From an uncultured Candidatus Saccharibacteria bacterium (lineage in GTDB: Bacteria > Patescibacteriota > Minisyncoccia > UBA6257 > GWB1-50-10), in the NCBI GenBank assembly GCA_964365955.1, contig CAYISA010000001.1, positions 18,607 to 82,606 of the forward strand: DNA of 64,000 nucleotides, given 5' to 3'. The translations under genes and the position numbers were made by a program. The notes beneath the pieces were generated by a model. That model searched no databases, was not told the origin of the DNA, and worked only from the letters and a program-made list of their open reading frames with translations. Every line of letters begins with the position of its first letter. The first letter of the stretch is position 1. This document shows positions 1 to 64,000 of this stretch, piece by piece.

Positions 1-1533
1 TGAATCTAAATCGGAAATCGCGGAAAATTCCACAAGCGTCCCTTCCGCAAATCGCGCGCCGCATACCGCACCGCACTCAATGCCCGTAGGACCCGAGATA
101 ATTTTCCCGGAACCCGTTCCAGTTTTAGAAACGGAAACAGAAAACATTTTTCCCGTTGTCGAGGCGACAACGGTCGAAGTTGCAACAAAAGAATTCTCTC
201 TTCTCGGCGTCCCCATGATCCCACTCGTGCCACTCCCTACATGCGTGTGCCAACTAAAATCCGTGCCCCGCTCCATCGTGCGGTAATCGGGAGATGCATT
301 TCCGGCGGGCCACGTTTTCCCACTCCCCCCATCCGCACTTACCACGTCTACCAACCGACACGTGGAATCAAAAAGTCTTAAAATTTCGTCACTATTTTTC
401 AATCCTCCCATGTAAATAAAATCGGCTGGGATGGTCGGAACCGTTTCATCGTCCGTTCGTTCCAATAGATAGAATCCGTTTGCGGAAAGAACGGAACCCT
501 CCGGAAACACCGTGCGTAAATTTCCGCTTTTGTTCACTGCCTGCCAACCGGCTAATGCTACGGCAGTCCCGCCGGGATTTTTAAGCTCAAACCATTCGTG
601 CGATGTTTTGTCGTTTGCAGTTCCCGCCCACGCCACTTCATTGATCAAAACAGAACGCGTGGGAATCCCTGTGGCATCAGCAGGGCAAAAAGCGACGTTT
701 TCAATAAGGGCAACCGCAGGCGCGAGAGAAGAAGATGTCGATATCGCCATTCTATTCGTGCTCGTGCGCGGGGTGGCATCTGCCACAACCGTATTTTCTC
801 TTCGCGGCGTTCCTCCTTCCACACGCGACGTATGCCACATAAGCATCGTGAGATTTCTTTCCATGGTCTGCTTGGTATCGTTTTCTCCCGCCGACCATGA
901 CGGATCCGCCGCAATTGCATCTTCCACCCCACAGTCTGCGTTCAAAAGGCGGAGTGTTTGATCACTATTTCTGATCGCGCCTGAAAATTCAGCGTCCACG
1001 GACATTCCCGGAAACATTGTTCCTTTTCGCGCAAGAAGAAAAAACGCGCCGGGGAGAATGCGTGTGCCACGCGGAATTGTTAAATTCAATTTTCCGTCCT
1101 CGTCCAAAACACTCCAGCCGGAAATATCGACCGGAACACCGGAACGATTCGCAAGTTCAATCCACTCGTGCCGCGCAGACGTGCGCGTACCCATCCAAGC
1201 AATTTCGCTAAAAATAACGGAATGGTTTTTCACAATATCTCCGGCTTCTGTGTCACACGAACGGTTCTGCGGTTGCGCAGAAAATGTCGGCGCGCTATTT
1301 GTTTGCCCGACAGGTTCGGTTTCTCTAAGTGCAATTTCTTCCTGCGTGCTTTTCGGGTAAAATGTTTCCTTTGCAACACGCCCAAGTGTTGCAAACGGTT
1401 CTGCAATAGACGCAAGCAATGAGGAATCAGGATTACTTCGCGCCAAACTCCCCATGCCCATACCCGCAACAAACACTAGTCCTATCCCAAGCGCAATTAC
1501 AGCCACTTTGTATTTTACAAAAAAACCGCCCAT
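1..1533 (-). CDS. secreted/membrane-anchored protein with two lamin-tail-domain (LTD)-like repeats; N-terminal part only, C-terminus runs off the window start
   Basis: Hand translation of the minus strand from ATG (complement of 1531-1533) to position 1 shows no stop. It is absent from the ORF track because there is no in-window stop. N-terminus MGGFFVKYKVAVIALGIGLVFVAG is TM/signal-like. Two LTD-like signatures are present: SVIFSEIAWMGT...HEWIELAN...LRLFNADCG and VLINEVAWAGT...HEWFELKN...LRLFDSTC. Confidence 0.6.
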   Translation of the reverse strand, partial: MGGFFVKYKVAVIALGIGLVFVAGMGMGSLARSNPDSSLLASIAEPFATLGRVAKETFYPKSTQEEIALRETEPVGQTNSAPTFSAQPQNRSCDTEAGDIVKNHSVIFSEIAWMGTRTSARHEWIELANRSGVPVDISGWSVLDEDGKLNLTIPRGTRILPGAFFLLARKGTMFPGMSVDAEFSGAIRNSDQTLRLLNADCGVEDAIAADPSWSAGENDTKQTMERNLTMLMWHTSRVEGGTPRRENTVVADATPRTSTNRMAISTSSSLAPAVALIENVAFCPADATGIPTRSVLINEVAWAGTANDKTSHEWFELKNPGGTAVALAGWQAVNKSGNLRTVFPEGSVLSANGFYLLERTDDETVPTIPADFIYMGGLKNSDEILRLFDSTCRLVDVVSADGGSGKTWPAGNASPDYRTMERGTDFSWHTHVGSGTSGIMGTPRRENSFVATSTVVASTTGKMFSVSVSKTGTGSGKIISGPTGIECGAVCGARFAEGTLVEFSAISDLDS

Positions 1534-1604
1534 TGTTTTAGGAATAGTGTAGCAACTAAAATATATTCGTCAAATAAAAAACTTCCTGGCAAAACAATAT
1601 CCTC

Positions 1605-3188
1605 TTACCTGCAAAGAACGTAAACAGTCGGAGCGTAACAAAAATAACGGATTGAGGTTAAAGTCTGTGCTGTGCAATCGAACAAGGGGGCGGTAGTCGC
1701 AAACCAACCTTCCGAATATCCAGTGTGCGACGCGAGAGTTTGATTAAAGACAGTCGCAAGACCCTGCTTCAAAAGTGACGGCTTCTCGGTAACCCATCCC
1801 GTGCAAGTCGATAAACCAACCGTATGCGACGTGCCGCAGGTCGCGAACGTGTCCGTATCGGCAGTAATAATATGACAACCACCTCCCACCGGGATAGTCG
1901 GATTCCAAGCTATAATAGTCGGCTTAATCGTGGCCGGGTTAAACATGCTCGAACTGTTGTATACTTTTGTTTCTAGACCGCTACAATCATAATCAAACGA
2001 TCCGTCACCGCGCTGGGTATAAAAATAACTTGTTTGTCCTGGTTTTGCGTTATAGTTTGAGTCATAACAATCCATAACGGGCTGGCGCGTATCAAGGGTA
2101 GCCCCGACAGGCGCGGCCGACATACGAACATGCCCTACCCATATTGGAGAAGAACTAGTATATCGCGCCAATAATGTGGAAGCGGGAGGATACCTATCAT
2201 TATCTATGTCGTCATAATAAACATACTTTTTCACGATGTTCCCCCCGCCGGAACTTTTAAGGATCGTGATAGCACTTCCTGCCTGTTTAGCCCCCGTTCC
2301 TCCCGCAAGGAGTGTGATGTTATTTCCCGGGGCATAAGCAAAAGTGGCGCCCCCCGATATGGTAATGGACTTGGCATTTAAATCCAGATCAAATCCATCA
2401 ATGCCATCAACATCAGAAACACTAGAAAGAAAACACGGTCCTGTTAGACTTCGTGGTGTTGTTGTTGTTGCGATCGTACAAACCGGGTCTGACCATGCAA
2501 GTTCCAAGTGATTCTTCCGCGCAAGCGCGTCTATCGCAAAAAATGTCGTGCGGTAGGTGGTTTTATGCGTATCATGCGCGACCCAGGATCCCTCATACAC
2601 ATACTGGCGCAAGGACTGCGCTTTTGCGGTTTCAAAAAGCGACGTCCGCTCCTCACTCGTATGTTTTGCCATCCATTCTTCTTTCGCCACCAACACGCCT
2701 TTTTCGTCAAAAAAGACGGGTTGGTCAAACTGATCCGTAACACTAACCGCTCCGGCAGATGCTAATACAAGCGGAACTTTATCTTTTCCTTTGTCGTGCC
2801 CCACTTCTGCATAGACTTCCGTAAGCGCGGCGGTGTCATTTATCACGATTCGCATCCTCTGCGTGTCGCCCGGATGAACATCTAAAGGATCTAACACGCC
2901 CGACACAAACTGCGGGTACACGTCCGCGCTGGTGATGGAGTCAAACTCCGCCTTTCCCTTCGGAATCCGCCAGCGTTCCCCTTTTATATTTACAAATTCA
3001 GCCAAAGCCACCGATGCGATGGGAGAAGATACTTCGCTCGTAGCAACGGGGGGGAGTACGGACATGGCAACTTCCCCGACGTTAAACTGGGCCTTAATAA
3101 GAAATAGAATCCCCAAAAATAGGCCGAGTAACAGACCTAAAAAAACGAGGTTCTTTTTGTTATCCATCATGGATTCATTATACACCAC
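1605..3188 (-). CDS. hypothetical secreted/membrane-anchored protein (527 aa)
   Basis: Long ORF with N-terminal hydrophobic segment LVFLGLLLGLFLGILFLI. Ser/Thr/Gly-rich and Cys-containing, no recognisable catalytic motif. Confidence 0.5.
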   Translation of the reverse strand: MVYNESMMDNKKNLVFLGLLLGLFLGILFLIKAQFNVGEVAMSVLPPVATSEVSSPIASVALAEFVNIKGERWRIPKGKAEFDSITSADVYPQFVSGVLDPLDVHPGDTQRMRIVINDTAALTEVYAEVGHDKGKDKVPLVLASAGAVSVTDQFDQPVFFDEKGVLVAKEEWMAKHTSEERTSLFETAKAQSLRQYVYEGSWVAHDTHKTTYRTTFFAIDALARKNHLELAWSDPVCTIATTTTPRSLTGPCFLSSVSDVDGIDGFDLDLNAKSITISGGATFAYAPGNNITLLAGGTGAKQAGSAITILKSSGGGNIVKKYVYYDDIDNDRYPPASTLLARYTSSSPIWVGHVRMSAAPVGATLDTRQPVMDCYDSNYNAKPGQTSYFYTQRGDGSFDYDCSGLETKVYNSSSMFNPATIKPTIIAWNPTIPVGGGCHIITADTDTFATCGTSHTVGLSTCTGWVTEKPSLLKQGLATVFNQTLASHTGYSEGWFATTAPLFDCTAQTLTSIRYFCYAPTVYVLCR

Positions 3189-3275
3189 GCGGATTTACGC
3201 GGTATGGAGAAACTTGCATTTTAAGAATAGGCGTGATATAATACAAACAGTAAACTAAACAACTGAATAATTGGA

Positions 3276-4724
3276 ATGAAAGGACTTGTTATGAAAAATC
3301 TATTGGTGGTATTGCTTATACTCTTCATCGCTGTCTCTATCGGCTTTTCCCAGTCCGTTACAAAAATCTGGGAGAAAAAACTGGAAGGGGACCCTAGTTC
3401 ACAGCCACGTGCAATTGTGGCGGACACAAATAACTGTGTCTATCTCGCGGATGAGTACTACAAAGATCAAAAATATTTGCGTATTCGCAAATTTTCACCC
3501 GCGGGTGCGAAACTCTGGGAATGGATTGACACAGCATCACCGGGCGCTAGAATCTACCCAAAATCCATTGCTTACTCCGTCAAAGATAACTCTATTATTG
3601 CCCCCACGACTACCGCGCTCAATAAATTAAGCGCGGATGGAGTACTGTTGTGGAAAATGCCTTATGCGGGAGGGGTTGCTTCCGTCTTCGGGGACACCAT
3701 CGTTACGCTTACACCAGGGAATATAAGCGGAACGGTTTCGTTTTTTGATCTGAATGGAAACTTTGTCCGAAGCTTTCAAACAGGAATGCTCACACTTGGA
3801 TTTATTGGAATTTCCTTCAGAGACAATTTCATTTGGGTCTCTGCAAATAGTCCGGACGGGATTATCTCAAACACAGCGGCGTATCTTGCTAAATTCACAA
3901 CCAGTGGAATATTGCTCTGGAGGTGGAACGCACCGGACGTAAGCATGTCATTCTCTGATGTAGATCAAGATGGGAACGCATACTTCGCACTTACACAATT
4001 TCGCATACTTCCGGAGCCCTTATGGGTGGAACTGGCGTACCGCCTTGTCGCATTGAATGCGGTAGGAGATGTTGTATGGGATCGCGAGTGGATTGAACAT
4101 CCGCGAGGGTTTGCGAATCAGTATAATTATACGCAAAGTATTGCCGTATCCAGCCATGATATTATCAACCGCCAAGTAGTTCTTTTAGGAATTACGGAGC
4201 GGAGTGATAGTTTGGCCGATGGTAACGCGCAATACTACGCGCGATGTTTCAAAGCAACAAACGGAGATTCGCTCTGGAAGTTACGCGGAGATTATGATCC
4301 TGCGTATAAAGTGTCCCAGTATGAAGCTGGCACATTCACTCCCGACGGAGATCTGGTAATCGCAGGCGATGGATTTCCTCCATCACTTGCAGTCACGTCT
4401 TACCTCCAGAAGTTCCATTCAACGACAACAGAGGTTCGTGAATTTCCAAATCTTCTTCCTATTGGGTTTTCCATTTCCCAAAACTATCCGAATCCCTTTA
4501 ACCCGACGACACACATAAGATTCGCGGTTCCGCGCGCAACACACGTGAAACTCGCGGTCTATGATATCTTGGGTCGAGAGGTAGAAATTTTGTGGGATGG
4601 AGAAAAATCTCCCGCAGTCTACGAGGCGGATTGGGACGCGACAAATTCTTCGAGCGGAATCTATTTTGCGCGGTTTACTACCCCTTCGGGAATAGAAACG
4701 CGCAAAATGATGCTACTGAAATAA
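3276..4724 (+). CDS. secreted beta-propeller-like protein with T9SS-type C-terminal sorting domain (Por_Secre_tail-like)
   Basis: Signal peptide MKNLLVVLLILFIAVSIGFSQ. C-terminus QNYPNPFNPTTHIRFAVPRATHVKLAVYDILGREVEILWDGEKSPAVYEADWDATNSSSGIYFARFTTPSGIETRKMMLLK matches the T9SS type-A CTD consensus. Strong hairpin/T-tract terminator follows. Confidence 0.7.
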   Translation: MKGLVMKNLLVVLLILFIAVSIGFSQSVTKIWEKKLEGDPSSQPRAIVADTNNCVYLADEYYKDQKYLRIRKFSPAGAKLWEWIDTASPGARIYPKSIAYSVKDNSIIAPTTTALNKLSADGVLLWKMPYAGGVASVFGDTIVTLTPGNISGTVSFFDLNGNFVRSFQTGMLTLGFIGISFRDNFIWVSANSPDGIISNTAAYLAKFTTSGILLWRWNAPDVSMSFSDVDQDGNAYFALTQFRILPEPLWVELAYRLVALNAVGDVVWDREWIEHPRGFANQYNYTQSIAVSSHDIINRQVVLLGITERSDSLADGNAQYYARCFKATNGDSLWKLRGDYDPAYKVSQYEAGTFTPDGDLVIAGDGFPPSLAVTSYLQKFHSTTTEVREFPNLLPIGFSISQNYPNPFNPTTHIRFAVPRATHVKLAVYDILGREVEILWDGEKSPAVYEADWDATNSSSGIYFARFTTPSGIETRKMMLLK

Positions 4725-4735
4725 AGTGGAAACAC

Positions 4736-4766
4736 AAACCCCTGCGGTATGCGGGGGTTTTTATTT
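4736..4766. terminator. rho-independent terminator hairpin (cccctgcggtatgcgggg + T-tract), serves convergent genes
   Basis: GC hairpin with T-run on + strand and A-run on the other side, between converging CDS 3276..4724(+) and 4765..8553(-). Confidence 0.6.
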
Positions 4767-7700
4767 ATCGTATAAGTTTATCGAGATTAAACCCTTCCAC
4801 GTCGTCGTTGCGCCGATTCCCGAGCGTTTCCGAATCAAACCGCGGAGCGGTCAGGCGATAACTTACTTCCCCTTCGGAAGAACCGTAGATTATGACGCGC
4901 ATCGTTACCGCATCTTTTTCGTACCATACGTTGCCGTCAAACGCGGGCGTTAAAAGGACCGTCATGCCATCAAAATGATTCGCCAAGTTTGTAACTTTCG
5001 AAAAGAGCCATAAATCCGACGCCTCTTCCGCATTTTTAAAATCCACGCTCGCGCTATAACGCCCGTCTTGTTTGGCCAAGCGCGCAACGCCCGACGTTTC
5101 TTCTTTCTGGCCCGTCATTGCGGCGCCATAGGTGGCGTAACGCTTTCCGCCGATCGTGTAAACCGGGTCCCATGTTCCGACGCTGATTTTGCCGGTACCG
5201 CCACCAAATACCGCTACCAACCCGGTGGTGGTTGTGCCAACACTAAGCAGAGCGGAAGGAGTAGTGGTTCCTATGCCAACCTTCCCGGCAAAATAAGACG
5301 CTGCGGTTGCAAGAGAATAGATTGCATAATTTCCGGCACCTGCACTAGGAGATCCTATTCGAATTCCTTGGTTAGATGTGTTGCCAAACGCGGAAAAAAT
5401 ACCTCCCACATTCGTTCCGCCAGCCCCCGTCCATGTGGATTCCCCCGAAAGACCCACCGCAAGACGCCCAGCGGCTGCTCCTCCACTATGAACCGCGCGA
5501 ACAGCGTACGTTTCCGCCGTGGACGCTTGGGTTCCTTCACTAAAATATGCCATAGCGAATCCTTGTGTTGAGTTTGTGCTCCCTACGGTAAACCGATAGC
5601 TGGAGGGTGATACTCCAATGCCGACATTCGCCCCGCGCACAAAAATAGCATCGGATGCCAGGTTTTGAATCACCAATGTTCCATCCAACCCCACACGGAA
5701 TTTTGTGGAGGTGGCGGTAGCCGTTCGGGAAAGACGCAGAACTTCATCGGTCGGAGAGGTACTCAAAACTTCCAACTTGGAACTGGGAGCTGCCACACCG
5801 ATACCCATATTACCGCTCGTATCAAAAATGGCGCGCAGGGTGGAGCTTGTATAAAACGCGATAGGAACGGTGATGCCGCCGCCTCGGATCTGCAGTTGCC
5901 CGGCCTGTCCATCCATACTTCCGCTACCCCCCATGGTTAGATGAGTTTGCCCCGAGCTATCCGATCCAATTGAAACTATGCCGCCGGTTACATTGTCGTC
6001 TACCGTAAAAATCCCCGTTCCGGGATTCCCCACAACCGCCAACTTCGCGGTTCCAGGAGTTGTTGCGCCCACAGCAACATTGTAAGAAGCAGATGTCGGA
6101 TTAAGATTATTCCCTGAAAGTGACCAAAAATTGGTCCCCCCAGTAGGAGCCGTCCATGTTGCAAGACCATTTGCGTCGGATGTTAATACCTTCCCCGACC
6201 CTTGCGTACCATCTACAATTTGAATCGCGTCGCCAAAAAATGCGGAACGCACCAAACCGCCGATCGGTACGGTGGTTGTGACATAAATCCCGTAGGATGT
6301 TGCCCCCGCGTTTGTTGCACGTCCTGGAGTTATAAAAAGCCCGTAAGAAACGGGAGTGCCGCTTCCCGAAAAAATTGCTTCTCCGCCCGCTACTTTCAGC
6401 CCATAGGAGTTTAGTCCTGTCGCACTATTTGAATTTGTTACGCCCAGTACTCCAGAGGTTCCGGTAATGTTGGAACTGATGGATGATGCGCCGCTTAAAA
6501 TTGTAATAGCGCCTGAAGAAATTGTTCCGATGTTTGAAAGATTGCGGCTGGTATCCATAAACTGCGTGCCGCTCATCTGAAGCGGTCCCGTAGCATTTAC
6601 GTTTCCTCCGTTTATTTGAAGTAAAGCGGTGCCCGTTACATTAGTTGCGTTTTGCCAAAAAGTAAAATAATTCGCTATTCCGGAACCTCCGATTCCGCTC
6701 GGCCACGAGTTCCGACATACTTCCCCGATACAGACGTTTGCCGCAAACGTGGAAGTGGCGCTCACGGTTAAATCTCCGGTCACATCAAGCGCCGTTGCGG
6801 GAGCGACCGCCGAGCCAATACGAACATCAGATGCAAAACGAACATCGGCGGGATAGAAAAGCACCGTGGGACCGCTTGCGGTTCCATTCGGATAAAACTG
6901 GATTGAACCGCTCTGTGTGGCGCCTCCGCTGAAACCCATGTAGAAGCGATCGCCTGCCACATCATGTTTCTGCACCCATTGTCCCAATGTCGGACTTGAG
7001 GTCGCAATCCAAAACGCACCGGTCACCCGCGCGTTTCCCGCTACATCAAGCGGATAAGCGGGATTTGTGTTCCCGTTGCCTGCCCCTATAAAACCATTTT
7101 TTAGCGTGAGGAGATCCGCACCCGCTACATTTACAACAAACGCGCTATCCGTTCCCTCTTTAAAAACCACAGGATTTGCCGCTGTGGAACGAAAAAGTCC
7201 GAACAGTGGATCAGCCCCACCCGCAACGGAAAACGGATAGAGCGGTGTTGTGGTTCCGAGTCCAATATTACTTCCACTGACTGCAAGCGGGGACGTTCCA
7301 GAAAGCGCTGTTGCACTTGTCCAGTATGGAATATAATTTGCGGTTCCGGCACCTGTCACCGTGCCATTGCCTTTATTGTTAAACGTTGTCCAATCCGTGA
7401 AAGAAAGATAACCATTCGTCGTTCCATTTGCTTGGCTGATGGAAATATTCGGAGTGGCGCCTCCGCTACTGGTGAGCGGGAGCGAAGCGGTCACACTTGT
7501 GACGCCTACTGTATCAATATCATTCGAACACACAATCGTTCCGGTAGAACTAAGAGAAGAAATTTTTTGTGTTCCGCCGCAGGTGCCGCCCAACATATTC
7601 AGCATAAGCGTACCCGAGGTCGTAATCGGTCCTCCACTCAAACCCGAACCGCTTCCAACACTTGTCACTGACCCGGCAGGCCACGAGTTCCGACATACTT

Positions 7701-8553
7701 CCCCGATACAGACGTTTGCCGCAAACGTGGAAGTGGCGCTCACGGTTAAATCTCCGGTCACATCAAGCGCCGTTGCGGGAGCGACCGCCGAGCCAATACG
7801 AACATCAGATGCAAAACGAACATCGGCGGGATAGAAAAGCACCGTGGGACCGCTTGCGGTTCCATTCGGATAAAACTGGATTGAACCGCTCTGTGTGGCG
7901 CCTCCGCTGAAACCCATGTAGAAGCGATCGCCTGCCACATCATGTTTCTGCACCCATTGTCCCAATGTCGGACTTGAGGTCGCAATCCAAAACGCACCGG
8001 TCACCCGCGCGTTTCCCGCTACATCAAGCGGATAAGCGGGAGCAACTGTGCCAATGCCGACATTATCCCGCACATAAGCACTTCCATAAACTGAAAATGG
8101 CTGTGGCAAACCCGTTTTAGAAGACGTCGCGACACCAAGCGACGCGGGAAATGCAAAATTGCCTCCACCTTGCAAAGATCCGAATACACCGGAGCTGACA
8201 TTATCGGCAGAAAGCGCGCCGGAGAACGCACCTAAAAATGAGTTTGCTTGTACGTTCCCGTTCACTTGTAATGCCTGCGCGGGAGCCACGGTACCAATGC
8301 CAACATTTCCATTCGGGAAGAAAAGAATATGCTGGTTGGATCCTCCGGAAGTTTGGAACAGGAGCTGGGATTGAGAAGAATACACCGTGCTCGTCCCAAT
8401 CTGTAACGCGCGCGTAGACGATGCAAAAAGAATTCCGCAGTTGCCAGTAGGCGGATTCCCACATGGGCCTTGGAACGTTTGTGCGTCTGCAACACCCACA
8501 AATAGTGCGATGGCGGCGATAGAAAAAAGAATGAGGGTTGGAAATTTATTCAT
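4765..8553 (-). CDS. giant secreted repeat protein (1262 aa), Gly/Thr/Ser-rich with repeated NVGIGT.AP..LDV.GN motifs (tail-fibre / beta-helix-like)
   Basis: Signal peptide MNKFPTLILFSIAAIALFVGVADAQ. Many degenerate repeats VGIGTxxPxxxLxVxG. Contains a perfect 362-bp internal duplication. Confidence 0.7.
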   Translation of the reverse strand: MNKFPTLILFSIAAIALFVGVADAQTFQGPCGNPPTGNCGILFASSTRALQIGTSTVYSSQSQLLFQTSGGSNQHILFFPNGNVGIGTVAPAQALQVNGNVQANSFLGAFSGALSADNVSSGVFGSLQGGGNFAFPASLGVATSSKTGLPQPFSVYGSAYVRDNVGIGTVAPAYPLDVAGNARVTGAFWIATSSPTLGQWVQKHDVAGDRFYMGFSGGATQSGSIQFYPNGTASGPTVLFYPADVRFASDVRIGSAVAPATALDVTGDLTVSATSTFAANVCIGEVCRNSWPAGSVTSVGSGSGLSGGPITTSGTLMLNMLGGTCGGTQKISSLSSTGTIVCSNDIDTVGVTSVTASLPLTSSGGATPNISISQANGTTNGYLSFTDWTTFNNKGNGTVTGAGTANYIPYWTSATALSGTSPLAVSGSNIGLGTTTPLYPFSVAGGADPLFGLFRSTAANPVVFKEGTDSAFVVNVAGADLLTLKNGFIGAGNGNTNPAYPLDVAGNARVTGAFWIATSSPTLGQWVQKHDVAGDRFYMGFSGGATQSGSIQFYPNGTASGPTVLFYPADVRFASDVRIGSAVAPATALDVTGDLTVSATSTFAANVCIGEVCRNSWPSGIGGSGIANYFTFWQNATNVTGTALLQINGGNVNATGPLQMSGTQFMDTSRNLSNIGTISSGAITILSGASSISSNITGTSGVLGVTNSNSATGLNSYGLKVAGGEAIFSGSGTPVSYGLFITPGRATNAGATSYGIYVTTTVPIGGLVRSAFFGDAIQIVDGTQGSGKVLTSDANGLATWTAPTGGTNFWSLSGNNLNPTSASYNVAVGATTPGTAKLAVVGNPGTGIFTVDDNVTGGIVSIGSDSSGQTHLTMGGSGSMDGQAGQLQIRGGGITVPIAFYTSSTLRAIFDTSGNMGIGVAAPSSKLEVLSTSPTDEVLRLSRTATATSTKFRVGLDGTLVIQNLASDAIFVRGANVGIGVSPSSYRFTVGSTNSTQGFAMAYFSEGTQASTAETYAVRAVHSGGAAAGRLAVGLSGESTWTGAGGTNVGGIFSAFGNTSNQGIRIGSPSAGAGNYAIYSLATAASYFAGKVGIGTTTPSALLSVGTTTTGLVAVFGGGTGKISVGTWDPVYTIGGKRYATYGAAMTGQKEETSGVARLAKQDGRYSASVDFKNAEEASDLWLFSKVTNLANHFDGMTVLLTPAFDGNVWYEKDAVTMRVIIYGSSEGEVSYRLTAPRFDSETLGNRRNDDVEGFNLDKLIR
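6701..7062. repeat. 362-bp perfect direct repeat, copy 1 (intragenic, inside CDS 4765..8553)
   Basis: Identical to 7679..8040. The six-frame track shows identical ORFs 6738..6932 / 7662..7910 and 6780..7019 / 7758..7997. Period 978 bp = 326 aa. Confidence 0.9.
7679..8040. repeat. 362-bp perfect direct repeat, copy 2
   Basis: Identical to 6701..7062. Encodes the ~120 aa segment NPAYPLDVAGNARVTGAFWIATSSPTLGQWVQKHDVAGDRFYMGFSGG...CIGEVCRNSWP twice in the protein. Confidence 0.9.
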
Positions 8554-8556
8554 GAT

Positions 8557-9102
8557 TTATGGCAACGCAACAAAAACTCCTTTTAATTGTTTCCCTGTGG
8601 GACAAAAATCGCGACACATAAAATCCGCTGTCCCCGTAAAATCAACCGTAAAACCGATAGGCTTTGTTTCGCCGGCACGCGCCGATTGATAGAGGCCAAG
8701 ATACGGCGCCGTGAAATCAAAGTCGCCACCCACCGCCGTCATGCGAATTTGCACTAAATCCCCTTTTTTTGCGGTAAGTGTTGCGGGCGCATATCCTGCG
8801 GCACTCACCGTTAAATCAAACATCTTGAGTTTTCGATCCGAATTCAGAGTAGCCGGAACTTCTACAGCCGCTTTTGAGGGTGATGCACCGAATGGAATTT
8901 CTGGTTTGAAATATTTTGGAGGCACTATGGAAACGGGCACGGGGTTAACATCGGGCACGGAAGGTACCGGCGACCTAACCATAGATTTTTGCGCGGTTAA
9001 AAACCAAATTCCCGCGACCACAATAATAACGGCGACTATTATAAGAACGATTTCTTTTTTTGACATGCGGCGATTTTTATCATTATAGCACAGGCGGAGC
9101 AT
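8557..9102 (-). CDS. membrane-anchored cupredoxin-like domain protein (putative; copper ligands not evident)
   Basis: N-terminal TM IVLIIVAVIIVVAGIWFL. C-terminal domain MFDLTVSAAGYAPATLTAKKGDLVQIRMTAVGGDFDFT...FTVDFTGTADFMCRDFCPTGK resembles a cupredoxin/EfeO-like beta-sandwich. Stop lies 4 bp from the start of the giant gene 4765..8553 (same strand, likely operon). True start may be MSKKEIV at 9066. Confidence 0.4.
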   Translation of the reverse strand: MLRLCYNDKNRRMSKKEIVLIIVAVIIVVAGIWFLTAQKSMVRSPVPSVPDVNPVPVSIVPPKYFKPEIPFGASPSKAAVEVPATLNSDRKLKMFDLTVSAAGYAPATLTAKKGDLVQIRMTAVGGDFDFTAPYLGLYQSARAGETKPIGFTVDFTGTADFMCRDFCPTGKQLKGVFVALP

Positions 9103-9115
9103 CTTAATTCCGCGG

Positions 9116-10117
9116 GTGGTATATAATAAATGTATGAAGTGGTTTCGCGTCCTATTTTGGATTTTTGTTGCCGTTGCGGTGCTACTGGCTCTTTTCCTTG
9201 CGTTTTATAAACCATCCGAAACCGCCCGTGCCGCCGGCACGAATATCAGCGCTTTTGATAGCGAACGTTTTGCATGGAACGACATGATTGGCTGGATCGA
9301 TTTTTACGGAACCAATGCCGTGATGGTGGGGACAAGTTCCATTACGGGTTACGCGAGTTCCGCGGCGGGAATTGTCGCGCTCGACTGTTCAACCGCGCCA
9401 GGCGGCTGTGGTGCGTGGAATTATGGCGTCTGCAACGGACGCGACTTAGCCCACCAAACCAATGGAACATGCACTACGGGAAGCGACGCGGGGAGCGGGT
9501 GGCTCTCCGGATACGCCTGGAACGATCTTGCGGGCTGGATTAGTTTTAGTTGCGCGAACCGTGGTGGATATCCTTGCACGGGTGAACAAGTGCGGATTCT
9601 CCCCGATGGGACCTTTGATGGATGGGCGTGGAGCGATTCGGTTGGCTGGATCAGTTTTAACTGCGCGAACACGGCGCAAGGATGCACCTCTCCCGGGCAC
9701 GACTATAAAGTAAAAAGCACATGGACCGCCTCGAATGCAGTCGGATATTTGGAATCTTCTGTATTTGACACGCAGATCCAAGGCGGCGCCATACTGAATA
9801 GTATCCTCTGGAAAGAAGGGGCACCGTCCGTGGGCACGTGCGTAAGTTTCCAAACCGCGGGATCGAATAACCCCGCAGGACCGTGGAACTTTTCGGGTCC
9901 CAGCGGAGACAGCAACGCGTACTATGGCGCCTCGTGCGATGCGGCAAGTGGAATTGCCGGAGGAACCGGGTGCGCCCCCAAAAACACATCCATCTGTGTG
10001 AATCCCCTCTATACGCAGAACTACAGATATGTAAAATATAAGGTAAGGCTCCAAAGCGATACCGCGCAGACAACTACGCCCGTCATTACCGATATCATTT
10101 TGAACTGGAGCCGCTAA
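9116..10117 (+). CDS. secreted repeat protein with AWND.xGWIxF repeats and a conserved C-terminal module shared with the giant protein 24085..29652
   Basis: TM/signal VLFWIFVAVAVLLALFLAF. Repeats FAWNDMIGWIDF, YAWNDLAGWISFSCAN, WAWSDSVGWISFNCAN. C-terminus NYRYVKYKVRLQSDTAQTTTPVITDIILNWSR. Confidence 0.6.
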   Translation: MVYNKCMKWFRVLFWIFVAVAVLLALFLAFYKPSETARAAGTNISAFDSERFAWNDMIGWIDFYGTNAVMVGTSSITGYASSAAGIVALDCSTAPGGCGAWNYGVCNGRDLAHQTNGTCTTGSDAGSGWLSGYAWNDLAGWISFSCANRGGYPCTGEQVRILPDGTFDGWAWSDSVGWISFNCANTAQGCTSPGHDYKVKSTWTASNAVGYLESSVFDTQIQGGAILNSILWKEGAPSVGTCVSFQTAGSNNPAGPWNFSGPSGDSNAYYGASCDAASGIAGGTGCAPKNTSICVNPLYTQNYRYVKYKVRLQSDTAQTTTPVITDIILNWSR

Positions 10118-10121
10118 CACC

Positions 10122-11033
10122 ATGGCAATCCGCGAAACACAGATCGACAACAAACTGACGTGGGTGCATCTTACGTACCCGTCCCAAGAAGATTTTTCGA
10201 AACTGAAGTCTTATATCAACGCGCACCCGATCGTCTTGGACGAACTCCTCTCCGCGTCCGATCGCACACGGGTGGACACATACCCCGAGTATATTTTCAT
10301 GGTGTATCATTTCCCGATCTACGACACAAAAGAACTTTCATCGCGCCGTGCGGAAATAGACATCATCGCCTCTAAAGAAACGCTGATCACGGTTTCTTAT
10401 GAAGAGCTGGAGCCAATCCAACAATTTGAGCGGGACCTCGAAACGCGCCTCAAAAAGAAAGAGATCTCCTCTGCGGCTCATCTTCTGTACCATCTGTTAA
10501 GCGGCGTAAACGATTATTCCGTCCGCCAGCTAAAACACGTCGAAAAAAAGGTGAATTATGTAGGGGAAAAATTATTTAAACGCCAAGATCGCAAACTGCT
10601 CGAGGAAATTTCTTACATCAAGCGCGATCTACTGGAATTCTCGATTGTCGCGGTGCCACAACGGTCTACGCTTGAATCCTTGCTCCAAGTAGCGAGTGAT
10701 TTTTGGGGGCCGAGATTCCGTCCGTATTTTTTGGATCTGGTCGGAGATTTTTCCAAGATCCACTACCTTCTTGAAAATCTGAAGACGACCATTGAGTCCT
10801 ACAGCGAGACGGTATCCCAGATTTTCGGATTTAAAACGTCCGAAATTATCCGCCGCTTTTCCATTTTGGGATTCCTTACGTTCCCCCTAATCCTCTATGC
10901 CACCATCGCCCTCCAGCCGAAAGTTGAGGCGGGGATCATCAACACCGCGAACGATTTTTGGATTCAATTCGGCGTTATCGCGGTTATCATCGTGACCGCC
11001 GCTTTCTTCTTTCGAAAAAAGGGGTGGCTCTAA
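10122..11033 (+). CDS. CorA-like divalent cation transporter family protein lacking the canonical GMN motif
   Basis: N-terminal cytoplasmic pattern (WVHLTYPSQEDFSKLKSYINAHPIVLDELL..DRTRVDTYPEYIFMVYHFP) and two C-terminal TM helices ending FFFRKKGWL, typical of CorA. YATIALQPK replaces GxYGMNF. Confidence 0.55.
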   Translation: MAIRETQIDNKLTWVHLTYPSQEDFSKLKSYINAHPIVLDELLSASDRTRVDTYPEYIFMVYHFPIYDTKELSSRRAEIDIIASKETLITVSYEELEPIQQFERDLETRLKKKEISSAAHLLYHLLSGVNDYSVRQLKHVEKKVNYVGEKLFKRQDRKLLEEISYIKRDLLEFSIVAVPQRSTLESLLQVASDFWGPRFRPYFLDLVGDFSKIHYLLENLKTTIESYSETVSQIFGFKTSEIIRRFSILGFLTFPLILYATIALQPKVEAGIINTANDFWIQFGVIAVIIVTAAFFFRKKGWL

Positions 11034-11036
11034 TCT

Positions 11037-12431
11037 ATGCGGATCTATAACACGCTTTCGGGAGAAAAGGACGAACTTGAGCGGCCGAAAGGTGCGCTCA
11101 AGCTTTTTGTCTGCGGTCCTACCGTCTATGACTATATCCACCTAGGGAACGCGCTCACCTATGTTTCCTTTGATCTTTTTGCTCGCTATCTGAAATCCCA
11201 GGGATTCAGGGTTTTTTTTCTCGAAAACATAACCGATATCGATGATAAAATAATCCAAAAAGCCGAAGAAGAAAAGAAAACTCCAAGTGCAATCGCCGAT
11301 TTTTACCGTAGAGAATTTCTAAAAGACGTGAAAGCGTTGGGCATCGACACCGTGACTCGTTATGCGTCTGCAACGGATTTTATTCCGGAAATCGTAAAAC
11401 AAGTAAACGTTCTTTTAAAAAAGGGTTTTTCCTATAAAATCGAAGGCGACGGATACTATTTCGATATCTCGAAATTCTCTGACTACGGAAAACTTTCCAA
11501 GCGAACGGTTGCCCAAGCGGAGGATGGAGTTTCGCGCATTGACGAGAGTGTTCGAAAAAAAAATAAGGGTGATTTTTGCGTCTGGAAATTTTATTCTGAA
11601 GATCCCGCGGAACCGTATTGGGAAACAGAGATCGGGCGTGGCCGGCCGGGCTGGCACATTGAAGACACTGCAATCACCGAGAAATTCTTCGGCCCCCAAT
11701 ATGACATCCACGGCGGCGGAATTGATCTAAAGTTTCCGCATCATGAGGCGGAAATCGCCCAGCAGGAAGCTGCTTCGGGGAAAATTCCTTTTGTAAAGAT
11801 CTGGATGCATGGGGGGCTTCTAAACGTGGAGGGGAAAAAAATGTCAAAAAGTCTAGGCAATTTTATAACCGCTCGGGATTTTCTGAAAAAATATCCTCCG
11901 CAGCTTTTCCGCTGGATGGTTTTGAACCACCACTACCGGTCGCCACTGAACTACACGCTGGAGCTGGTTGAACAGGCAAAACAAAACATTGAAACCATAA
12001 AAACATTTTTGGAAAAACTGGTCTTTGTAGAAAAAAAATCCCGCGCTTCTAAAATCTCGGAAGTCGCGAAACTCACAAAAAAAGCGCAGACGGAAATAGA
12101 CGGCGCGCTGGACGACGACTTCAATACTCCGGTAGCGATTGCGGCATTTTTTGAATTTATGGGAGAAATCGAGAAGCGCATTTGGAATCTTTCCTCTTCC
12201 GACGCCAAACTAGCGGTTTCTTTTTCCTTACAAAACTTCGAGAATCTTGGATTTTCTTTCTCCGGCTCAAAAATTCCCCTCAAAATACGTCTTCTTACAC
12301 AGAAACGCGAGTTATCAAGAGCCCGTAAACAGTTTGTTCAATCTGATGACTTGAGAAAAGAAATCCATCGTTTAGGATACATTCTAGAAGACACGCCCTA
12401 CGGACCTTTCGTGCGGAAAGAAATAAAATAA
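11037..12431 (+). CDS. cysS: cysteine--tRNA ligase
   Basis: HIGH-type motif ([15 protein letters not shown]), KMSKS motif (KMSKSLGNF), 464 aa. Confidence 0.9.
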
Positions 12432-12454
12432 ACGGCGCGCGCTTCCTGGAATCT

Positions 12455-13813
12455 ATGCCGAAATTATCACTTAAAGTCCCTCCTCATGATTTGGAGGCAG
12501 AGCGTTCCGTGTTGGGCGCTTTGATGCTCGACAAAAACGCCGTCGTCCGCGTGGCGGATATTCTGCATCCCACGGATTTTTATCATCCCCAGCATCAGAT
12601 TATCTACGAAGCAATTTTGGATCTTTTCGAGCGCAGTGAACCCATCGATGTACTAACGGTCACACAAAAACTGAAGGGGGGTAAGAAACTAAAAGAGATC
12701 GGCGGCGGAGATTATTTGGCAGAAATTATTTCCAGCGTTCCGACGTCTGCACACGTGGAACATTATGCGACGATTGTGAAAGAAAAGCGCGTACGCCGAG
12801 AATTATTGCACGCAGCGTCCGAAATTAACGAAGACGCTTTTGACGCGGACGACTTCGAAGAATTGTTGGACGGAGTAGAACATAAAATTTTCACTATTTC
12901 CCAACGCTCGCGCCCGCAACGGTTCACCGCCATCAAACAAGAACTCGGCGCCGCCTATGAGCGCTTCGAAAAACTCCACCACGGAGAAAAAAATGTCTTG
13001 CGCGGCGTTCCCACCTATTTTACAAAACTCGACCAGATGCTCTCGGGTCTGCAACACTCCGATATGATCATCGTGGGCGCGCGCCCCTCGGTAGGAAAAA
13101 CTTCGCTGGTTCTTGATATCGCCCGCGAAGTGGGACTCCACGGAAAAACAGTCGGGTTTTTTTCGCTCGAAATGTCCAAAGATCAGGTGGTGGATCGTTT
13201 GATCGCCGGACAAGCCCAAGTGTCCCTGTGGCGCATGCGTTCCGGACAGCTCCGTGATGAGTTGGAATTCCAGCTAGTACAGCAAGCACTGGACCAGCTT
13301 TCGAAGGCCTCAATTTTCATCGACGATACGCCCTCTATGAACATCCTTCAGATCCGTTCCATGGCGCGGCGCCTTCAAATGGAACACGGACTTGATCTCT
13401 TGATTATCGACTATCTGCAGCTCATCCAACCGCGAACCTCAAGCGACAACGTGGTTCAGCAAATCACGGAAATATCGCGCGGCATCAAAACGATTGCCCG
13501 TGAGCTTGCCGTGCCGGTTTTGATTGTGTCCCAGCTCTCGCGCGAAATGGAACGCCGCGAAGTAAAAATACCAAAGCTTTCCGACCTGCGGGATAGCGGA
13601 TCGTTGGAACAAGATGCGGATGTAGTAATCTTCATCGCGCGCAAAGATAACCCGGAAGGGCTCCCTGAAAACAATATTATGAACATTATCATCGCGAAAC
13701 ACCGCAACGGTCCCGTGGGATCCATTGAACTCCGTTTTGACAGCGATAAAACCAGTTTCAAAAATATCGACACCCTGCACTCGGCTCCCGAAGCAGAAAT
13801 CGGAATGTCATGA
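12455..13813 (+). CDS. dnaB: replicative DNA helicase DnaB
   Basis: N-terminal DnaB domain (ERSVLGALMLD), Walker A GARPSVGKTSLVLDIA, 452 aa. Stop overlaps the recR start (ATGA). Confidence 0.9.
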   Translation: MPKLSLKVPPHDLEAERSVLGALMLDKNAVVRVADILHPTDFYHPQHQIIYEAILDLFERSEPIDVLTVTQKLKGGKKLKEIGGGDYLAEIISSVPTSAHVEHYATIVKEKRVRRELLHAASEINEDAFDADDFEELLDGVEHKIFTISQRSRPQRFTAIKQELGAAYERFEKLHHGEKNVLRGVPTYFTKLDQMLSGLQHSDMIIVGARPSVGKTSLVLDIAREVGLHGKTVGFFSLEMSKDQVVDRLIAGQAQVSLWRMRSGQLRDELEFQLVQQALDQLSKASIFIDDTPSMNILQIRSMARRLQMEHGLDLLIIDYLQLIQPRTSSDNVVQQITEISRGIKTIARELAVPVLIVSQLSREMERREVKIPKLSDLRDSGSLEQDADVVIFIARKDNPEGLPENNIMNIIIAKHRNGPVGSIELRFDSDKTSFKNIDTLHSAPEAEIGMS

Positions 13814-14409
13814 CACCGGACCCCATCAAAAAATTTATTGAAGTATTTTCCCGCCTGCCCGCGATCGGACCCCGGCTTGCAACCCGCCTTGCGTTCCATC
13901 TGACAACACTTGATCGCCAGGAACTCCACGCACTCGCGGTTGCTGTGAATAATCTGAAGGGTCTCACGCGGTGTGAGCGCTGTTTTTTTCTGAAAAGCGG
14001 AACGCAGAAACCATGTTCGTTTTGCGCCGACACGACGCGCGACGCAATGCTTATCGCCATCGTGGAAAAAGATACGGATATACTCGCACTTGAAACTACC
14101 GGCCGCTTTAAGGGTCAGTATTTGGTACTCGGAGAGCTTCCGGAACGAGGCGTGCTTGAGAGTTCCCATAAACTCCGTTTGCGGGCGCTGAAAGATCGAA
14201 TTCAAAAAGAATTAAAGGGGAAGGCAAAAGAAATCATTGTGGCGGTAAATCCGACAACCTTTGGTGATTTTGTCGTAGACACCGTCGGCCAGGAATTTAA
14301 AACTCTTGCGGAGCGTGTAACCAGACTCGGACGTGGTATCCCCACGGGTGGAGAAATCGAATTTGCAGACGAAGAAACTCTGCGATCCGCATTAGAACGA
14401 AGAAACTAA
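13810..14409 (+). CDS. recR: recombination protein RecR
   Basis: HhH region, C4 zinc finger (CERCFF...CSFC), Toprim domain, 199 aa. Confidence 0.9.
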   Translation: MTPDPIKKFIEVFSRLPAIGPRLATRLAFHLTTLDRQELHALAVAVNNLKGLTRCERCFFLKSGTQKPCSFCADTTRDAMLIAIVEKDTDILALETTGRFKGQYLVLGELPERGVLESSHKLRLRALKDRIQKELKGKAKEIIVAVNPTTFGDFVVDTVGQEFKTLAERVTRLGRGIPTGGEIEFADEETLRSALERRN

Positions 14410-14457
14410 GTGATTGACACTAGAAAATAAAATAAGCGACTCCTTGGGGGTCGCTTA

Positions 14458-14781
14458 TTAAATTTTTGTAATCTCAACTTCGGAAAAATCCTGGCGGTGG
14501 GTATTGAATTTGCGATAGCGGGTTTTGGGGTGATAGCGAAACACGATTTTTTTGGGCGTGCGTGCATTTTTCAAAATCTTTGCTTCAACTTTTGCACCTG
14601 CAACATATGGCGTTCCCACGGTCACTTTTTCCCCGTCCGCAACCAACAGCACCTTATCGAAAACAACGGAAGAGCCCTCCGCTACCGGGAGTCTCTCTGC
14701 TAAAATCCGTTCCACCGGAAGTTTGGTTCCTTTTGAAACCTTATATTGTTTTCCGCCCGTCTCAATAACTGCAAATTGCAT
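14458..14781 (-). CDS. rplU: 50S ribosomal protein L21
   Basis: MQFAVIETGGKQYKVSKGTKL N-terminus typical of bL21. Start taken at the internal ATG at 14781; the track ORF runs to 14886 and carries a spurious 35-aa extension. Confidence 0.85.
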   Translation of the reverse strand: MQFAVIETGGKQYKVSKGTKLPVERILAERLPVAEGSSVVFDKVLLVADGEKVTVGTPYVAGAKVEAKILKNARTPKKIVFRYHPKTRYRKFNTHRQDFSEVEITKI

Positions 14782-14896
14782 AACAAAATAGAGTGTATCA
14801 GGGAAAATCTTTTTTGCAAGCCAAACAAAAACCGCCCCTTTGCCCTTCGCCAACCGGCGAAAAAGAGGAGCGGTTTTTTGCTTCAAATCTAAAAGT

Positions 14897-15580
14897 TTAG
14901 TGTTGTTCCATTCTGTCTTTCATGCGACCGATAAGCGTGCCGGCGTAATCCTTGCCGCCCAAACCAAACGCAATACCGCCCGCAATCGCGAACATCGCGA
15001 CAAACCCCGTCACTAAGGACTGGATAATCGCCACCGCAACGCCGAGCTGCGTAAGCATCGCAAGGAAACCAAAGACCACCACTGACCACCACGTGACCGA
15101 TCCCAAGAAATGCGCTCCGTGAAACTTTGTGCTTTTAACCGACGCCTGAACCAGGCGCTTCAAAAAGTTCGCGAATACGAATGCCGCGAGCATAATGAGC
15201 ACCGCTACAATCACATTCGGGATATAGATAAGCACTTCTTTAAGGAATGTTGAAAGCGAGTAGAACCCTAAAATGTCCGTCGCCGCAAGAAGGAAGACTA
15301 CCACCAGAAACCAATAAACAATTCTTCCAAAAAACTTGCCGCTGTTCAGATTCAGGCCCGCGCGATCAAAATATTCCTTTAGCCCTAAACTCATAAGCCC
15401 CTTGTCGAGTTTGATCAACGTGATCACTTTCTCTACAAGCGTCGCAAGCCCGCTCGCTACGATAAGACCCACAATAAGGACAATGAGCGCCCCAATAATG
15501 TTCCCGAGCGTCATAAAAAACCCTGTCCAGAGATTCTGGAGTGATGAAACCACTACCTGTGTCCAATCTTGAATAAGCAT
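14897..15580 (-). CDS. polytopic membrane protein (conserved-TM-helix repeat / MscS-N-terminal-like)
   Basis: Six or more hydrophobic helices, no soluble domain. 227 aa. Confidence 0.45.
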   Translation of the reverse strand: MLIQDWTQVVVSSLQNLWTGFFMTLGNIIGALIVLIVGLIVASGLATLVEKVITLIKLDKGLMSLGLKEYFDRAGLNLNSGKFFGRIVYWFLVVVFLLAATDILGFYSLSTFLKEVLIYIPNVIVAVLIMLAAFVFANFLKRLVQASVKSTKFHGAHFLGSVTWWSVVVFGFLAMLTQLGVAVAIIQSLVTGFVAMFAIAGGIAFGLGGKDYAGTLIGRMKDRMEQH

Positions 15581-15619
15581 GTTGAAATGATAAGCTGATT
15601 GAATTCTCGACCTTTTTAG

Positions 15620-16084
15620 GTGATTCCATTATACCACACGCTTTTCATGAAACCAAAAAACAACCTCCCTCTGTACACCAGCACCTTTGTTTTGCTGTTT
15701 TTGCACTTTGGTGGAGTCATTTTTCACTGGTATAACACTTTTTATTCCTTTGATAAAATTGTCCACGTGGCCGGTGGATTCTGGATAGCTCAAATTATCC
15801 TTTTATTGTCCACAAAACACCAAACCGTTGCCTTCCCGAAAGATAAATTTATGAGGGCGTGTATCCTACTTATCAGTATGGCGGTGCTGGTGGGAGTTTT
15901 TTGGGAATTTTTTGAAGTCTTCGTTGGTAAAATAAGCATACTCCGGTACGGTACGGGCATAGAAAATCACCTCGCGCCCACCGATACCGCTTTTGATCTT
16001 TTTTTTGATTTTCTAGGGGCCACGCTTGCCGCCATCATCTTTCTTCCAAAAAAGAACGGCTCAACTAGTTCGTCTGGAGAATAA
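15620..16084 (+). CDS. hypothetical membrane protein
   Basis: 4-5 predicted TM helices. Start may be the internal MKPKNN at 15647. Confidence 0.4.
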   Translation: MIPLYHTLFMKPKNNLPLYTSTFVLLFLHFGGVIFHWYNTFYSFDKIVHVAGGFWIAQIILLLSTKHQTVAFPKDKFMRACILLISMAVLVGVFWEFFEVFVGKISILRYGTGIENHLAPTDTAFDLFFDFLGATLAAIIFLPKKNGSTSSSGE

Positions 16085-16694
16085 TCGCGCCTGTGGACGA
16101 GGTGTAATCAATACTCGAGGAGGTAGCGAATGTGCTGGTCGTACCCGTTACCACCTGTTCCCCCACTGGACCGGTGGACCAATCCGTCTGTGTATACACA
16201 TTGTTCAGAAAACGGGAAAGATAGATCGTCTGCGAAGACGAGTCCGAGGTCCCTTCAAGATCCGTCCAACTCACCGTGATAATTGCTTTAAGTGTTGAGG
16301 GATCATAATATCCGCCGCTTGTCACAATATCTCCCGTTGAAGTTGAGCGATAAATGGGGCTAAGAGAAAACGAATGGGTGTAGGTGATGTTATTTAAAGG
16401 TGTTGTCGCGGTTCCCGCCGAACCATACACAATCCACTTCCCCGCGCTCGTTGTCGTAAAATACGCCGTGCTTGTCGCAAGGCCGCTAATATTATGCCAA
16501 TCCTCGCGCGCGATAGCGCGGAGCGCTTCAAGTTCTTCTTTCGCCAAAAATGCTCCCGCCCCTGCAGCACGCGTCTGGGGTACCGCCCGCAAAGATATCG
16601 AGGAAATGGAAGCTACGGATAGGCTGACGAGCACTAAAATAAGTGATGCGATAAGGATTTCCACAAGCACTTGACCGTTTTTTTTGTTTCCCAT
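16065..16694 (-). CDS. pseudopilin (type IV pilin-like, non-canonical GQVLVE N-terminus)
   Basis: N-terminus KKNGQVLVEILIASLILVLVSL has Gly and Glu+5 spacing of a class III signal. Thr/Ser-rich C-terminal part. Confidence 0.55.
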   Translation of the reverse strand: MGNKKNGQVLVEILIASLILVLVSLSVASISSISLRAVPQTRAAGAGAFLAKEELEALRAIAREDWHNISGLATSTAYFTTTSAGKWIVYGSAGTATTPLNNITYTHSFSLSPIYRSTSTGDIVTSGGYYDPSTLKAIITVSWTDLEGTSDSSSQTIYLSRFLNNVYTQTDWSTGPVGEQVVTGTTSTFATSSSIDYTSSTGAIILQTN

Positions 16695-16773
16695 ACCCTT
16701 TTCAATCTATACTACCACACATAGAATTATCCACACATTCCTTTTCTATTCTCAAAGAATGGAGCTATACTAA

Positions 16774-17439
16774 ATGCATCATTACAAGGTCGATTTAACT
16801 TTTCCTTTATTGATCATGTTAAAAACACAAGAAAAGAGGGGGTTTACGCTTATTGAGCTGATTATTTCCATCGCGATTTTGGCAATTTTAGTCGCGGTTC
16901 TGGTAGTCGCAATCAACCCCGCTGAACAGCTGGCACGCTCCCGAGACGCAAAACGCGTTGCAGACCTTGATGCATTGAAATCTGCTTTAAACTTGTATCT
17001 TGCGACCGCCACGACAACCGTAAACTTGGATGGACAGGGAACCGCGAATACGCTCTGTTCCGGTGGAGGCGGGGCCGACACTATTTTCTTTAATAGCACA
17101 GCCGGAGCGACAACCAGCGGTGCATATGACGTGGGTCATACGTGGGTTGCGAAATCAGCAAGCTCGGGCCAGGCTATCGGAGCGTCGGGCTGGTTACCGG
17201 CACGTTTTGATTGGACGCCCGGAGGTTCTCCGATCTCCAACCTTCCGCTTGATCCAACAACTCCGGGAGGAGATTCCACCTATTTCTATTCCTATGCGTG
17301 TGAATCAACCAACAAACAATTTAAGTTGACCGCAAGACTCGAAAGCACTTATTTTGCGAGCGATCTGAACCTTGATGGAAATGACGGCGGAGCAACCTCC
17401 TCACTTTACGAAGTGGGAAGCAATCTTACGACGCTCTAA
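16774..17439 (+). CDS. type IV pilin (candidate major pilin of cluster 1)
   Basis: KRGFTLIELIISIAILAILVAVLV class III prepilin signal. Probable start MLKTQEKRGF at 16819. Strong terminator follows. Confidence 0.8.
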   Translation: MHHYKVDLTFPLLIMLKTQEKRGFTLIELIISIAILAILVAVLVVAINPAEQLARSRDAKRVADLDALKSALNLYLATATTTVNLDGQGTANTLCSGGGGADTIFFNSTAGATTSGAYDVGHTWVAKSASSGQAIGASGWLPARFDWTPGGSPISNLPLDPTTPGGDSTYFYSYACESTNKQFKLTARLESTYFASDLNLDGNDGGATSSLYEVGSNLTTL

Positions 17440-17464
17440 CCATTTGGACGGCGTGTTTGTTCTG

Positions 17465-17497
17465 AAAAACCCCCACCTGTGGGGGTTTTTGTTTTCG
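17465..17497 (+). terminator. rho-independent terminator (aaaaacccccacctgtgggggttttt)
   Basis: Perfect GC hairpin plus T-tract directly after the pilin gene. Confidence 0.75.
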
Positions 17498-17519
17498 TAA
17501 AATGCTAAAATAAACACAT

Positions 17520-19229
17520 ATGGCAATCACGCTCGGAAAGATAACAGATCTACTTGTAAAAGAGGGGGTGGTAAAAAAGGAAGAGGTTGCGACATTAGAA
17601 GAAGAAGCGAAACAGTTGGGCGCGACATTTTCGCGGTACTTAATCTCGCAGGGACGGCTTACCGAAAAACGGCTGAATGAAATCATCAGTACGTTTTTGA
17701 ATGTCCCTATTTTTGACATTAAGGAGCGAGCACTGAAGCCGGAATTTGTGGAACTGCTTCCGGAAGCGATCGCGCGCCAGCGTCAACTGCTTATTGTAGA
17801 CGCCGATCAGAAGAAAAAAACGTACTCGGTCGCGATGACGGACCCCACGGACATCGACACTCTTACCTTTCTTGCAGAATACCTGAACGGAACGATTGAC
17901 CCTTACCTCATTTCGTCCGAGGATCTGCGATTCGGGTTTCGTATTTACAAAAAAAAGTCCTCCGCCGAATTCCAAAAAATCATCAATGAGCGCATCAAAG
18001 AGCTCCGCACAACACTGAAGCGCGGTGCGGAAGGGAACATCCTCGAAAATGTTCCGCTGGTTCAACTTTTTGACGCGGTCATGGATTATGCGGCTATTTT
18101 GGATGCCTCGGATATTTATTTTCAGCCCGAAGAAGAACTCTTAAGAATCCGCTTCCGTGTGGATGGACTCTTGCGGGATATTTTTATAACGGATAAGGCG
18201 ATTAACGACGGAATTATTGCGCGCGCCAAGACACTTTCGGCACTGCGTATTGACGAACACGTGAAACCCCAGGACGGACGCTTCCGGTTCCGAACGAGCG
18301 ATACCGATCTGGATATCCGCGTTGCCATCATGCCGACATTTTTTGGCGAGAAACTGACACTCCGCCTTTTGGCGGGATCGCAATCGTTCCTCACCTTTGA
18401 AGAATTGGGTGTGAGCGATGTGATGGCTCAAAAACTCTATCAGACCGTCAAGCGCCCCTACGGAATGCTCTTGAGCGCCGGTCCTACCGGCTCCGGAAAG
18501 ACGACAACTATTTACAGTATTCTGACTCTTCTGAACCGACCCGAGGTTCATATCGCAACCATCGAAGATCCTATTGAATACATGATTCCGAACGTAAGCC
18601 AAACACAGGTGAATGTACAGGCAAATATTACGTTTGCGTCCGGGCTCCGCGCGCTCCTACGCCACAGTCCCGACGTTATTTTGATCGGTGAAACGCGCGA
18701 CGCGGAAACGGCCTCTATTTCAATTAATGCGGCGCTGACCGGCCATCTTTTGATTTCGAGCATCCACACCAATAATGCCCCGAGCGCGGTGGTGCGACTC
18801 CTGGACCTTGGCATTCCGTCTTTCCTTATAGCATCTACTTTGAACGCGGTGGTGGCACAACGCCTGGGAAGAAAAATCTGCCAGAACTGCATTGAGTCGT
18901 ATCCCACGCCTCCCAGCATCGCGAAACAGATACAAGAAGAGTTTGCGCGAGCGGGTAAAAAGAATCCGCCTCCCAAAAAACTCTACCGCGGAAAAGGATG
19001 CACAATCTGCGATAACACGGGGTACAAGGGTCGCACTGGTATTTTCGAAATTTTGGTCGTGAGCGAGAAAATTCGCGACATCATCGCAGGAACCCATTTC
19101 ACGCTCGACTCGCTTTCGGAAATGGCACGCGCGGAAGGAATGACCACGATGTTTGAAGACGGACTCGAAAAAGTGGAGCGCGGCGTTACCACTATTGAAG
19201 AACTATTCCGCATCATGAGCGCGGAATAA
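17520..19229 (+). CDS. pilB: type IV pilus assembly ATPase PilB/GspE (copy 1)
   Basis: N-terminal GspII-like domain, Walker A LSAGPTGSGKTTT, Asp/His boxes, tetra-Cys (CQNC...CTIC). 569 aa. Confidence 0.9.
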   Translation: MAITLGKITDLLVKEGVVKKEEVATLEEEAKQLGATFSRYLISQGRLTEKRLNEIISTFLNVPIFDIKERALKPEFVELLPEAIARQRQLLIVDADQKKKTYSVAMTDPTDIDTLTFLAEYLNGTIDPYLISSEDLRFGFRIYKKKSSAEFQKIINERIKELRTTLKRGAEGNILENVPLVQLFDAVMDYAAILDASDIYFQPEEELLRIRFRVDGLLRDIFITDKAINDGIIARAKTLSALRIDEHVKPQDGRFRFRTSDTDLDIRVAIMPTFFGEKLTLRLLAGSQSFLTFEELGVSDVMAQKLYQTVKRPYGMLLSAGPTGSGKTTTIYSILTLLNRPEVHIATIEDPIEYMIPNVSQTQVNVQANITFASGLRALLRHSPDVILIGETRDAETASISINAALTGHLLISSIHTNNAPSAVVRLLDLGIPSFLIASTLNAVVAQRLGRKICQNCIESYPTPPSIAKQIQEEFARAGKKNPPPKKLYRGKGCTICDNTGYKGRTGIFEILVVSEKIRDIIAGTHFTLDSLSEMARAEGMTTMFEDGLEKVERGVTTIEELFRIMSAE

Positions 19230-19235
19230 TAACTC

Positions 19236-20459
19236 ATGGCACGCTTTTCTTACGTCGCTCAAAATTCTGAAAATGAAATTAGCAAGGGAGTGATTGAGGC
19301 TCCCACGCACAGTGAAGCTGTACGTGTTTTGGTACGCAAGGGCCTTTCCCCTATTAAACTGGAGGTGTTTAAGGACGCGGGTGAAAAAAATAAAACGCTC
19401 CCCATTACTATTTCATTCCGGAAAAATCTGACGCTCTTTGACCAAATCAATATCCTGCGCCACCTAGGAACAATCCTGAACACCGGCACTGATCTTCTCT
19501 CGGGTCTCGATATCATCGCGAAAGACGCTATCAACCCATTGGTACAGAAAATACTTTACGATGTAAAAGAGCGCGTGGGACGCGGTGAGCGTTTTTCTGA
19601 CGCGATCGAAAAATGGAAGAGCCAGTTCAGCCCCATTTTTGTAAGTCTTGTACGCGCCGGAGAATCATCTGGAACGCTTCCAAAAACGCTGATTAGCTAC
19701 GCGCAAGAACTCCGAAAAGACTATTCGTTTTTCAGAAAACTTCGGAGCGCGGTAACTTATCCGGTTATTCTGGTGGTCGCGGTTGTTGCAATGATTCTTA
19801 TTCTTATCTCTATTGTTGTGCCGCGTTTAAAACAGCTTTTTTCCACTACGCGCGCCGCACCTCCCTTTTATACGAAATTTTTTATCGCTGTATCGGATTT
19901 TTGGCTCGCTCATCTATGGACGATCCTGGGAATTTTGGCAATTTGCGCGGTCGCGTTGATGATTGCGTTTCGTAAAAAAACGCTTCGTGAGAAATTAATG
20001 GAAATTCTTTGGTATTTCCCGGTCCTAAAAAAAATAAACAGGAATCTTATTCTTTCCCGATTCACTAAAACGATTGCGAACCTGATTGATGCGGGATTTT
20101 CTCTAAAAGAAGCTCTCCACACAACCGAAGAAGTAGTGGGACCGAAACACAGAAAAGCGCTCAAAGAAATTGCGGAAGCAAAACTAGCAAAAGGTGTGGA
20201 ATTTTCTGAGGCACTAAAATCCTACGAAGATCTTTTTCCGCGTATTTTAGTGAGCGTGATAGCAACCGGCGAAAAAAGTGGACAGCTTTCTTCCGTGCTT
20301 CTCCAGATGGGCGAGTTCTATGAGGAAGAAGTTTTGTATTCATTAGAACTCTTCTTGACGCTCATTGAACCATTGCTTCTTGTCTTTGTGGGTCTGGTTG
20401 TGGGGCTAATGGCTGCATCTATTATTTCTCCGATTTACAGCTTAATCGGCCACTTCTAA
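19236..20459 (+). CDS. pilC: type IV pilus platform protein PilC/GspF (copy 1)
   Basis: Two GspF repeats, 3 TM helices, 407 aa, immediately downstream of pilB. Confidence 0.85.
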   Translation: MARFSYVAQNSENEISKGVIEAPTHSEAVRVLVRKGLSPIKLEVFKDAGEKNKTLPITISFRKNLTLFDQINILRHLGTILNTGTDLLSGLDIIAKDAINPLVQKILYDVKERVGRGERFSDAIEKWKSQFSPIFVSLVRAGESSGTLPKTLISYAQELRKDYSFFRKLRSAVTYPVILVVAVVAMILILISIVVPRLKQLFSTTRAAPPFYTKFFIAVSDFWLAHLWTILGILAICAVALMIAFRKKTLREKLMEILWYFPVLKKINRNLILSRFTKTIANLIDAGFSLKEALHTTEEVVGPKHRKALKEIAEAKLAKGVEFSEALKSYEDLFPRILVSVIATGEKSGQLSSVLLQMGEFYEEEVLYSLELFLTLIEPLLLVFVGLVVGLMAASIISPIYSLIGHF

Positions 20460-20461
20460 CG

Positions 20462-20932
20462 TTACTCCACTGAAACTTTCCCTTCTGCCGAGACGGAAAC
20501 GGTTTTTGTTTTAGAGGCATCCGTGGCAAGTTTAAACTGCACCGATGTGCCGGTTGCAATCGTTCCGCTCAATTTTGTAAATAGGATCTCCGTGCTGCTC
20601 CCCTGCGAGAGCGTCGCGTAACGCACCAACGTTCCAAGATTAAAAACGGTGCTTGATGCACTTACATAAGTGGATCCTGGGAAAATCGCATAAAAAGGTG
20701 TTGTAGTGGCATTCTCAAAATGAACACCCCAAGCCAAACCGTCGACGCCAGCAAAGGCGCGACCGCGTGCTTCTCGCACTCTGGTTGCCACTCCCTGCGC
20801 TTCCGACTCAAGAGAACCGATTTCCTGATTTTTGAACATCAGAAGAGCAGCACTCCCCGCAATGCCGAGAAACAGCACAACAATAATAAGCTCGATGAGC
20901 GAAAAACCCGCTTTCTGATTGCGCGTGTGCAT
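20462..20932 (-). CDS. pseudopilin (GspH/FimT-like)
   Basis: QKAGFSLIELIIVVLFLGIAG class III signal. Start taken at MHTRNQ (20932); the track ORF extends to 21055 with an unlikely extension. Confidence 0.7.
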   Translation of the reverse strand: MHTRNQKAGFSLIELIIVVLFLGIAGSAALLMFKNQEIGSLESEAQGVATRVREARGRAFAGVDGLAWGVHFENATTTPFYAIFPGSTYVSASSTVFNLGTLVRYATLSQGSSTEILFTKLSGTIATGTSVQFKLATDASKTKTVSVSAEGKVSVE

Positions 20933-21136
20933 ATTAATCCTGAACTTTTTCAATTTGGAAGGCGGGGAGCTGATGTGCGGGCGCTTTCGGCACCCGAAAC
21001 GCCATGAGTCCCTCCCGCACGACAAACTGCACAAGGAACGCCGCACATACCACAAGAATAATCACGTACACAAGTGCCGCGGCTCCTAAATAAGATTCGA
21101 AATTTTTTGATTTATAAAAACGTTGCAACATAACCA

Positions 21137-21724
21137 TTATTCTCCCCGCGTAAAGATAGTACCTGAAAATGCCATCCGAAAATTTCCTCCCGATGGGGCA
21201 AACGACCATTGCCGAATCTGGATCGTGGTCTCCAATCCTTCCACCGCAATAAGAAAATTACTAAGCGCAGTGATGTTTCCTTCCGCTTTGGCGGAAAATT
21301 CGAATCCCCCACCTCCGGGGACAACCCCCGGGAGTTCAACACCCAGAGAAATTTCAAGCGGAAACCCGTACTGGAGCGCCAACGCCCGCACTAAAGGAAA
21401 AATCTTCGTGGGCACGTCAATGGAAAGAGGGAGGGATTTTTCGAGCTCGCCGCGCAGAGCGTTCGCAATCGGACGTTTTTTATTCAACTCCGCAATCTCG
21501 TCGAATTGTTCTAAAACGCGGGCGAATTCACCTTTCGCATTATCCGCCTGTGCCACTTCTTTTTTGATCAGCAAAGAAAGCACAACAAGCGCGACCGCAG
21601 AGAGCGTCAGAATCATTCCGAAGATCACCAGCGTAAATCCAACGCCTTGTCCGAATTTTTGTGTTCCTGGCTGTTCCGGCTTCGGTATGGTTTCTGTTTT
21701 TTTTATATTTTTTTCGTTTTCCAT
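21137..21724 (-). CDS. PilO-like pilus assembly protein
   Basis: Single N-terminal TM (FTLVIFGMILTLSAVALVVLSLLI), then a coiled-coil and a C-terminal domain. Directly downstream of the pilM-pilN fusion. Confidence 0.55.
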   Translation of the reverse strand: MENEKNIKKTETIPKPEQPGTQKFGQGVGFTLVIFGMILTLSAVALVVLSLLIKKEVAQADNAKGEFARVLEQFDEIAELNKKRPIANALRGELEKSLPLSIDVPTKIFPLVRALALQYGFPLEISLGVELPGVVPGGGGFEFSAKAEGNITALSNFLIAVEGLETTIQIRQWSFAPSGGNFRMAFSGTIFTRGE

Positions 21725-21730
21725 AGGCGA

Positions 21731-23206
21731 TTAAAGGCGTAATAATGCATTAAGAGTAAGGTTTTTTTCGGGTGCCAAGTCTGTGAGCGGGATAGAGACC
21801 TCCGTGACAATCTTTTGTGATTCCATGCGCCGCTTGAACTCCAAGATAGAATCGCGCGAAGCGGCGGTAAACACGCCTGCGATACCCTCATTCGCGGAAG
21901 AAAGACTGGTTATTCCCACTCCCGTTTCGGCGGCAATCTTAGCAATCGCTCCGATCCGCTTCCCCGCGACGGTCTGAAGATTTTTTGCTGCTCGAAACGC
22001 ATCCACTAGCGCGTTAAATTTTTGCGCCTCATCGATCACTGGTTGGGACTGTGGAACCAATCGTTCAAAAATAGCACTTTGATTTCGAATATCGCGATTT
22101 AATGTGGCATTTTGATATTTTAAAAACGCAAACATGCCCGCAAATGCCAGCAAAAAGGAAAATGTATAGACAAAGAGAATTTTTATCCAGAGATTCAGCG
22201 TACGCAGAGAAAGGTTTTCCTGATATCGCCCTCCGAACTCCGACGGAATGAGATTAATCGAAATGTCCGCCGCCGCATAAGGCCGGAATGCGGCGCCATG
22301 GGCGATTAAAAGACGAGGATCGGAATACGCGGGCCGCGAATCCGGAAGAAACGGTTGTGTCGGAATACCGGTAATGGTACGAATAGAAGAGATAACACCC
22401 TCGCGGTTCACGCGGTCAAAAACAAAAATGCGCTCGATAGAAAATTTCAGGTTCGACTCAACAAAACTGGTGAGCTGGCGAATTTTTCCTTCCAACACTT
22501 TAGTGGCTTCTTCTTCGCCCGCGACCGGATGCAAAAAATGTGCCACAACCACACCCTTAAAAAACACAGCGAACTCGATTCCGTCTTCGTCAATTAAGGC
22601 GAAAATAAACGATGGCACACTTGCCTGATCCACAAACTTCGCAAGACTCAAAATGTGGAACTCTATTGCCCCCACTCTCCATCGCTCACCGGAAGTAATC
22701 TGTAGGTAATTCCGGATGGTTTTCTTGTTCACCGCTACGATAAAAACAATATGTTCCTCTTTCTCCGGAATATAAGTTGATGTCCAATCGATATGGGCGT
22801 CTTCGATCGGCCACGGAAGAGAAGCTTCGGCTTTTAGCATGACGGCATTTTTAAGTTCTTCCGCATCCATTTCCGGGAACACTACCGTTTCGGTGTACAT
22901 CTTGTGGGAAGGAATCGAAAGAACGAATACCGGCTCCACGGTAAATTTAAAATGTCGGGCGGGAACGGTTCCTAAGAGCGCTTTAATACCCGTCCGTACC
23001 GGAACAGGGTCCGAAATTTCTCCGTGCTCGATGGATGCCTCCGGGACGTCGTAGATACCCGAAGAGAGGACGGAAATTTTATCGCCGTGCCGAAGCGTTG
23101 CAACACCCGCAATGTGCTTGTCCTGAATATCCAACCCCACCAACACAAATTTGGGAAACACCAACCGTGAAATTTTTCTTAGTATTTTTTCAAGCGCTTC
23201 TTTCAT
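21731..23206 (-). CDS. PilM-PilN fusion protein
   Basis: N-terminal actin-like ATPase fold (VGLDIQDKHIAGV...) of ~330 aa, then a TM helix (LWIKILFVYTFSFLLAFAGMFAFL) and a PilN-like periplasmic tail. 491 aa. Confidence 0.7.
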   Translation of the reverse strand: MKEALEKILRKISRLVFPKFVLVGLDIQDKHIAGVATLRHGDKISVLSSGIYDVPEASIEHGEISDPVPVRTGIKALLGTVPARHFKFTVEPVFVLSIPSHKMYTETVVFPEMDAEELKNAVMLKAEASLPWPIEDAHIDWTSTYIPEKEEHIVFIVAVNKKTIRNYLQITSGERWRVGAIEFHILSLAKFVDQASVPSFIFALIDEDGIEFAVFFKGVVVAHFLHPVAGEEEATKVLEGKIRQLTSFVESNLKFSIERIFVFDRVNREGVISSIRTITGIPTQPFLPDSRPAYSDPRLLIAHGAAFRPYAAADISINLIPSEFGGRYQENLSLRTLNLWIKILFVYTFSFLLAFAGMFAFLKYQNATLNRDIRNQSAIFERLVPQSQPVIDEAQKFNALVDAFRAAKNLQTVAGKRIGAIAKIAAETGVGITSLSSANEGIAGVFTAASRDSILEFKRRMESQKIVTEVSIPLTDLAPEKNLTLNALLRL

Positions 23207-23208
23207 GT

Positions 23209-23601
23209 CTACTGGTTGTTTTTTGAAATAGTTGTGATGACCCCATTGCTATCGATTGTTATGGACGCACGCAACGAACGTTTAATCGTCCCCAAGGGTT
23301 TCGCTACGGTAGAGGTTGCCACCACAACAACCGGGTTTCCCTGCGTTACCGAGATATCGGTCGTGGAACCGTCCGACTCTGTAAGCGTATAACTTCCAGC
23401 GTAATCTTTATTACGCGCGAGCTTCAGTGTTGCGTCTTGTATACCCGTTTCCGCAAGCGCCTGTGCTACTTCTGCCGTTCGTTCTGAAAATCCTGTAAAT
23501 ACCGAGGTGCCGCTTTGGATGCCCATTAAGATGCTTACGCTCAAAAGAAAAAGCGTGATAACAAGAACGGTGGCAAGCGATACGATGCCGCGATTCTTCA
23601 T
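23209..23601 (-). CDS. pilus-associated minor pilin-like protein (PilX/GspK-like, tentative)
   Basis: N-terminal hydrophobic anchor GIVSLATVLVITLFLLSVSILMGI, small Thr-rich body. Start overlaps the stop of the upstream pseudopilin by 4 nt. Confidence 0.45.
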   Translation of the reverse strand: MKNRGIVSLATVLVITLFLLSVSILMGIQSGTSVFTGFSERTAEVAQALAETGIQDATLKLARNKDYAGSYTLTESDGSTTDISVTQGNPVVVVATSTVAKPLGTIKRSLRASITIDSNGVITTISKNNQ

Positions 23602-24095
23602 AGGGAAAGCGCTGCTGTCTCCAATGTGTAGAGCGATTTTGTATCAGCGGCGCTCCCTTCATTATACCCTCCCGTGATGCGGATTTGAACGGATGAGGTC
23701 GCAGTTCCTTGGGAACTGGTGTTGTTAAGTTTTGTAAAAGAAAGTGCGGTTACATAAATTGTGGAAGGAGTGACGGCGACAGCTGTACCGGTCCCTTCCT
23801 GCATCATCAGAGCTCCGCTTGCAAGCGAAAACACCGTGGGATTTTTGGTACTGTCGGACATCTTAAGATTCAGCGTCGTCGAGGCACCGTTGATATCCGT
23901 CGCCGTATAAACCTTATCAACCATCTGTTGTAATGCCTGCTGCACTCCGCTTTGCGCTTCCGTTAACCGATTGGTGGTGTCTTTGGTGCGAAGCGCAAAA
24001 TCGAACACGGTGGCGCCGAGGGTCGCGACAATCGCAAAGATGACGATATAAATCATCATTTCAATCAGCGTAAATCCCGATCGCTTATTTTGCAT
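23598..24095 (-). CDS. pseudopilin (PilW/GspJ-like)
   Basis: KRSGFTLIEMMIYIVIFAIVATLG class III signal. 165 aa. Confidence 0.75.
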   Translation of the reverse strand: MQNKRSGFTLIEMMIYIVIFAIVATLGATVFDFALRTKDTTNRLTEAQSGVQQALQQMVDKVYTATDINGASTTLNLKMSDSTKNPTVFSLASGALMMQEGTGTAVAVTPSTIYVTALSFTKLNNTSSQGTATSSVQIRITGGYNEGSAADTKSLYTLETAALSL

Positions 24096-27000
24096 AATTT
24101 AAAATAATATCCGTGACCGTGGGTGTTGTGGAACTGCTTGTGGTCTCTAAAAACACCTTGTACCGAATATACCGCTTGTTCTGCTGACACACTGCTTTTA
24201 GTTCCACCGCGGTGTTGGGTTCGCTGGTGCCGGTCGGCGGATAATAGGAATTCGAATCGCAGGCGACGGATGGGTTATTCGAACCTGATCCATTCCATGC
24301 GGTATAGGTCCACGGACTCGATGTGGTATCCGACCCCGCAAACTGGAATTTTACCGTTGTGTTGGTTGGGCGCGTCCCCTGCCAGGTAATGGAGTTCGGC
24401 GCCGTGCCGCTTGCCACCGCCGTATCGTAAATAACGGAGGTGAGTGATGAAGAAGTGGCGTACCCCTGCGAAACCGTTAATGTCGTCACGCTTGCCGCGG
24501 TGCTGGTGGGACCATTTCCGTAACTATTCACTCCCATCACTTTATACCAGTAGGTTGTGCTTTGGGTAAGCCCCGTATCGGTGGAAGATGTAATCGTGGT
24601 CGAGGCCACTAGAACATAGATTCCTCCGGAGCTTGTTGAACGGAAAAGATTGTACGAAGTCGTGCTGGATGCCGCGGTCCAGTTTACCACCACGGAAACG
24701 CCCGTTACATACGGAAATGTTGGCGTTCCCGGAGTTCCCGGAAGCGGCCAGATCCAACAACTATTCCCTCCGCTATCCAAAGAATCATCTGTCACGGAGA
24801 TACTTCCGCTTCCGCACGCGTCTGAATCTTTAACGTCCGTCGACGAAACAATTTTGGCGCCCGCAACCGTTAACAACCACGGTGATCCCGCAGAAGAACT
24901 CCTTACCCCAACCCGCGATGTGGTCGCCTGTCCGTTCCAATTTAAGCTATTAAAAGTGTACGTACTACCCGCGTTGAAACGCACGGTGGTAGATGCGGTC
25001 ACAATCGTGGATGTCGCAACGGTCGTTGCGTCAGCCGTCAAGCGGATTGCCGGAGCCGCAAGTGTTCCGGAATTGTTCGAAAATGCAAGATGATTGAACG
25101 CGGAAGTTCCTACCTCCATCGGTCCCATGCTCCCTGTAAGCGTTTGTGCGGACGTTCCGTTGAATGTCACCTGCCCGCTATTGTGCGTAAAGGTGCCATT
25201 ATTCGTGTAATTACCTCCTATTGAAATAGTCCTGACAGCGTTCGCCTTGAATGTGGAACTTGTGGCGATAAGCATCGCGCCCGTCACACTGATCGTTGTA
25301 TTATTCGGACTTGCGTCTACTACTCCCGTATGCGTTCCGTCTCCTGCCGTAAGTTGCCCCCCGACAATAAAAGTACCAGCCGCAAATTGATGCGCGGAAG
25401 TACTGCTCGGCATAACATCTAGATTGTAATAGGTAGCGACGGTAATCGTTGTGACAGCAGCGCCGTTATATTTTACCTTTCCTGTACCTGCGGAAAACGC
25501 CAAACTCACGGGCGATTCGTTGATCACAAAAGGTGTGCCGCTTGAAGCAAAGGTAATAGTGTAGCTCGATCCAGCAAGCGTATTAGTGCCGTTTGAAGAA
25601 TCATTGATAGTGAGAATGTTGTTGACCGTCGTGTCGCCGGAAAATGTATATGTGGTCGTGGCGGTCGACGTTCCGACCTGTAAATTGTAGTAGGGGTTTG
25701 CTGTAACCATCGTGCTTGTCGTTTGGCCTGCATATACAACCGTGCTCGTGCCCGCTTGGAACGTGATTGTGTCCGATACAACCATCGGCGTCCCCGTACC
25801 AGAAAATTGTATTGTGCGGCCGCGTGCGTAAATATCGGCGCTCGGATTCATCGTCCATACTTTTTTCACGACAAGATTTCCAGTCCCGCCGCTTCCAAGA
25901 TATAACCTACTCCCTGCTTCATGATTGCCTCCGCAACTGGCACACGTGGTAGTTAAATTATTGAACGTCCAATCATTCGAGCCGCTTGTGGTGCCGAGTG
26001 TTCCACCCGTGGTATAAAACGTTACCGTGTGATCTACATTGGTTAAATTCACCGTACCACAGGTAGCTCCACAGGTGATAGAACTGGTTGTGGCATTCCC
26101 TATTAATTGAATATTCGCGCTTCCGTTTGAATTATCCAGCGTCCCATTCGCGACCAGAAGCGAATCAATCACTGCGGTCGAAGTTGCAAAGCTCCATCCG
26201 CCCCCCGACCCGTTGAACACCACGGTTGGAAGACTTACTTGAAAGCCCGCCGCAAGCGCTCCCGCGTTGATCATGTGCCCTGTTGAGGTGGCACCAAACG
26301 TCACGGTGCCGGTGCTCGCGCCTCCCTGTCCGTTGTTCAAATAATCGCTATTGAACGCAAAGGTTCCTCCTCCCGCAAAGGTAGCGGTTCCGGTTGCCAC
26401 TGTAAAAAGATTATTGACGGTGGAAGGACTTTGAAGCGCGAATACTTCGCTTGCATTATTCAGCGTCAGTTTATAATAGGTGGTTGAAGCCACTAATGTA
26501 TTCCCCACAGTATAATTTCCGGTAAATTGTACGGTGGAGGTCACAGCATTAAAAGTTCCGGAGAGTAAAAATGGCGTGGCTACATTCCCGACATTCGAGA
26601 GCGTCCATGTCTTTCCGCCCGCCGAAAACGTATGCCCCGCAGAAACAGTAAGCACACCGCTCACTGTCATCGCGCCCGCGCCTGTTGATGTGGTCGTCTG
26701 CGAGGAACCGTTTACGGTAAGGCTGGAAAAAGTCCAGTTGGTTGCACCACCTAAACTTCCGGCGCCGCTGATCGTTGCTGTCCCCCCCGTAAGTGTGACA
26801 GTTCCTGCACCGGTGATATCGCCTCCATTCACGGTAAAATTTGAGGTCCCCGCAAGCGTTCCGGCCGTCACGGTAACATCATTTGAAACCGTTGCGGCAC
26901 CTCCCAGCGTGTACGTTGCGGTACCGTTGGTGTCCAAATTCCAATAGGTTGCGGCAGTGATCGTTGTTGCGGAAGATCCACGATAACTGAACGTAGAACT

Positions 27001-29652
27001 TCCGGGAGTTGACGTCGCTCCGGTCGGGGCAATCACAAACGGCGTTCCTGACCCCAATAAATAAATTGATCCCGTTCCGCCATTTAACGTATTGGTGCCG
27101 GTCGTGGAGCTTGCAACGGTTATCGTGTTTTGGATGGTAGAATATCCGCCGGTTCCAACTCGCAACGTATAGGTAGTACTTCCGGTAGATGTTCCTACAA
27201 AAAGATCCCAATAGGTTGCGGCACCGATATTCGTACTGGTAGTGATTCCGATGTAGCGGACGGTGCTGCTTGCCGCATTAAAGACTCCGGGGTTTGGAAT
27301 CTCTCCACCCGGATATCCCTGGACCACGAAGGGAGACCCCGTGCCGGTTACGGTAATCGTCTTCGTAGAAGTCGCACTTAACGTTGCGCTTCCGCCGCCT
27401 CCGCTTGTCATGGTGATACTCGTCGCTACGATATCGCTATTCAATTGAACCGTATAGGGAGTGGATCCGTTTGTATTAATACTGATAATCCCTAAATCTT
27501 GGAGCGCCGGATTGCTGTCTTGTAATGTTTTGGTACCGCCTGGACTTAAGGTGATCGTCCCGGTTCCTTTTGTGTAGGTGAGTTGGTTGGTTCCACAAAC
27601 ACTCGTACAATCTCCGACGATAAAATTCCCCTTCACCGTGATGCTCGGATTATACGATGATGCGTCTACAGTTGCCGCGGCATCACGAAATAATCTAAAA
27701 TCACCGTTCACTGTAATTGTCTGGCCCGTTGTTGTAGCTAAATAATAAATATTTGTACTCTGGGGTTTTAAAGACAAATTAAAATAACTTGTCGCGGGGA
27801 TATCCGTAGAACCATTTCCGCTAAAAGCAACGGTGCCTGTTGTTGATGGAAGAGCCCCATAGCTTGTGATCTGAAGGGGCGTACTAATAATTCTTCCAAT
27901 CCCCGAAATCGTAAGTGTATAAGGCCCGGGTGAAAATGTATCAGTCGCACTTGAACCGGAGTTCCCAATTGTGACTCGATTTGTAACCGTTGTATCGCCT
28001 CCCAAGGTATATGTAACCGCTGAAGCATCTGCGCTTACACCAACTTGGAGGCCGTAATAAGCATCCGAAACAGCGATTGTGGTGGCGGTTGTCGCTGTAT
28101 AACTGACAGTCCCTGTTCCTCCACTTAGTGTTCCCTTGCTTGTAATTACAAAAGGCGTCCCCGAACTCGAAAGTGTAAGCGTGGCAATACTTAAGGCAAG
28201 CGTATCGGAGTTTCCCGAACCGGCATTCCCAACCGTCACGACACCTGCGGCAGTTGCGTTCCCGCCTAACGTAAAAGTGACCGCCGACGAGTCAGCTGTC
28301 GTCCCAACTCCAAAATTATAGTACGCGACCGCGGCAAGCGTGACAGAAGACGTGGCGGTGTAGTTAATCGTACTGGTACCGATTGTGAACGTGCCCGAAA
28401 CACAAAATGGTATCACGGTGTTCAATGCGCCCGTGCACGTGGCGGATGTCCCCGGGCGATTGAGTGTTATAGTATTCCCGTCGGGGGTAAACGTTCCAAT
28501 GACATACAGGGCACCCACGTTCACCGCTCCGCCGGGTTGGAATGTTTTCCCAGAAGCCACAATCACTTTCGCGGATGTTGCATTCAACACCCCTCCTGAA
28601 ACCGTAAAGGGAATATCCGTATCACTCACACTGTCATACGTTCCGACATTCGCATTAGTGATAGGTCCGGAGTCCTCATGCCGCAAAATCACGCGCCCCC
28701 TATAGACATCAATTCCGCTTAAATTCGTTCCTGAATAACGCGTTACGGTCGCGCCCACCCGCGTGGCACTTCCGTTGTCCATATAGACAGTGATCACGGT
28801 GCTTGTCGAGGGCTGTGTCATAGTAACGGTGTAGGTTCCTGGTGCTCCCGCGCTTGTAGAAGACGCCACACTCCCCCCTACTACCACTTTAACCGTGGAA
28901 GATGTCGCTGTAACCCCTTCGTCTTGATAAATCGTACCCGCAATTGTGATCGAAATCGCCGGTGGCGTGTAGGTAATTGTTGCATACACTTTAGAGAGTT
29001 GGACGTAAATTGAGTTCGAGTAAGAGCCACCGTCTCCATCATCGCAGGTTCCGTCGTCCGGGATCGTAAGCCCCACCTCAAGCGTTGAGGTGGTTCCTTT
29101 TACATAACTAATGGAGTGCGACTGGGTACTTGATGTAAATGTATCCGTCATCGTGATCGCGCTTCCGAAATCTGTCGAGGCGCCGTCCAAAACCCGGACG
29201 GATTTTGCAGTCGGATAAACGCTAATGGTCGGAGCGCTTCCCCCCGCACAAACGGAGTACTCATCAATTGCCGCATTTGCCGAAAACGTAATATCGATCG
29301 CGGTAATTGTGGAACCGACCGGAATATTGGTCCAGTCCGTTGTTGATGTAGAGAGTTTAAATGTCTGCCGCGTATTAATGATCTTACTAAAAACCGTAGT
29401 CGTATCATTGTTGTCGTTCACTTTTATATAGCAAACATTCGCGCTGCAATCCTTCAGTGGGAGTATCTGGTATGCCCACGATGCCGAGTCGTTGGTACCA
29501 TCCGCTACAGGATGGATCGCACCCGTTGTTGTTCCGTGCGCAATATACGGAATACCGCCCAAAAAAAGAAAAATGGCGGCGACAAAAAAAAATGTTCTCC
29601 GCGTTGAAGTTGCAAGCATTTTAAAGATTATAGCACACTTTTTATCCTTCAT
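24085..29652 (-). CDS. giant surface protein (1855 aa) encoded in the pilus operon; putative pilus-associated adhesin with FN3-like domain and conserved C-terminal module
   Basis: N-terminal signal/TM (FFFVAAIFLFLGGIPYIAHG). Extreme Thr/Ser/Gly content. FN3-like segment (PGTPGTPTFPYVTGVSVVVNWTAAS...YWYKVMGVNSYGNGP). C-terminus NKRYIRYKVFLETTSSSTTPTVTDIILNYAK is homologous to the C-terminus of CDS 9116..10117. The gene start overlaps the stop of pseudopilin 23598..24095 by 11 nt (24085-24095). Confidence 0.75.
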   Translation of the reverse strand: MKDKKCAIIFKMLATSTRRTFFFVAAIFLFLGGIPYIAHGTTTGAIHPVADGTNDSASWAYQILPLKDCSANVCYIKVNDNNDTTTVFSKIINTRQTFKLSTSTTDWTNIPVGSTITAIDITFSANAAIDEYSVCAGGSAPTISVYPTAKSVRVLDGASTDFGSAITMTDTFTSSTQSHSISYVKGTTSTLEVGLTIPDDGTCDDGDGGSYSNSIYVQLSKVYATITYTPPAISITIAGTIYQDEGVTATSSTVKVVVGGSVASSTSAGAPGTYTVTMTQPSTSTVITVYMDNGSATRVGATVTRYSGTNLSGIDVYRGRVILRHEDSGPITNANVGTYDSVSDTDIPFTVSGGVLNATSAKVIVASGKTFQPGGAVNVGALYVIGTFTPDGNTITLNRPGTSATCTGALNTVIPFCVSGTFTIGTSTINYTATSSVTLAAVAYYNFGVGTTADSSAVTFTLGGNATAAGVVTVGNAGSGNSDTLALSIATLTLSSSGTPFVITSKGTLSGGTGTVSYTATTATTIAVSDAYYGLQVGVSADASAVTYTLGGDTTVTNRVTIGNSGSSATDTFSPGPYTLTISGIGRIISTPLQITSYGALPSTTGTVAFSGNGSTDIPATSYFNLSLKPQSTNIYYLATTTGQTITVNGDFRLFRDAAATVDASSYNPSITVKGNFIVGDCTSVCGTNQLTYTKGTGTITLSPGGTKTLQDSNPALQDLGIISINTNGSTPYTVQLNSDIVATSITMTSGGGGSATLSATSTKTITVTGTGSPFVVQGYPGGEIPNPGVFNAASSTVRYIGITTSTNIGAATYWDLFVGTSTGSTTYTLRVGTGGYSTIQNTITVASSTTGTNTLNGGTGSIYLLGSGTPFVIAPTGATSTPGSSTFSYRGSSATTITAATYWNLDTNGTATYTLGGAATVSNDVTVTAGTLAGTSNFTVNGGDITGAGTVTLTGGTATISGAGSLGGATNWTFSSLTVNGSSQTTTSTGAGAMTVSGVLTVSAGHTFSAGGKTWTLSNVGNVATPFLLSGTFNAVTSTVQFTGNYTVGNTLVASTTYYKLTLNNASEVFALQSPSTVNNLFTVATGTATFAGGGTFAFNSDYLNNGQGGASTGTVTFGATSTGHMINAGALAAGFQVSLPTVVFNGSGGGWSFATSTAVIDSLLVANGTLDNSNGSANIQLIGNATTSSITCGATCGTVNLTNVDHTVTFYTTGGTLGTTSGSNDWTFNNLTTTCASCGGNHEAGSRLYLGSGGTGNLVVKKVWTMNPSADIYARGRTIQFSGTGTPMVVSDTITFQAGTSTVVYAGQTTSTMVTANPYYNLQVGTSTATTTYTFSGDTTVNNILTINDSSNGTNTLAGSSYTITFASSGTPFVINESPVSLAFSAGTGKVKYNGAAVTTITVATYYNLDVMPSSTSAHQFAAGTFIVGGQLTAGDGTHTGVVDASPNNTTISVTGAMLIATSSTFKANAVRTISIGGNYTNNGTFTHNSGQVTFNGTSAQTLTGSMGPMEVGTSAFNHLAFSNNSGTLAAPAIRLTADATTVATSTIVTASTTVRFNAGSTYTFNSLNWNGQATTSRVGVRSSSAGSPWLLTVAGAKIVSSTDVKDSDACGSGSISVTDDSLDSGGNSCWIWPLPGTPGTPTFPYVTGVSVVVNWTAASSTTSYNLFRSTSSGGIYVLVASTTITSSTDTGLTQSTTYWYKVMGVNSYGNGPTSTAASVTTLTVSQGYATSSSLTSVIYDTAVASGTAPNSITWQGTRPTNTTVKFQFAGSDTTSSPWTYTAWNGSGSNNPSVACDSNSYYPPTGTSEPNTAVELKAVCQQNKRYIRYKVFLETTSSSTTPTVTDIILNYAK

Positions 29653-29664
29653 TTTTAATGATTT

Positions 29665-29693
29665 TTGACATTTTGCCAGTGATAGTGGATAAT
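29665..29693 (+). promoter_or_regulatory. sigma70-like promoter candidate (TTGACA-17 nt-GATAAT) upstream of the BNR/T9SS-CTD gene
   Basis: TTGACA at 29665-29670, 17-nt spacer, GATAAT at 29688-29693. GAAAGGGG Shine-Dalgarno-like sequence before the ATG at 29757. Confidence 0.5.
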
Positions 29694-29756
29694 CTCATCA
29701 GCTAATTTCAAACTAAATAACTGATGTACCACTAATTAAAGAAAGGGGCGTTTAAT

Positions 29757-32516
29757 ATGAAACGCTTTGTTGTTTTTCTTGCTGGTTTGTTTTTCCTTAC
29801 ATCCCTTGTCGCAACCGGCCAATCGTTTGTTCCGACGCAAGGACCGTACGGAAAAGATGTGTTTTCGATTGCTCGCGGAACTGGCGGCCGCATATTTGCA
29901 GGAGCGGAAGATAATCTGTACCGTTTCCGCGATACCGCATGGGCCAATGTTCTTGTTTACAATGACCTCCCGGTTATCTCCAACACCAAACCGATGGCAA
30001 GTTTGAACGGAGAAGTTATTGTTTATGCAAGTTCTCGGTTCATGTCGTATCGAACTTTATATGTGTCAAAAGATGGCGGTGCCACATGGAATACAGAATT
30101 CGCGAGCGGATTCCCGGACGGTCCCCCCCCTTTGACGTGCCTTGCGTTTAACATAGAAGGGCAACTATTTACAGGGACACTAAGACGAGCATTTGCCGAT
30201 ACTGCCGTTGGTGGCGGCATCTGGCGATCACTTGATACTGCGAAGACATGGGAACGAGTCCGTGATACTACAAGCGGTCTAGGGCTTGATACTATTTCCG
30301 TCTATTCACTTACGGTTCGTGGAAACACGATCTTTGTGGGTGCGCAAAGCGGGATCTTTCTCTCAACCGATGCCGGCGCTACCTGGACGCATCATTTTTC
30401 TGATGTGTTTCCGGGGCATATTTATTCCGTTGCGATTGATAGTTCCGGGGACCTCTTCTTGAGCACGGATTATAATTACGGCAACGGAGAAGATATCTAC
30501 CGTTCCACCGACAACGGGACAACCTGGACGGGAATGGGACTAGGCGCTCACACGACCGTGCTTGCCGTGCATCCAAATGGCACTGTTTTTGGCGGTTCGC
30601 GTGAAAACCTCGGCGTTCTTCGATCCACAAACAATGGCATCACATGGGACGCCTCAAATCCGGCTATCGGGAACACCGCCGCAGGTGTACCAAAAATTGC
30701 ATCCATCGAATTCGGCGAGGACGGCAGTGTCTATGTAGGCGCTTTGCTCGATGGAGTATTCCGCTCAACGGATAATGGAACGACATGGAAACAGATAGGA
30801 ATTCCGGCGCAAACCTCTATGGTGGCGATTCCGGACACAGTTGCTCCGCCTCCTCTGATAAGCAAGCTTTTTACGGAATCGGTCTATCTTGATTCCGTTC
30901 CAAGCGCACTTCTTGCAGTCGCAAAAGGGTATCCCTATCAATCTGTCGATGGTGTTCGCTGGGAACGGTTTGAACTTCCTGGTTTCTCTGGATTTGTACA
31001 AACCGCAATCGTTTCACCAGGAAATTCATTTATGGCAACTCTTGGTGGAGGCATTTTCCGGTCACTGGATGGCGGATACACATGGGAACGATTAATATCT
31101 TTCCCAGCGCCAACTCAAAGAATTTATGCCATGGCAATGAGTCATGGGAATAAATTATTTGCAAGCGGTGATTTTGCTGAAGGATTGTATCGTTCTAGTG
31201 ATTTTGGAAATACGTGGGAACAGGTTTATCCATTAGTTGGATTAATTACTTCACTTGCTACGTCCCCACTCAATGATTCTTTAATCTTCGCTGGGGCGGA
31301 TGGAGTTCATCGAAGTACCGATGGTGGAACTTCGTGGGAACTGACTGGCCTTTCGGGCATCGGAATCACATCGCTCTCGGTTGACGCGGGTGGCATGGTC
31401 TACGCCGGAAATCAGGATGGCATCTATCGCTCAACCAACAACGGTACTACCTGGGAACCCCCAAGTGCGGAGTCGAGAGCACTGCGCGGAGTTCAAGGTG
31501 TAGGACCGACGAACGTGCTCTCGATTGCAAGCAAACACGTAAGTGTCTTTGCGGGAACCGAAACGTCGGGACTATATCTTTCCACGGATCAGGGAACTGG
31601 ATGGGAACCGATTAATGCGGGGCTCACCAGTTCCAAAATCCCTTCCGTTACGATCACGCGACGCGGTTATGTTTTTGCCGCAACTGACAAAGGCGTTTTC
31701 CGTTCTCTGTCACCGATTGCGGTAGCAGAGTACACATACGCGCTAACGGACGGATGGAATATGGTTTCACTTCCCGTGCGTCCAGACGATTCCCGGAAGA
31801 CATCGGTCTTCCCGTCGGCACAGTCCAAAGCGTTTGCCTATGACGGCGGTTATAACACCGAAGACGTTATGCAACGTGGCTCCGGCTATTGGGTAAAACA
31901 TCCAAGCGCAGGCATTGCTATATTAGGCACTCCGGTGGAACGTGAAACGGTGAGCGTAAGACAGGGCTGGAACATGATCGGCTCAATTACATCGCCTGTT
32001 CCCGTTGCAACCATCGGAAGCATCCCCGGTGGACTCGTCGTCTCGAATTTCTATGGGTGGAAGGGTGTCTCTCAAGTCTACGACACAGCAGACACCATCG
32101 GCCCCGGAAAAGCGTACTGGGTTAGAGCGTCGGCAAACGGCAAGTTGATACTTGCAAAAACGCCAGCAGCACAACCCTTCGCAATCGTGATTGTGCCCAC
32201 AGACGAAGCTCCGCCGCCACCTCCGGGATATAACGGAAAAGATATTCCAAAGAGCTTCATGCTTTATGGAAACTATCCAAATCCTTGGAACCCAACAACG
32301 GTGATCAAATTTGATCTCCCAGAAAATGCATCCGTGACTTTAAAAGTCTGGAATGTGTTGGGACAGGAAGTTCTGAAGGTGATGGACCATGTTCCGTATG
32401 AAGCGGGTCGCTATGAAATCACACTTCATTCCGACGAGCTGCCGAGTGGCATCTATTTCTACACGCTTCAGGCGGGAAATCATCTTGCAACCAAAAAGAT
32501 GATCCTTCTGAAGTAA
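29757..32516 (+). CDS. secreted BNR/Asp-box repeat (sialidase/Ycf48-like beta-propeller) protein with T9SS-type C-terminal sorting domain
   Basis: Signal peptide MKRFVVFLAGLFFLTSLVATGQS. At least eight S-x-D-x-G-x-T-W Asp-box motifs (STDAGATW, STDNGTTW, SLDGGYTW, STDGGTSW...). C-terminus NYPNPWNPTTVIKFDLPENASVTLKVWNVLGQEVLKV...SGIYFYTLQAGNHLATKKMILLK is a T9SS CTD. Confidence 0.8.
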   Translation: MKRFVVFLAGLFFLTSLVATGQSFVPTQGPYGKDVFSIARGTGGRIFAGAEDNLYRFRDTAWANVLVYNDLPVISNTKPMASLNGEVIVYASSRFMSYRTLYVSKDGGATWNTEFASGFPDGPPPLTCLAFNIEGQLFTGTLRRAFADTAVGGGIWRSLDTAKTWERVRDTTSGLGLDTISVYSLTVRGNTIFVGAQSGIFLSTDAGATWTHHFSDVFPGHIYSVAIDSSGDLFLSTDYNYGNGEDIYRSTDNGTTWTGMGLGAHTTVLAVHPNGTVFGGSRENLGVLRSTNNGITWDASNPAIGNTAAGVPKIASIEFGEDGSVYVGALLDGVFRSTDNGTTWKQIGIPAQTSMVAIPDTVAPPPLISKLFTESVYLDSVPSALLAVAKGYPYQSVDGVRWERFELPGFSGFVQTAIVSPGNSFMATLGGGIFRSLDGGYTWERLISFPAPTQRIYAMAMSHGNKLFASGDFAEGLYRSSDFGNTWEQVYPLVGLITSLATSPLNDSLIFAGADGVHRSTDGGTSWELTGLSGIGITSLSVDAGGMVYAGNQDGIYRSTNNGTTWEPPSAESRALRGVQGVGPTNVLSIASKHVSVFAGTETSGLYLSTDQGTGWEPINAGLTSSKIPSVTITRRGYVFAATDKGVFRSLSPIAVAEYTYALTDGWNMVSLPVRPDDSRKTSVFPSAQSKAFAYDGGYNTEDVMQRGSGYWVKHPSAGIAILGTPVERETVSVRQGWNMIGSITSPVPVATIGSIPGGLVVSNFYGWKGVSQVYDTADTIGPGKAYWVRASANGKLILAKTPAAQPFAIVIVPTDEAPPPPPGYNGKDIPKSFMLYGNYPNPWNPTTVIKFDLPENASVTLKVWNVLGQEVLKVMDHVPYEAGRYEITLHSDELPSGIYFYTLQAGNHLATKKMILLK

Positions 32517-32529
32517 GTGTTCGGATTCA

Positions 32530-32565
32530 AAACCCCCGCGCTTTTTGCGGGGGTTTTTATTTTTG
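32530..32565 (+). terminator. rho-independent terminator (aacccccgcgctttttgcgggggttttt)
   Basis: Perfect hairpin and T-tract immediately after the 29757..32516 stop. Confidence 0.75.
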
Positions 32566-32622
32566 GTGGACCCATGGAGAATCGAGCTCCAGCCTCGGCA
32601 ACTTGCCCGCCCACCATTCTTG

Positions 32623-32693
32623 TGGACCTAGCGAGAATCGAACTCGCGTCTCCACAATGCGAATGTGGCGTCTTGCCACTGGACCATAGGCCC
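32623..32693 (-). tRNA. tRNA-Ala (anticodon CGC), CCA not encoded
   Basis: Manual fold of GGGCCUA acceptor with G3:U70, A73, anticodon stem CCACA/UGUGG with loop UUCGCAU, T-arm GCGAG-UUCGAUU-CUCGC. Flanked by a ~20-bp inverted repeat (32594-32617 / 32716-32739). Confidence 0.75.
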
Positions 32694-32782
32694 GATAAAC
32701 AAGCTTATGGTGGGCGGGTAAAAATGCCGCGTAATACCACTTTACTATGGGCCCCAAAATCAATTTTCAAAATGTCTGAATT

Positions 32783-32897
32783 GGTCGGGCTGCTGGGAAT
32801 CTTTCTCCCCCGTCACTATCGCTCCTCTTCCGAAACCCGCCACACCCGCTTTCTTCGTGCCCCGCACGCGCGGCCGTCGGCTTCGATTTCCATCTCC
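32783..32897 (-). repeat. tRNA-trailer element E3 (~115 nt) ending in a copy of the tRNA-Pro 3' end
   Basis: Minus-strand reading: ggagatggaaatcgaag (inverted T-arm copy)...gcgggtttcggaagaggag...cgggggagaaaga + attcccagcagcccgacc (17/18 identical to the tRNA-Pro 3' end). The core aligns with E1 (42296..42428) and E2 (43960..44072). Confidence 0.7.
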
Positions 32898-32955
32898 CAA
32901 ACAAAAGTATACCTTCTAATGGAATTTATTTGCAAACAACAAGCGCTTAAACCGG

Positions 32956-33026
32956 TCGGGCTGCCGGGAATCGAACCCGGTCTACACGCACCCGAAGCGT
33001 GCGTACTACCGGCATACTCCAGCCCG
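32956..33026 (-). tRNA. tRNA-Pro (anticodon CGG), CCA not encoded
   Basis: C1:G72 acceptor (CGGGCUG/CAGCCCG), A73, anticodon stem CACGC/GCGUG with loop UUCGGGU, T-arm CCGGG-UUCGAUU-CCCGG. Confidence 0.75.
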
Positions 33027-33072
33027 AAACGTTCTTCACTATACCCGAAGTCATTCTACTCGTAAAGAGAAT

Positions 33073-34563
33073 TTACTGCACGTGGTGCTTTGCCTTCATT
33101 TTTTCTTCAATACCGGTTTCAAATTCTTCTTTCGTCCCGCGCGCTTTTTTTGATAAGTCGTGAAGCCTGCTTTCGGTCATCTCCCCCAGTTCCTTCGATC
33201 GCGTACTCAAATATGCCTCCGCATTCCGTTCGGGATCTTCCAAAACCTCTTCGAGTAAAATCGAGAGGATCTGACCGATTTTCGGTCCCGCGGGAATTTT
33301 CAAAAGTTCCATCAATCCATCCCCCTTCAGTCTTAACATCTTCGGATGAATCGGATCGCGACGCACCTTATCGATCATGAACTGCAGGTGGCGCAGTTTA
33401 TATGGAAATGCCTTAGGAACACCCGAACCGATCCGGTCCGCTTCGCGCACCTTCAGCAAATCATCCACATTTTCCATTCCCACGCGGCTTAAAAATCGTC
33501 GCACGCCGGTTTCCGTAACTTCACCCACGTTGTAATAAAAAAGATGACAGCGTACCAAATGTGCAACGCGTTCAATAATGTCCTTCGAAAATCGTAGACG
33601 ATCTAGAATTTTCAGAGTCATTTTTGCCCCCACAACTTCATGATTATAAAATGTGGAATCATGGCCATCCCCTGCCTTTGTGCGCGGTTTTCCCACGTCA
33701 TGTAAAAGCGAAGCGAGACGCACTTCCAGCGAATACCCCTTTTCAACCGCGTAATTCAGCGCCCGCACATTGTGATCAAAAACGGTAAAGATGTGATGTT
33801 TGTTTTGCCCGCACCCAATTCCTTCGCGAAGTTCGGGAATGATGAATTTCAGAAGCCCTGTATCTTCTAGCATCACAATTCCGTCCGCCGCGCGATCCGT
33901 CATCAATAGTTTTGTTAATTCATCGCGGATACGTTCTTGCGAAATAAGTCCCAGCGCGCCGGAACGCTCCCGGATCGCTTTATAAGTTTCCGGCTCAACC
34001 ACAAACCCCAGATCTGACGAAAATCGCACTGCCCGCAAAAGACGCAGAGCGTCTTCCTCAAAGCGCCGGTGCGGTTCACCCACCGCGCGGATAATTTTAT
34101 TTCCGATATCCGCGACCCCTCCATACGGATCGATGAGTGCAGAGGCGTCTTTTTGAAACGAGAGCGCCAGCGCGTTCACGGTAAAATCGCGGCGCGCCAG
34201 ATCGTCTTCTACGGTTGCGGCAAATTTTACTTCGTCGGGGTGTCGCTTGTCCGAATAGGTTCCTTCAATCCGATACGTCGTGACTTCTACTACTTTCAGT
34301 CGCGGATCCTCGGATTCGGTTTTTACACCCACCGTTCCGAAGATATTTTCATAGACGCTCTCCGGAAAGAGTTTTTGAATCTCATCGGGCTTTGCGTTCG
34401 TCGTGATATCCCAGTCCTTCGGTTCCCGTTTCAGAATAAGATCACGAACACACCCGCCAACCAAAAACGCCTCAAACCCCGCCTGGATAAGCGTCTCGGC
34501 AACATGAACAACCCCTTTGGGAATGGATCCATACGTCATAGGTTGTTTTAATTGTAATTTCAT
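33073..34563 (-). CDS. cca: CCA-adding tRNA nucleotidyltransferase with HD domain
   Basis: PolyA-polymerase head motif GGCVRDLIL, HD motif LLHDVGKP, 496 aa. Probable start MTYGSIPKG at 34539. Confidence 0.85.
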   Translation of the reverse strand: MKLQLKQPMTYGSIPKGVVHVAETLIQAGFEAFLVGGCVRDLILKREPKDWDITTNAKPDEIQKLFPESVYENIFGTVGVKTESEDPRLKVVEVTTYRIEGTYSDKRHPDEVKFAATVEDDLARRDFTVNALALSFQKDASALIDPYGGVADIGNKIIRAVGEPHRRFEEDALRLLRAVRFSSDLGFVVEPETYKAIRERSGALGLISQERIRDELTKLLMTDRAADGIVMLEDTGLLKFIIPELREGIGCGQNKHHIFTVFDHNVRALNYAVEKGYSLEVRLASLLHDVGKPRTKAGDGHDSTFYNHEVVGAKMTLKILDRLRFSKDIIERVAHLVRCHLFYYNVGEVTETGVRRFLSRVGMENVDDLLKVREADRIGSGVPKAFPYKLRHLQFMIDKVRRDPIHPKMLRLKGDGLMELLKIPAGPKIGQILSILLEEVLEDPERNAEAYLSTRSKELGEMTESRLHDLSKKARGTKEEFETGIEEKMKAKHHVQ

Positions 34564-34633
34564 TTGACACGATTTTCAACGCGATGTAGACTTTTTCTAG
34601 TACTTTAATCAACTAGAAAAGGGGTATTTTACT

Positions 34634-35017
34634 ATGGCATTTCCCTCTAAAGAGACGGGCGCGTTGCTCACGAAAATCATCGAGTTCCAAGAAACGACCC
34701 TGCCCCAAAGCGAAAAACTTGCGGAAGACCTGGGGTCTTTGCTCCAAGAAATTTTGAAAAGCGCTGATGAATCTAACAAACAGATGGAAAATCTGGAAAA
34801 AGTAAACGGGGACTTAGAGAAAAAAGTCCAAGAATTACAAAATACATTGGTGGATCCGAAAGAGATCCAGAACGAAGCGATTCAGATCATTCTGCGGCGC
34901 ATTCTCGATAGCGAACCTGACGCAACACTGCGCCCGAAACTTGAGCGACTGATTGAAATCACACTGCACGAACGTATCTACCTCACTCCCGACCAGATCG
35001 CGCTCAAGATTTCTTAA
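34634..35017 (+). CDS. hypothetical coiled-coil protein (127 aa)
   Basis: Acidic, Lys/Glu-rich helical sequence followed by a terminator. No recognisable motif. Confidence 0.4.
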   Translation: MAFPSKETGALLTKIIEFQETTLPQSEKLAEDLGSLLQEILKSADESNKQMENLEKVNGDLEKKVQELQNTLVDPKEIQNEAIQIILRRILDSEPDATLRPKLERLIEITLHERIYLTPDQIALKIS

Positions 35018-35025
35018 GCTCATAT

Positions 35026-35056
35026 GCCGTCTTTATAAAAGGCGGCTTTTTATTTT
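35026..35056 (+). terminator. rho-independent terminator (gccgtctttataaaaggcggc + T-tract)
   Basis: Hairpin plus TTTTTATTTT after the 34634..35017 stop. Confidence 0.6.
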
Positions 35057-35083
35057 GAAATGTCTGCGGTACACTAAAATTAT

Positions 35084-35158
35084 GCCCCTGTGGTGAAAAG
35101 GATATCACGACTGGCTTCGAACCAGTTGTTGGGGGTTCGAATCCCTCCGGGGGCACCA
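35084..35158 (+). tRNA. tRNA-Arg (anticodon TCG), CCA encoded
   Basis: Acceptor GCCCCUG/CGGGGGC, D-arm GUGA...UCAC, anticodon stem ACUGG/CCAGU with loop CUUCGAA, T-arm GGGGG-UUCGAAU-CCCUC, A73-CCA. Confidence 0.75.
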
Positions 35159-35165
35159 CGACATT

Positions 35166-35489
35166 ATGCAGTGGATTTTACCTCTTTTAATTCTTATCAT
35201 CTTTGAAGCCATCGCGGATGTACTGGCGAAAGAATGGTCGCTACACGGTCTTTGGATCCGCGCAACGGGCGCCCTTCTTGCTTATCTTTTAGCAAACACT
35301 TTCTGGCTCTTTGCGCTCAAGAACGGATCCGGGCTCGGACGAGGCGTGATCATTTTTTCCGTAGTTTCTGCGATTCTTGCGGTCTTCATCGGTTTCGTAT
35401 TTTATAAGGAAAATCTTACCACGCTTCAGATTGTCGGCGTTCTCGTCGGCATCATCTCTATTGTGCTTATTTTTTGGGACTCATCGTAG
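35166..35489 (+). CDS. small 4-TM membrane protein (SMR/EamA-like)
   Basis: 107 aa, four hydrophobic helices. Resembles a small-multidrug-resistance / DMT-superfamily half-transporter. Confidence 0.5.
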   Translation: MQWILPLLILIIFEAIADVLAKEWSLHGLWIRATGALLAYLLANTFWLFALKNGSGLGRGVIIFSVVSAILAVFIGFVFYKENLTTLQIVGVLVGIISIVLIFWDSS

Positions 35490-35537
35490 GTTCTTCCCAA
35501 AAATTCGGAAGTGCGGTATATATGTATAGATCAACGT

Positions 35538-35610
35538 ACCGCCTGTAGCTCAATTGGCAGAGCAGCTCCCTCTTAAGGAGACGGTTGAAGGTTCAAGTCC
35601 TTCCAGGCGG
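35538..35610 (+). tRNA. tRNA-Lys (anticodon CTT), CCA not encoded
   Basis: Acceptor CCGCCUG/CAGGCGG, D-arm GCUC...GAGC, anticodon loop CUCUUAA (the 27:43 pair is G:A), T-arm GAAGG-UUCAAGU-CCUUC, A73. Confidence 0.7.
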
Positions 35611-35825
35611 ACAAAAAAATAGCGCCGTGACGGGCGCTATAAGCGTAGATTCGGAAAGAAATGAAGCTACCCACCAAACTAAGATTTTTTTGACTTCAAC
35701 AGTTTCTGTTCCATCTTTTGAAGCTCGGCAAGCTGACGTTTTTTCTTGGGCGTAAGAATCACTCCTTTGATGGGGCTGATAAGAATCCCGTCAAAAAATT
35801 CAGTCAGTTTTTGAAGCACTTCGCC

Positions 35826-36041
35826 CTAGAAATCGAGTCTTTTTTTCTGCGATTGAATTCTTTTTTCGATTTTTGATGCCTTTAATTTATTTCCCCGAAC
35901 TCCCACGATATGACATGACTTCCCGCACTTAGCACAAGAAAAGTTAAAAGTGCAGATCTCTTTGCTACCAGGAAAATCAGGTATGCCATGCGTTTTTACC
36001 TTAGCATGACAACATTTCGATCTGTAATTCTGCTCGAACAT
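35826..36041 (-). CDS. small Cys-rich zinc-ribbon-like ORF (tentative)
   Basis: 71 aa, KCCHAK...CTFNFSCAKCGKSCH. The ORF stops at TAG and continues in frame for another 46 codons (GEVLQKLTEFFDGILISPIKGVILTPKKKRQLAELQKMEQKLLKSKKS). Confidence 0.25.
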   Translation of the reverse strand: MFEQNYRSKCCHAKVKTHGIPDFPGSKEICTFNFSCAKCGKSCHIVGVRGNKLKASKIEKRIQSQKKRLDF

Positions 36042-36146
36042 TTCATCTTCTCCATTTTTTTGAAAAGGCTAACTCCAGTATCACTCTTTTGCGGGTCATG
36101 TCAAACGGTCGAAAAATACCGAAAAATCTGGTATACTGGTGCGCGC

Positions 36147-38336
36147 ATGAAGGGAAATCACGAACTCTTGACGCCTCTTTCGGAAATCCATGGAATCGGC
36201 GCGCGGTTTCTTGAGAAACTCGCACGCTTGCATATCTATACCGTGAAAGATCTTCTGTGGCACTTCCCCACCCGCTACGAAGATTTCAGAACAATTTATA
36301 AAATTGCGGATCTTATTCCAAATCAGGAGGCAACCATTCAAGGAGTTGTGGAAAAGATAAAAAGCCGGCATACCTGGCGCCGGAATCTATTCCTAATGGA
36401 AGCGGACATTTCGGATGATACTGGCACCATCCGCGCCCTATGGTTTAACCAACCCTATATCCAAAATGTTCTTCAGCCGGGAAAACAGGCTAATTTTTCC
36501 GGGAAAGTGGTTCTTTCGCGAAAAGAGAGTGATCTGTATCTTTCAAACCCAACCTATGAAGTGTTGCGCTCCGGACATTCCTCTTTCGACGAAACAGGAG
36601 CACCCATTGAGACACCCACGGAAACACGTCACACCGCGCGCATTGTGCCAATCTACCCCGAAACACGCGGGTTCACTTCCAAAGGACTACGGTACCTTAT
36701 CAAACCGATTTTAGATAATCTTCCTGAGATTCCCGAAACCATTCCGGAAGAAGTACTTAAAGGAGAAAACTTTCCAACTGTCTCGAACGCTCTCCAAAAT
36801 GTCCATTTCCCCGAAACTCTCGAGGATGCGATTGCCGCAAAACGCCGCTTTGCGTTTGAAGATCTTTTTCTTTTGCAGCTGTGGAGTGTCCGCGAGCGGC
36901 TAAAATTCGCTAAAGAACGTGCGCCGCAAATTCATGTCGATATTGCCGTTATTAAAAACTATATCGCCGCGCTTCCGTTTGCACTGACCAAGTCCCAAAA
37001 AAAAACGTTGTGGGAAATTATGCAGGATTTAGGGCGCCCCCACCCCATGAACCGGCTTCTCCAGGGCGATGTGGGATCCGGAAAAACCATCGTAGCGGCG
37101 ATCGCGGCGCTTGAAACTGCCCACACGGAGTACCAGACGGCGTTTATGGCGCCTACCGAACTCTTGGCTCGCCAGCACTATAAAACGTTTCAGAAATTTT
37201 TCCGCGATTTTGACGGCGGCATCGCACTCCTGACCTCCAGCGAAGCTAAGATGCAGTACGGTCATCAACTGGAGAGCGAGATGCGGAAAGCGGCGCTACT
37301 TGACCATATCGAACAGAATAAAATTAAAATTGTGATTGGAACTCACGCGTTGATTCAAAAAACAGTCACATTTCCGAAACTTGGGTTGGTAGTGGTAGAC
37401 GAACAGCACCGCTTCGGAGTCCGCCAACGGGATGTGCTTTTAAAGCATAACCTCGGGAACAAAAAAGAACATCCTCCCATCCCGCATTTTCTTAGTATGA
37501 GCGCGACGCCGATCCCCCGAACACTCAACCTTACGCTTTTCGGCGATCTGGATCTTTCGCTGATTACGGAACTTCCAAAAGACCGGAAGCCGATTCTTAC
37601 CAAAGTGGTTCCTCCCAAAGACCGAACCAAAGCATATGCGTTTATCCGCAGTGAGATCAAAAAGAGCCGGCAGGTATTCGTCATCTGTCCCAGAATTGAA
37701 GTAGCCGCAGAGAATCCGTCCGCTTTCGGGAACGTAAATCCATTGCAAGAAATAAGAGCCGTGAAAGAAGAGTATAAGAAATTATCAGAAAAGATATTCC
37801 CCGATCTCCGCGTCGCCATGCTCCACGGTAGAATGAGACCGAAAGAAAAAGAGAAAACAATGCGGGAATTTTCCGAAGGGAAAAAAGATATCTTGGTTGC
37901 GACGTCAGTCATTGAAGTCGGCATCGATATTCCAAATGCCACCATCATGATAATCGAGGGCTCCGAACGATTCGGCCTAGCACAACTGTATCAGTTCCGC
38001 GGGCGCGTGGGACGGGGAGAACATCAGTCCTACTGCCTGCTTTTTACCGATGCATCGGGCACCCAAATAAAAGCGCGCCTCAAGGCGATCGTGGAGGCAA
38101 AAAACGGATTCGAGCTTGCGGAATATGACCTGAAAATGCGCGGACCCGGCGAGTTTTTGGGAGAGTCGCAAACCGGGATGCCGGACTTGGCAATGAAAGC
38201 CATACAGAATCCCGATCTGGTACAACATGCCCGCGAAGCCGCTACCAAACTTCTTGCAAAAGACCCGAACTTGAAAATATATCCGCTGCTTGCCGAACGC
38301 CTTGCAGAGTTTCAAAAAAATATGCACGGGGAATGA
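36147..38336 (+). CDS. recG: ATP-dependent DNA helicase RecG
   Basis: Wedge/OB N-terminus, helicase motif I GDVGSGKT, motif II VVDEQHRFG, C-terminal helicase domain. Start chosen at MKGNHELLTPLSEIHGIG (36147). The track ORF start at 35988 has a hydrophobic, unlikely extension. Confidence 0.9.
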   Translation: MKGNHELLTPLSEIHGIGARFLEKLARLHIYTVKDLLWHFPTRYEDFRTIYKIADLIPNQEATIQGVVEKIKSRHTWRRNLFLMEADISDDTGTIRALWFNQPYIQNVLQPGKQANFSGKVVLSRKESDLYLSNPTYEVLRSGHSSFDETGAPIETPTETRHTARIVPIYPETRGFTSKGLRYLIKPILDNLPEIPETIPEEVLKGENFPTVSNALQNVHFPETLEDAIAAKRRFAFEDLFLLQLWSVRERLKFAKERAPQIHVDIAVIKNYIAALPFALTKSQKKTLWEIMQDLGRPHPMNRLLQGDVGSGKTIVAAIAALETAHTEYQTAFMAPTELLARQHYKTFQKFFRDFDGGIALLTSSEAKMQYGHQLESEMRKAALLDHIEQNKIKIVIGTHALIQKTVTFPKLGLVVVDEQHRFGVRQRDVLLKHNLGNKKEHPPIPHFLSMSATPIPRTLNLTLFGDLDLSLITELPKDRKPILTKVVPPKDRTKAYAFIRSEIKKSRQVFVICPRIEVAAENPSAFGNVNPLQEIRAVKEEYKKLSEKIFPDLRVAMLHGRMRPKEKEKTMREFSEGKKDILVATSVIEVGIDIPNATIMIIEGSERFGLAQLYQFRGRVGRGEHQSYCLLFTDASGTQIKARLKAIVEAKNGFELAEYDLKMRGPGEFLGESQTGMPDLAMKAIQNPDLVQHAREAATKLLAKDPNLKIYPLLAERLAEFQKNMHGE

Positions 38337-38408
38337 AGCGGTTTGCGTGCGAAAAACATATTGATATATAATCCGATTAGCACATTCCAAGAACTATAAG
38401 GAGTTTTT

Positions 38409-39089
38409 GTGAAATATCTTGTTTGGATGTCGATATTTTTTGTATTTTCCCCTTCGGTTGCTTCTGCACAGTCACCTACAATCATCGCAAAAAGCTTCTA
38501 CGCAATCGAGATTAATTATTCCGATCCCGTCTCATGGTTCGGGGGATCGGTTCTGGGATTTGCACCTAAACAAGCGCTCTATCATGAAACATGGAAACCG
38601 GGTAAAGCGCCGGGTTATGCCTTTCGAGTGGAGTTGATTGCGGACGGAAAAGAACGATGGTTCCTGGTAGATCAGGATTCCTCCGTTCAATCTTTTGTCC
38701 ACCTGCCACGCGCCGACCTGAAAAATCTTGGAAAAGACGCGATATTGCTGGTGGGGCAAATCCTTCACTTTCTGAACTGTACAGACGCCTGCTCTACAAC
38801 ACTTCAGGGGATCCTCCATATCGATACATCGGAAATTGTTTCAAAATTCCGCGATCGTAAACCATTCGAAATTCCCGATTCCGAAAAAATTCAACTCCGC
38901 GGGACGCACTCACGATTTGTGACTGTAACCACGCGAAACGTAAACACTAGAGATCCCTATATCGCGGGAGATATCTTGATTGAGCGCGTGAATGGTTACA
39001 CTATCTACCCATATGTTTCGGTTTATCTTTTTGACCAAAAAATATGGATAACACTCTACCTAAGAAAATTTTTGGTAGAATATCAGTAA
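38409..39089 (+). CDS. hypothetical secreted protein (226 aa)
   Basis: GTG start, signal peptide KYLVWMSIFFVFSPSVASAQS, followed by a strong terminator. Confidence 0.45.
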   Translation: MKYLVWMSIFFVFSPSVASAQSPTIIAKSFYAIEINYSDPVSWFGGSVLGFAPKQALYHETWKPGKAPGYAFRVELIADGKERWFLVDQDSSVQSFVHLPRADLKNLGKDAILLVGQILHFLNCTDACSTTLQGILHIDTSEIVSKFRDRKPFEIPDSEKIQLRGTHSRFVTVTTRNVNTRDPYIAGDILIERVNGYTIYPYVSVYLFDQKIWITLYLRKFLVEYQ

Positions 39090-39121
39090 AACCCCCCGAA
39101 TAATCCGAGGGGTTTTTATTT
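39089..39121 (+). terminator. rho-independent terminator (aaaaccccccgaataatccgaggggttttt)
   Basis: GC hairpin plus T-tract. Also lies just downstream of the convergent pheT. Confidence 0.7.
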
Positions 39122-39131
39122 CTTTTTCGAT

Positions 39132-41138
39132 TTATCGGAACTCTACCTTGAACTCCGTTTTTAATAGTTTCTTTATTTTTTCTATTTGTTTATCCACTTC
39201 TTCTGCAGTCAACGTCCGATTGTCTTGTTGGAACACGATTCGGAACGTAAGACTTTCTTTATCCGTCCATTTGGGATCGCTGTACTCATCCACAAGATCC
39301 ACGTCGCGGATCATGCGCATATTGGCAAGCTGGATCGCCTGCATCACGTCTCCTACCGAATACATAGTGTTTAGAAGGATAGAAATATCGCGCATCACCG
39401 CCGGATAACGGGAAGGCGGCAGATACTCCATTTCCTCGGCTACCGCTTCTTTCAATACATCGAGTTGGATTTCCACGATCGCCGTATGCCAGCCTTTCGC
39501 CGTTGTCAAAGCAGTCCCCATAACACCGATTTCTTTTGCACCCAAACGAAGTGTGACAACAGAAGATTTGTCCATCCAGTATTTTCCGACATGGGCCGGC
39601 TTTCCTTTCTTGTCGAAAAGAACGGAGTCGGTAATGCCCGTACTTTTCAAAAAACTTTGAAGAACGCCTTTTAAGTTGAAAAATGATTCCTTGCCTTTGG
39701 TTGCAAACACCATGCCCAGCATCCATTGCTCCACAATACCTTTTGTATTTCGCAAAAAGGTCTTCCCAACCTCGAAAATAGTCACCGTATCCCCAAACTT
39801 TGCATTCGATTCGGCACTTGCAAGCAGATTTGGCGCGAGTGCAGGGCGAAGATAATAAAATTCTTTACTGATCGGATTTTCCAAAGACACTAAAATCGCT
39901 TTTTCCACCATTATCTCGGCCTCTTTCGCAATAAAGGAATTGCCGTATATCTCGTTCAAACCCAATTCCGAAAGAATTTTTCGCGTTTTTTCTTTAAGAA
40001 CAATAGTTTCATCTTGTGCTGCCGCGCCCAAATGAATACGGGGCGGAACGGATTTTAAATTCCCCAATCCGTAAAGCCGCACCACTTCTTCTGCTATGTC
40101 TTCGTGGGTTTCAATGTCAGTTCGATAAAGTGGAACTTTCCACACATCCTTCCCTTTGTTTATAAATCCAAGACGCCGTAGATATCCTGCCGCCACCTCA
40201 TTAGAAAGAGAGGTCCCGATAAATGCGTTGAATTTAAGAATATCGAACCTAAGCTCGTGCTTGGGGGCCGGTTTCTTTTGCGAATCATATACTTCAAGAA
40301 TCTTTGCGCCTGTGATTTCTTGGATCACGTAAGCGGCACGCGAAAGTCCTAATTCTGCAAGGTTTTCGCTTAACCGATGTGAAAACCTCTGTGACGCATC
40401 AGTTACCAACTTCAACATTTTTGACGTTCTATAAATACTCACGGGATCAAATGTGGCGGACTCAATAACAATGCGCTTTGTGGCTGCAGTCACCTCCGGG
40501 CCATGTCCCCCTTTGATTCCAGCAATTGCGATCGAATGCTTGGCATCCGCAATCACCACCGTCTCGGGCGCAAGATCATATTTCACCCCATCAATCGTAA
40601 TTATGGATTCTCCCTTCTTCTTCGCGCGCCGCACAATAATTTTTGCGCCCTCTAATTTATCCGCATCAAACGCATGAAGCGGCTGGCCCATCTCGAGCAT
40701 TACATAATTCATTGCATCAACGATGTTATTAATGGGACGAAGCCCGCACTCTTTGAGTGTTTCCTGCATCCACCGCGGAGATGATTTTACAGTGACCTCA
40801 TCCATCACACACGCGGTGTATCGAGTACAAAGTTGTGGCTCATCTATATTTATGTTCAATTGTGGTTTACAATTTCTAGAGGGTTTTGCAAAATCCACAA
40901 CCGGCAATTTCTTCATTCCGCCCCAGTCGACAATCCAGTCAAAAATCACCGCGACTTCTTTGGCAATGCCCCAATGTGATGAGGCATCGGCATATCGATT
41001 CGGGGGAAGATTCACCTCGAATGTGTTCCCGGAAGCATCTTCCGCTTCAAACGCGTGTAAGGACAGCGCCTCGACGACCTGCGCTTTGGATTTCAGCTTG
41101 GGAACGAATTGTTTCACAAGGGAGTACGAAAATTTCAT
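39132..41138 (-). CDS. pheT: phenylalanine--tRNA ligase beta subunit
   Basis: MKFSYSLVKQFV N-terminus typical of PheT, B3/4 and B5 domains, 668 aa, immediately downstream of pheS. Confidence 0.85.
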   Translation of the reverse strand: MKFSYSLVKQFVPKLKSKAQVVEALSLHAFEAEDASGNTFEVNLPPNRYADASSHWGIAKEVAVIFDWIVDWGGMKKLPVVDFAKPSRNCKPQLNINIDEPQLCTRYTACVMDEVTVKSSPRWMQETLKECGLRPINNIVDAMNYVMLEMGQPLHAFDADKLEGAKIIVRRAKKKGESIITIDGVKYDLAPETVVIADAKHSIAIAGIKGGHGPEVTAATKRIVIESATFDPVSIYRTSKMLKLVTDASQRFSHRLSENLAELGLSRAAYVIQEITGAKILEVYDSQKKPAPKHELRFDILKFNAFIGTSLSNEVAAGYLRRLGFINKGKDVWKVPLYRTDIETHEDIAEEVVRLYGLGNLKSVPPRIHLGAAAQDETIVLKEKTRKILSELGLNEIYGNSFIAKEAEIMVEKAILVSLENPISKEFYYLRPALAPNLLASAESNAKFGDTVTIFEVGKTFLRNTKGIVEQWMLGMVFATKGKESFFNLKGVLQSFLKSTGITDSVLFDKKGKPAHVGKYWMDKSSVVTLRLGAKEIGVMGTALTTAKGWHTAIVEIQLDVLKEAVAEEMEYLPPSRYPAVMRDISILLNTMYSVGDVMQAIQLANMRMIRDVDLVDEYSDPKWTDKESLTFRIVFQQDNRTLTAEEVDKQIEKIKKLLKTEFKVEFR

Positions 41139-41141
41139 AAA

Positions 41142-42140
41142 TCAGAATTGTTCGATAAACCTTATGTCACCCGAATAAAACAGCCGAATGTCGGGGATGT
41201 TATATTTGATCATCGCGAGTCGATCGAGCCCCATACCGAACGCGAACCCTTGCACTCCACCGGCTGACGAATCGGGGTTATAACGCACCGCATCAAAAAC
41301 ATTTCGATGTACCATCCCCGCGCCCATGACTTCCAGCCATTTTCCACCTTTCAACCGAATATCAACTTCCAATCCCGGCTCGACGAAGGGAAAATAACTT
41401 GGTCGGAAACGAAAATCGATTTGAGTACGGAAAAACTTTTTGAAAAATTCCTCGATAATGAATTTAAAATTGGCGAGCGTCACATCCGGTCCCACCATCA
41501 GCCCTTCGACCTGATAAAAATTGAACGCGTGGGAAGCATCGGTTGCTTCATAACGGAATACCCGTCCCGGAACAATAATCTGAAACGGGGGGTTGTGCGC
41601 CTGCATATAACGAATCTGCATGGGCGACGTGTGCGTGCGTAACAACAAACTTTCCTCGCCGCGTTTTTCCTTTTTTATCCAGAACGTATCCCACAGGTCC
41701 CGCGCGGGATGATCGCCCGGAATATTCAGCGCATCAAAATTATAGAATTCCGATTCGATTTCCGGTCCTTCCACAACGGAAAAGTTCATCGAGGAAAAAA
41801 TGCGACGCACTTCGGCGTCCACCAGCGTAAGAGGATGGAGATGCCCCCGGGAAATTCGCTTCCCCGGTTTTGTGACGTCGATTCTTTTTTTACTTTTTAT
41901 CTCCGAAAGATGCGTAAGCGCAACAGCGATTTTCTTTTCCAGTTCTTGACGCAGGGCATTTGCGCGCGGACCCAATTTCCGCCGCCCTTCCACCGGAAGG
42001 CCCTTGAGAGATTTGAGTATTTCCGTAAGTTCTCCTTTGCGGCCGATGTATTTTATGCGCGCAAGTTCGAGCGCCACCGCGTCCCGTGCTTTTTCTATAT
42101 CGCCCCAGGCACGTTTTTTAATATCCTCAAGCGGTTCCAT
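41142..42140 (-). CDS. pheS: phenylalanine--tRNA ligase alpha subunit
   Basis: Class II aaRS motifs (FRPSYFPFVEPGLEVDI, GAGMVHRNV), 332 aa. Confidence 0.9.
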   Translation of the reverse strand: MEPLEDIKKRAWGDIEKARDAVALELARIKYIGRKGELTEILKSLKGLPVEGRRKLGPRANALRQELEKKIAVALTHLSEIKSKKRIDVTKPGKRISRGHLHPLTLVDAEVRRIFSSMNFSVVEGPEIESEFYNFDALNIPGDHPARDLWDTFWIKKEKRGEESLLLRTHTSPMQIRYMQAHNPPFQIIVPGRVFRYEATDASHAFNFYQVEGLMVGPDVTLANFKFIIEEFFKKFFRTQIDFRFRPSYFPFVEPGLEVDIRLKGGKWLEVMGAGMVHRNVFDAVRYNPDSSAGGVQGFAFGMGLDRLAMIKYNIPDIRLFYSGDIRFIEQF

Positions 42141-42223
42141 GGTTTATATATCTATTATATCCGAATTTTCTCCGAGAGAAAAACGGATTTGAATTTCAAG
42201 GTATTCTTAGTATATGATGGTTC

Positions 42224-42295
42224 TGCGGGGAAGAGTAACGGTTGCTCGTCAGGCTCATAACCTGAAGGTAGTGGGTTCAATTCCCACCCCCGCAA
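42224..42295 (+). tRNA. tRNA with CAT anticodon (Met / Ile2 / initiator not resolved), CCA not encoded
   Basis: Acceptor UGCGGGG/CCCCGCA (U1:A72), anticodon stem UCAGG/CCUGA with loop CUCAUAA, T-arm GUGGG-UUCAAUU-CCCAC, A73. Confidence 0.65.
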
Positions 42296-42428
42296 CACAG
42301 GTGGGAATTGAAGTCGACCCGAGCGCTTGCGGGGCAAGAAAAAGTGAGGGCGACGGGTTTCGAAGGAGTCCCGCCGAAGCGGACGGGGGAGAAAAATTCC
42401 CACCCCCGCGACACAGGTGGGAATTGAA
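42296..42428 (+). repeat. tRNA-trailer element E1 (~117-nt unit) ending in a 32-nt copy of the tRNA-Met 3' end
   Basis: cacaggtgggaattgaag (inverted copy of the T-arm, starts 1 nt after the tRNA) + core ...gggtttcgaaggagtcccgccgaagcggacgggggagaaaaa + ttcccacccccgcgacacaggtgggaattgaa (31/32 identical to 42281-42312). Confidence 0.75.
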
Positions 42429-42433
42429 ATATT

Positions 42434-42506
42434 GCCGGCGTAGCTCAGTGGTTAGAGCGAGCGCTTCATAAGCGTTAGGTCGGAGGTTCGATCCCTCCCG
42501 TCGGCA
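42434..42506 (+). tRNA. tRNA with CAT anticodon (second copy; Met or Ile2), CCA not encoded
   Basis: Acceptor GCCGGCG/CGUCGGC, D-arm GCUC-AGUGGUUA-GAGC, anticodon stem AGCGC/GCGUU with loop UUCAUAA, T-arm GGAGG-UUCGAUC-CCUCC, A73. Terminator follows. Confidence 0.75.
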
Positions 42507-42510
42507 CTAA

Positions 42511-42540
42511 AAGCCCCGCCAATTGGCGGGGTTTGGGTTT
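42511..42540 (+). terminator. rho-independent terminator (aagccccgccaattggcggggttt)
   Basis: Hairpin plus T/G-rich tract after the tRNA. Confidence 0.6.
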
Positions 42541-42838
42541 CACATATAGATAACATCACCGCAGGAAATAACGCGTCCTTTTTTTGATCCCGATACAACA
42601 CGCCAAATCGGACACCGTGACGGGCAGTTATCGCGTCCAATCATTTCTACTTCATACTTACCTTCATTTCGGACAAAAATCTTTATGGCCTCTCCTATGA
42701 CAAATTTGGAAGTGTCCACCCTACATTGCCTCTGTCCCATGAATCTCTCCTTTCTTAATAATGAATTGATGCTGTAGCTAAGTATCCTCTATTCGTGTTT
42801 TTCGGTCAAGAACCTGTCGCGTTTACCGCGCTTTTGAT

Positions 42839-43297
42839 ATGCTTATTCCCATGACTACGGAACAAAAGAAAAAAATCGTATCCGTTGCTCGCGCGCTTGT
42901 CGGTAAGTCATACGTGTACGGCGCCGCGCCGGAAAATGTTCCAAACGCATTCGATTGCTCATCGTTTACGCAATATGTTTTCGGGCAGATAGGAATCCAA
43001 CTTCCACGCAGTGCTATCCTGCAAGCCGCCGACCCTAACGGAAAAGAAGTCGAAATTTTTCCGGACTTCCAGAATCTTGAAATCGGCGATCTACTTTTCA
43101 TGCGTAGCGACCGCGGACATTACCACGACCAGTTATTCAACGGAAAAACAATGGATATCGGACATGTCGTTCTTTATCTGGGGGGCGGAGCAATCATCCA
43201 TTCACAAAGCAAAAAAGGTGGGGTCGTCGAAGAACCCTTGAAAGAGTTCGCGCTGCAGCCGCACTATTCGGTTGTTTATATCAAGCGTTTTGAATGA
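42839..43297 (+). CDS. NlpC/P60 family (C40) peptidoglycan peptidase
   Basis: YVYGAAPENVPNAFDCSSFTQYVFGQIGIQLPRSAILQ...GDLLFM...GHVVLYLGGGAIIHS gives the Cys-His catalytic arrangement of NlpC/P60. Confidence 0.75.
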   Translation: MLIPMTTEQKKKIVSVARALVGKSYVYGAAPENVPNAFDCSSFTQYVFGQIGIQLPRSAILQAADPNGKEVEIFPDFQNLEIGDLLFMRSDRGHYHDQLFNGKTMDIGHVVLYLGGGAIIHSQSKKGGVVEEPLKEFALQPHYSVVYIKRFE

Positions 43298-43815
43298 CCT
43301 ACTCGATTCCCGCTTACTCCCAACACCTGGATATTAAAGACAAAAAGTGGCGCCGCCGCTCCTGCGGAGTTGTCGCTTTCAAAATGGTACTGGATTTCTG
43401 GGAAAAACAAACATCCCCAACATTCCCAGAACTCTTGAAAAACGGACAGAAGATGAAAGCATACATTCGGGGCGTCGGGTGGAGCCATGCTGGTATTGCC
43501 AAACTTGCAAAAAAATACGGTTTTGCAGGAAAAAATTTTGATTGGTTCCTGAAAAAATCCGAATGGGCGTTCAAAAAAACCCGAATTTTTCTAAAAACCG
43601 GCCCCGTGATTGTATCGATCCATAAAGATCTGAATCCAAAGAAATCGGGGCATCTGGTGGTGGTTACTCGTATCACCGCGAGCCGCGTTTACTACCTGGA
43701 TCCCGACGCTTACGCGCGCGACAACATACGGCGCGTGGCTTCAAAAAAACGTTTTCTCGCGGGATGGAAGCGGCGCATGATCATTGTCCGCCCCCGCGGG
43801 TTGCATAGAAAATAA
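43294..43815 (+). CDS. C39-like (papain-fold) peptidase domain protein
   Basis: RRRSCGVVAFKMVLDFW (Cys motif) and later GHLVVV (His motif) resemble the Peptidase_C39-like family. Start overlaps the upstream stop (ATGA). Confidence 0.55.
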   Translation: MTYSIPAYSQHLDIKDKKWRRRSCGVVAFKMVLDFWEKQTSPTFPELLKNGQKMKAYIRGVGWSHAGIAKLAKKYGFAGKNFDWFLKKSEWAFKKTRIFLKTGPVIVSIHKDLNPKKSGHLVVVTRITASRVYYLDPDAYARDNIRRVASKKRFLAGWKRRMIIVRPRGLHRK

Positions 43816-43841
43816 GGAATTGTTAAAGTGTAGTTGCTGTT

Positions 43842-43917
43842 GCGGGCGTGGTGTAGCCTGGTTTAACACGCCTCCCTGTCACGGAGGAGACCGTGGGTTC
43901 AAATCCCATCGCCCGCG
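43842..43917 (+). tRNA. tRNA-Asp (anticodon GTC), CCA not encoded
   Basis: Acceptor GCGGGCG/CGCCCGC, G73, D-arm GUGU...ACAC, anticodon stem CCUCC/GGAGG with loop CUGUCAC, T-arm GUGGG-UUCAAAU-CCCAU. Confidence 0.75.
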
Positions 43918-43930
43918 CACGTGAAAAGAA

Positions 43931-43958
43931 GTTACCCCTTGTGGGTAATTTCTTTTTA
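43931..43958 (+). terminator. rho-independent terminator (ttacccCTTGTgggtaa + tttctttttat)
   Basis: Hairpin plus T-tract between tRNA-Asp and element E2. Confidence 0.6.
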
Positions 43959-43959
43959 T

Positions 43960-44072
43960 CCACAATGGGATTTGAAGGGAACTCGCGCGCTCGCGAGCGA
44001 GATAAAACGCGAGTCCCTGGTTTCGGAGGAGGCGCAAATGCGGCGGGGGAGAAAAAATCCCATCGCCTGCGC
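43960..44072 (+). repeat. tRNA-trailer element E2 (~113 nt) ending in an 18-nt copy of the tRNA-Asp 3' end
   Basis: ccacaatgggatttgaaggg (inverted copy of T-arm ttcaaatcccat) + core ...ctggtttcggaggaggcgcaaatgcggcgggggagaaaaa + aatcccatcgcctgcgc (17/18 identical to 43901-43918). Confidence 0.75.
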
Positions 44073-44079
44073 TGACAAA

Positions 44080-45129
44080 TTAGAAAATTACTTCTTTAAG
44101 TTTGTGCGTATCCCCGTGCTGCAATAACCCACGATAGGAGTTGATCGTCTCACGGCGCGGATATCCTTTCAGATTTCGCACTATCCTCCGTTTCGTGATG
44201 GTGCGAATCTGCCGATGATGCGGGAAATGAATCCATCCGAGAAAATCGACCCCGGAGGCATAAGACTCAATGGAAACTTTCTTCTCGTGTAACGAGAGGC
44301 GAAGGTGATCATGGAGGAATGCCCGAATCTTGAGTAATAACACCACGAGATAATCCTTGTTATCCGATAGGATCAGAAAATCATCGGCATAGCGAATATA
44401 ATATTTCCCCTTCAATTCCTGTTTTATAAACATATCAAATTCATGCATATAAATGTTTGCGAGGAGCTGGGATGTGAGATTCCCCAAGGGAAGTCCAAGG
44501 CCAGACCGCACCATATGAAAGCTTGAAATGACTTGTCCTAAGAGCCAAAGAATATCTCGATCTCCTATATTTCGTTCAATGATACGGGTCAAAATTTTTT
44601 GATCCACGCTTGCAAAGAATCTCTTAATATCACACTTTAGGACGTAGCAGGTGCGCGTATTATTCTTTGATACTTTGCGGGCAAATGAGTCGAAGCGTTC
44701 CAGAGCCTTATGAATCCCCTTGTCTTCTCGGCAGGCACAGGAATCGTAGATGAATCGCTCTTCAAAATAAGGATAGAGAGCCCGATAAAGTACGTGATGG
44801 AGAAAGCGGTCCCGCACAGAAGCCTTATGAATAGTCCGTCGTTTCGGGTCCGAGACGTGGAATTCGGAATAGGGTCCATGAACATATGTTTTGTAAAGAA
44901 GGTCTCGGTGAAGCGACACAAGATTGTCTGAGAGGCATGCCTCGAATCCCGCCACATCCTTTTTGTGTCGTTTACCGCAGAGAAACCGTTCCCACGTTGC
45001 AAGGAGATTTTCTATGGTTATGATATCTTGGTAAGTATGAATAATCGTAGTAATAGTGCTGTACCCCCCCGCACAAGGGAAACTCCGCTTGTACTTTTGA
45101 AGGTAAAAGAAACATACCGAACGTGGCAT
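44080..45129 (-). CDS. diversity-generating retroelement reverse transcriptase
   Basis: RT motifs incl. YADDFLIL (RT5) and GLPLGNLTSQLLANIYM (RT4 with the DGR-type [ILV]GxxxSQ signature). N-terminus IITIENLLATWERF...GKRHKKD is like DGR RTs. ~349 aa; start chosen at MPRSV (45129), which has a GAGGTG Shine-Dalgarno sequence; the track ORF runs to 45144. Confidence 0.85.
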   Translation of the reverse strand: MPRSVCFFYLQKYKRSFPCAGGYSTITTIIHTYQDIITIENLLATWERFLCGKRHKKDVAGFEACLSDNLVSLHRDLLYKTYVHGPYSEFHVSDPKRRTIHKASVRDRFLHHVLYRALYPYFEERFIYDSCACREDKGIHKALERFDSFARKVSKNNTRTCYVLKCDIKRFFASVDQKILTRIIERNIGDRDILWLLGQVISSFHMVRSGLGLPLGNLTSQLLANIYMHEFDMFIKQELKGKYYIRYADDFLILSDNKDYLVVLLLKIRAFLHDHLRLSLHEKKVSIESYASGVDFLGWIHFPHHRQIRTITKRRIVRNLKGYPRRETINSYRGLLQHGDTHKLKEVIF

Positions 45130-45435
45130 ACCCACCTCGCGCATATTTCTCGCATTGATCGGAATACGATAGGAATTCGTATTGACGAGACGTTCCTTTC
45201 TCTCTTGGAGCTTACGTTCCGAGCGTGTTTTGCGGCGGATAAATTTGAGAAGCTATCCATGGTGTCAAATGCTATTGCGAAATCTGACATCCTCAAATTC
45301 TTCCTGCAACTTGCATGGGAGGGAAAGACACTGGATCACGCGCTCTACGGAAAACTGCTTCTCGATTTAGATGAAATCGGCCGGATGCTCGGAGGGTGGA
45401 AACGAACCTTGTCTAGCAAAACTCCCGCGAAATAG
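45037..45435 (+). CDS. Avd-like accessory variability determinant (four-helix-bundle, basic C-terminus), encoded antisense to the RT 5' end
   Basis: C-terminus LLLDLDEIGRMLGGWKRTLSSKTPAK plus predicted helices (ETYRTWHTHLAHI / IRIDETFLSLLELTFRA / LSMVSNAIAKSDILKFFLQLAWE), as far as I recall Avd proteins. Start uncertain: the track ORF begins at 44965; 45037 is the first ATG compatible with a four-helix length. Overlaps the RT start on the opposite strand by ~90 nt. Confidence 0.5.
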   Translation: MNNRSNSAVPPRTRETPLVLLKVKETYRTWHTHLAHISRIDRNTIGIRIDETFLSLLELTFRACFAADKFEKLSMVSNAIAKSDILKFFLQLAWEGKTLDHALYGKLLLDLDEIGRMLGGWKRTLSSKTPAK

Positions 45436-45452
45436 CGGGAGAAATCATATGC

Positions 45453-45574
45453 GTAGCAGAAACAGAGCACGCAGTTGTCAGAATTCCAGTCATTCTCGAA
45501 GTTGCCGAGGTTGAACTTGTAGTCACCGTCCGAGTTGCGGTTCACGTTCGGCACCCTGTGGTTACCGTCGGCGT
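45453..45574 (-). repeat. DGR template repeat (TR), sense strand = minus
   Basis: ~122-bp non-coding copy of the 3' ends of the two target genes. In the coding orientation it is AAC-rich (encodes NHRVPNVNRNSDGDYKFNLGNFENDWNSDNCVLCFCY). Every internal mismatch to VR1/VR2 is at a TR adenine. Followed on the minus strand by the hairpin ctcccgctatttcgcgggag. Confidence 0.85.
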
Positions 45575-45814
45575 GTCGTCATGGTATATACGACGCATCA
45601 TCCAGTCCACCGGAGAGAACGCCTGTCCTCCCCTGCATTTCATTCGGAGTCTTTGAATACTCCCGAATGCATCGTACCGACGGATATGATTTTTTCATGA
45701 GGGATGGCGCGCGCGCATAAGGCGTACCCGATGCGTTCCTGGCCTATTTTCGCTCACGGGAATTCGATGACATGAAGCCGTAACCGCATGTTCGAATCCA
45801 ATTCCGTCGTTAGT

Positions 45815-45847
45815 ATATATAAAAACCCCCTCGTTTGCACGAGAGGG
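45815..45847 (-). terminator. rho-independent terminator downstream of DGR target gene 1
   Basis: Minus-strand ccctctcgtgcaaacgagggg hairpin followed by tttttatatata. Confidence 0.55.
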
Positions 45848-45904
45848 TCGAATCTAAGGAACTAATCGGACAAGAACTTATCCAATCGTCCGAGTGTCTG
45901 AGTA

Positions 45905-46573
45905 CTACTCACCGTCGCAGAAACAGAGCACGCAGTAGTCAGAACCCCAGTCACGCTCGAAGTCGCCGAGGCTGAACTCGCAGTCACCGACCGAGTAGCG
46001 GAACACGCGCGGCACCCTGTGGTCACCGCCGGCGTCAACCCAGAGAGCGTTCTTCTCGTCGAAGGAGACGTAGAATTTTCCTTTCGGAAGTTCATCTTTC
46101 TTCTCCTGATAGACGAGGGAGGCACCCTGAGCACCGACGAGAATCGCGTTCTGAGACCGCAAAAGGTTCATGTGATCTTCGGAGGTCACGCTACCCTTCT
46201 TGATTCCGAAGACTTTGACCTTGTAGGTCTTCCCGGGAACCAGTTGGGTGGTCGCCTTGGCGAAGTGTGAGTCCGTGATGTCGGTGTTGTAATAGTAGAA
46301 GCCCTTGCGGTACTTCTGTTCGAAGGTCGCAAGCTGGGTTCCATGGACATAGTCCTTGGGAACCGTAAGCGCGAACTCTTTGAGGTGCTCGTAGCGCGGA
46401 TCGATGAGGTTGGCCCCGTCAAACTTTCCCTCAATCGCATTTTGAAGATGCAGTTTGAGGAGATGCGGATTGAAGGGGTACCCACTCGGTTGGCGGAGTT
46501 GACGGGCGATTTTAAAAATCTGCCCGGTAATCGACTCGTATAAGTCGCCTGCGACAATCGGTTTCGTTGCCAT
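45905..46573 (-). CDS. DGR target protein 1 (VR at C-terminus)
   Basis: 222 aa from MATKPIV (AAAGGAA Shine-Dalgarno sequence). Paralogue of target 2. C-terminal 38 aa (GDHRVPRVFRYSVGDCEFSLGDFERDWGSDYCVLCFCDGE) is encoded by VR1. Confidence 0.75.
   Translation of the reverse strand: MATKPIVAGDLYESITGQIFKIARQLRQPSGYPFNPHLLKLHLQNAIEGKFDGANLIDPRYEHLKEFALTVPKDYVHGTQLATFEQKYRKGFYYYNTDITDSHFAKATTQLVPGKTYKVKVFGIKKGSVTSEDHMNLLRSQNAILVGAQGASLVYQEKKDELPKGKFYVSFDEKNALWVDAGGDHRVPRVFRYSVGDCEFSLGDFERDWGSDYCVLCFCDGE
45912..46035 (-). repeat. DGR variable repeat VR1
   Basis: Aligns with the TR over ~122 bp. ~23 differences, all at TR T (plus strand) = A (coding strand) except the boundary position. Confidence 0.85.
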
Positions 46574-46738
46574 GACGATATTCCTTTCTGTTAATGAACG
46601 CTTGGAGACTGCCAAGTCAGGTGTAAGGGTATCTTACGGTCTAAAGAGTAGTATAGTAATTATATATTGTCAAGCATAAAGATTCGAATCAACGGGCCTA
46701 TCCCCTACCAAAACCCCTACAAATGGAGGGTAAATCGA

Positions 46739-46772
46739 TGTATAAAAAATGCCTCTCGTTTGCACGAGAGGC
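46739..46772 (-). terminator. rho-independent terminator downstream of DGR target gene 2
   Basis: Minus-strand gcctctcgtgcaaacgagaggc perfect hairpin followed by attttttata. Confidence 0.6.
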
Positions 46773-46831
46773 ATGAATCTAAGGGTCGAAAAACCCTAAG
46801 GGCATACATAATGGACGTAAGCGCCAAAGAA

Positions 46832-47683
46832 TTATTCGCCGTCGCAGAAACAGAGCACGCAGTCGGCAGAATTCCAGCCACCCTCGAAGTAGCCGAGGTT
46901 GAACTCGTAGTCACCGACCGAGAGGCGGTACACGTGCGGCACCCTGTGGTCACCGTCGGGGTCTTTCCAGAGCGCTTCCTTCTTATCAAAGGAGAGGGTC
47001 CACTTGCCGACCGGAAACTCGTCTTTCTTGAGTTGCCAGGCAAGCGAGAGACCATGGGCTCCGACAAAGATCGCTTTCTCGCGGGCATACACTCCCATCA
47101 ATTCCTCCGAGGTGGATCGAGAACCGATGTTCACGATCTTGACCTTGTAAGTTTTGCCGGGGACAAGCTTCTGCGTCGCGTTCCGGAAATTCTTGTCGGT
47201 CACGTCATCGTTGAAGGAGTAGAAATCTCTGAGCTTCAACGAGTCGAGCTGTCTCTCGTGCCGATAGTTCTTCGGAACCGTGAGAGAGAAGGTCTTCAAG
47301 ACCATGAATCTCTGGAGGAGAAGCTGCTTTCGCGCTTTCTCCTGCCAGTCCTTCGGACCGTTCTTCACAATATACTCGAGATCATCCGTCTGAAATGCGC
47401 CGGAGGCAAACATCTTGCCCCAATGCGCGTCGAAATTCTGAAGCTTCTTTGCGATCTCTTCGGGAACCTTGTGGAGATTCCAGAAATCCCGGACTTCGTG
47501 CTCGCGGCCTTTGCCGTCCAGTTCGAAGAATAGATCGATGGCACCATGACCCAAGACATCGTTATCACGACACTCCGTGAATTTCTTTTTCCCCTCTTCG
47601 GAGAAAACCTCTTTGTCGGTGAGATAGAAAAGCACGGAGGTACCATTCTTCTCTACCTTTTTCCATGATATGAAATCGCACAT
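46832..47683 (-). CDS. DGR target protein 2 (VR at C-terminus)
   Basis: 283 aa from MCDFISW (GGAAGGAG Shine-Dalgarno sequence 7 nt upstream). C-terminus GDHRVPHVYRLSVGDYEFNLGYFEGGWNSADCVLCFCDGE is encoded by VR2. The central region is paralogous to target 1 (FSLTVPKNY...LVPGKTYKVK). Confidence 0.75.
   Translation of the reverse strand: MCDFISWKKVEKNGTSVLFYLTDKEVFSEEGKKKFTECRDNDVLGHGAIDLFFELDGKGREHEVRDFWNLHKVPEEIAKKLQNFDAHWGKMFASGAFQTDDLEYIVKNGPKDWQEKARKQLLLQRFMVLKTFSLTVPKNYRHERQLDSLKLRDFYSFNDDVTDKNFRNATQKLVPGKTYKVKIVNIGSRSTSEELMGVYAREKAIFVGAHGLSLAWQLKKDEFPVGKWTLSFDKKEALWKDPDGDHRVPHVYRLSVGDYEFNLGYFEGGWNSADCVLCFCDGE
46839..46962 (-). repeat. DGR variable repeat VR2
   Basis: Aligns with the TR. 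~19 differences, all at TR adenine positions (coding strand) except one boundary position. Confidence 0.85.
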
Positions 47684-48023
47684 ATGTGACTCCTTCCTAG
47701 GAATTGTGAGGGAAACAGTGTATTTAGTTCGTAAGGTTTCTGACACCAGGTTAGCATATTGTTTCTATTTTGTCAAATCTATGTAGCAAAAGCATATAGA
47801 ACAGAGGTATTTAGCTGCTCTAGTATTCCTTACTATCTCTGTAAAATCTTTGGAAATAACGGAAAATGTGGTAGGAATAATCAAGTTAATACAATCGCTC
47901 GTAGGTCTGGAATATAAATTGATGTATCATTTCTCCTCTCAAATGCGGTTTTAACATCGTCCACTAGCCCGCGCAAGTGAAAAGAAATAAAAATCCCCGC
48001 GTAAAACGCGGAGATTATTTCCG

Positions 48024-48194
48024 TTTGGGACAGTTTTTCTTATGGATTTTTTCGAATTCAAAACGGATATGTTTATTGCAGTAAACACAGTAGGAACAGG
48101 GACAGCTATGCTTGGCGCCTCCTAAATGACACCGGCATCTGCATTCTTCAGAGGAATGCGGAGGTATCACCTTCATTCTTTTCATGCGGTTTTT
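48024..48194 (-). CDS. small Cys/His-rich protein (56 aa; not in the ORF track because it is under 60 aa)
   Basis: Hand translation gives MKRMKVIPPHSSEECRCRCHLGGAKHSCPCSYCVYCNKHIRFEFEKIHKKNCPKRK. AGGAA Shine-Dalgarno-like sequence upstream. A ccgcgttttacgcgg hairpin plus U-tract terminator lies immediately downstream. Starts 55 nt after the gatA stop. Confidence 0.35.
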
Positions 48195-48248
48195 CCTGTC
48201 TGAAATTTTGAATAACGCTATCTAGATAATAGCACGTCAGAGAAAAAT

Positions 48249-49670
48249 TTACCGATTCTTTTCGTAATACATTCCCAAGCTTAAAATATCCGCCTCGTGA
48301 AAATGCTTTCCGATCAGTTGAAATCCTACGGGCAATTTCTTGTCTTCTATTTTGTAGTCGCGTACGGGAATCGAAATCGCGGGAACGCCTGCAAGGTTAG
48401 CGGGGATCGTAAAAACATCGGAAAGATACATTGCCATAGGATCATCTATTTTTTCGCCGATTTTAAATGCGGTCGTGGGGGTTGTGGGAGCAAATAAAAT
48501 GTCCACCTCCTTAAACGCTCTATCAAAATCTTCCTTAATCAGGTGGCGCACTTTTTGTGCCTTAGCATAATACGCATCATAATACCCCGATGAAAGAACA
48601 AACGTCCCCAGTAAAATCCTGCGCCGAGCCTCCGTGCCGAATCCAAGCCCTCGATTTTTGAAATAAAGATCGCGGAGCGATGGAGAAGATTCCGGCGTCT
48701 CTTTGATGCGCGCGTAACGAATTCCATCAAATCGCGCTAGATTGGCGCTCACCTCCGCCGGCATAATAATGTAATAGACCGAAAGCGCGTATTTGGTGTT
48801 CGGCAAACTTATTTCTTTCATTTTGAATCCCTTGCGCTCAAATACCTTGCGAGCTACTTCAATCTCTTTTTCCACGCGGCTTTCCAAACCGCCTGTAAAA
48901 TATTCTTTCGGAATTCCGATCGTGAGTTGTTTGGGATCTTTTTTCTCTATGTCAGAAAGTGAAAAATCGAAATCCACGCTGGTGGAATCGTACTCATCTT
49001 TCCCGCGTATTGCGTCAAAAAGAATCGCGGCGTCTTCCACGGTTTTGGTGAAAGGACCGATCTGGTCAAGACTGGACGCCATTGCGATAAGCCCAAAACG
49101 TGAAACGGCACCATAGGTAGGTTTGAGTCCTACTACGCCGCAAAAGGCGGCCGGCTGGCGAATGGACCCGCCCGTATCGGAGCCGAAAGCCCCGAGTGCC
49201 ATACCAGCCGCGACAGCTACCGCCGAACCTCCGGAAGAACCACCGGGCGTGCGTTTCAAATCGTACGGATTTTTTGTTACCTGAAATGCCGAGTTTTCGG
49301 TAGAGGACCCCATTGCGAATTCATCCAAATTGGTTTTCCCCAAAATCACCGCGCCCGCATGATTCAATTTCTGTACCACAGTTGCGTCATAACTCGCTTC
49401 ATAAGACTCTAAAATCTTGGAGGCCGCTGTTGTGCGCATTCCCAAAAAAAGCATGTTGTCTTTGATCGCGAGCGGCACTCCTGCGAGCGTGCCCGATGGA
49501 GCTTCCGCCTTCTTCGGCGTCTCACTTTCAAAAACAGTTAGATACGCTTGTAAATCCACATCTTTTGTCCGGATGGCATTCAAAAACTCTTCGGTAATTT
49601 CTTGTGCCGAGAATGTTTTTGCTTTCAATCCTTCCAGGAAACTTTTGATCGTGAGGGTAGAAATATCCAT
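48249..49670 (-). CDS. gatA: Glu-tRNA(Gln)/Asp-tRNA(Asn) amidotransferase subunit A
   Basis: Amidase signature GGSSGGSAVAVAAG...GSDTGGSIRQPA, 473 aa, downstream of gatC. Confidence 0.9.
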   Translation of the reverse strand: MDISTLTIKSFLEGLKAKTFSAQEITEEFLNAIRTKDVDLQAYLTVFESETPKKAEAPSGTLAGVPLAIKDNMLFLGMRTTAASKILESYEASYDATVVQKLNHAGAVILGKTNLDEFAMGSSTENSAFQVTKNPYDLKRTPGGSSGGSAVAVAAGMALGAFGSDTGGSIRQPAAFCGVVGLKPTYGAVSRFGLIAMASSLDQIGPFTKTVEDAAILFDAIRGKDEYDSTSVDFDFSLSDIEKKDPKQLTIGIPKEYFTGGLESRVEKEIEVARKVFERKGFKMKEISLPNTKYALSVYYIIMPAEVSANLARFDGIRYARIKETPESSPSLRDLYFKNRGLGFGTEARRRILLGTFVLSSGYYDAYYAKAQKVRHLIKEDFDRAFKEVDILFAPTTPTTAFKIGEKIDDPMAMYLSDVFTIPANLAGVPAISIPVRDYKIEDKKLPVGFQLIGKHFHEADILSLGMYYEKNR

Positions 49671-49675
49671 ACGCG

Positions 49676-49957
49676 CTATTCGAAAACCGGAGGCGTTTTT
49701 AGGAAACCTTCCGCCCGCTCGGAAAAATCTTCAGTTGCCTTTTCGCCTTCGATTTGTTCGCCATTATCGGCACGAAATACATTCTCATTCAATGTGCCGC
49801 CCACCATTGGCTCAATGCCGGCTGTATCGACTTCCTTCAATTCTTCAAAATGCTCCAAAATTTTCTCGAGGTCGCCGCGCAAGCGCCCTTCTTCCTCTTT
49901 AGAAAGTTCGATGCGCGCCAACTCTGCCAAATTATGGATCTCTTTTTCTGAAATCAT
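49676..49957 (-). CDS. gatC: Glu-tRNA(Gln)/Asp-tRNA(Asn) amidotransferase subunit C
   Basis: 93 aa, MISEKEIHNLAELARIELSKEEEGRLRGDLEKILEHFEELKEVD is typical of GatC. Confidence 0.8.
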   Translation of the reverse strand: MISEKEIHNLAELARIELSKEEEGRLRGDLEKILEHFEELKEVDTAGIEPMVGGTLNENVFRADNGEQIEGEKATEDFSERAEGFLKTPPVFE

Positions 49958-50583
49958 GGCTTTGCATCAAGTAGCGGACCGCTGACACTCGGAGGTAATA
50001 AATCTATCTTCTTAAGAAAATTACTTTGGATTTCTTCGGGAGTTAGACCGGGAGGGAAATCCAGTTCTTGTAACGCCTCTTCGGGTTTTCTGCCTTGATA
50101 ATCAATAAGTTCGCGATACTTTCTCAACCGCGAAAACGCGTATTCCATTGCCGCAACATCAATGCGATTCAAGAGTTTTCTTGTGACATTCCCCCTTTTC
50201 AGCTCTTCCTTGGTAAACTGCGGAGCCTCAATGTCCAAGCGCGCGTTTAAATTGCCCCCCAACATAAGATTTAGTGTAGAAAAAACATTCGCTAACTGAT
50301 GTTGATCGGATATTTGAGGAGCGTGATCGGTATCTTCTTCTTTTTTAATTTCCAACTTCTCCTTTTTCTCTAATAAATAATCGAGCGTTGTGCTCGCATA
50401 GTTCAAGGAGTAGGTTTTTGCCCTAAGGAGCTGCTCTCCGAATATTTGTCGCTTCTCTGGGTCAGAAATCTCATCCCGCAATAGAGAAAGGTTATCAAAA
50501 AGACTTCCATCCATTGGAATAATCCTCGGCTCATCTTTTTTCGCTTCCGGTGAAAATCCCGCGTCCTGCATTTCTTTCGACAT
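49954..50583 (-). CDS. hypothetical protein (209 aa), co-oriented between ligA and gatC
   Basis: Acidic/helical, no recognisable motif. Start overlaps the gatC start region (ATGA-type overlap). Confidence 0.4.
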   Translation of the reverse strand: MSKEMQDAGFSPEAKKDEPRIIPMDGSLFDNLSLLRDEISDPEKRQIFGEQLLRAKTYSLNYASTTLDYLLEKKEKLEIKKEEDTDHAPQISDQHQLANVFSTLNLMLGGNLNARLDIEAPQFTKEELKRGNVTRKLLNRIDVAAMEYAFSRLRKYRELIDYQGRKPEEALQELDFPPGLTPEEIQSNFLKKIDLLPPSVSGPLLDAKP

Positions 50584-50604
50584 CCCTAATACAATAGAGC
50601 CGTG

Positions 50605-52653
50605 CTATTCTTTCGTCAACCTGAGCAGCGCCAGAAAATCTTTTTCGCTAAGGATGCGCACGCCGAGCGTTTTTGCCTTCTCGTATTTTGAACCCGGATC
50701 GGTGCCCGCAATCACAAAATCCGTTTTGCGGGAAACGCTTTCCGACAGTCTTCCTCCCTCTGCTTGGATTTTTTCTTTTGCCAGCTCCCGTGACATGGAC
50801 GCAAGCGATCCCGTAAGAACGAAGGTTCTTTCCGACCACTTCCCCTCCGACGCGAGTCGCGCATCTTCCTTGAACACAACGCCAACTTTTTCCAACCGCT
50901 CAAGAAACTTCTGATTTTTCTTATCCAAAAACCACGCCTGAATACTTTCCGCTACTTTCGGTCCAATATCTTTTACGTTCTCCAGCCGGCCTAGAGAAAG
51001 CGCGGAATACGTTTTTTGCAATTCTTTGATTGACTGCGCGGAAAATTCTTTTGCAAGCAAACGCGCGGTTTCTTCTCCAACATGAAGAATCCCTAAACTG
51101 AAAAGGAAACGTGAGAGCGTAATTTTTTTATGCTTTGTAATCTCTTCAACGATATTTTTTGCGGATTTTTCTCCAAAACGCTCCAACATCATAATGTCTC
51201 CTTCTTTGAGAACGAAAATGTCCGCGGCATCGACAATCAAGCCCTCGTCCAGAAACCGATCCACGATATTCGGACCCAAGCCATCTATATTAAAGACAGA
51301 ACGCCCCACAAAATGATAGAGGTGTTCGCGAAATCGCGCCCCGCAATGCGAATTCGAACAATGATACAGCACGCCCTCGCGTACCACAGGCGAGCCGTCA
51401 ACCGGGCATTTGTCCGGCATCCGGAACTTCTTTTCTTTTCCCGTCCGCAGTTCCGGGAGCACCCGCATCACTTGGGGAATGACGTCTCCCGCCCGGCTCA
51501 CAATCACCGTGTCTCCCACTCGTACATCCAATCTCTCAATCTCATCGGCGTTATGCAAAGTCGCGTGCGTAATCGTGACGCCCCCCACTTCCACGGGCTG
51601 GAGTACTGCCACCGGAGTCAACACACCCGTTCGCCCCACCTGCACTTTAATTTCTTCTACCATGGTCGTCGCTTCTTTCGGCGAAAATTTATACGCGGCC
51701 GCGGCGCGTGGCGCTTTCCCGATAACTCCTCCGCGCCTGAAAATTTCGTTGTCGTTTATAATCACGACCGTACCGTCAATCTCGTATGGCAATGAATCCC
51801 TCTTTTTTCCCCATAGATTGCGAAAAGAAAACACATCTTTCAATGTTCCAACTTTCCTATTATGGGGATTTATCGCGAACCCCCACGAAGCAAGAACTTT
51901 GTGATACTCTTCGTGCGTTTTCACGGAAAAGGAAAGGGGGCTCACAATGTCATATTGGAAAGAACTCATCCGACGCGACGCGGCTACGCCTGGATCCAGC
52001 TGTCGAATAGACCCCGCAACAAGATTTCTGGGGTTCGCATACGGCTTTAGATCTTTTTTGAGTTGTTCGCGGTTAATCCACTCGAATTCTTTTGTCGTGA
52101 TATAAATTTCCCCACGCACAACAAGATGTTCGGGAATAGGATAGTTCCCCAGCGCCTCCAATTGGTGGGGTAATGTGCTGACTGTATGTACATTTTGTGT
52201 TACATCTTCTCCGATCCGTCCATCGCCGCGCGTGGACGCTTGCACCAACATGCCTTTTTCGTAAATACATTCAATGGCGAGTCCATCAATTTTAAGTTCG
52301 CAATAATAGCCGTTTTTCTCTATTGCACCCGCGGAAACGTCAAGGTAATTTAGAAGCCGCTCGCGCCATTTCTGCATTTCAGTTTCCGAAAATGCATCAT
52401 TTAACGACAACATCGGCGCTTCATGAGAAACTTTTTTGAACGCGTCGAGCGGTTTGCCGCCCACGGTCTGGGTGGGGGATCCAAATTCCGCGAACTCCGG
52501 ATAATTTCGCTCCAGTTCAAGAAGCTCATTTTTTAGGGCATCAAGCGCAGAATCCGAAATCTCCGGCGCGTCAAACACATGATAGAGCGTCCGATGATAT
52601 TCAATCAATTTCCGCAGTTTTTGAATGCGTTCTTTGGCTGTTTTCTTATCCAT
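50605..52653 (-). CDS. ligA: NAD-dependent DNA ligase
   Basis: Adenylation motif ELKIDGLAIECIYEKG (KxDG), Zn-finger Cys cluster (CPVDGSPV...CSNSHCGA), HhH and C-terminal BRCT domains, 682 aa. Confidence 0.9.
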   Translation of the reverse strand: MDKKTAKERIQKLRKLIEYHRTLYHVFDAPEISDSALDALKNELLELERNYPEFAEFGSPTQTVGGKPLDAFKKVSHEAPMLSLNDAFSETEMQKWRERLLNYLDVSAGAIEKNGYYCELKIDGLAIECIYEKGMLVQASTRGDGRIGEDVTQNVHTVSTLPHQLEALGNYPIPEHLVVRGEIYITTKEFEWINREQLKKDLKPYANPRNLVAGSIRQLDPGVAASRRMSSFQYDIVSPLSFSVKTHEEYHKVLASWGFAINPHNRKVGTLKDVFSFRNLWGKKRDSLPYEIDGTVVIINDNEIFRRGGVIGKAPRAAAAYKFSPKEATTMVEEIKVQVGRTGVLTPVAVLQPVEVGGVTITHATLHNADEIERLDVRVGDTVIVSRAGDVIPQVMRVLPELRTGKEKKFRMPDKCPVDGSPVVREGVLYHCSNSHCGARFREHLYHFVGRSVFNIDGLGPNIVDRFLDEGLIVDAADIFVLKEGDIMMLERFGEKSAKNIVEEITKHKKITLSRFLFSLGILHVGEETARLLAKEFSAQSIKELQKTYSALSLGRLENVKDIGPKVAESIQAWFLDKKNQKFLERLEKVGVVFKEDARLASEGKWSERTFVLTGSLASMSRELAKEKIQAEGGRLSESVSRKTDFVIAGTDPGSKYEKAKTLGVRILSEKDFLALLRLTKE

Positions 52654-52659
52654 AACGTT

Positions 52660-53079
52660 TTATAGTTGGAGGGGAAGAATGGTTTCCACCGAACGTATGG
52701 CGTTCGTAGAATCCGCTTCCGCGCTGATACGCGCTTCTTTTTTTCCTGTTACAGGATTATCGGAAACCTCTGCCACTTTTACGAACAAGTGTATTCCCGG
52801 ATCATCAAATGTGGTAGACGCATACGAACTACAATTAGGCTGCGAAGTGGGATTACTGACAAGAAAATCTTTTTGCTGAATTACACAGTAGCTTTCTGAC
52901 TCGAGTCCCGCGTCCGCTGCAAAAAGCGCCTTCGCGGAATTTGCCGCGTCGTTTGTCTGGCGAATCTGATACTTCATCAGAAGCCCCGCGATCGCCGTGG
53001 CACTTAACAAAATCCCCCCGAGCATCATAACGCTCATGAGTAAAATCTGTCCGGACTTTTTATTGGTGTTATACGTCAT
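52660..53079 (-). CDS. PilX-like minor pilin / pilus assembly protein
   Basis: N-terminus KKSGQILLMSVMMLGGILLSATAIAGL (pilin-like hydrophobic anchor), 139 aa. First gene after ligA in pilus cluster 2. Confidence 0.5.
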   Translation of the reverse strand: MTYNTNKKSGQILLMSVMMLGGILLSATAIAGLLMKYQIRQTNDAANSAKALFAADAGLESESYCVIQQKDFLVSNPTSQPNCSSYASTTFDDPGIHLFVKVAEVSDNPVTGKKEARISAEADSTNAIRSVETILPLQL

Positions 53080-53082
53080 GAA

Positions 53083-53697
53083 TTAGTTCGAACCCGCCTC
53101 TGCCTCGAATGGCAGAAAACGCGCGCTCACGGTCGTCTGAATATTTTCAACCATAGTCGGGGAAGTGATATTTATGGGTGAAACCGTCATGCGAATCGTA
53201 ACTCGCCACGGTAATTCAAATGCAGGCGCTCTTTGGTCTTGCATGGAAAAATCGAAATGTTGCACATTAACATTCGGCGCCGTAATGGCTTTGAACTCCC
53301 CGCCTCCTTCTTTTCTCTCAATGCTTGTACTTGCGATATTGTATCGATACGCCACCGTCACAAGCTCGTTTCCCCGCATGCGTTGGAACTCAATATTATC
53401 GTCACCTATCGCAGGGAAACGAGTGGTACAGGTTGGGTGAGGTAACGCATTAGGATCAACGGTATGGCAAAAATTCCGTCCTGCCCGAATCTCCCGGGCA
53501 ATCTGCTCTAGTACCAAACTCATATTGTTGTTCACGGCAATCATAGCCGCTACCGAACGCTGGGTTCTAATACTCTGCATAAACCCACCCGTCACAAGTC
53601 CCAAAACTGCCACAAAAACAGAAAGTGCCACAAGCAATTCCACGATTGTAAATCCATTTTTTTTGTTACGGTATTTCATATTAAAATTTATCTCCAA
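53083..53697 (-). CDS. pseudopilin (PilW/GspJ-like)
   Basis: KKNGFTIVELLVALSVFVAVLGLV class III signal. 204 aa. Confidence 0.75.
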   Translation of the reverse strand: MEINFNMKYRNKKNGFTIVELLVALSVFVAVLGLVTGGFMQSIRTQRSVAAMIAVNNNMSLVLEQIAREIRAGRNFCHTVDPNALPHPTCTTRFPAIGDDNIEFQRMRGNELVTVAYRYNIASTSIERKEGGGEFKAITAPNVNVQHFDFSMQDQRAPAFELPWRVTIRMTVSPINITSPTMVENIQTTVSARFLPFEAEAGSN

Positions 53698-54320
53698 TCA
53701 TAGGCGTAATCTTCCATAGTAATCTCTCGCGGTCCGCTTTGTGAATTCCAAAACACCTTGGAATTAAACTTTATTCTTTTAGTGGGTTCTCCAGAAACAA
53801 AAATGGTGGTAATGACACGTTTAAAAGGAGTTGGCGTGCCTCCCGCCGCATAGCTGTATGTTTTACTAGCGGGGTCAAAAAGAATGGGGGTACTATCCGC
53901 AGGAGTAAGCAAAGTTTTTATTTTTTCGGAGTCAACCGAAGCAACACACGTGCTTCCATCGGAAGCGAAAGAGGTGCCGACACTGCGACACGTAAAATCT
54001 CTTAGCGACGTGTCATACTGCATCTGATAATCATTCCTTCCTTCCGAAAATAAACCATTCCATGGTGTGTGAGGATCAGTCCCATTCGTATAATTTTCAT
54101 CCACCAGACCGCGTACAATCTCAATTCCCTCGCTTGCCAAAAACGTTGCGATAAAACGCTCGCTTACTTCCCTGCTTTTTGCCATCGAGTTGGTTAAAAG
54201 CGCCAGAACGCCAAGAATGCCCACCACTCCAACAACGGAGGCAACCATCGCCTCTACCATAATCTGTCCGTTTCTTTTCATAAAATTATTCAGTAATTTG
54301 ACCGCTTTCCGTGATACCAA
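53688..54320 (-). CDS. pseudopilin (PilV/GspI-like)
   Basis: KRNGQIMVEAMVASVVGVVGILGVLAL class III-like signal. Probable start MKRNGQ at 54281. Confidence 0.65.
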   Translation of the reverse strand: MVSRKAVKLLNNFMKRNGQIMVEAMVASVVGVVGILGVLALLTNSMAKSREVSERFIATFLASEGIEIVRGLVDENYTNGTDPHTPWNGLFSEGRNDYQMQYDTSLRDFTCRSVGTSFASDGSTCVASVDSEKIKTLLTPADSTPILFDPASKTYSYAAGGTPTPFKRVITTIFVSGEPTKRIKFNSKVFWNSQSGPREITMEDYAYDWR

Positions 54321-54888
54321 TCTTCGAAATAAGCGTTCCCTGCTTCAGCGAAAGCTGGATCTCAAGCGGAAACAGAAACGCCGTGCCAACACTATCGGTT
54401 GACGTAGGAATAGGGTCCGGAGGAATAAACAGAACATCGAATTCATTTGGAGAAGAGGTATCGCCATCTTTTAACGAAAATTGGATTCGCGGGTCCGGGA
54501 CATAACTGCCGTCATCCGGAAACGCGATATCTTCGGCCGAATCGTAATAACGGTTCCCTTGATACACGCCCCGTACCTTACATAGGCCGTTCAAACCCGC
54601 CACATCGCCGAATAAAAGTGCTTGTTGACTTGCCGCATCAAAGTGAACCCCGAACGCGCATACCTCGCGCTCCGAAACCGCATTGGTCGCGGAAAAACGC
54701 TGGAGGGTCATGGATTTTGCGCGGTAGAGAAGCCCGCTTACGATCGCGCTGTCATGAATCATGGCAAGTTGATCGCGTGCTACGCTTTGCGACGTGACTA
54801 AAATTCCGGAAAGAATTATGAGAACCGCAAGCACCACCCCGATTTCCACAAGCGTCATACCGCGTCGTCGCGCGTTCATATCCTCCAT
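54286..54888 (-). CDS. pseudopilin (GspH/FimT-like)
   Basis: RRRGMTLVEIGVVLAVLIILSGIL class III signal. 200 aa. Confidence 0.7.
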   Translation of the reverse strand: MEDMNARRRGMTLVEIGVVLAVLIILSGILVTSQSVARDQLAMIHDSAIVSGLLYRAKSMTLQRFSATNAVSEREVCAFGVHFDAASQQALLFGDVAGLNGLCKVRGVYQGNRYYDSAEDIAFPDDGSYVPDPRIQFSLKDGDTSSPNEFDVLFIPPDPIPTSTDSVGTAFLFPLEIQLSLKQGTLISKIGITESGQITE

Positions 54889-54918
54889 ATACGTTATTAT
54901 ACTAAAAAATCGGGGTGA

Positions 54919-55902
54919 TTACCCTCCAAAGACGGAGAAATAGAATTGGACGATGGGAACGCCCCCAAAAACAGTAAGGGCGCTACCCGCCACAAAAAAC
55001 GGCGCAAATGGTAGCATGTCTTTCATGGTCTTTTTTTTCTGTACCATGCAATAGAGTCCCACTAAGCCCCCCACCATAAACGAAAGGGCGATCACCACCG
55101 TAATATCCGGCCATCCGAAAAGAATTCCTGCCGCGAGTGCCAATTTTACGTCTCCGAACCCCATCGCGCGTCCGCTACTAAAAGCATAAAGCGCGTAAAA
55201 AAGCAGGCCCGCGATGCCTGCGGCAAGCAGACGATTTACCATCACATTCAAAACTTGCGGGAAAAGCATCGCGTAATGCCCTAAGAATGAATGGCTGAAG
55301 GCAAAAAGAAAGTCAGTGTGAGTGCCAACAAGAAAAGCAATGAGCACCCCCAGAATCCCCAAACCCCAGGAAAGCTCGTTCGGGATGATGTAGTGTTTCA
55401 AATCAACCGCCGCCATCACAAGCCAGATTAAAAAAACCAACACCCACGATACAACAAGACCGTAATACCAAAGCGGTGACGCGCCACCCAAAAATACCGC
55501 GTTCGGAATTTTCCAAAACCCGTTCAGAAAAAACGGGACAAACGCAAAAATACATCCCGTGAGGATCTCGACGAGCGGATACTGAAATGAAATCCGCGCT
55601 TTACAGCCACGGCACCGGGCGCCCTGCACAATAAAACTAAAAACAGGGATGAGTTCGAGGGGGCCGAGCGTTCTCCCGCAGGCGGGACAGTGTGACCGAC
55701 CTCTAAGTTTTTGAAAAGAAAAAAGCGATCCGTTTTTAGGATCGTTGGGATCGTATCGTACTATAAGCACATTGATAAAACTTCCAAAAAACAAACCCAG
55801 TCCTAAAAGCAGTATCCACCCCCACTCCGTCATAGATTTGATTAACGCCCGAACTGGCTCCCTAACGCGACACAGTAGGCATTCTGATCCGCACACGTAC
55901 AC
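54919..55902 (-). CDS. pilD: prepilin peptidase (A24 family)
   Basis: N-terminal tetra-Cys zinc motif (HCPACGRT...CRGCKARI), polytopic membrane body with conserved Asp residues. The start may be MTEWGW at 55833; the track ORF extends to 55902 and overlaps the upstream pilin. Confidence 0.8.
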   Translation of the reverse strand: MYVCGSECLLCRVREPVRALIKSMTEWGWILLLGLGLFFGSFINVLIVRYDPNDPKNGSLFSFQKLRGRSHCPACGRTLGPLELIPVFSFIVQGARCRGCKARISFQYPLVEILTGCIFAFVPFFLNGFWKIPNAVFLGGASPLWYYGLVVSWVLVFLIWLVMAAVDLKHYIIPNELSWGLGILGVLIAFLVGTHTDFLFAFSHSFLGHYAMLFPQVLNVMVNRLLAAGIAGLLFYALYAFSSGRAMGFGDVKLALAAGILFGWPDITVVIALSFMVGGLVGLYCMVQKKKTMKDMLPFAPFFVAGSALTVFGGVPIVQFYFSVFGG

Positions 55903-56327
55903 GAAGGAATGGAATCCCGAACGCCGTCCGGGACATTACGTGGACTTGCGTTATAAGACGCGGCATTTGTAGGCATAAAACTCGGCGTTTCCGTACCGCG
56001 GTTATTTTCAAGGCAGATCCCTACCACGTATCCCTCGGGTGGCGCGGGAATATACGCATACTCGCCGCCCTGCGGATCGGTGGGAAGCCCCGGAATCACA
56101 CGCGCGACACCGGTTCCGTAAAATTGGTTCGCTGTAGGATACCGATTGGATGAGGAGTGATAGGCCTCAAGTCCATTCTGGATCTGCCGGATATCGGCGA
56201 TTCTACGGGCATCCCGTGCTCGGCTACGCGCAGGACCAATTCCCACAAGCACAACCGAAGAAAGGAGGCCGATAATCGCGACCACCACAAGCATCTCAAT
56301 TAATGTAAACCCACTGTTTTTTTTCAT
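55842..56327 (-). CDS. GspG-like type IV (pseudo)pilin, candidate major pilin A of cluster 2
   Basis: KKNSGFTLIEMLVVVAIIGLLSSVVLVGIGPARSRARDARRIADIRQIQNGLEAY, a classic GspG/PilA-type N-terminus. Confidence 0.8.
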   Translation of the reverse strand: MKKNSGFTLIEMLVVVAIIGLLSSVVLVGIGPARSRARDARRIADIRQIQNGLEAYHSSSNRYPTANQFYGTGVARVIPGLPTDPQGGEYAYIPAPPEGYVVGICLENNRGTETPSFMPTNAASYNASPRNVPDGVRDSIPSCTCADQNAYCVALGSQFGR

Positions 56328-56397
56328 AATTATATAACCGTCTTACAAATCCTGACCGGAGAAGAAAAAATCTCCGGTCGGGACTTTTAAAAAACAA

Positions 56398-56802
56398 TTA
56401 CTGACCTGCCGCCGCACAAATTTCCTGCCCAACGGTACACGATAACGCCGTAGGACACAGTCCAGTGCCTGCTGTAAAAGCCGTTGTTTCTCCGCAAGCG
56501 CCGAGTTTGTACCCCGTATTTACCCCATTCGCATCTGTAAGTACTTCATAAACATAAGCATCTCCCGAAGGACCTTGCATGGTAACCCCTGCGATTGCCG
56601 ACGAATCCGTTGGATACCCAGCCGGATTGATATACGCCGCCTCCAAACCGTTTTGGATCTGCTTTATATCGGCAGCTCTTTTTGCGTCTCGAGAACGTTC
56701 ACGCGCGCCGCCAAGCCCCAACACGACAACGGATGCCAAAAGACCGATAATGGCGACCACAATCAACATTTCGATAAGCGTAAACCCTTTATTTTGTTTC
56801 AT
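56398..56802 (-). CDS. GspG-like type IV (pseudo)pilin, paralogue B
   Basis: KQNKGFTLIEMLIVVAIIGLLASVVVLGLGGARERSRDAKRAADIKQIQNGLEAAY. 134 aa. Confidence 0.8.
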   Translation of the reverse strand: MKQNKGFTLIEMLIVVAIIGLLASVVVLGLGGARERSRDAKRAADIKQIQNGLEAAYINPAGYPTDSSAIAGVTMQGPSGDAYVYEVLTDANGVNTGYKLGACGETTAFTAGTGLCPTALSCTVGQEICAAAGQ

Positions 56803-56907
56803 TTGTTCTTATATAACCTGAAAGCGACCTTTTTGAATAGCGGTTTCATTATACACTATTGCGGCCCCCTGATACACGATATTGTCCACATGCTTTGCAT
56901 CATATCA

Positions 56908-58113
56908 CTAAAATCCTTTTGTCAGGTTGTATAAGGGGAGTAAAATAGAGGCAAAAAGACCCCCTACCATGACGCCGATAACTACAAGCAAAATAGGCTG
57001 AATCAGCTCCACCAAACTTCCGACCAAATCTTCCACCTCCCGCGTATAAAAAGAGCTGATCTTTGAAAGCAACTGTTCCAGACGCCCGGTGGTCTCTCCT
57101 ACGGAGATAAGCTGGGATACAAGCGGGGGAAAATAAGGGGAATCTTTGAGTGCCTGCGAAAGTAAAATACCTTTTCGCACGTTTTCCGCCGCCGTGTGAA
57201 GCACTTCCTGATAGATCGAGCTTCCGATGGTGTGGGACGAAATTTCAACCGCTTGCGGGATGGTAAGACCGCCCTGGATCAGCACTTTTGATGACTCGGC
57301 GAAGCGCGCGATATACAGTTTCTGAAACATTTTTCCGAAAATCGGCAACCGCAGGATAATTTCGTCTTTCACCGCTTTTCCTTCCTCGGTTTGGACGTAA
57401 TTGATTGCGACCATCAGAAAGCCGATAAAAATGATTAAGAGCGCCCACCACCAATTCCCGAAAAATGTCCCCGTCGCAAGCAACACTTTTGTGATAAACG
57501 GCAACTCAACTTTTGATTCCGCGAAAATGGGCATCATCTGCGGCAAGACCATGGTGAGCATGACGATCACCACCGCGACAAAAAGCAAAATCACGAAAAT
57601 CGGATAGATGAGCGCGTTCCGCACTTTTCCGAGCAATCGCGCCTGGCTTTCCAGATAATCTGCCAAAAAATCGAGCACCTCGCCCAAGCGTCCTGTGACC
57701 TCCGCGGACTTTACCATGTTCACATAAAACTCGGAAAATACGCTCGGATGCCGCCCCAGCGCCTGCGAAAGCGAAAAACCGGATTGGATGTCGCGGCTTA
57801 ATTCCGCGATGACCTGTTTTAGCGTGGGACGCGTCGTCTGCTGGTATAGGTTCCGTAATGTATCCCCCAACGGAACCTGGGACGCGAGAAGTGTCGCAAA
57901 TTGCCGCGTAAAAATCATCAAATCCGCCGTGCGGACACGTTCAAAAAAACTGGAAATGTTCTCCCACCAATTCGCGCTCTTGATCGCTTCGACGCTCAAG
58001 ATAAAAAGCCCGTGGCTCAACAAAATGTTCGCCGCCGCATCGCGGCTGGTGGCTTCTACATTACCGATTTGGAGCTCCCCCTCTTTTGTGCGTGCTTTAT
58101 AATTGAACTTCAT
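56908..58113 (-). CDS. pilC: type IV pilus platform protein PilC/GspF (copy 2)
   Basis: Two GspF repeats and 3 TM helices. 401 aa. Confidence 0.85.
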   Translation of the reverse strand: MKFNYKARTKEGELQIGNVEATSRDAAANILLSHGLFILSVEAIKSANWWENISSFFERVRTADLMIFTRQFATLLASQVPLGDTLRNLYQQTTRPTLKQVIAELSRDIQSGFSLSQALGRHPSVFSEFYVNMVKSAEVTGRLGEVLDFLADYLESQARLLGKVRNALIYPIFVILLFVAVVIVMLTMVLPQMMPIFAESKVELPFITKVLLATGTFFGNWWWALLIIFIGFLMVAINYVQTEEGKAVKDEIILRLPIFGKMFQKLYIARFAESSKVLIQGGLTIPQAVEISSHTIGSSIYQEVLHTAAENVRKGILLSQALKDSPYFPPLVSQLISVGETTGRLEQLLSKISSFYTREVEDLVGSLVELIQPILLVVIGVMVGGLFASILLPLYNLTKGF

Positions 58114-58126
58114 TGGTGATGTGGTT

Positions 58127-59200
58127 TTAACTGCGCTCGAGCAAAATGCGCAGTTCCGCAGGGTTTAGTGAGAATCCTTCAGCCTGTTCCAACGACACTT
58201 CTTTATTGCGCACCAAGTTCACCAGCGAACGGTTCAGCGAGATCATGCCTTCTTGCACGCTGGTCTCGATCACAAGATCGATCTGGTAAATTTTCCGCTC
58301 ACGAATAAGATTCCGCACCGCGGAATTCGAAAGCATGATTTCCATTGCCGGCACGCGTCCGCCGCCCACCCGCGGCACCAGCCGTTCCGACACGATGGCC
58401 ACGAGCGTCGATGCGAGCTGAGACACCACCTGCCCCTGTTGTTCCGGCGGAAAACTGTCGATAATGCGGTCAATCGTCTGGGAAGCCGAATTGGTGTGGA
58501 GCGTGGAGAATACCAAATGTCCGGTCTCCGCCGCCGTCATGGACGTTGCGATCGTTTCGGGATCGCGCATTTCACCGATCATGATCACATCCGGGTCCTG
58601 TCGCAATACCGCGCGAAGCGCCTCGTGAAACGAGATGGCGTCTTGCCCCACTTCGCGTTGGGAGATAATACACCGGTCCTGTGAAAAAATATACTCGATG
58701 GGGTCTTCGACGGTAATGATGTGTTCTGTATATTTATGATTCACCTCGTCCAAAACCGCCGCAAGCGTAGTGGATTTTCCGTGTCCGGCCGGGCCCACCA
58801 CCAGAATGAAACCTTGGTTCAGTTTTGCAAAATCATGCAGGATGGGCGGCAATCCCAACTCTTCGATGGTCCGAATGCGCGCGGGAATAAGCCGCAGTGC
58901 GGCCGCCATGAATCCGCGCTGATAAAATACGTTCACGCGAAATCGCGCTTTGTCTTCGTAGTTATACGAAAAGTCCACCTGCTTCAAAGCCCCAAAGCGG
59001 CTTTTCTGTTCTTCGTTTAAAAGAGCCATCACTAACCCCTCCGCGTCTTCTTTTGTTAGAATTGGTTCTTTCGCAAGCGGGATCAAAACACTGTCCACGC
59101 GAATCGTGGGGCGGCGTCCCACTGCGATATGAAGGTCCGACGCATTCTGGCGCGCTGTAGTAAGGAGAAGTTCATTCAGCTTTTCCTTGAAATTCATCAT
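58127..59200 (-). CDS. pilT: twitching-motility/retraction ATPase PilT
   Basis: Short N-terminus (PilT-type), Walker A VVGPAGHGKSTT, Asp/His boxes. 357 aa. Confidence 0.85.
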   Translation of the reverse strand: MMNFKEKLNELLLTTARQNASDLHIAVGRRPTIRVDSVLIPLAKEPILTKEDAEGLVMALLNEEQKSRFGALKQVDFSYNYEDKARFRVNVFYQRGFMAAALRLIPARIRTIEELGLPPILHDFAKLNQGFILVVGPAGHGKSTTLAAVLDEVNHKYTEHIITVEDPIEYIFSQDRCIISQREVGQDAISFHEALRAVLRQDPDVIMIGEMRDPETIATSMTAAETGHLVFSTLHTNSASQTIDRIIDSFPPEQQGQVVSQLASTLVAIVSERLVPRVGGGRVPAMEIMLSNSAVRNLIRERKIYQIDLVIETSVQEGMISLNRSLVNLVRNKEVSLEQAEGFSLNPAELRILLERS

Positions 59201-59234
59201 GCGTAGTTAATTGTAGCGAATTTTCCTTAGTCCG

Positions 59235-60980
59235 TCACGCTTCTCCACGAAACGTTTCGGTAGTTTCGGTTATAACCTCTTCAATCAATACTTTTCCTTC
59301 AAGCGCTTTCAATATGCCATCCTGCCGGAGAGATATAAATCCCTGCCGATGAGCCTCATCAAGAATCGTTCCTTCGGTGAACCCTTTCGTAATCGCGTCA
59401 CCTAATTCTCGCGTCATCCGGAACATTTCGAATAGTGCGAGACGCCCCACGCTTCCCTTTCCTTTACAGATTTTGCACGTCGGTTTCGGCTCCGCTTTAT
59501 AGATTGTGTACGGCGATCGATACGACACTATTTTTTGCACATCCGCAGGAAGCGCATGAAGCGCCGCGTCAATGCTTTTAGAAATTTCTTGGGATGCCGG
59601 ACGCGGAACTTTGCATTCGGGACAAAGGTGGAGCACTAGCCGCTGGGAAAGCATGAGATTCAAGGCGGATGAAAGCAAAAAAGGTTCCACCTTCAAGTCC
59701 ACAAGGCGCGGGACAACTCCGATCGCATTATTTGTGTGGATCGTTGAAAGCACGATGTGGCCGGTCAGAGCGGCGTTCACCGCAAGATCCGCCGTTTCCG
59801 AATCGCGGACCTCACCCACCATAATCACATCCGGATCTTGACGCAAAATCTGCCGCAGTCCGGAGGCAAAGGTGTAACCGATTTCCGGCCGCACCTGCGA
59901 CTGATTCACGCCGTCCATAAAATACTCAACCGGATCTTCGAGCGTCACCACATTATATGCGTCGCTGTTGAACCGCTGAAGAATTGCGTAAAGTGTTGTG
60001 GATTTTCCAGAGCCGGTGGGACCGCTGATCAAAACCATCCCATACGGCCGCGTAACGGCTTCTGTGACAATCGCGGAATGCCACGCACTAAGTCCAAGTT
60101 GATCGAGCCCCTTCAAACCCGTCGCGCTGTCCAAAACACGGATCGCGGTTTTTTCTCCCGAAGGAGTGGGAAATGTCGCCACGCGGTAATCAACATCTCT
60201 ACCAAAAATAAACGTGCGGAATCGTCCGTCTTGCGGAATGCGGGATTCGTCGAGTTTCATGCGCGCCAAAACCTTCACGCGCGACAAAACCGGCTGGGAA
60301 AGCGACGGCGGGAGCGAAGATATTTCCTTCAGTTTCCCGTCTACGCGGAATCGTATTCGCAGACGATTTTTCTGCGGCTCGATATGAATGTCCGATGCGT
60401 TCGATTCAACGGCCTCGCGGAGCGTCGATGCCACAATCTTGATGATCGGCGCGTCGTCGCGTGATCCTCCGCTTTCCAATTCCACCTGCTCGTCTTCCTC
60501 CACAACTTTTCCGATCTCCCGCACCGCCGCCTGCAATTCGGATTCAAATGGAGCGTATTTTCGAAGAACGGCATTTAAATCGGAGAAGGTGATCAAATAG
60601 ATCCCCAAGCTCACTCCTTCTTTTTTTGCAATAAACTTAAGCGCCTCCTGCGCGCGCAAATCATCGGGATGAAACATTCCCACCACGAGAAGTTTTTTCT
60701 GTTTTTCAATCGGAACCACACGATAGGTCACGGCCGTTTCCTGCGGAATAATTTTTAAAAGCTCCTCCCCGATGGATTCGGGATTAACTTTTTTGTACGG
60801 AATTCCAAGCAACTCGCTTTTTACACCCGCCACCACGCTTTCCTCCACGGTTTTCCGTTCATAGAGAATTTCTTCCGCCGAACGATTTACAAACGCTCCG
60901 TCTCGGAGCGCTCGATCGGCAACATCCTCCCCCACCAGCTGCCTTTTTACCAATTCTTTGATGAGTTCCTGATCGGTCAT
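59235..60980 (-). CDS. pilB: type IV pilus assembly ATPase PilB/GspE (copy 2)
   Basis: GspII-like N-terminal domain, Walker A LISGPTGSGKSTT, tetra-Cys (CPEC...CKIC). 581 aa. Confidence 0.9.
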   Translation of the reverse strand: MTDQELIKELVKRQLVGEDVADRALRDGAFVNRSAEEILYERKTVEESVVAGVKSELLGIPYKKVNPESIGEELLKIIPQETAVTYRVVPIEKQKKLLVVGMFHPDDLRAQEALKFIAKKEGVSLGIYLITFSDLNAVLRKYAPFESELQAAVREIGKVVEEDEQVELESGGSRDDAPIIKIVASTLREAVESNASDIHIEPQKNRLRIRFRVDGKLKEISSLPPSLSQPVLSRVKVLARMKLDESRIPQDGRFRTFIFGRDVDYRVATFPTPSGEKTAIRVLDSATGLKGLDQLGLSAWHSAIVTEAVTRPYGMVLISGPTGSGKSTTLYAILQRFNSDAYNVVTLEDPVEYFMDGVNQSQVRPEIGYTFASGLRQILRQDPDVIMVGEVRDSETADLAVNAALTGHIVLSTIHTNNAIGVVPRLVDLKVEPFLLSSALNLMLSQRLVLHLCPECKVPRPASQEISKSIDAALHALPADVQKIVSYRSPYTIYKAEPKPTCKICKGKGSVGRLALFEMFRMTRELGDAITKGFTEGTILDEAHRQGFISLRQDGILKALEGKVLIEEVITETTETFRGEA

Positions 60981-60989
60981 GCGAAAAAA

Positions 60990-61304
60990 TTATGGCTTGA
61001 AGGGATTGCTTTTCCCGGTCGCCGGCAACACAAGCGCGGAAGCAAAATTTTGGAGCAGGGCAAACACCTTCGCTTCTCGTTCCTGGGACGTGGGATCAAG
61101 AACCGAGGTGGGATCGAAATTTTTTGTTGAGCTCGAGATGGTCGAAATTTCTTTGAAGGTTCCGGGGAGTACGACTTCGATTTTTTCCGGCTGTTTGAAA
61201 AAGAGATAATATCCGCCGCCAAAAACACCGACGATGACCACGGCAAAGGTCAGGATAGTGATCCAATTTACTGGTTTTTTCTCTTCTTCTACAAGGATTG
61301 CCAT
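60990..61304 (-). CDS. small membrane protein (104 aa), pilus-cluster associated
   Basis: Single TM WITILTFAVVIVGVFGGGYYLFF. Position matches PilP/inner-membrane accessory proteins, but no diagnostic motif. Confidence 0.35.
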   Translation of the reverse strand: MAILVEEEKKPVNWITILTFAVVIVGVFGGGYYLFFKQPEKIEVVLPGTFKEISTISSSTKNFDPTSVLDPTSQEREAKVFALLQNFASALVLPATGKSNPFKP

Positions 61305-61313
61305 ATTTTTAAT

Positions 61314-61898
61314 TTATTGCACGGGGTTTTGATAAAACATATCGATGGACAAATCGAGTGCGTCTCCTACGCCTGCTTCCTTGCCTATCCCGGGTGTGAA
61401 CTTGAACGTTCGTACGTTCGCTACACGGATATTCTTTTCCACGAGCTCAAGAAATTTTTTAAGATTTTCATAGACGCCGCGCGCGGACACCGTAACGTTC
61501 ACGGCCCCCATTGGTTTCACAATGGTAATTTTTGCTTTCGAAGCGGAAAGAAAGGGGGGGGTGATTTTAAATCCCAAGGACGTAACGGTGGCATTCGTCG
61601 TTTTGGCAACCGCATTAATCTGTCGTAAGGCTCCGATCGTATCCGAACCTGCGGGCATCGCGAGGGAAACCGAAGCTTGTAGCTGGGGAAGATTACGAAA
61701 CTGCGCGATCAATTTTTGGACTTCGTCCACCGCCTGTTTCTGAACGTTAAAAAGGGATTGCTTCGATGCGATCTCTCCTCGCTCTTTTGAGATATTTTTT
61801 GCCTCGGGAACGATTAAATTAAAATAGATGATCGCCACGCCGATAAAAAGGGCAACCGAGAGCCCGATACTTAAAATTCTTTTTGTGGAAATTCTCAT
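61314..61898 (-). CDS. PilO-like pilus assembly protein
   Basis: N-terminal TM ILSIGLSVALFIGVAIIYFNLI, coiled coil, C-terminal ferredoxin-like region. Downstream of pilN. Confidence 0.6.
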   Translation of the reverse strand: MRISTKRILSIGLSVALFIGVAIIYFNLIVPEAKNISKERGEIASKQSLFNVQKQAVDEVQKLIAQFRNLPQLQASVSLAMPAGSDTIGALRQINAVAKTTNATVTSLGFKITPPFLSASKAKITIVKPMGAVNVTVSARGVYENLKKFLELVEKNIRVANVRTFKFTPGIGKEAGVGDALDLSIDMFYQNPVQ

Positions 61899-61903
61899 GA
61901 AAA

Positions 61904-62479
61904 TTAAAATGCCGGCTTGGTAAGGAAGTCATCCTTGAACGTAATTTTGATGGTGAACACCGTGTTGCCGCTTGCGAGCGATACCTTATCGAGTGCGATC
62001 ACAGCAACCTCGGGCTGACGCTCAAAAACCGTAACTTGTCCGGCGACCGCATCAAACTCGGGAGTCGTTCCATCAAGCGTCAATGTCTGCGAGTCCCCCT
62101 CCATACTCGCGTTTGTATAGGCAACGGAAGGAACGGTATTTTTTTCGAGAAAAGAAAAGATATTATAAGAGAAAAGGTGATCGCCAAGCGCTTTTTTTAA
62201 ATTGACGATCTGCGAATAAAAACTCACAAATTTTTCTTTGTCTTCGCTGGTAACTTGTTTTGCCAACTGATCAATCGAGGCATCCACCCGTTTTCTTTCG
62301 CCCGCCAAATACGACGTGTACCCGAACTTCAGTCCGACAAAAACAAAGATAGAAAATAGAAAAAGAAACGCCGCCGAAATAAGCAACCGCCACGGCCACC
62401 CCACGGGCAGTTTCTCGGTTAAAAATTCCTCCGAAAATTGTGAAGTTCTAGCTACTGGCTGAACTCCCGTTTGATCCAT
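61904..62479 (-). CDS. PilN-like pilus assembly protein
   Basis: Cytoplasmic N-terminal stretch, TM WRLLISAAFLFLFSIFVFVGL, periplasmic domain. Start overlaps pilM. Confidence 0.6.
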   Translation of the reverse strand: MDQTGVQPVARTSQFSEEFLTEKLPVGWPWRLLISAAFLFLFSIFVFVGLKFGYTSYLAGERKRVDASIDQLAKQVTSEDKEKFVSFYSQIVNLKKALGDHLFSYNIFSFLEKNTVPSVAYTNASMEGDSQTLTLDGTTPEFDAVAGQVTVFERQPEVAVIALDKVSLASGNTVFTIKITFKDDFLTKPAF

Positions 62480-63572
62480 AAAATAGTTTCATCGCAAGAC
62501 CCGTGGAGAGCGCGAACGTATTGCTCAATTCCTTCATGAGTGGCTCCATCCCCTGGGGGTACTGTATCTTTGAAAACGGCCGAAGCCCTCCTACCATAAT
62601 CCCCATCTGTTCTTCGACGTGTTCCCGGATGCCCGGAAGATTTGCCCCCCCGCCCGTAAGCAACACTTTTTCGATCGTGCGTCCCGTCGCTTGCTCAAAA
62701 ATTCCCCGCACGCGGCTTGCTTCCTGTATTATAACATCTAAAAAGGGCGCAAGCGATGTTGATAATTCGGTTTCTCCTCCAAATCCTTCAAGCCCGCGTC
62801 GTTTTTTAAGCTCCTCCGCGCGCCACGGGCTGATCTCCAAACTGCGCGCGAGCGCTTGCGTGAGCGATGCTCCTCCGTAATCCGACTGCCCTACTTGCTT
62901 AACATGGCGTCCTTCAATTACGGCAAACTGGGTGGATTCCGCACCTAGGTCAATAAGTAGCGCCGGCGCGTTTTCGCCCTCATAGAGCGTCCGCACTAAT
63001 GCGTAGCTTTCAATCTCCACGGCGGCCAGATGCACACCCGCGCCTCTAAAAATGGCTTTGTAAGTTTCGATCAAATCATTCGGAACCGCGGTGAGTAGAA
63101 TATGCTGAAAAGGCTGGCCCTGTGCATTCGTAAAATCTTCCATCTTCACCCAATCGAGTGTCGTCGTGTTCAGCGCAACCGGAATATACTGCCGGGCCTG
63201 AAACAATACCGCATTCTGCGTCTCTTTGAGCGGCATAGCAGGCAGTTCGATAGGAACGATAAAAACCCGAAAGAGCGGAACGGAAGCCACGGCACGATCC
63301 GTCTGCACCTTCATTTCCCGCAGGAGTGTTTTTAGAAGAGCGGAAGTCCGTTTTACATCAAGACGTAGCGATGTGGTCTGTACCGCCTCATTCGGCCGAT
63401 CCAAATAATCCTTCTTCTCAAGGATTCCGTAATTCGTGAGCGCGACACCGTCCGCAAGACGCTCCAACTCCACGGCCTTAAGCGCCACCGTGCCGATATC
63501 CACCCCAAGCGCTCGTTTCACTTTAAGAAATTGGGTGACATCCGTAAAAAAATCTTTAATGCCAAAATTCAT
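62448..63572 (-). CDS. pilM: type IV pilus assembly ATPase-fold protein PilM
   Basis: LGVDIGTVALKAVEL actin-like phosphate-1 motif, 374 aa, immediately upstream of pilN/pilO. Confidence 0.8.
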   Translation of the reverse strand: MNFGIKDFFTDVTQFLKVKRALGVDIGTVALKAVELERLADGVALTNYGILEKKDYLDRPNEAVQTTSLRLDVKRTSALLKTLLREMKVQTDRAVASVPLFRVFIVPIELPAMPLKETQNAVLFQARQYIPVALNTTTLDWVKMEDFTNAQGQPFQHILLTAVPNDLIETYKAIFRGAGVHLAAVEIESYALVRTLYEGENAPALLIDLGAESTQFAVIEGRHVKQVGQSDYGGASLTQALARSLEISPWRAEELKKRRGLEGFGGETELSTSLAPFLDVIIQEASRVRGIFEQATGRTIEKVLLTGGGANLPGIREHVEEQMGIMVGGLRPFSKIQYPQGMEPLMKELSNTFALSTGLAMKLFYGSNGSSASS

Positions 63573-63610
63573 TTCCTATTCATTGTAACACAGATTTGCG
63601 GGATCCTTTT

Positions 63611-64000
63611 ATGTTTTCTAAAATAGCAGTTATGAAGCTTCGCAATATTATTTTTTCGCTCGGGACACTGCTCTTCCCTATGCGGTGCCCGGGCTGTAAC
63701 ACCGTCATGCCGGGATCCGATCCGTCCACGCGCCTCTGCGAAACCTGCCAAAATTCCATCGCACTTTTAAGCGGAGTGTACTGCTCTGTCTGCGGGAGAC
63801 GCCTATCCGAAACAGTTCGCCACCCGCACTCCAACCATATTCTTTTCCCCGCAACGGATTTTAAAACCACCGCCATACGAAATTGCATCCATGCACTAAA
63901 ATACCGCCGTGAACGCCTGGTAGCACGCATCTGTGCAGAACTTCTTTTTTTGTATCTCAAAAAAATAGAGCGCTCATATGATCTTTCTTTCGGAAAATGG
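63611..64000 (+). CDS. ComF-family (phosphoribosyltransferase-like competence protein); N-terminal part only, runs off the window end
   Basis: Hand translation gives MFSKIAVMKLRNIIFSLGTLLFPMRCPGCNTVMPGSDPSTRLCETCQNSIALLSGVYCSVCGRRLSE... with the double zinc-ribbon typical of ComFC. No stop before the window end, so it is absent from the ORF track. Confidence 0.5.
   Translation, partial: MFSKIAVMKLRNIIFSLGTLLFPMRCPGCNTVMPGSDPSTRLCETCQNSIALLSGVYCSVCGRRLSETVRHPHSNHILFPATDFKTTAIRNCIHALKYRRERLVARICAELLFLYLKKIERSYDLSFGKW

Follow-up and report, generated by a model that had tools for sequence, protein, structure and literature searches.

Structured elements behind tRNA genes that end in a copy of the neighbouring tRNA: a possible family of miniature mobile elements

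Three tRNA genes in a 64,000-nt stretch of DNA from an uncultured Candidatus Saccharibacteria bacterium of the candidate phyla radiation (the window, meaning that whole stretch) are each followed by a unit, E1, E2 or E3, that is non-coding, about 120 nt long and ends in a copy of the 3' part of the tRNA encoded just upstream. These units are quite possibly a non-autonomous mobile element with an RNA structure, whose 3' tail derives from the neighbouring tRNA. A miniature mobile element is essentially the best explanation, and a family of structured tRNA-trailer RNAs is its main rival. In the tRNA-sense strand the layout is C-D-A'. Segment C opens with a stretch of 7-9 nt that is the complement of nt 57-63/65 of the neighbouring tRNA and closes with GAA. 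In the conserved core D (~85-110 nt), P2 is a long helix and Px one of 4 bp (UUUC:GAAA), the internal loop is rich in purines (GGAGGAG / CGGGGGA), and P3 is a hairpin that varies. A' repeats nt 57-73 of the tRNA gene just upstream, in many cases with CCA or CTA behind it. The tRNA genes and elements lie where the original prediction had placed them (ARAGORN, Rfam tRNA, sequence):

42224..42296, plus strand: tRNA-Met(CAT), cognate of E1 (ARAGORN, Rfam tRNA, sequence); nt 57-73 at 42279-42295
42300-42412, plus strand: E1, counted from the start of C through A' position 73; the direct repeat runs on to 42429
42300..42312, plus strand: segment C of E1, ggtgggaattgaa, complement of tRNA-Met nt 54-66 (sequence, P1 pair counts)
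42313..42395, plus strand: core D of E1 (alignments, RNAalifold, covariation, covariance-model match)
42313-42354, plus strand: P2 of E1, then the linker GGG and the Px 5' strand UUUC (42358-42361)
42369-42384, plus strand: P3 hairpin of E1, between GAAGGAG and CGGGGGA, then the Px 3' strand GAAA (42392-42395)
42396..42429, plus strand: A' of E1 and trailing repeat; tRNA-Met nt 57-73 copied at 42396-42412, position 72 G for A
43842..43918, plus strand: tRNA-Asp(GTC), cognate of E2 (ARAGORN, Rfam tRNA, sequence)
about 43924-43955: bidirectional terminator-like hairpin 3' of tRNA-Asp
43965-44071, plus strand: E2, counted from the start of C through A' position 73
43965..44054, plus strand: C and D of E2, with C = atgggatttgaa at 43965-43976 (alignment, covariance model)
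43977-44018, plus strand: P2 of E2, then UUUC (44021-44024), P3 and GAAA (44051-44054)
44055..44073, plus strand: A' of E2; tRNA-Asp nt 57-73 at 44055-44071 with one mismatch (C69 to T), then CT
33066-33038, minus strand: promoter-like site of tRNA-Pro (promoter scan)
32954..33026, minus strand: tRNA-Pro(CGG), cognate of E3 (ARAGORN, Rfam tRNA, sequence)
32935-32906, minus strand: sigma70-like site directly 5' of E3, TTGCAA-18-TATACT (promoter scan)
32893-32785, minus strand: E3, counted from the start of C through A' position 73, then CCA at 32784-32782
32802..32893, minus strand: C and D of E3, with C = atggaaatcgaa at 32893-32882; the Px 3' strand GAAA (32805-32802) ends the core
32782..32801, minus strand: A' of E3; tRNA-Pro nt 57-73 at 32801-32785, position 64 A for G, plus CCA at 32784-32782

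The three units form a genuine family with a conserved core, as had been argued against independent decay of tandem tRNA duplicates: they can be aligned over their whole length and share motifs. In a scan of the window both core motifs co-occur at E1-E3 only; GGTTTCGRARGAG has three exact matches there, and CGGGGGAGAAARA has three against 0.29 expected. The family covariance model recovers exactly E1 (42302-42404, 92.7 bits), E2 (43966-44064, 94.7 bits) and E3 (32792-32892, 76.1 bits) in the 64 kb, with E = 1e-16 to 1e-20. A core search beyond the window turned up roughly 30 further copies in metagenomes and MAGs, so E1-E3 are not the sole instances. By their MAG taxonomic labels, used as given, these copies belong to Patescibacteria, Omnitrophota, Firestonebacteria, Endomicrobiales, Planctomycetales, Actinomycetota and others.

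The core folds, and the fold is maintained by compensatory change. Among 28 aligned copies, 89.9% of the paired cells can pair, compared with 70.6% in shuffles and 37-56% in slid controls, and 22 of the 28 pairs show compensatory changes. Px covaries across subfamilies (UUUC:GAAA, UUGU:ACAA, UUCU:AGAA, CUGU:AUAG), the sequences of P3 and the hairpins vary freely, and the junction nucleotides are invariant, as are GG-UUUC-GGAGGAG and CGGGGGA-GAAA in the core. In P2 and P3, eight G-U against two A-C pairs, together with conserved tandem G-A/A-G, give covariation of the single-strand type and indicate the strand. The inverted copies at the 5' end begin the elements as originally described (ggtgggaattgaa, atgggatttgaa and (at)ggaaatcgaa), but they are complementary to nt 54-63/65 only; beyond tRNA position 65, complementarity is at background level. 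Their proposed pairing with the 3' tRNA copy, which would close the element, was borne out as helix P1 (GGGAATT being its 5' strand in E1), with 95% of cells paired and covariation at T-loop positions 57 and 59. In this fold P1 stacks on Px, and because of this stacking the boundary between the constant core and the tRNA tail is the exact branch point of a three-way junction.

The tail is strictly cognate. The tRNA repeat always starts at nt 57, and a matching tRNA gene (Asp, Met, Pro, Leu, Ser or Thr) lies directly upstream in the same orientation in 22 of the roughly 30 copies; as expected from E1-E3, all well-preserved copies outside the window bear the 3' end of the tRNA that lies upstream of them. 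Within the window, the copy is 18 nt with one mismatch for Pro, as predicted, whereas for Asp it is 18 nt with two mismatches instead of one, and for Met it is 18 nt with one mismatch inside a repeat of about 33-36 nt. None of 100 shuffles each for Asp, Met and Pro gave two matches to the tRNA 3'-end segment. A' even mirrors lineage-specific changes in the acceptor stem of tRNA-Asp (cgccc in L042 vs ccacc in L044). Positions 74-76 after A' are CCA in E3, L010 and L014, where the genes have CCG/CAA, CAT or TTT (the tRNA-Pro gene upstream of E3 does not encode CCA), and CTA in five further independent copies. Either triplet is rare behind the upstream gene copies (3/22), a signal based on about 10 copies, and both also occur naturally 3' of tRNA genes that lack an element in the same genomes. 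In some copies the repeat extends into the tRNA trailer and can reach the beginning of the element itself, which would be expected of a tail derived from precursor transcripts. In E1, A' is followed by a spacer repeat and a second C copy (C', ggtgggaattgaa, 42417-42429), and a trailing C' is also found in relative L044.

Comparison with relatives revealed gain or loss of the element. The search for empty sites was successful in three orthologous tRNA comparisons: the tRNA-Met site is empty in L043 and occupied in the window and L044, the tRNA-Pro site differs in occupancy between L034 and L035, and it is empty in L065 and occupied in L066. Tandem arrays and copy-number differences occur between 97%-identical sequences (L012, L022/L034, L021, L042, L044), degenerate, truncated and chimeric copies are common, and short-read contigs of relatives end at the element. 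The distance from tRNA to element falls into three groups (6-18, 33-39 and 47-64 nt), with many insertions at 47-64 nt. About half of the loci have an intrinsic terminator between tRNA and element, and terminators also lie behind many copies.

The surroundings of the elements provide no recurring partner. Across 19 loci with 99 neighbouring ORFs, no integrase, transposase or reverse transcriptase (RT) recurs near the element. The only RT seen at the loci examined is the one of the DGR beside E2. This DGR is real and does abut E2 (its T-to-N changes on the plus strand correspond to A-to-N on the RT strand), but it is not present in syntenic relatives and is a later, unrelated insertion; the suggested link to the element is coincidental. 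Likewise, E1 does not open an accessory island, given that the NlpC/P60 and C39 peptidase genes after it are syntenic in relatives. The element has no match in Rfam, including intron and omegaRNA-type families, none to Rfam ribozyme models even at E <= 10, and none in phages, plasmids or viral contigs.

Of the earlier interpretation, the family, the closing stem and the own-tRNA tails thus stand, and the island and DGR links fall, as does the reading of the elements as attachment scars. In that reading, which we consider very improbable, a tyrosine integrase acts in the T loop, nt 57-73 is the att core (attL/attR) and the remaining ~100 nt is a remnant of an attP arm. The repeat does span the T loop to the tRNA end, like the classical T-loop integration sites in tRNA genes reportedly described by Williams in 2002, and tandem accretion beside tRNA genes would also fit. 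At the one testable locus, however, it is contradicted: L065 and L066 share the same terminator directly behind tRNA-Pro, so the spacer is the tRNA's native terminator and the element lies on its far side rather than in the T loop, with the tRNA 3' end not replaced. Furthermore, the cognate integrase that was sought is absent from the 99 ORFs and the window, the interior is a single-strand fold that covaries while its hairpin sequences vary freely, and the model leaves the 5' inverted copy without a function. Somewhat better, although still unlikely, is a stand-alone guide RNA for a TnpB/Cas12-like effector encoded in trans or for an RNA-guided transposition machinery, homing beside the tRNA gene matched by its guide. 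Like TnpB omegaRNAs and type V-K CAST crRNAs, the element joins a conserved scaffold to 17-20 nt at its 3' terminus that are identical to the neighbouring tRNA gene in its sense strand. The universal GGTTC of the T-arm, directly 5' of nt 57, would serve as TAM/PAM; it precedes the target, and GAGAAA precedes the element's own copy, which would prevent self-targeting. The constant orientation to the tRNA and the many insertions 47-64 nt past its end agree with this, and type V-K systems are said (Saito and colleagues, 2021) to use delocalised homing crRNAs with a short spacer matching a tRNA gene. Against it, no TnpB, Cas12, TnsB or TniQ-like gene was found near the 19 loci or in the window, omegaRNA-type families gave no match, and the tRNA distances spread far wider than in known RNA-guided transposons. 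Moreover, the supposed seed is sequestered in P1 with C, and the guide follows the local tRNA perfectly, sometimes holding trailer or a CCA missing from the DNA target.

More serious, while still doubtful, is a small RNA gene kept by host selection, in which C-D-A' is a regulatory or structural RNA mimicking the 3' part of the neighbouring tRNA (T-stem 3' strand, acceptor 3' strand, discriminator and sometimes CCA). Possible roles are those of a decoy, a sponge or a partner of a tRNA-binding enzyme, toxin or processing factor. New copies would stem from local duplication plus gene conversion with the tRNA gene and not from transposition. The strongly conserved core with its invariant junction nucleotides fits such an RNA. 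Between L006 and L013 the element is 99% identical (104/105), compared with 90% (43/48) for the spacer and about 85% for neighbouring genes; this contrast looks like purifying selection, so that a host-useful RNA is at least as good a fit as a selfish element. Subfamily b is similarly conserved (~96% between L042 and L044) although their PheS is only ~80% identical to that of the window. In E3, A' has diverged from the gene to A64, the base of tRNA-Pro in L065, and a compensating T in C preserves P1. Transcription could come from the promoter-like site of E3's own or from co-transcription of E1 and other short-spacer copies with the tRNA, and many copies are trailed by terminators. On the other hand, presence is patchy and differs between close relatives, copies decay and arrays change in number, and only three of the seven tRNA genes in the window bear an element. 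Cores labelled Parcubacteria (L003) and Omnitrophota (L014) are ~94% identical, yet E1-E3 within one genome are far more divergent from each other. L013 has an intact core although the acceptor portion of A' is gone, and CTA for CCA in half of the cases would spoil mimicry of a tRNA end. There are also terminators upstream of copies and no general promoter: sigma70-like promoters 5' of C are not enriched (4/28 vs 2.6 expected), and with terminators upstream at about half of the loci, sense-strand transcription stays a proposal, for the favoured mobile element too.

The favoured mobile element resembles several known systems in part. Neurospora mitochondrial retroplasmids (Mauriceville/Varkud) are also small mobile or replicating nucleic acids with a tRNA-like 3' end, and Akins et al. 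in 1986 reportedly found retroplasmid-tRNA chimeras that carry a post-transcriptional CCA and integrate at a tRNA gene. They differ in having their own RT and several kilobases, whereas the element has no linked RT, and of the tRNA it holds no more than nt 57-73(76), attached at the three-way junction that internal-guide pairing sets. As a precedent for the proposed origin of the tail, retroplasmid RTs template-switch onto tRNA 3' CCA ends, yielding element-tRNA chimeras (10.1101/2021.05.13.443781). Group I introns likewise lack ORFs, are structured, show a patchy distribution and an association with tRNA genes and, like the element, are frequent in Patescibacteria (PMC13011429). Segment C resembles their internal guide sequence (P1/P10), its 5' part being complementary to nt 57-63, 3' of the junction, and its GAA to the three nucleotides, UUC, that precede the junction. 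Unlike these introns, the element leaves the tRNA uninterrupted, is ~100 nt, lacks a group I core and an Rfam intron match, and ends in A, not G. Its three-way junction with stem I open recalls a type I hammerhead, with the variable, target-derived strand continuous from Px into P1 at the hammerhead cleavage point; however, the core nucleotides CUGANGA, GAA, A15.1-U16.1 and NUH are missing. HDV-like theta ribozymes share the position directly behind tRNA genes, in phages (PMC10879173), but the element has no HDV-type pseudoknot. REPIN/RAYT and IS200/IS605-derived palindromic elements (PATEs) are also ~100-nt non-coding single-strand folds, intergenic and after terminators, and are moved in trans by a single-copy enzyme. 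Unlike the element, they keep the same ends throughout, use a target of fixed 4-5 nt, are species-specific, and have neither ends copied from an adjacent tRNA nor a tie to tRNA genes.

As a mobile element, the unit would act through a folded single strand, probably RNA, although it may be a folded single-stranded DNA form instead. Segment C would be an internal guide that docks the tRNA T-loop and T-stem 3' strand beside the core's 3' end. The tail would then be captured from the neighbouring tRNA, a mature one giving CCA and a precursor giving trailer sequence, and enzymes encoded in trans would fix the unit in DNA beside that tRNA gene; candidates for this step are template switching by a reverse transcriptase, or ligation, together with recombination. 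The family, of ~100 bases, is widespread and apparently uncatalogued, and looks like a novel kind of small element, mobile or RNA-type, that takes its programming from the adjacent tRNA.

Seven tRNA genes were found in the window by ARAGORN and Rfam, and three of them are followed on their own strand by a short element, here called E1, E2 and E3:

42224-42296, plus strand, tRNA-Met gene, with E1 3' of it on the same strand
43842-43918, plus strand, tRNA-Asp gene, with E2 3' of it on the same strand
32954-33026, minus strand, tRNA-Pro gene, with E3 3' of it on the same strand

In the tRNA-sense strand each unit consists of C (the T-arm complement plus GAA), the core D, and A', a copy of tRNA nt 57-73. 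The three elements can be aligned end to end, and the GGTTTCGRARGAG and CGGGGGAGAAARA motif pair was confined to their sites in a scan of the window. Each 18-nt copy of a tRNA 3' end is a unique second match, while two matches were found in 0 of 100 shuffles. A covariance model built from relatives recovered exactly E1-E3 in the 64 kb (E = 1e-16 to 1e-20) and no element at the other four tRNA genes. The original prediction of three elements after three different tRNAs is thereby confirmed, with refined coordinates. The window tRNA-Met has U1 (U1-A72), and its orthologues in two syntenic loci from other genomes, L043 and L044 (5850-5924), have C1 opposite A72; a C1/A72 mismatch is typical of initiator tRNA. 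A' of E1 carries G72. Between E3 and tRNA-Ala, a minus-strand stretch at 32703-32755, ggggcccatagtaaagtggtattacgcggcatttttacccgcccaccataagc, resembles a tRNA 5' half (acceptor 5' strand plus D arm); it drew no tRNA call from ARAGORN or Rfam and may, judging from its sequence, be a tRNA fragment or pseudogene.

The elements share a fold that is supported by covariation. In an alignment of 28 copies to the model, paired cells made up 89.9%, against 70.6% after shuffling, two-sided changes were present in 22 of the 28 pairs, and sliding the partners by 1-3 columns lowered pairing to 37-56%. The closing helix P1, in which C pairs with nt 57-63 of A', is a firm 7 bp; positions 64 and 65 pair in 61% and 52% of copies, and pairing beyond 65 is at background. 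P1 shows covariation at T-loop positions 57 and 59, both of them variable, which bears out the earlier proposal that the inverted T-arm copy pairs with the 3' tRNA copy. An internal guide of the group I intron kind pairs with sequence on either side of the insertion or ligation point; C might be such a guide, as it is complementary first to nt 57-63 and then, through GAA, to UUC at 54-56, but this GAA half cannot covary and is invariant because UUC is universal. Within the core, P2 is a long helix whose tip varies but whose tandem G-A/A-G is conserved, and P3 is a hairpin whose sequence is free to vary. The third core helix, Px (UUUC:GAAA), is invariant in canonical copies, but is proven by the compensated pairs of diverged subfamilies (UUGU:ACAA, UUCU:AGAA and CUGU:AUAG). 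An alternative GAAG:UUUC pairing was dropped in favor of Px, the sole one covarying in subfamilies a and b. Since G-U outnumbers A-C by 8 to 2 in P2 and P3, and the conserved purine-purine pairs would become pyrimidine clashes on the opposite strand, the folding strand is the tRNA-sense strand. On the 3' side, the Px strand GAAA runs directly into nt 57-63 of P1, so the boundary between core and tRNA tail is the branch point of a P1/P2/Px three-way junction. A likeness to RNase P RNA (GAAGCUGACC...GUUUC, GAGGAAAGUCC) was set aside as coincidence, as there was no cmscan match and AAGUCC is the T loop of some tRNAs.

Elements of this family are spread over many lineages. A pattern scan of one genome per species gave 14 loci, 11 of them genuine, and a scan of JGI/ENA metagenomes gave 27 loci, about 14 of them genuine. 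The MAG labels of the hosts, used as recorded, are Patescibacteria/Parcubacteria, Omnitrophota, Firestonebacteria, Endomicrobiales, Planctomycetales, Actinomycetota and Pseudomonadota; the relatives of its PheS and CCA enzyme place the window itself in Patescibacteria. Of about 30 copies, 22 directly follow their cognate tRNA (Asp, Met, Pro, Leu, Ser or Thr) and share its orientation, and the repeat starts at T-loop position 57 in every case. The expectation that every instance carries the 3' end of its own upstream tRNA holds for these 22 copies. The core is not limited to E1-E3: the family is large, and its copies always go with tRNA genes. No real copy was found in IMG/VR viral contigs by three pattern scans and the covariance model, or among GenBank phages and PLSDB plasmids by blastn. 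Rfam 15 at the gathering threshold reported only the seven tRNAs in the whole window, and at E <= 10 only noise on E2 and on a canonical copy from another genome, L003.

A further family, of like layout but greater divergence (GGGATTTGAA AGACACYGGTCGCCACC...GACCAGTGTC GTGGCTCGGAG...), is present in one locus, L016, at 11845-11900 and 14875-14969, 3' of tRNA-His and tRNA-Gly, the tRNA-His copy being a 5' fragment only. The covariance model does not detect these copies, so the superfamily is broader than counted. Another conserved sequence, TTCGACTC..(T)CGCTCAGTGCAGGCA, with TTCGACTC as its T-loop-like beginning, lies 3' of tRNA genes or elements in unrelated loci (L021 at 3400-3490, where it is present twice, and L042/L043 3' of tRNA-Met, at 5780-5850 in L043).

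Comparison of an empty and an occupied tRNA-Pro site in relatives, L065 and L066, orthologous to the E3 locus, defines the position of the element. Both have the same terminator hairpin immediately 3' of the tRNA, and in L066 the element starts 14 nt past the terminator T-run; the spacer is therefore native, with C-D-A' beyond it, and A' is, on this comparison, a non-adjacent copy of the tRNA end. The repeat is 17 to about 75 nt long, and its nt 57-73 segment mostly does not adjoin the 5' end of the unit. At loci with short spacers (6-18 nt) it extends across the spacer, at times reaching into the element's own beginning (E1, L004, L008, L016 and L032). CCA follows A' in E3 and in two other copies (L010 and L014) whose genes lack CCA, and CTA follows it in five further copies; CCA or CTA follows the upstream gene copy in 3 of 22 cases, and both also occur naturally after other tRNA genes of the same genomes; a tRNA segment captured in retroplasmid fashion would bear a post-transcriptional CCA that its gene lacks. 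Insertion at 56|57 with a replacement 3' end, which the CCA/CTA after A' had suggested, is contradicted by L065/L066, and a simple target-site duplication was rejected because the spacer is unduplicated in most loci. A more distant relative, L067, has no tRNA-Pro after its cca gene. Many spacers contain hairpins made of a sequence like the T-loop/T-stem 3' half and its complement, such as ttcaagtccc-ttaac-gggacttgaa (L014 6305-6340, L003 2040-2066, L016 11848-11866 and L013 4600-4640), and L013 has, past a truncated A', an inverted copy of the complete tRNA-Leu 3' end; earlier units may have left these sequences as footprints.

The sites turn over among relatives. Empty and occupied orthologous sites, which the original prediction proposed to look for, were found at three loci: a tRNA-Met site empty in L043 and occupied in the window and L044, a tRNA-Pro site differing in occupancy between L034 and L035, orthologous on both flanks, and the L065/L066 tRNA-Pro pair. 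Two loci that are 97% identical, L022 and L034, have unequal element copy numbers. Full tandem arrays are present in L012, L021, L022/L034, L042 and L044. N runs lie inside the L012 array (7530-7610) and the tandem tRNA-Met duplication of L042 (5772-5847), and unit counts at these two places are lower bounds. The tRNA-Asp arrays of L042 and L044 comprise two subfamilies, one chimera and truncated units, and their A' segments match the lineage-specific acceptor stem (cgccc vs ccacc). The T-stem of A' in E3 reads cccag, as in L065, while the window tRNA-Pro now has cccgg; since C of E3 bears a T that compensates the cccag state, A' can be a fossil with P1 maintained. Between L006 and L013 the element is identical at 104 of 105 positions, against 43 of 48 in the spacer and ~85% in neighboring genes, and the identity ends at A' position 65. 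In these alignments the family shows turnover combined, in places, with apparent constraint. Short-read contigs end inside or just past the tRNA/element region (L063-L066, L015, L019 and L022), consistent with an assembly-breaking repeat. In the relative L064, whose CCA enzyme is 92% identical, a tRNA-Pro 5' part (cgggctggagta) in the region 2390-2480 precedes a ~70-nt insert and a second tRNA start (cggggcggagtatgccggtag...), and the contig terminates within this region; the arrangement may represent a tRNA insertion or intron, or a duplication.

No recurring integrase, transposase, TnpB/Cas or RT family was found by Pfam among 99 ORFs around 19 loci, and Pfam searches of the immediate downstream genes, neighboring ORFs and the rest of the window gave housekeeping genes only, except for the diversity-generating retroelement (DGR) next to E2. 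The other window genes are core genes: type IV pilus, DnaB, LigA, GatA, PheST, RecG and CCA enzyme. The DGR is complete and genuine (44080-47100, minus strand), and its repeats differ almost exclusively where the template has T on the plus strand (A on the RT strand):

44080-45144, minus strand, DGR reverse transcriptase
45452-45574, DGR template repeat
45913-46035 and 46840-46962, the two DGR variable repeats

The syntenic relatives L042-L044 carry elements but have no DGR between tRNA-Asp and gatA, so the DGR is a lineage-specific insertion between E2 and gatA. Its RT had no tblastn match in any other locus (2-15 kb each). The idea that the element is a DGR accessory was rejected, as element-bearing L042-L044 lack the DGR and no RT lies near other copies. 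Sigma70-like promoters are not enriched 5' of C in the 28 copies scanned, E3 being an exception with such a site; co-transcription with the tRNA is possible for short-spacer copies.

Several known kinds of element resemble this one in part. Elements of tRNA-targeting tyrosine integrases interrupt the T or anticodon loop, replace the 3' end and displace the native end or flank to the far side, whereas in L065/L066 the terminator stays immediately 3' of the tRNA and the element lies beyond. No Phage_integrase or Recombinase family recurs among the 99 ORFs of the 19 loci, and none is present in the window. The earlier suggestion of an attL/attR integrase scar is thus contradicted, and we consider it very improbable. 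MITEs, as derivatives of DDE transposons, end in invariant terminal inverted repeats and are directly flanked by a target-site duplication of fixed length; here the inverted ends, formed by C and nt 57-63 of A', differ from one tRNA to the next, and the repeat is variable in length and mostly non-adjacent. Group I introns have a P3-P9 catalytic core with a G-binding site, while this core is only ~100 nt, and Rfam Intron_gpI was not matched in the window at the gathering threshold or in E2 and L003 at E <= 10. A cmscan against Rfam 15 at E <= 10 gave nothing beyond noise for hammerhead, twister, twister-sister, pistol, hatchet, hairpin and HDV-like ribozymes. The junction topology does fit a hammerhead, but the core nucleotides do not, the junction strands being CUGANGA, GAA and H in the ribozyme and GAA, NGG and none in the element. 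Because each testable known family fails on at least one defining feature, and Rfam 15 and full-text literature searches turned up no account of such an element (different vocabulary could hide one), we provisionally rate the element as outside known kinds.

What must be explained jointly is a single-strand fold, a 7-9-nt internal guide to the T-loop/T-stem 3' strand, a junction-exact and locally matched tail that ends at nt 73 plus CCA/CTA or in the trailer, a position by that very tRNA gene, arrays with partial extra units, the absence of linked genes, and cross-phylum similarity. Structure, cognacy and dynamics among these are observed. A guide RNA of the omegaRNA or V-K homing crRNA type would account for the scaffold-plus-3'-guide layout, with GGTTC as "TAM": nt 57 is preceded by GGTTC in the tRNA and by GAGAAA in the element, a contrast compatible with a TAM/PAM-flanked guide target, although other models explain it equally well. 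TnpB/IscB omegaRNAs and Cas12k homing crRNAs are, however, encoded next to or inside an element bearing the effector gene, and no such partner (OrfB_IS605, Cas12 or Tn7 families) lies in the locus neighborhoods or the window, which makes this reading improbable. About equally doubtful is a catalytic role for the core, or one in templating ligation: as a small RNA, it would use its 5' guide to dock the T-loop/T-stem 3' strand and would then cut or join at nt 56|57, so as to exchange or capture tRNA 3' ends. If true, this would define a new kind of mobile ribozyme, programmable, directed at tRNAs and spreading across candidate phyla, and it could also act in tRNA 3'-end repair or sabotage. The main rival, an sRNA kept by host selection as a mimic of the tRNA 3' end, is unlikely but less so than these. 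Our tentative preference, itself short of probable, is for a non-autonomous element that has an RNA form: C would hold a 3' segment of the tRNA to the core's 3' end, and enzymes acting in trans would copy the resulting chimera or fix it into DNA. Of this model we infer the RNA intermediate, the chemistry and the enzymes; the nearest precedent is the template switching of retroplasmid RTs to the CCA ends of tRNAs (10.1101/2021.05.13.443781).

The element would account for assembly breaks and odd "partial tRNA" matches by tRNA genes in CPR and Omnitrophota MAGs, and the covariance model can be used to annotate the family. Read conservatively, as an sRNA that mimics tRNA ends, it is still a structured RNA class of wide occurrence that Rfam lacks. 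If the non-autonomous element with an RNA form is right, several poorly known bacterial phyla would carry a compact folded ~100-nt element, both ends of which are written by the adjoining tRNA via a 7-9-nt internal guide, with the junction set to the nucleotide. Such an element would choose and record its target in a manner new for non-coding elements, intermediate between introns, guide RNAs and retroelements, and it would be a candidate source of novel RNA chemistry acting on the T loop of tRNAs.

Follow-up and report, generated by a model that had tools for sequence, protein, structure and literature searches.

The known diversity-generating retroelements (DGRs) closest to the present locus are those of CPR bacteria (Patescibacteria) and the prototype DGR of phage BPP-1, which is organised as mtd-avd-TR-brt. 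The architecture named B3, in which a template repeat (TR), the accessory gene avd and the reverse transcriptase (RT) gene follow each other as TR-(avd)-RT, is found in 90% of CPR DGRs (Wu et al. 2018, PMC5758913). DGR RTs are recognised by the signature [I/V/L]GxxxSQ, which stands in place of QGxxxSP, and roles have been described for residues R74 and I181 of the BPP-1 enzyme bRT (PMC7826257). Stem-loops that bind Avd have been reported directly 3′ of the TR in 207 of 278 Avd-containing DGRs. The class is already known as abundant in groundwater CPR bacteria, and the locus described here, found in a stretch of 64,000 nucleotides (the window) from a Patescibacteria MAG of Hainich groundwater, is one more well-resolved example. 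We regard it with high confidence as a complete DGR of the CPR type, located on the chromosome, with the order target2 - target1 - TR - (avd, opposite strand) - RT (Table 1). The initial annotation had proposed a complete element with one TR and two variable repeats (VRs) in this minus-strand order; every defining component was found and the order is right. About 20 related RT loci have the same layout and the same adenine bias, with the adenines carried by the non-coding copy in all of them, and TR-(avd)-RT is likewise the order in L006-L036.

Table 1. Features of the DGR cassette and its flanks (positions counted from the first nucleotide of the window).
Feature	Position	Strand	Remarks
tRNA-Asp(GTC)	43842..43918	plus	DGR cassette directly 3′
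Partial direct repeat of tRNA-Asp 3′ end	44055..44072	plus	17/18 nt; just outside RT stop codon
DGR RT gene	44080..45144	minus	354 aa; ATGs at 45144 and (alternative) 45129
avd accessory gene	45097..45435	plus	between TR and RT, opposite strand
Hairpin after TR	45418..45441	minus	7-bp stem CUCCCGC/GCGGGAG, 6-nt loop, then UUUU
TR (template repeat, non-coding)	45452..45574	minus	123 nt, sense on minus strand
Structured 5′ leader of TR RNA	45575..45682	minus	covariation, covariance model R1
Leader helix P1	45676-45666 with 45599-45589	minus	
Leader helix P2	45663-45659 with 45650-45646	minus	
Leader helix P3	45633-45626 with 45619-45612	minus	
Putative TR RNA promoter TGAAAAAAT	45689..45697	minus	extended -10-like; conserved block
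Hairpin + T-run after target 1	45824..45849	minus	11-bp stem, GCAA loop; 56 nt past stop
Target gene 1	45905..46573	minus	222 aa; NCBI MEK7465175.1, hypothetical protein
VR1	45913-46035	minus	3′ end of target gene 1, last ~41 codons
Hairpin + T-run after target 2	46749..46774	minus	same loop, stem differs at base
Target gene 2	46832..47683	minus	283 aa; alternative GTG 47746 gives 304 aa
VR2	46840-46962	minus	3′ end of target gene 2
Partial direct repeat of tRNA-Asp 3′ end + 3′ flank	47960..47986	plus	23/27 nt; just outside target 2 upstream region

The limits of the three repeats agree to within 1 nt with those first assigned. In the computed ungapped alignment the TR differs from VR1 at 18 positions, 17 of which are TR adenines, and from VR2 at 15 positions, 13 of which are TR adenines; these counts replace the earlier ones of 23 and 19. 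All mismatches had also been placed at template adenines with the exception of a single boundary base. The adenine bias stands but the exceptions are two: a T>G at 45455 (3′ boundary), which is the only non-adenine mismatch of VR1 and is also present in VR2, and a G>C at 45572 (5′ boundary) in VR2. Over the whole segment 45452-45574 the difference between adenine and non-adenine positions has a Fisher exact p of 1.4e-11 (VR1) and 1.3e-7 (VR2). Neither VR is mismatched at any of the 87 non-adenine positions of the core (45456-45571), a rate that is not similar to that of the adenine positions. The TR has a total of 30-31 adenines, which are distributed very unequally in the VR reading frame (n=30): 11 are first, 19 are second and none are third bases of a codon. 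Seven AAC and two AAT codons are found in this frame, whose translation agrees with the AAC-rich string reported initially. The last ~19 nt of the TR (TGCGTGCTCTGTTTCTGCT) are free of adenine and common to the TR and both VRs; the repeats diverge past 45455-45452, and the stop codon sits 8 nt beyond the VR end in both targets. No further TR/VR copy was found in the whole window by a search that scored non-adenine positions alone. Third-codon positions are the same in VR1, VR2 and TR in 40 of 40 cases, to be compared with 17 of 40 when the two paralogs are matched over the 120 nt that precede the VRs; the TR has therefore overwritten both targets. This homogenisation shows past activity of the DGR on the two genes, whose VRs agree at 88 of 89 non-adenine positions and at 16 of 30 adenine positions.

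The products of the two target genes have a common C-terminal module of ~170 amino acids and different N-terminal domains. Neither has an export signal, and target 1 is devoid of a signal peptide and of any known domain. Neither target matched a model of Pfam or NCBIfam, and a PDB sequence search with target 2 was likewise without a match; Foldseek gave no significant match in the PDB. The variable region is predicted to adopt a C-type-lectin-like fold. The hairpin with a T-run that follows target 1 is an intrinsic terminator, possibly with a role in target recognition. Such hairpins are conserved behind both VRs, at a distance of 56-65 nt and each with its T-run. A weak suhB/mmgR Rfam match on the terminator behind VR2 (34.5 bits for a gathering score of 41) covers the hairpin only and was rejected.

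Diversification may continue at present. An unlikely alternative is that the DGR diversified both targets once and is now silent or fixed, the VRs being ordinary genes today. It would agree with the uniformity of the VRs, for which no variants were found in public data (100% identity of four assemblies, also within the VRs) or in members of the 90% clusters, and with the position of the cassette in an apparent remnant of an integrated element without integrase. Variants of low frequency, however, are invisible in consensus assemblies from one aquifer. Moreover, all parts are intact: the RT is not truncated and retains the motifs for catalysis and fidelity, avd has an undamaged ORF and the RNA leader scores among the best in its clade (see below). 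The absence of non-adenine mismatches from the core of either VR argues against prolonged decay after the latest homing.

The TR is preceded by an RNA leader whose three helices are revealed by comparison of related loci. In alignment A3 (14 loci) 95.5% of the cells are paired, as compared to 36-51% when the pairing is slid, and none of 500 shuffles reached a value as high; 22 of the 24 pairs are compensatory, with both sides changed. The motif GGUGGA (45611-45606) is invariant. Covariance model R1 gives 101 bits at 45682-45567 (minus), its sole match in the window, and the leader model finds one match per DGR, including the loci L016, L027 and L009 on which it was not trained. The structure of the leader is deduced only from covariation, and the single-sequence fold is unremarkable: the minimum free energy of the whole TR RNA (z = -1.1) is not unusually stable and P1 is missed. 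The block TGAAAAAAT, nearly invariant in alignment A2 (columns 27-37) and located 7-9 nt upstream of the first leader helix, is the putative promoter of the TR RNA as judged from its resemblance to the consensus TGnTAnnnT. On the 3′ side a hairpin begins 10 nt past the TR and overlaps the avd stop codon of the other strand. Hairpins of differing stem sequence, accompanied by a T-run, are found 3-12 nt past the TR in 14 of 17 loci, and by analogy this one is probably an Avd-binding stem-loop and/or the terminator of the TR RNA. The TR RNA matched no Rfam family. A duplex across the TR flanks like the 'cPRT Stop' of BPP-1 gave no signal (RNAduplex z from -1.9 to +1.2), and a possible pairing of GGUGGA with the antisense-avd CCACC showed no covariation on inspection of alignment A2. 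Two ORFs that run across the TR and leader, 45345-45554 (minus) and 45535-45720 (plus), were taken as spurious.

The hairpin and the leader helices could have nothing to do with retrohoming and be no more than a terminator for some upstream unit, or a separate small RNA that abuts the TR by chance, an explanation that we regard as improbable. A U-run is found in any intrinsic terminator, and the unremarkable fold of the whole RNA would be in line with such an origin. Yet the leader is found exclusively beside the TRs that belong to this RT clade, where each DGR has a single copy directly abutting the TR on the strand of the RT; the target genes end in terminators of their own, which lie upstream of the leader; and directly 3′ of the TR is the known position for an Avd-binding stem-loop. 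A broader proposal, less likely than not, can be put forward tentatively: the template RNA of CPR-type (B3) DGRs would be organised differently from that of BPP-1, permuted and transcribed apart from the RT. No account of such an RNA was found in the literature consulted. It would be a self-contained small RNA of ~265 nt with its own promoter, with the three covarying helices and the invariant AUAAAAUNCA and GGUG lying 5′ of the TR, the leader acting as a protein-recruiting or cDNA-stop structure, and a 3′ side reduced to one hairpin-terminator antisense to the avd stop region.

The RT has the motifs LGNLTSQ (residues 220-226) and YADD (residues 252-255), both recognised in the initial annotation, and matches Pfam RVT_1 with an E-value of 2.5e-23. 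Its assignment to the DGR type is borne out by the closest solved relative, BPP-1 brt (8ub7_A; E 1.3e-40, query 40-349 versus chain 11-315), while the E-values of group II and retron RTs stay at ~1e-15 in the same PDB search. Residues R103 and L220 align with R74 and I181 of bRT. The 37 relatives of the RT come mostly from MAGs of Paceibacterota, Nomurabacteria, Zambryskibacteria and similar organisms, a taxonomy by which the enzyme appears to group with CPR DGR RTs; no relatives were found among IMG/VR viral contigs. The accessory gene avd starts at TTG 45097 (112 aa) or, alternatively, at ATG 45037 (132 aa), so that its 5′ end overlaps that of RT head-to-head by 48 nt or 108 nt, respectively. 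A promoter-like site is found ahead of it on the plus strand (44997-45024). Its product matches NCBIfam DivGenRetAVD over positions 4-103 of the 104 of the profile (E 2.6e-12; 47 bits, below the curated cutoff of 80) and Pfam bAvd (8e-8). A PDB sequence search with Avd gave no match, and tblastn found an Avd homolog at the same inverted position in relatives. That ordinary gene conversion or paralog duplication made the repeats, and that the RT beside them is an unrelated one from a group II intron, a retron or a defence system, deserves practically no credence and is refuted by the tabulated substitutions. The two targets are indeed paralogs and the top NCBIfam model for the RT is the group II intron RT/maturase TIGR04416 (130.8 bits), but this score is far under the cutoff of 300, the E-value of the DGR RT is ahead of that of any other solved relative by 25 orders of magnitude, SQ is present where group II RTs have SP, and Rfam detected no group II intron (searched to E up to 1) or retron RNA. 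Conversion cannot explain why mismatches are confined to those template adenines, all of them first or second bases of a codon, and in all ~20 related loci the adenine-bearing copy is the non-coding one.

The cassette is, as read from its sequence context, an insertion 3′ of tRNA-Asp, by which it would have been acquired. The best two non-self matches to the tRNA-Asp 3′ end within the 64 kb are precisely the flanks of the cassette, the right-hand one reaching 19/20 over 47967-47986. The syntenic loci L049 and L051 feature the arrangement C39 peptidase - tRNA-Asp - gatA with the DGR absent (empty site). Occupied and empty tRNA-Asp sites are direct evidence for horizontal movement of such cassettes among CPR genomes. 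In most relatives of the DGR clade a tRNA is absent from the nearest 5 kb, and the island reading is therefore limited to this genome.

Adenine-specific mutagenic retrohoming, the mechanism proposed initially, is supported by the adenine-restricted mismatches, the DGR-type RT, Avd and the ~20 similar loci. A non-coding RNA of ~265 nt would be transcribed from the minus strand, starting from the extended -10-like promoter near 45697-45689. It would be composed of the 5′ leader with its three helices, the TR of 123 nt and the hairpin with U-run, whose DNA also encodes the avd end on the other strand. The RT with Avd, which may contact the hairpin, would bind this RNA and make TR cDNA, misincorporating only opposite template adenines. 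The cDNA, started from a presumed priming site, would then replace the homologous VR of either target, anchored by the shared adenine-free 3′ stretch. Because the TR adenines are found only at codon positions 1 and 2, ~21 codons would be recoded in the C-type-lectin-like module, which may bind a ligand, with up to ~4e17 protein variants and AAG as the sole codon able to become a stop. One template could in this way diversify two proteins that have the variable module in common and different N-terminal domains. The locus is a clean case of a single template that both homogenises and diversifies two such paralogous targets. The ~16-locus comparison shows the probable extent and structure of the CPR-class template RNA, on which we know of no biochemistry, and the leader covariance model could help to find TRs and to orient DGRs in fragmentary metagenomes.

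Of the known systems, group II intron RT/maturases and retron RTs have the RVT_1 palm and fingers domain in common with the RT of this locus; matches to them are much weaker (~1e-15), and the locus has no maturase/endonuclease domain, intron or msr/msd RNA. Homology of the RT to the BPP-1 enzyme extends over its full length and includes [I/V/L]GxxxSQ, YADD, an arginine where bRT has R74 and an aliphatic residue where it has I181. An Avd homolog, A-to-N mutagenesis of an AAY-rich TR, a C-terminal VR in a protein of the CLec type and a stem-loop just 3′ of the TR are also common features. The differences are that avd is inverted here, that BPP-1 has one target and this locus two, and that the element lies on a CPR chromosome and not in a phage tail-fibre locus. 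BPP-1 has a structured spacer of ~140 nt 3′ of the TR, whereas the conserved structured RNA of this locus is 5′ of it, and the post-VR hairpins, adjacent to the IMH in BPP-1, stand here 45-67 nt downstream of the VRs. We found no description of the leader, the RT/avd head-to-head overlap or the tRNA-Asp site in the literature consulted, which did not comprise Paul et al. 2017. The CPR B3 DGRs (PMC5758913) and DGR clade 2 (Roux et al. 2021, PMC8144416) resemble the locus in gene order and in their reverse-strand avd. CPR DGRs are, like this one, cell-encoded in groundwater Patescibacteria, and variants with several target genes are known among them; clade 2 targets have been reported without transmembrane segment or known domain, as found here. 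With no categorical difference from the CPR B3 DGRs, the locus is a typical member of this known class, for which the covarying three-helix leader, the head-to-head overlap of RT and avd and the tRNA-Asp site with empty relatives are documented here as further details.

Repeat search of the window identified a single three-copy family of 123 nt, composed of the non-coding template repeat (TR, 45452–45574) and the variable repeats of target 1 (VR1, 45913–46035) and target 2 (VR2, 46840–46962), in agreement within 1 nt with the initial annotation. Ungapped alignment of the minus strands gave 18 mismatches between TR and VR1 and 15 between TR and VR2; the 23 and 19 counted originally were overestimates. 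The proposed concentration of substitutions at TR adenines was confirmed, accounting for 17 mismatches in VR1 (plus one T>G at 45455) and 13 in VR2 (plus the T>G at 45455 and a G>C at 45572). The claim of a single deviating boundary base is thus correct for VR1 but not for VR2, which has two such exceptions; both positions are found at the repeat boundaries. Within the core (45456–45571) neither VR carries a mismatch at the 87 non-A positions. Fisher's exact test of A versus non-A positions, based on 31 A among the 123 positions of TR, yields p = 1.4e-11 for VR1 and 1.3e-7 for VR2. The 30 core adenines occupy codon positions 1 (11) and 2 (19) of the VR frame and never position 3. TR features seven AAC and two AAT codons, only one of its codons (AAG) can mutate to a stop, and the theoretical repertoire computed from its codons is ~4e17 proteins. 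A scan scoring exclusively the non-A positions found no further TR copy in the 64 kb window.

Comparison of the two target genes provided strong sequence evidence for past activity of this diversity-generating retroelement (DGR). Third-codon positions match between the paralogs in just 17 of 40 cases over the 120 nt directly upstream of the VR, versus 40 of 40 within the VR, where VR1, VR2 and TR are identical at these positions. This implies that both targets were overwritten by TR after their divergence. VR1 and VR2 agree at 88/89 non-A positions versus 16/30 A positions, and each overwrite would have brought its own, independent substitutions of A (G in 16 cases, T in 9 and C in 5). Public assemblies give no evidence of present-day diversification: the segment 43800–48200, VRs included, is 100% identical in four independent assemblies, and for either target protein clustering at 90% identity brought together the exact sequences only, with no VR variants. 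This negative result is weak because it comes from consensus assemblies of a single aquifer.

The classification of the reverse transcriptase (RT) as DGR-type, made from its LGNLTSQ motif, is sustained by database comparison. Its best match among all PDB sequences is 8ub7_A (E 1.3e-40; query residues 40–349, residues 11–315 of the 328 in the chain), followed by group II and retron RTs at ~1e-15. The 8ub7_A chain is the RT (bRT) of the prototype DGR of Bordetella phage BPP-1 (100% identity to brt over the 109 residues tested by tblastn). LGNLTSQ aligns with IGSLTSQ of bRT, the signature of DGR RTs being [I/V/L]GxxxSQ and that of other RTs QGxxxSP (PMC7826257). Arg103 and Leu220 occupy the alignment positions of bRT R74 and I181 (numbering counted by hand on the PDB-match alignment), both reported (PMC7826257) to favour mutagenesis at adenines. 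The best NCBIfam match, to a group II RT model, reaches 130.8 bits, far under its cutoff of 300, in a collection that has no DGR RT model. The antisense avd gene matches DivGenRetAVD (E 2.6e-12, profile positions 4–103 of 104) with 47 bits, under the curated cutoff of 80, and bAvd with 8e-8. Gene callers overlook or shorten avd; the annotation of one public locus (L001) shows a 58-aa fragment. The 5′ ends of avd and the RT gene overlap head-to-head (45037–45144) by 48 nt (TTG start) or 108 nt (ATG start), so that each promoter must sit within the opposite gene. The same overlap is found by tblastn coordinates in four loci with RT relatives (L013, L016, L017, L018).

Features of the DGR and its insertion site in the window
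Feature	Position	Strand	Evidence or remark
tRNA-Asp(GTC)	43842–43918		
AAATCCCATCGCCYGCGC			Putative core of the tRNA-Asp insertion site
RT	44080–45144	minus	Pfam RVT_1, 2.5e-23
avd	Start TTG 45097 or ATG 45037	plus	NCBIfam DivGenRetAVD and Pfam bAvd
Terminator-like hairpin followed by UUUU	45441–45422	minus	Starts 10 nt past TR, overlaps the avd stop codon
Leader	45682–45567	minus	Extent of the covariance-model match, 101 bits
P1 helix	45676–45666 with 45599–45589	minus	Covariation in 14-sequence alignment
P2 helix	45663–45659 with 45650–45646	minus	Covariation in 14-sequence alignment
P3 helix	45633–45626 with 45619–45612	minus	Covariation in 14-sequence alignment
TGAAAAAAT, nearly invariant	Reverse complement of 45689–45697	minus	7–9 nt upstream of the leader

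A conserved RNA leader was found 5′ of TR by aligning ~130 nt of upstream sequence from 15 loci, and RNAalifold proposed three helices in it. In the 14-sequence alignment, 95.5% of the cells are in standard pairs, versus 36–51% after shifting the 3′ partners by 1–3 columns; changes on both sides occur in 22 of the 24 pairs, and none of 500 shuffles reached the observed values. The single-sequence fold of the TR RNA has ordinary stability and misses P1, so the structural claim rests on covariation. A covariance model built from the alignment gave one match per DGR of this RT clade, located directly next to TR on the strand of the RT (for example 7068–7180 in L006, 266–379 in L016 and 166–300 in L027). 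These matches include loci outside the training set: L016 (106 bits), L027 (49 bits) and L009, truncated at the contig end. The only other match in 391 kb was a marginal one in L029 (17 bits, E 0.07); the model matched neither the canonical second DGR of L006 nor three more distant DGRs of the 'TR-(avd)-RT' architecture (L032, L034, L044). The motif TGAAAAAAT would fit an extended −10 element. Two invariant single-stranded motifs of the leader, AUAAAAUNCA and GGUG(GA), had no identified pairing partner. No Rfam family matched the leader, and no duplex of the BPP-1 kind was found between the sequences on either side of TR. The leader RNA may be undescribed, as far as the literature compared shows.

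On the 3′ side, 14 of 17 loci carry a strong hairpin that starts 3–12 nt after TR and precedes a T-run; the stem sequences are unrelated. Handa et al. (bioRxiv 10.1101/2023.10.23.563531) described putative Avd-binding stem-loops just 3′ of TR in 207 of the 278 DGRs with Avd, members from Patescibacteria (CPR) included, and this is the likeliest identity of the hairpin. Its U-run points to an additional role here in ending the transcript. Downstream of both target genes, 56–65 nt past their stop codons, lie hairpins that are nearly identical, each having an 11-bp stem, a GCAA loop and a T-run. In the relatives, 17 of 19 VRs have a strong hairpin 45–67 nt downstream, with a T-run in 13 of those 17. 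The hairpins after the VRs represent intrinsic terminators, and by analogy with the BPP-1 hairpin (PMC3240598) they might also take part in target recognition. An Rfam match to the suhB/mmgR sRNA (46735–46810, minus strand; 34.5 bits against a gathering score of 41, E 1.7e-4) overlaps the terminator after VR2 and is probably driven solely by its hairpin and U-run. Inspection by eye upstream of both targets (46600–46680 and 47700–47760, minus strand) found TTGACA followed after ~12 nt by TAT(A/G)CT, a pair missed by the sigma-70 scan since this requires a 16–18 nt spacing. These could be the target promoters.

The best two non-self matches to the 3′ segment of the tRNA-Asp gene in the whole window are found at 44055–44072 (17/18) and 47967–47986 (19/20; 23/27 over the longer span 47960–47986). 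They are in direct orientation, enclose the DNA from the RT stop to the region upstream of target 2, and are each preceded at ~19 nt by the 9-mer CAAATGCGG. The DGR is absent from two syntenic loci, L049 (JGI metagenome) and L051 (Brennerbacteria MAG), whose shared order is recG ... pheS, NlpC/P60, C39 peptidase, tRNA-Asp, gatA, gatC, ligA, pilin-like genes and prepilin peptidase. In L049 tRNA-Asp and the gatA stop are 14 nt apart (site 7553–7643). The site in L051 (7545–8143) is occupied by an unrelated ORF of 107 aa. The flanking repeats and the DGR-free relatives mark the cassette as a ~4 kb insertion in a hot spot at tRNA-Asp. The repeats on its two sides are att-like, and no integrase is retained within the 4 kb. 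Adjacency to a tRNA is not general among the relatives, and a search of IMG/VR found no RT relatives. Between gatA and the right-hand repeat is a small ORF (48015–48185, minus strand, 56 aa), rich in cysteine with several CxxC-like pairs, uncalled in the public annotation and beside a bidirectional hairpin (47992–48016).

Public assemblies of Hainich groundwater include 11 contigs with an identical RT; the MAG is named 'Patescibacteria group bacterium' at NCBI. The comparison set comprised five loci with target homologs (L006–L010) and 37 with RT relatives (L011–L047). A target-homolog locus from GCA_030017555.1 (L005, 6001–7939) carries adjacent homologs of 284 and 214 aa between smc and rpsP, with no RT, avd or TR detectable within 6 kb; they may be orphans or may serve as remote targets for a DGR located elsewhere in the genome. 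L006, L007 and L010 (2459–8676) have two tandem DGRs, one of the window type and one canonical, with the order FGE-sulfatase-type target, avd, TR and RT on the same strand. The tandem-DGR region of L006–L010 also codes for a serine recombinase, a methyltransferase, Fic and SocA/Panacea proteins, a setting that likewise points to mobility. In L006, L007 and L010 the methyltransferase is of the D12 type, and BubE/ThiF-like genes are present as well. L010 is labelled Ignavibacteriaceae by NCBI, reflecting either mis-binning or transfer outside CPR.

Wherever upstream DNA is present, a scripted check found the order VR, TR, avd (reverse strand) and RT in the relatives, with A-biased mismatch counts that include 15/16, 17/17, 16/16, 11/11, 12/12, 23/23 and 22/23. 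Mismatch counts excepted, the DGR recognized in the initial annotation and its interpretation are borne out. The gene order of the window DGR is that of architecture B3, TR-(avd)-RT, as defined by Wu et al. (PMC5758913), and an inverted avd is therefore the norm for the CPR-type class. As a two-target DGR of architecture B3, the element is typical of the CPR type, and the leader RNA structure and the occupied and empty states of the tRNA-Asp site are modest additions to a known DGR class.
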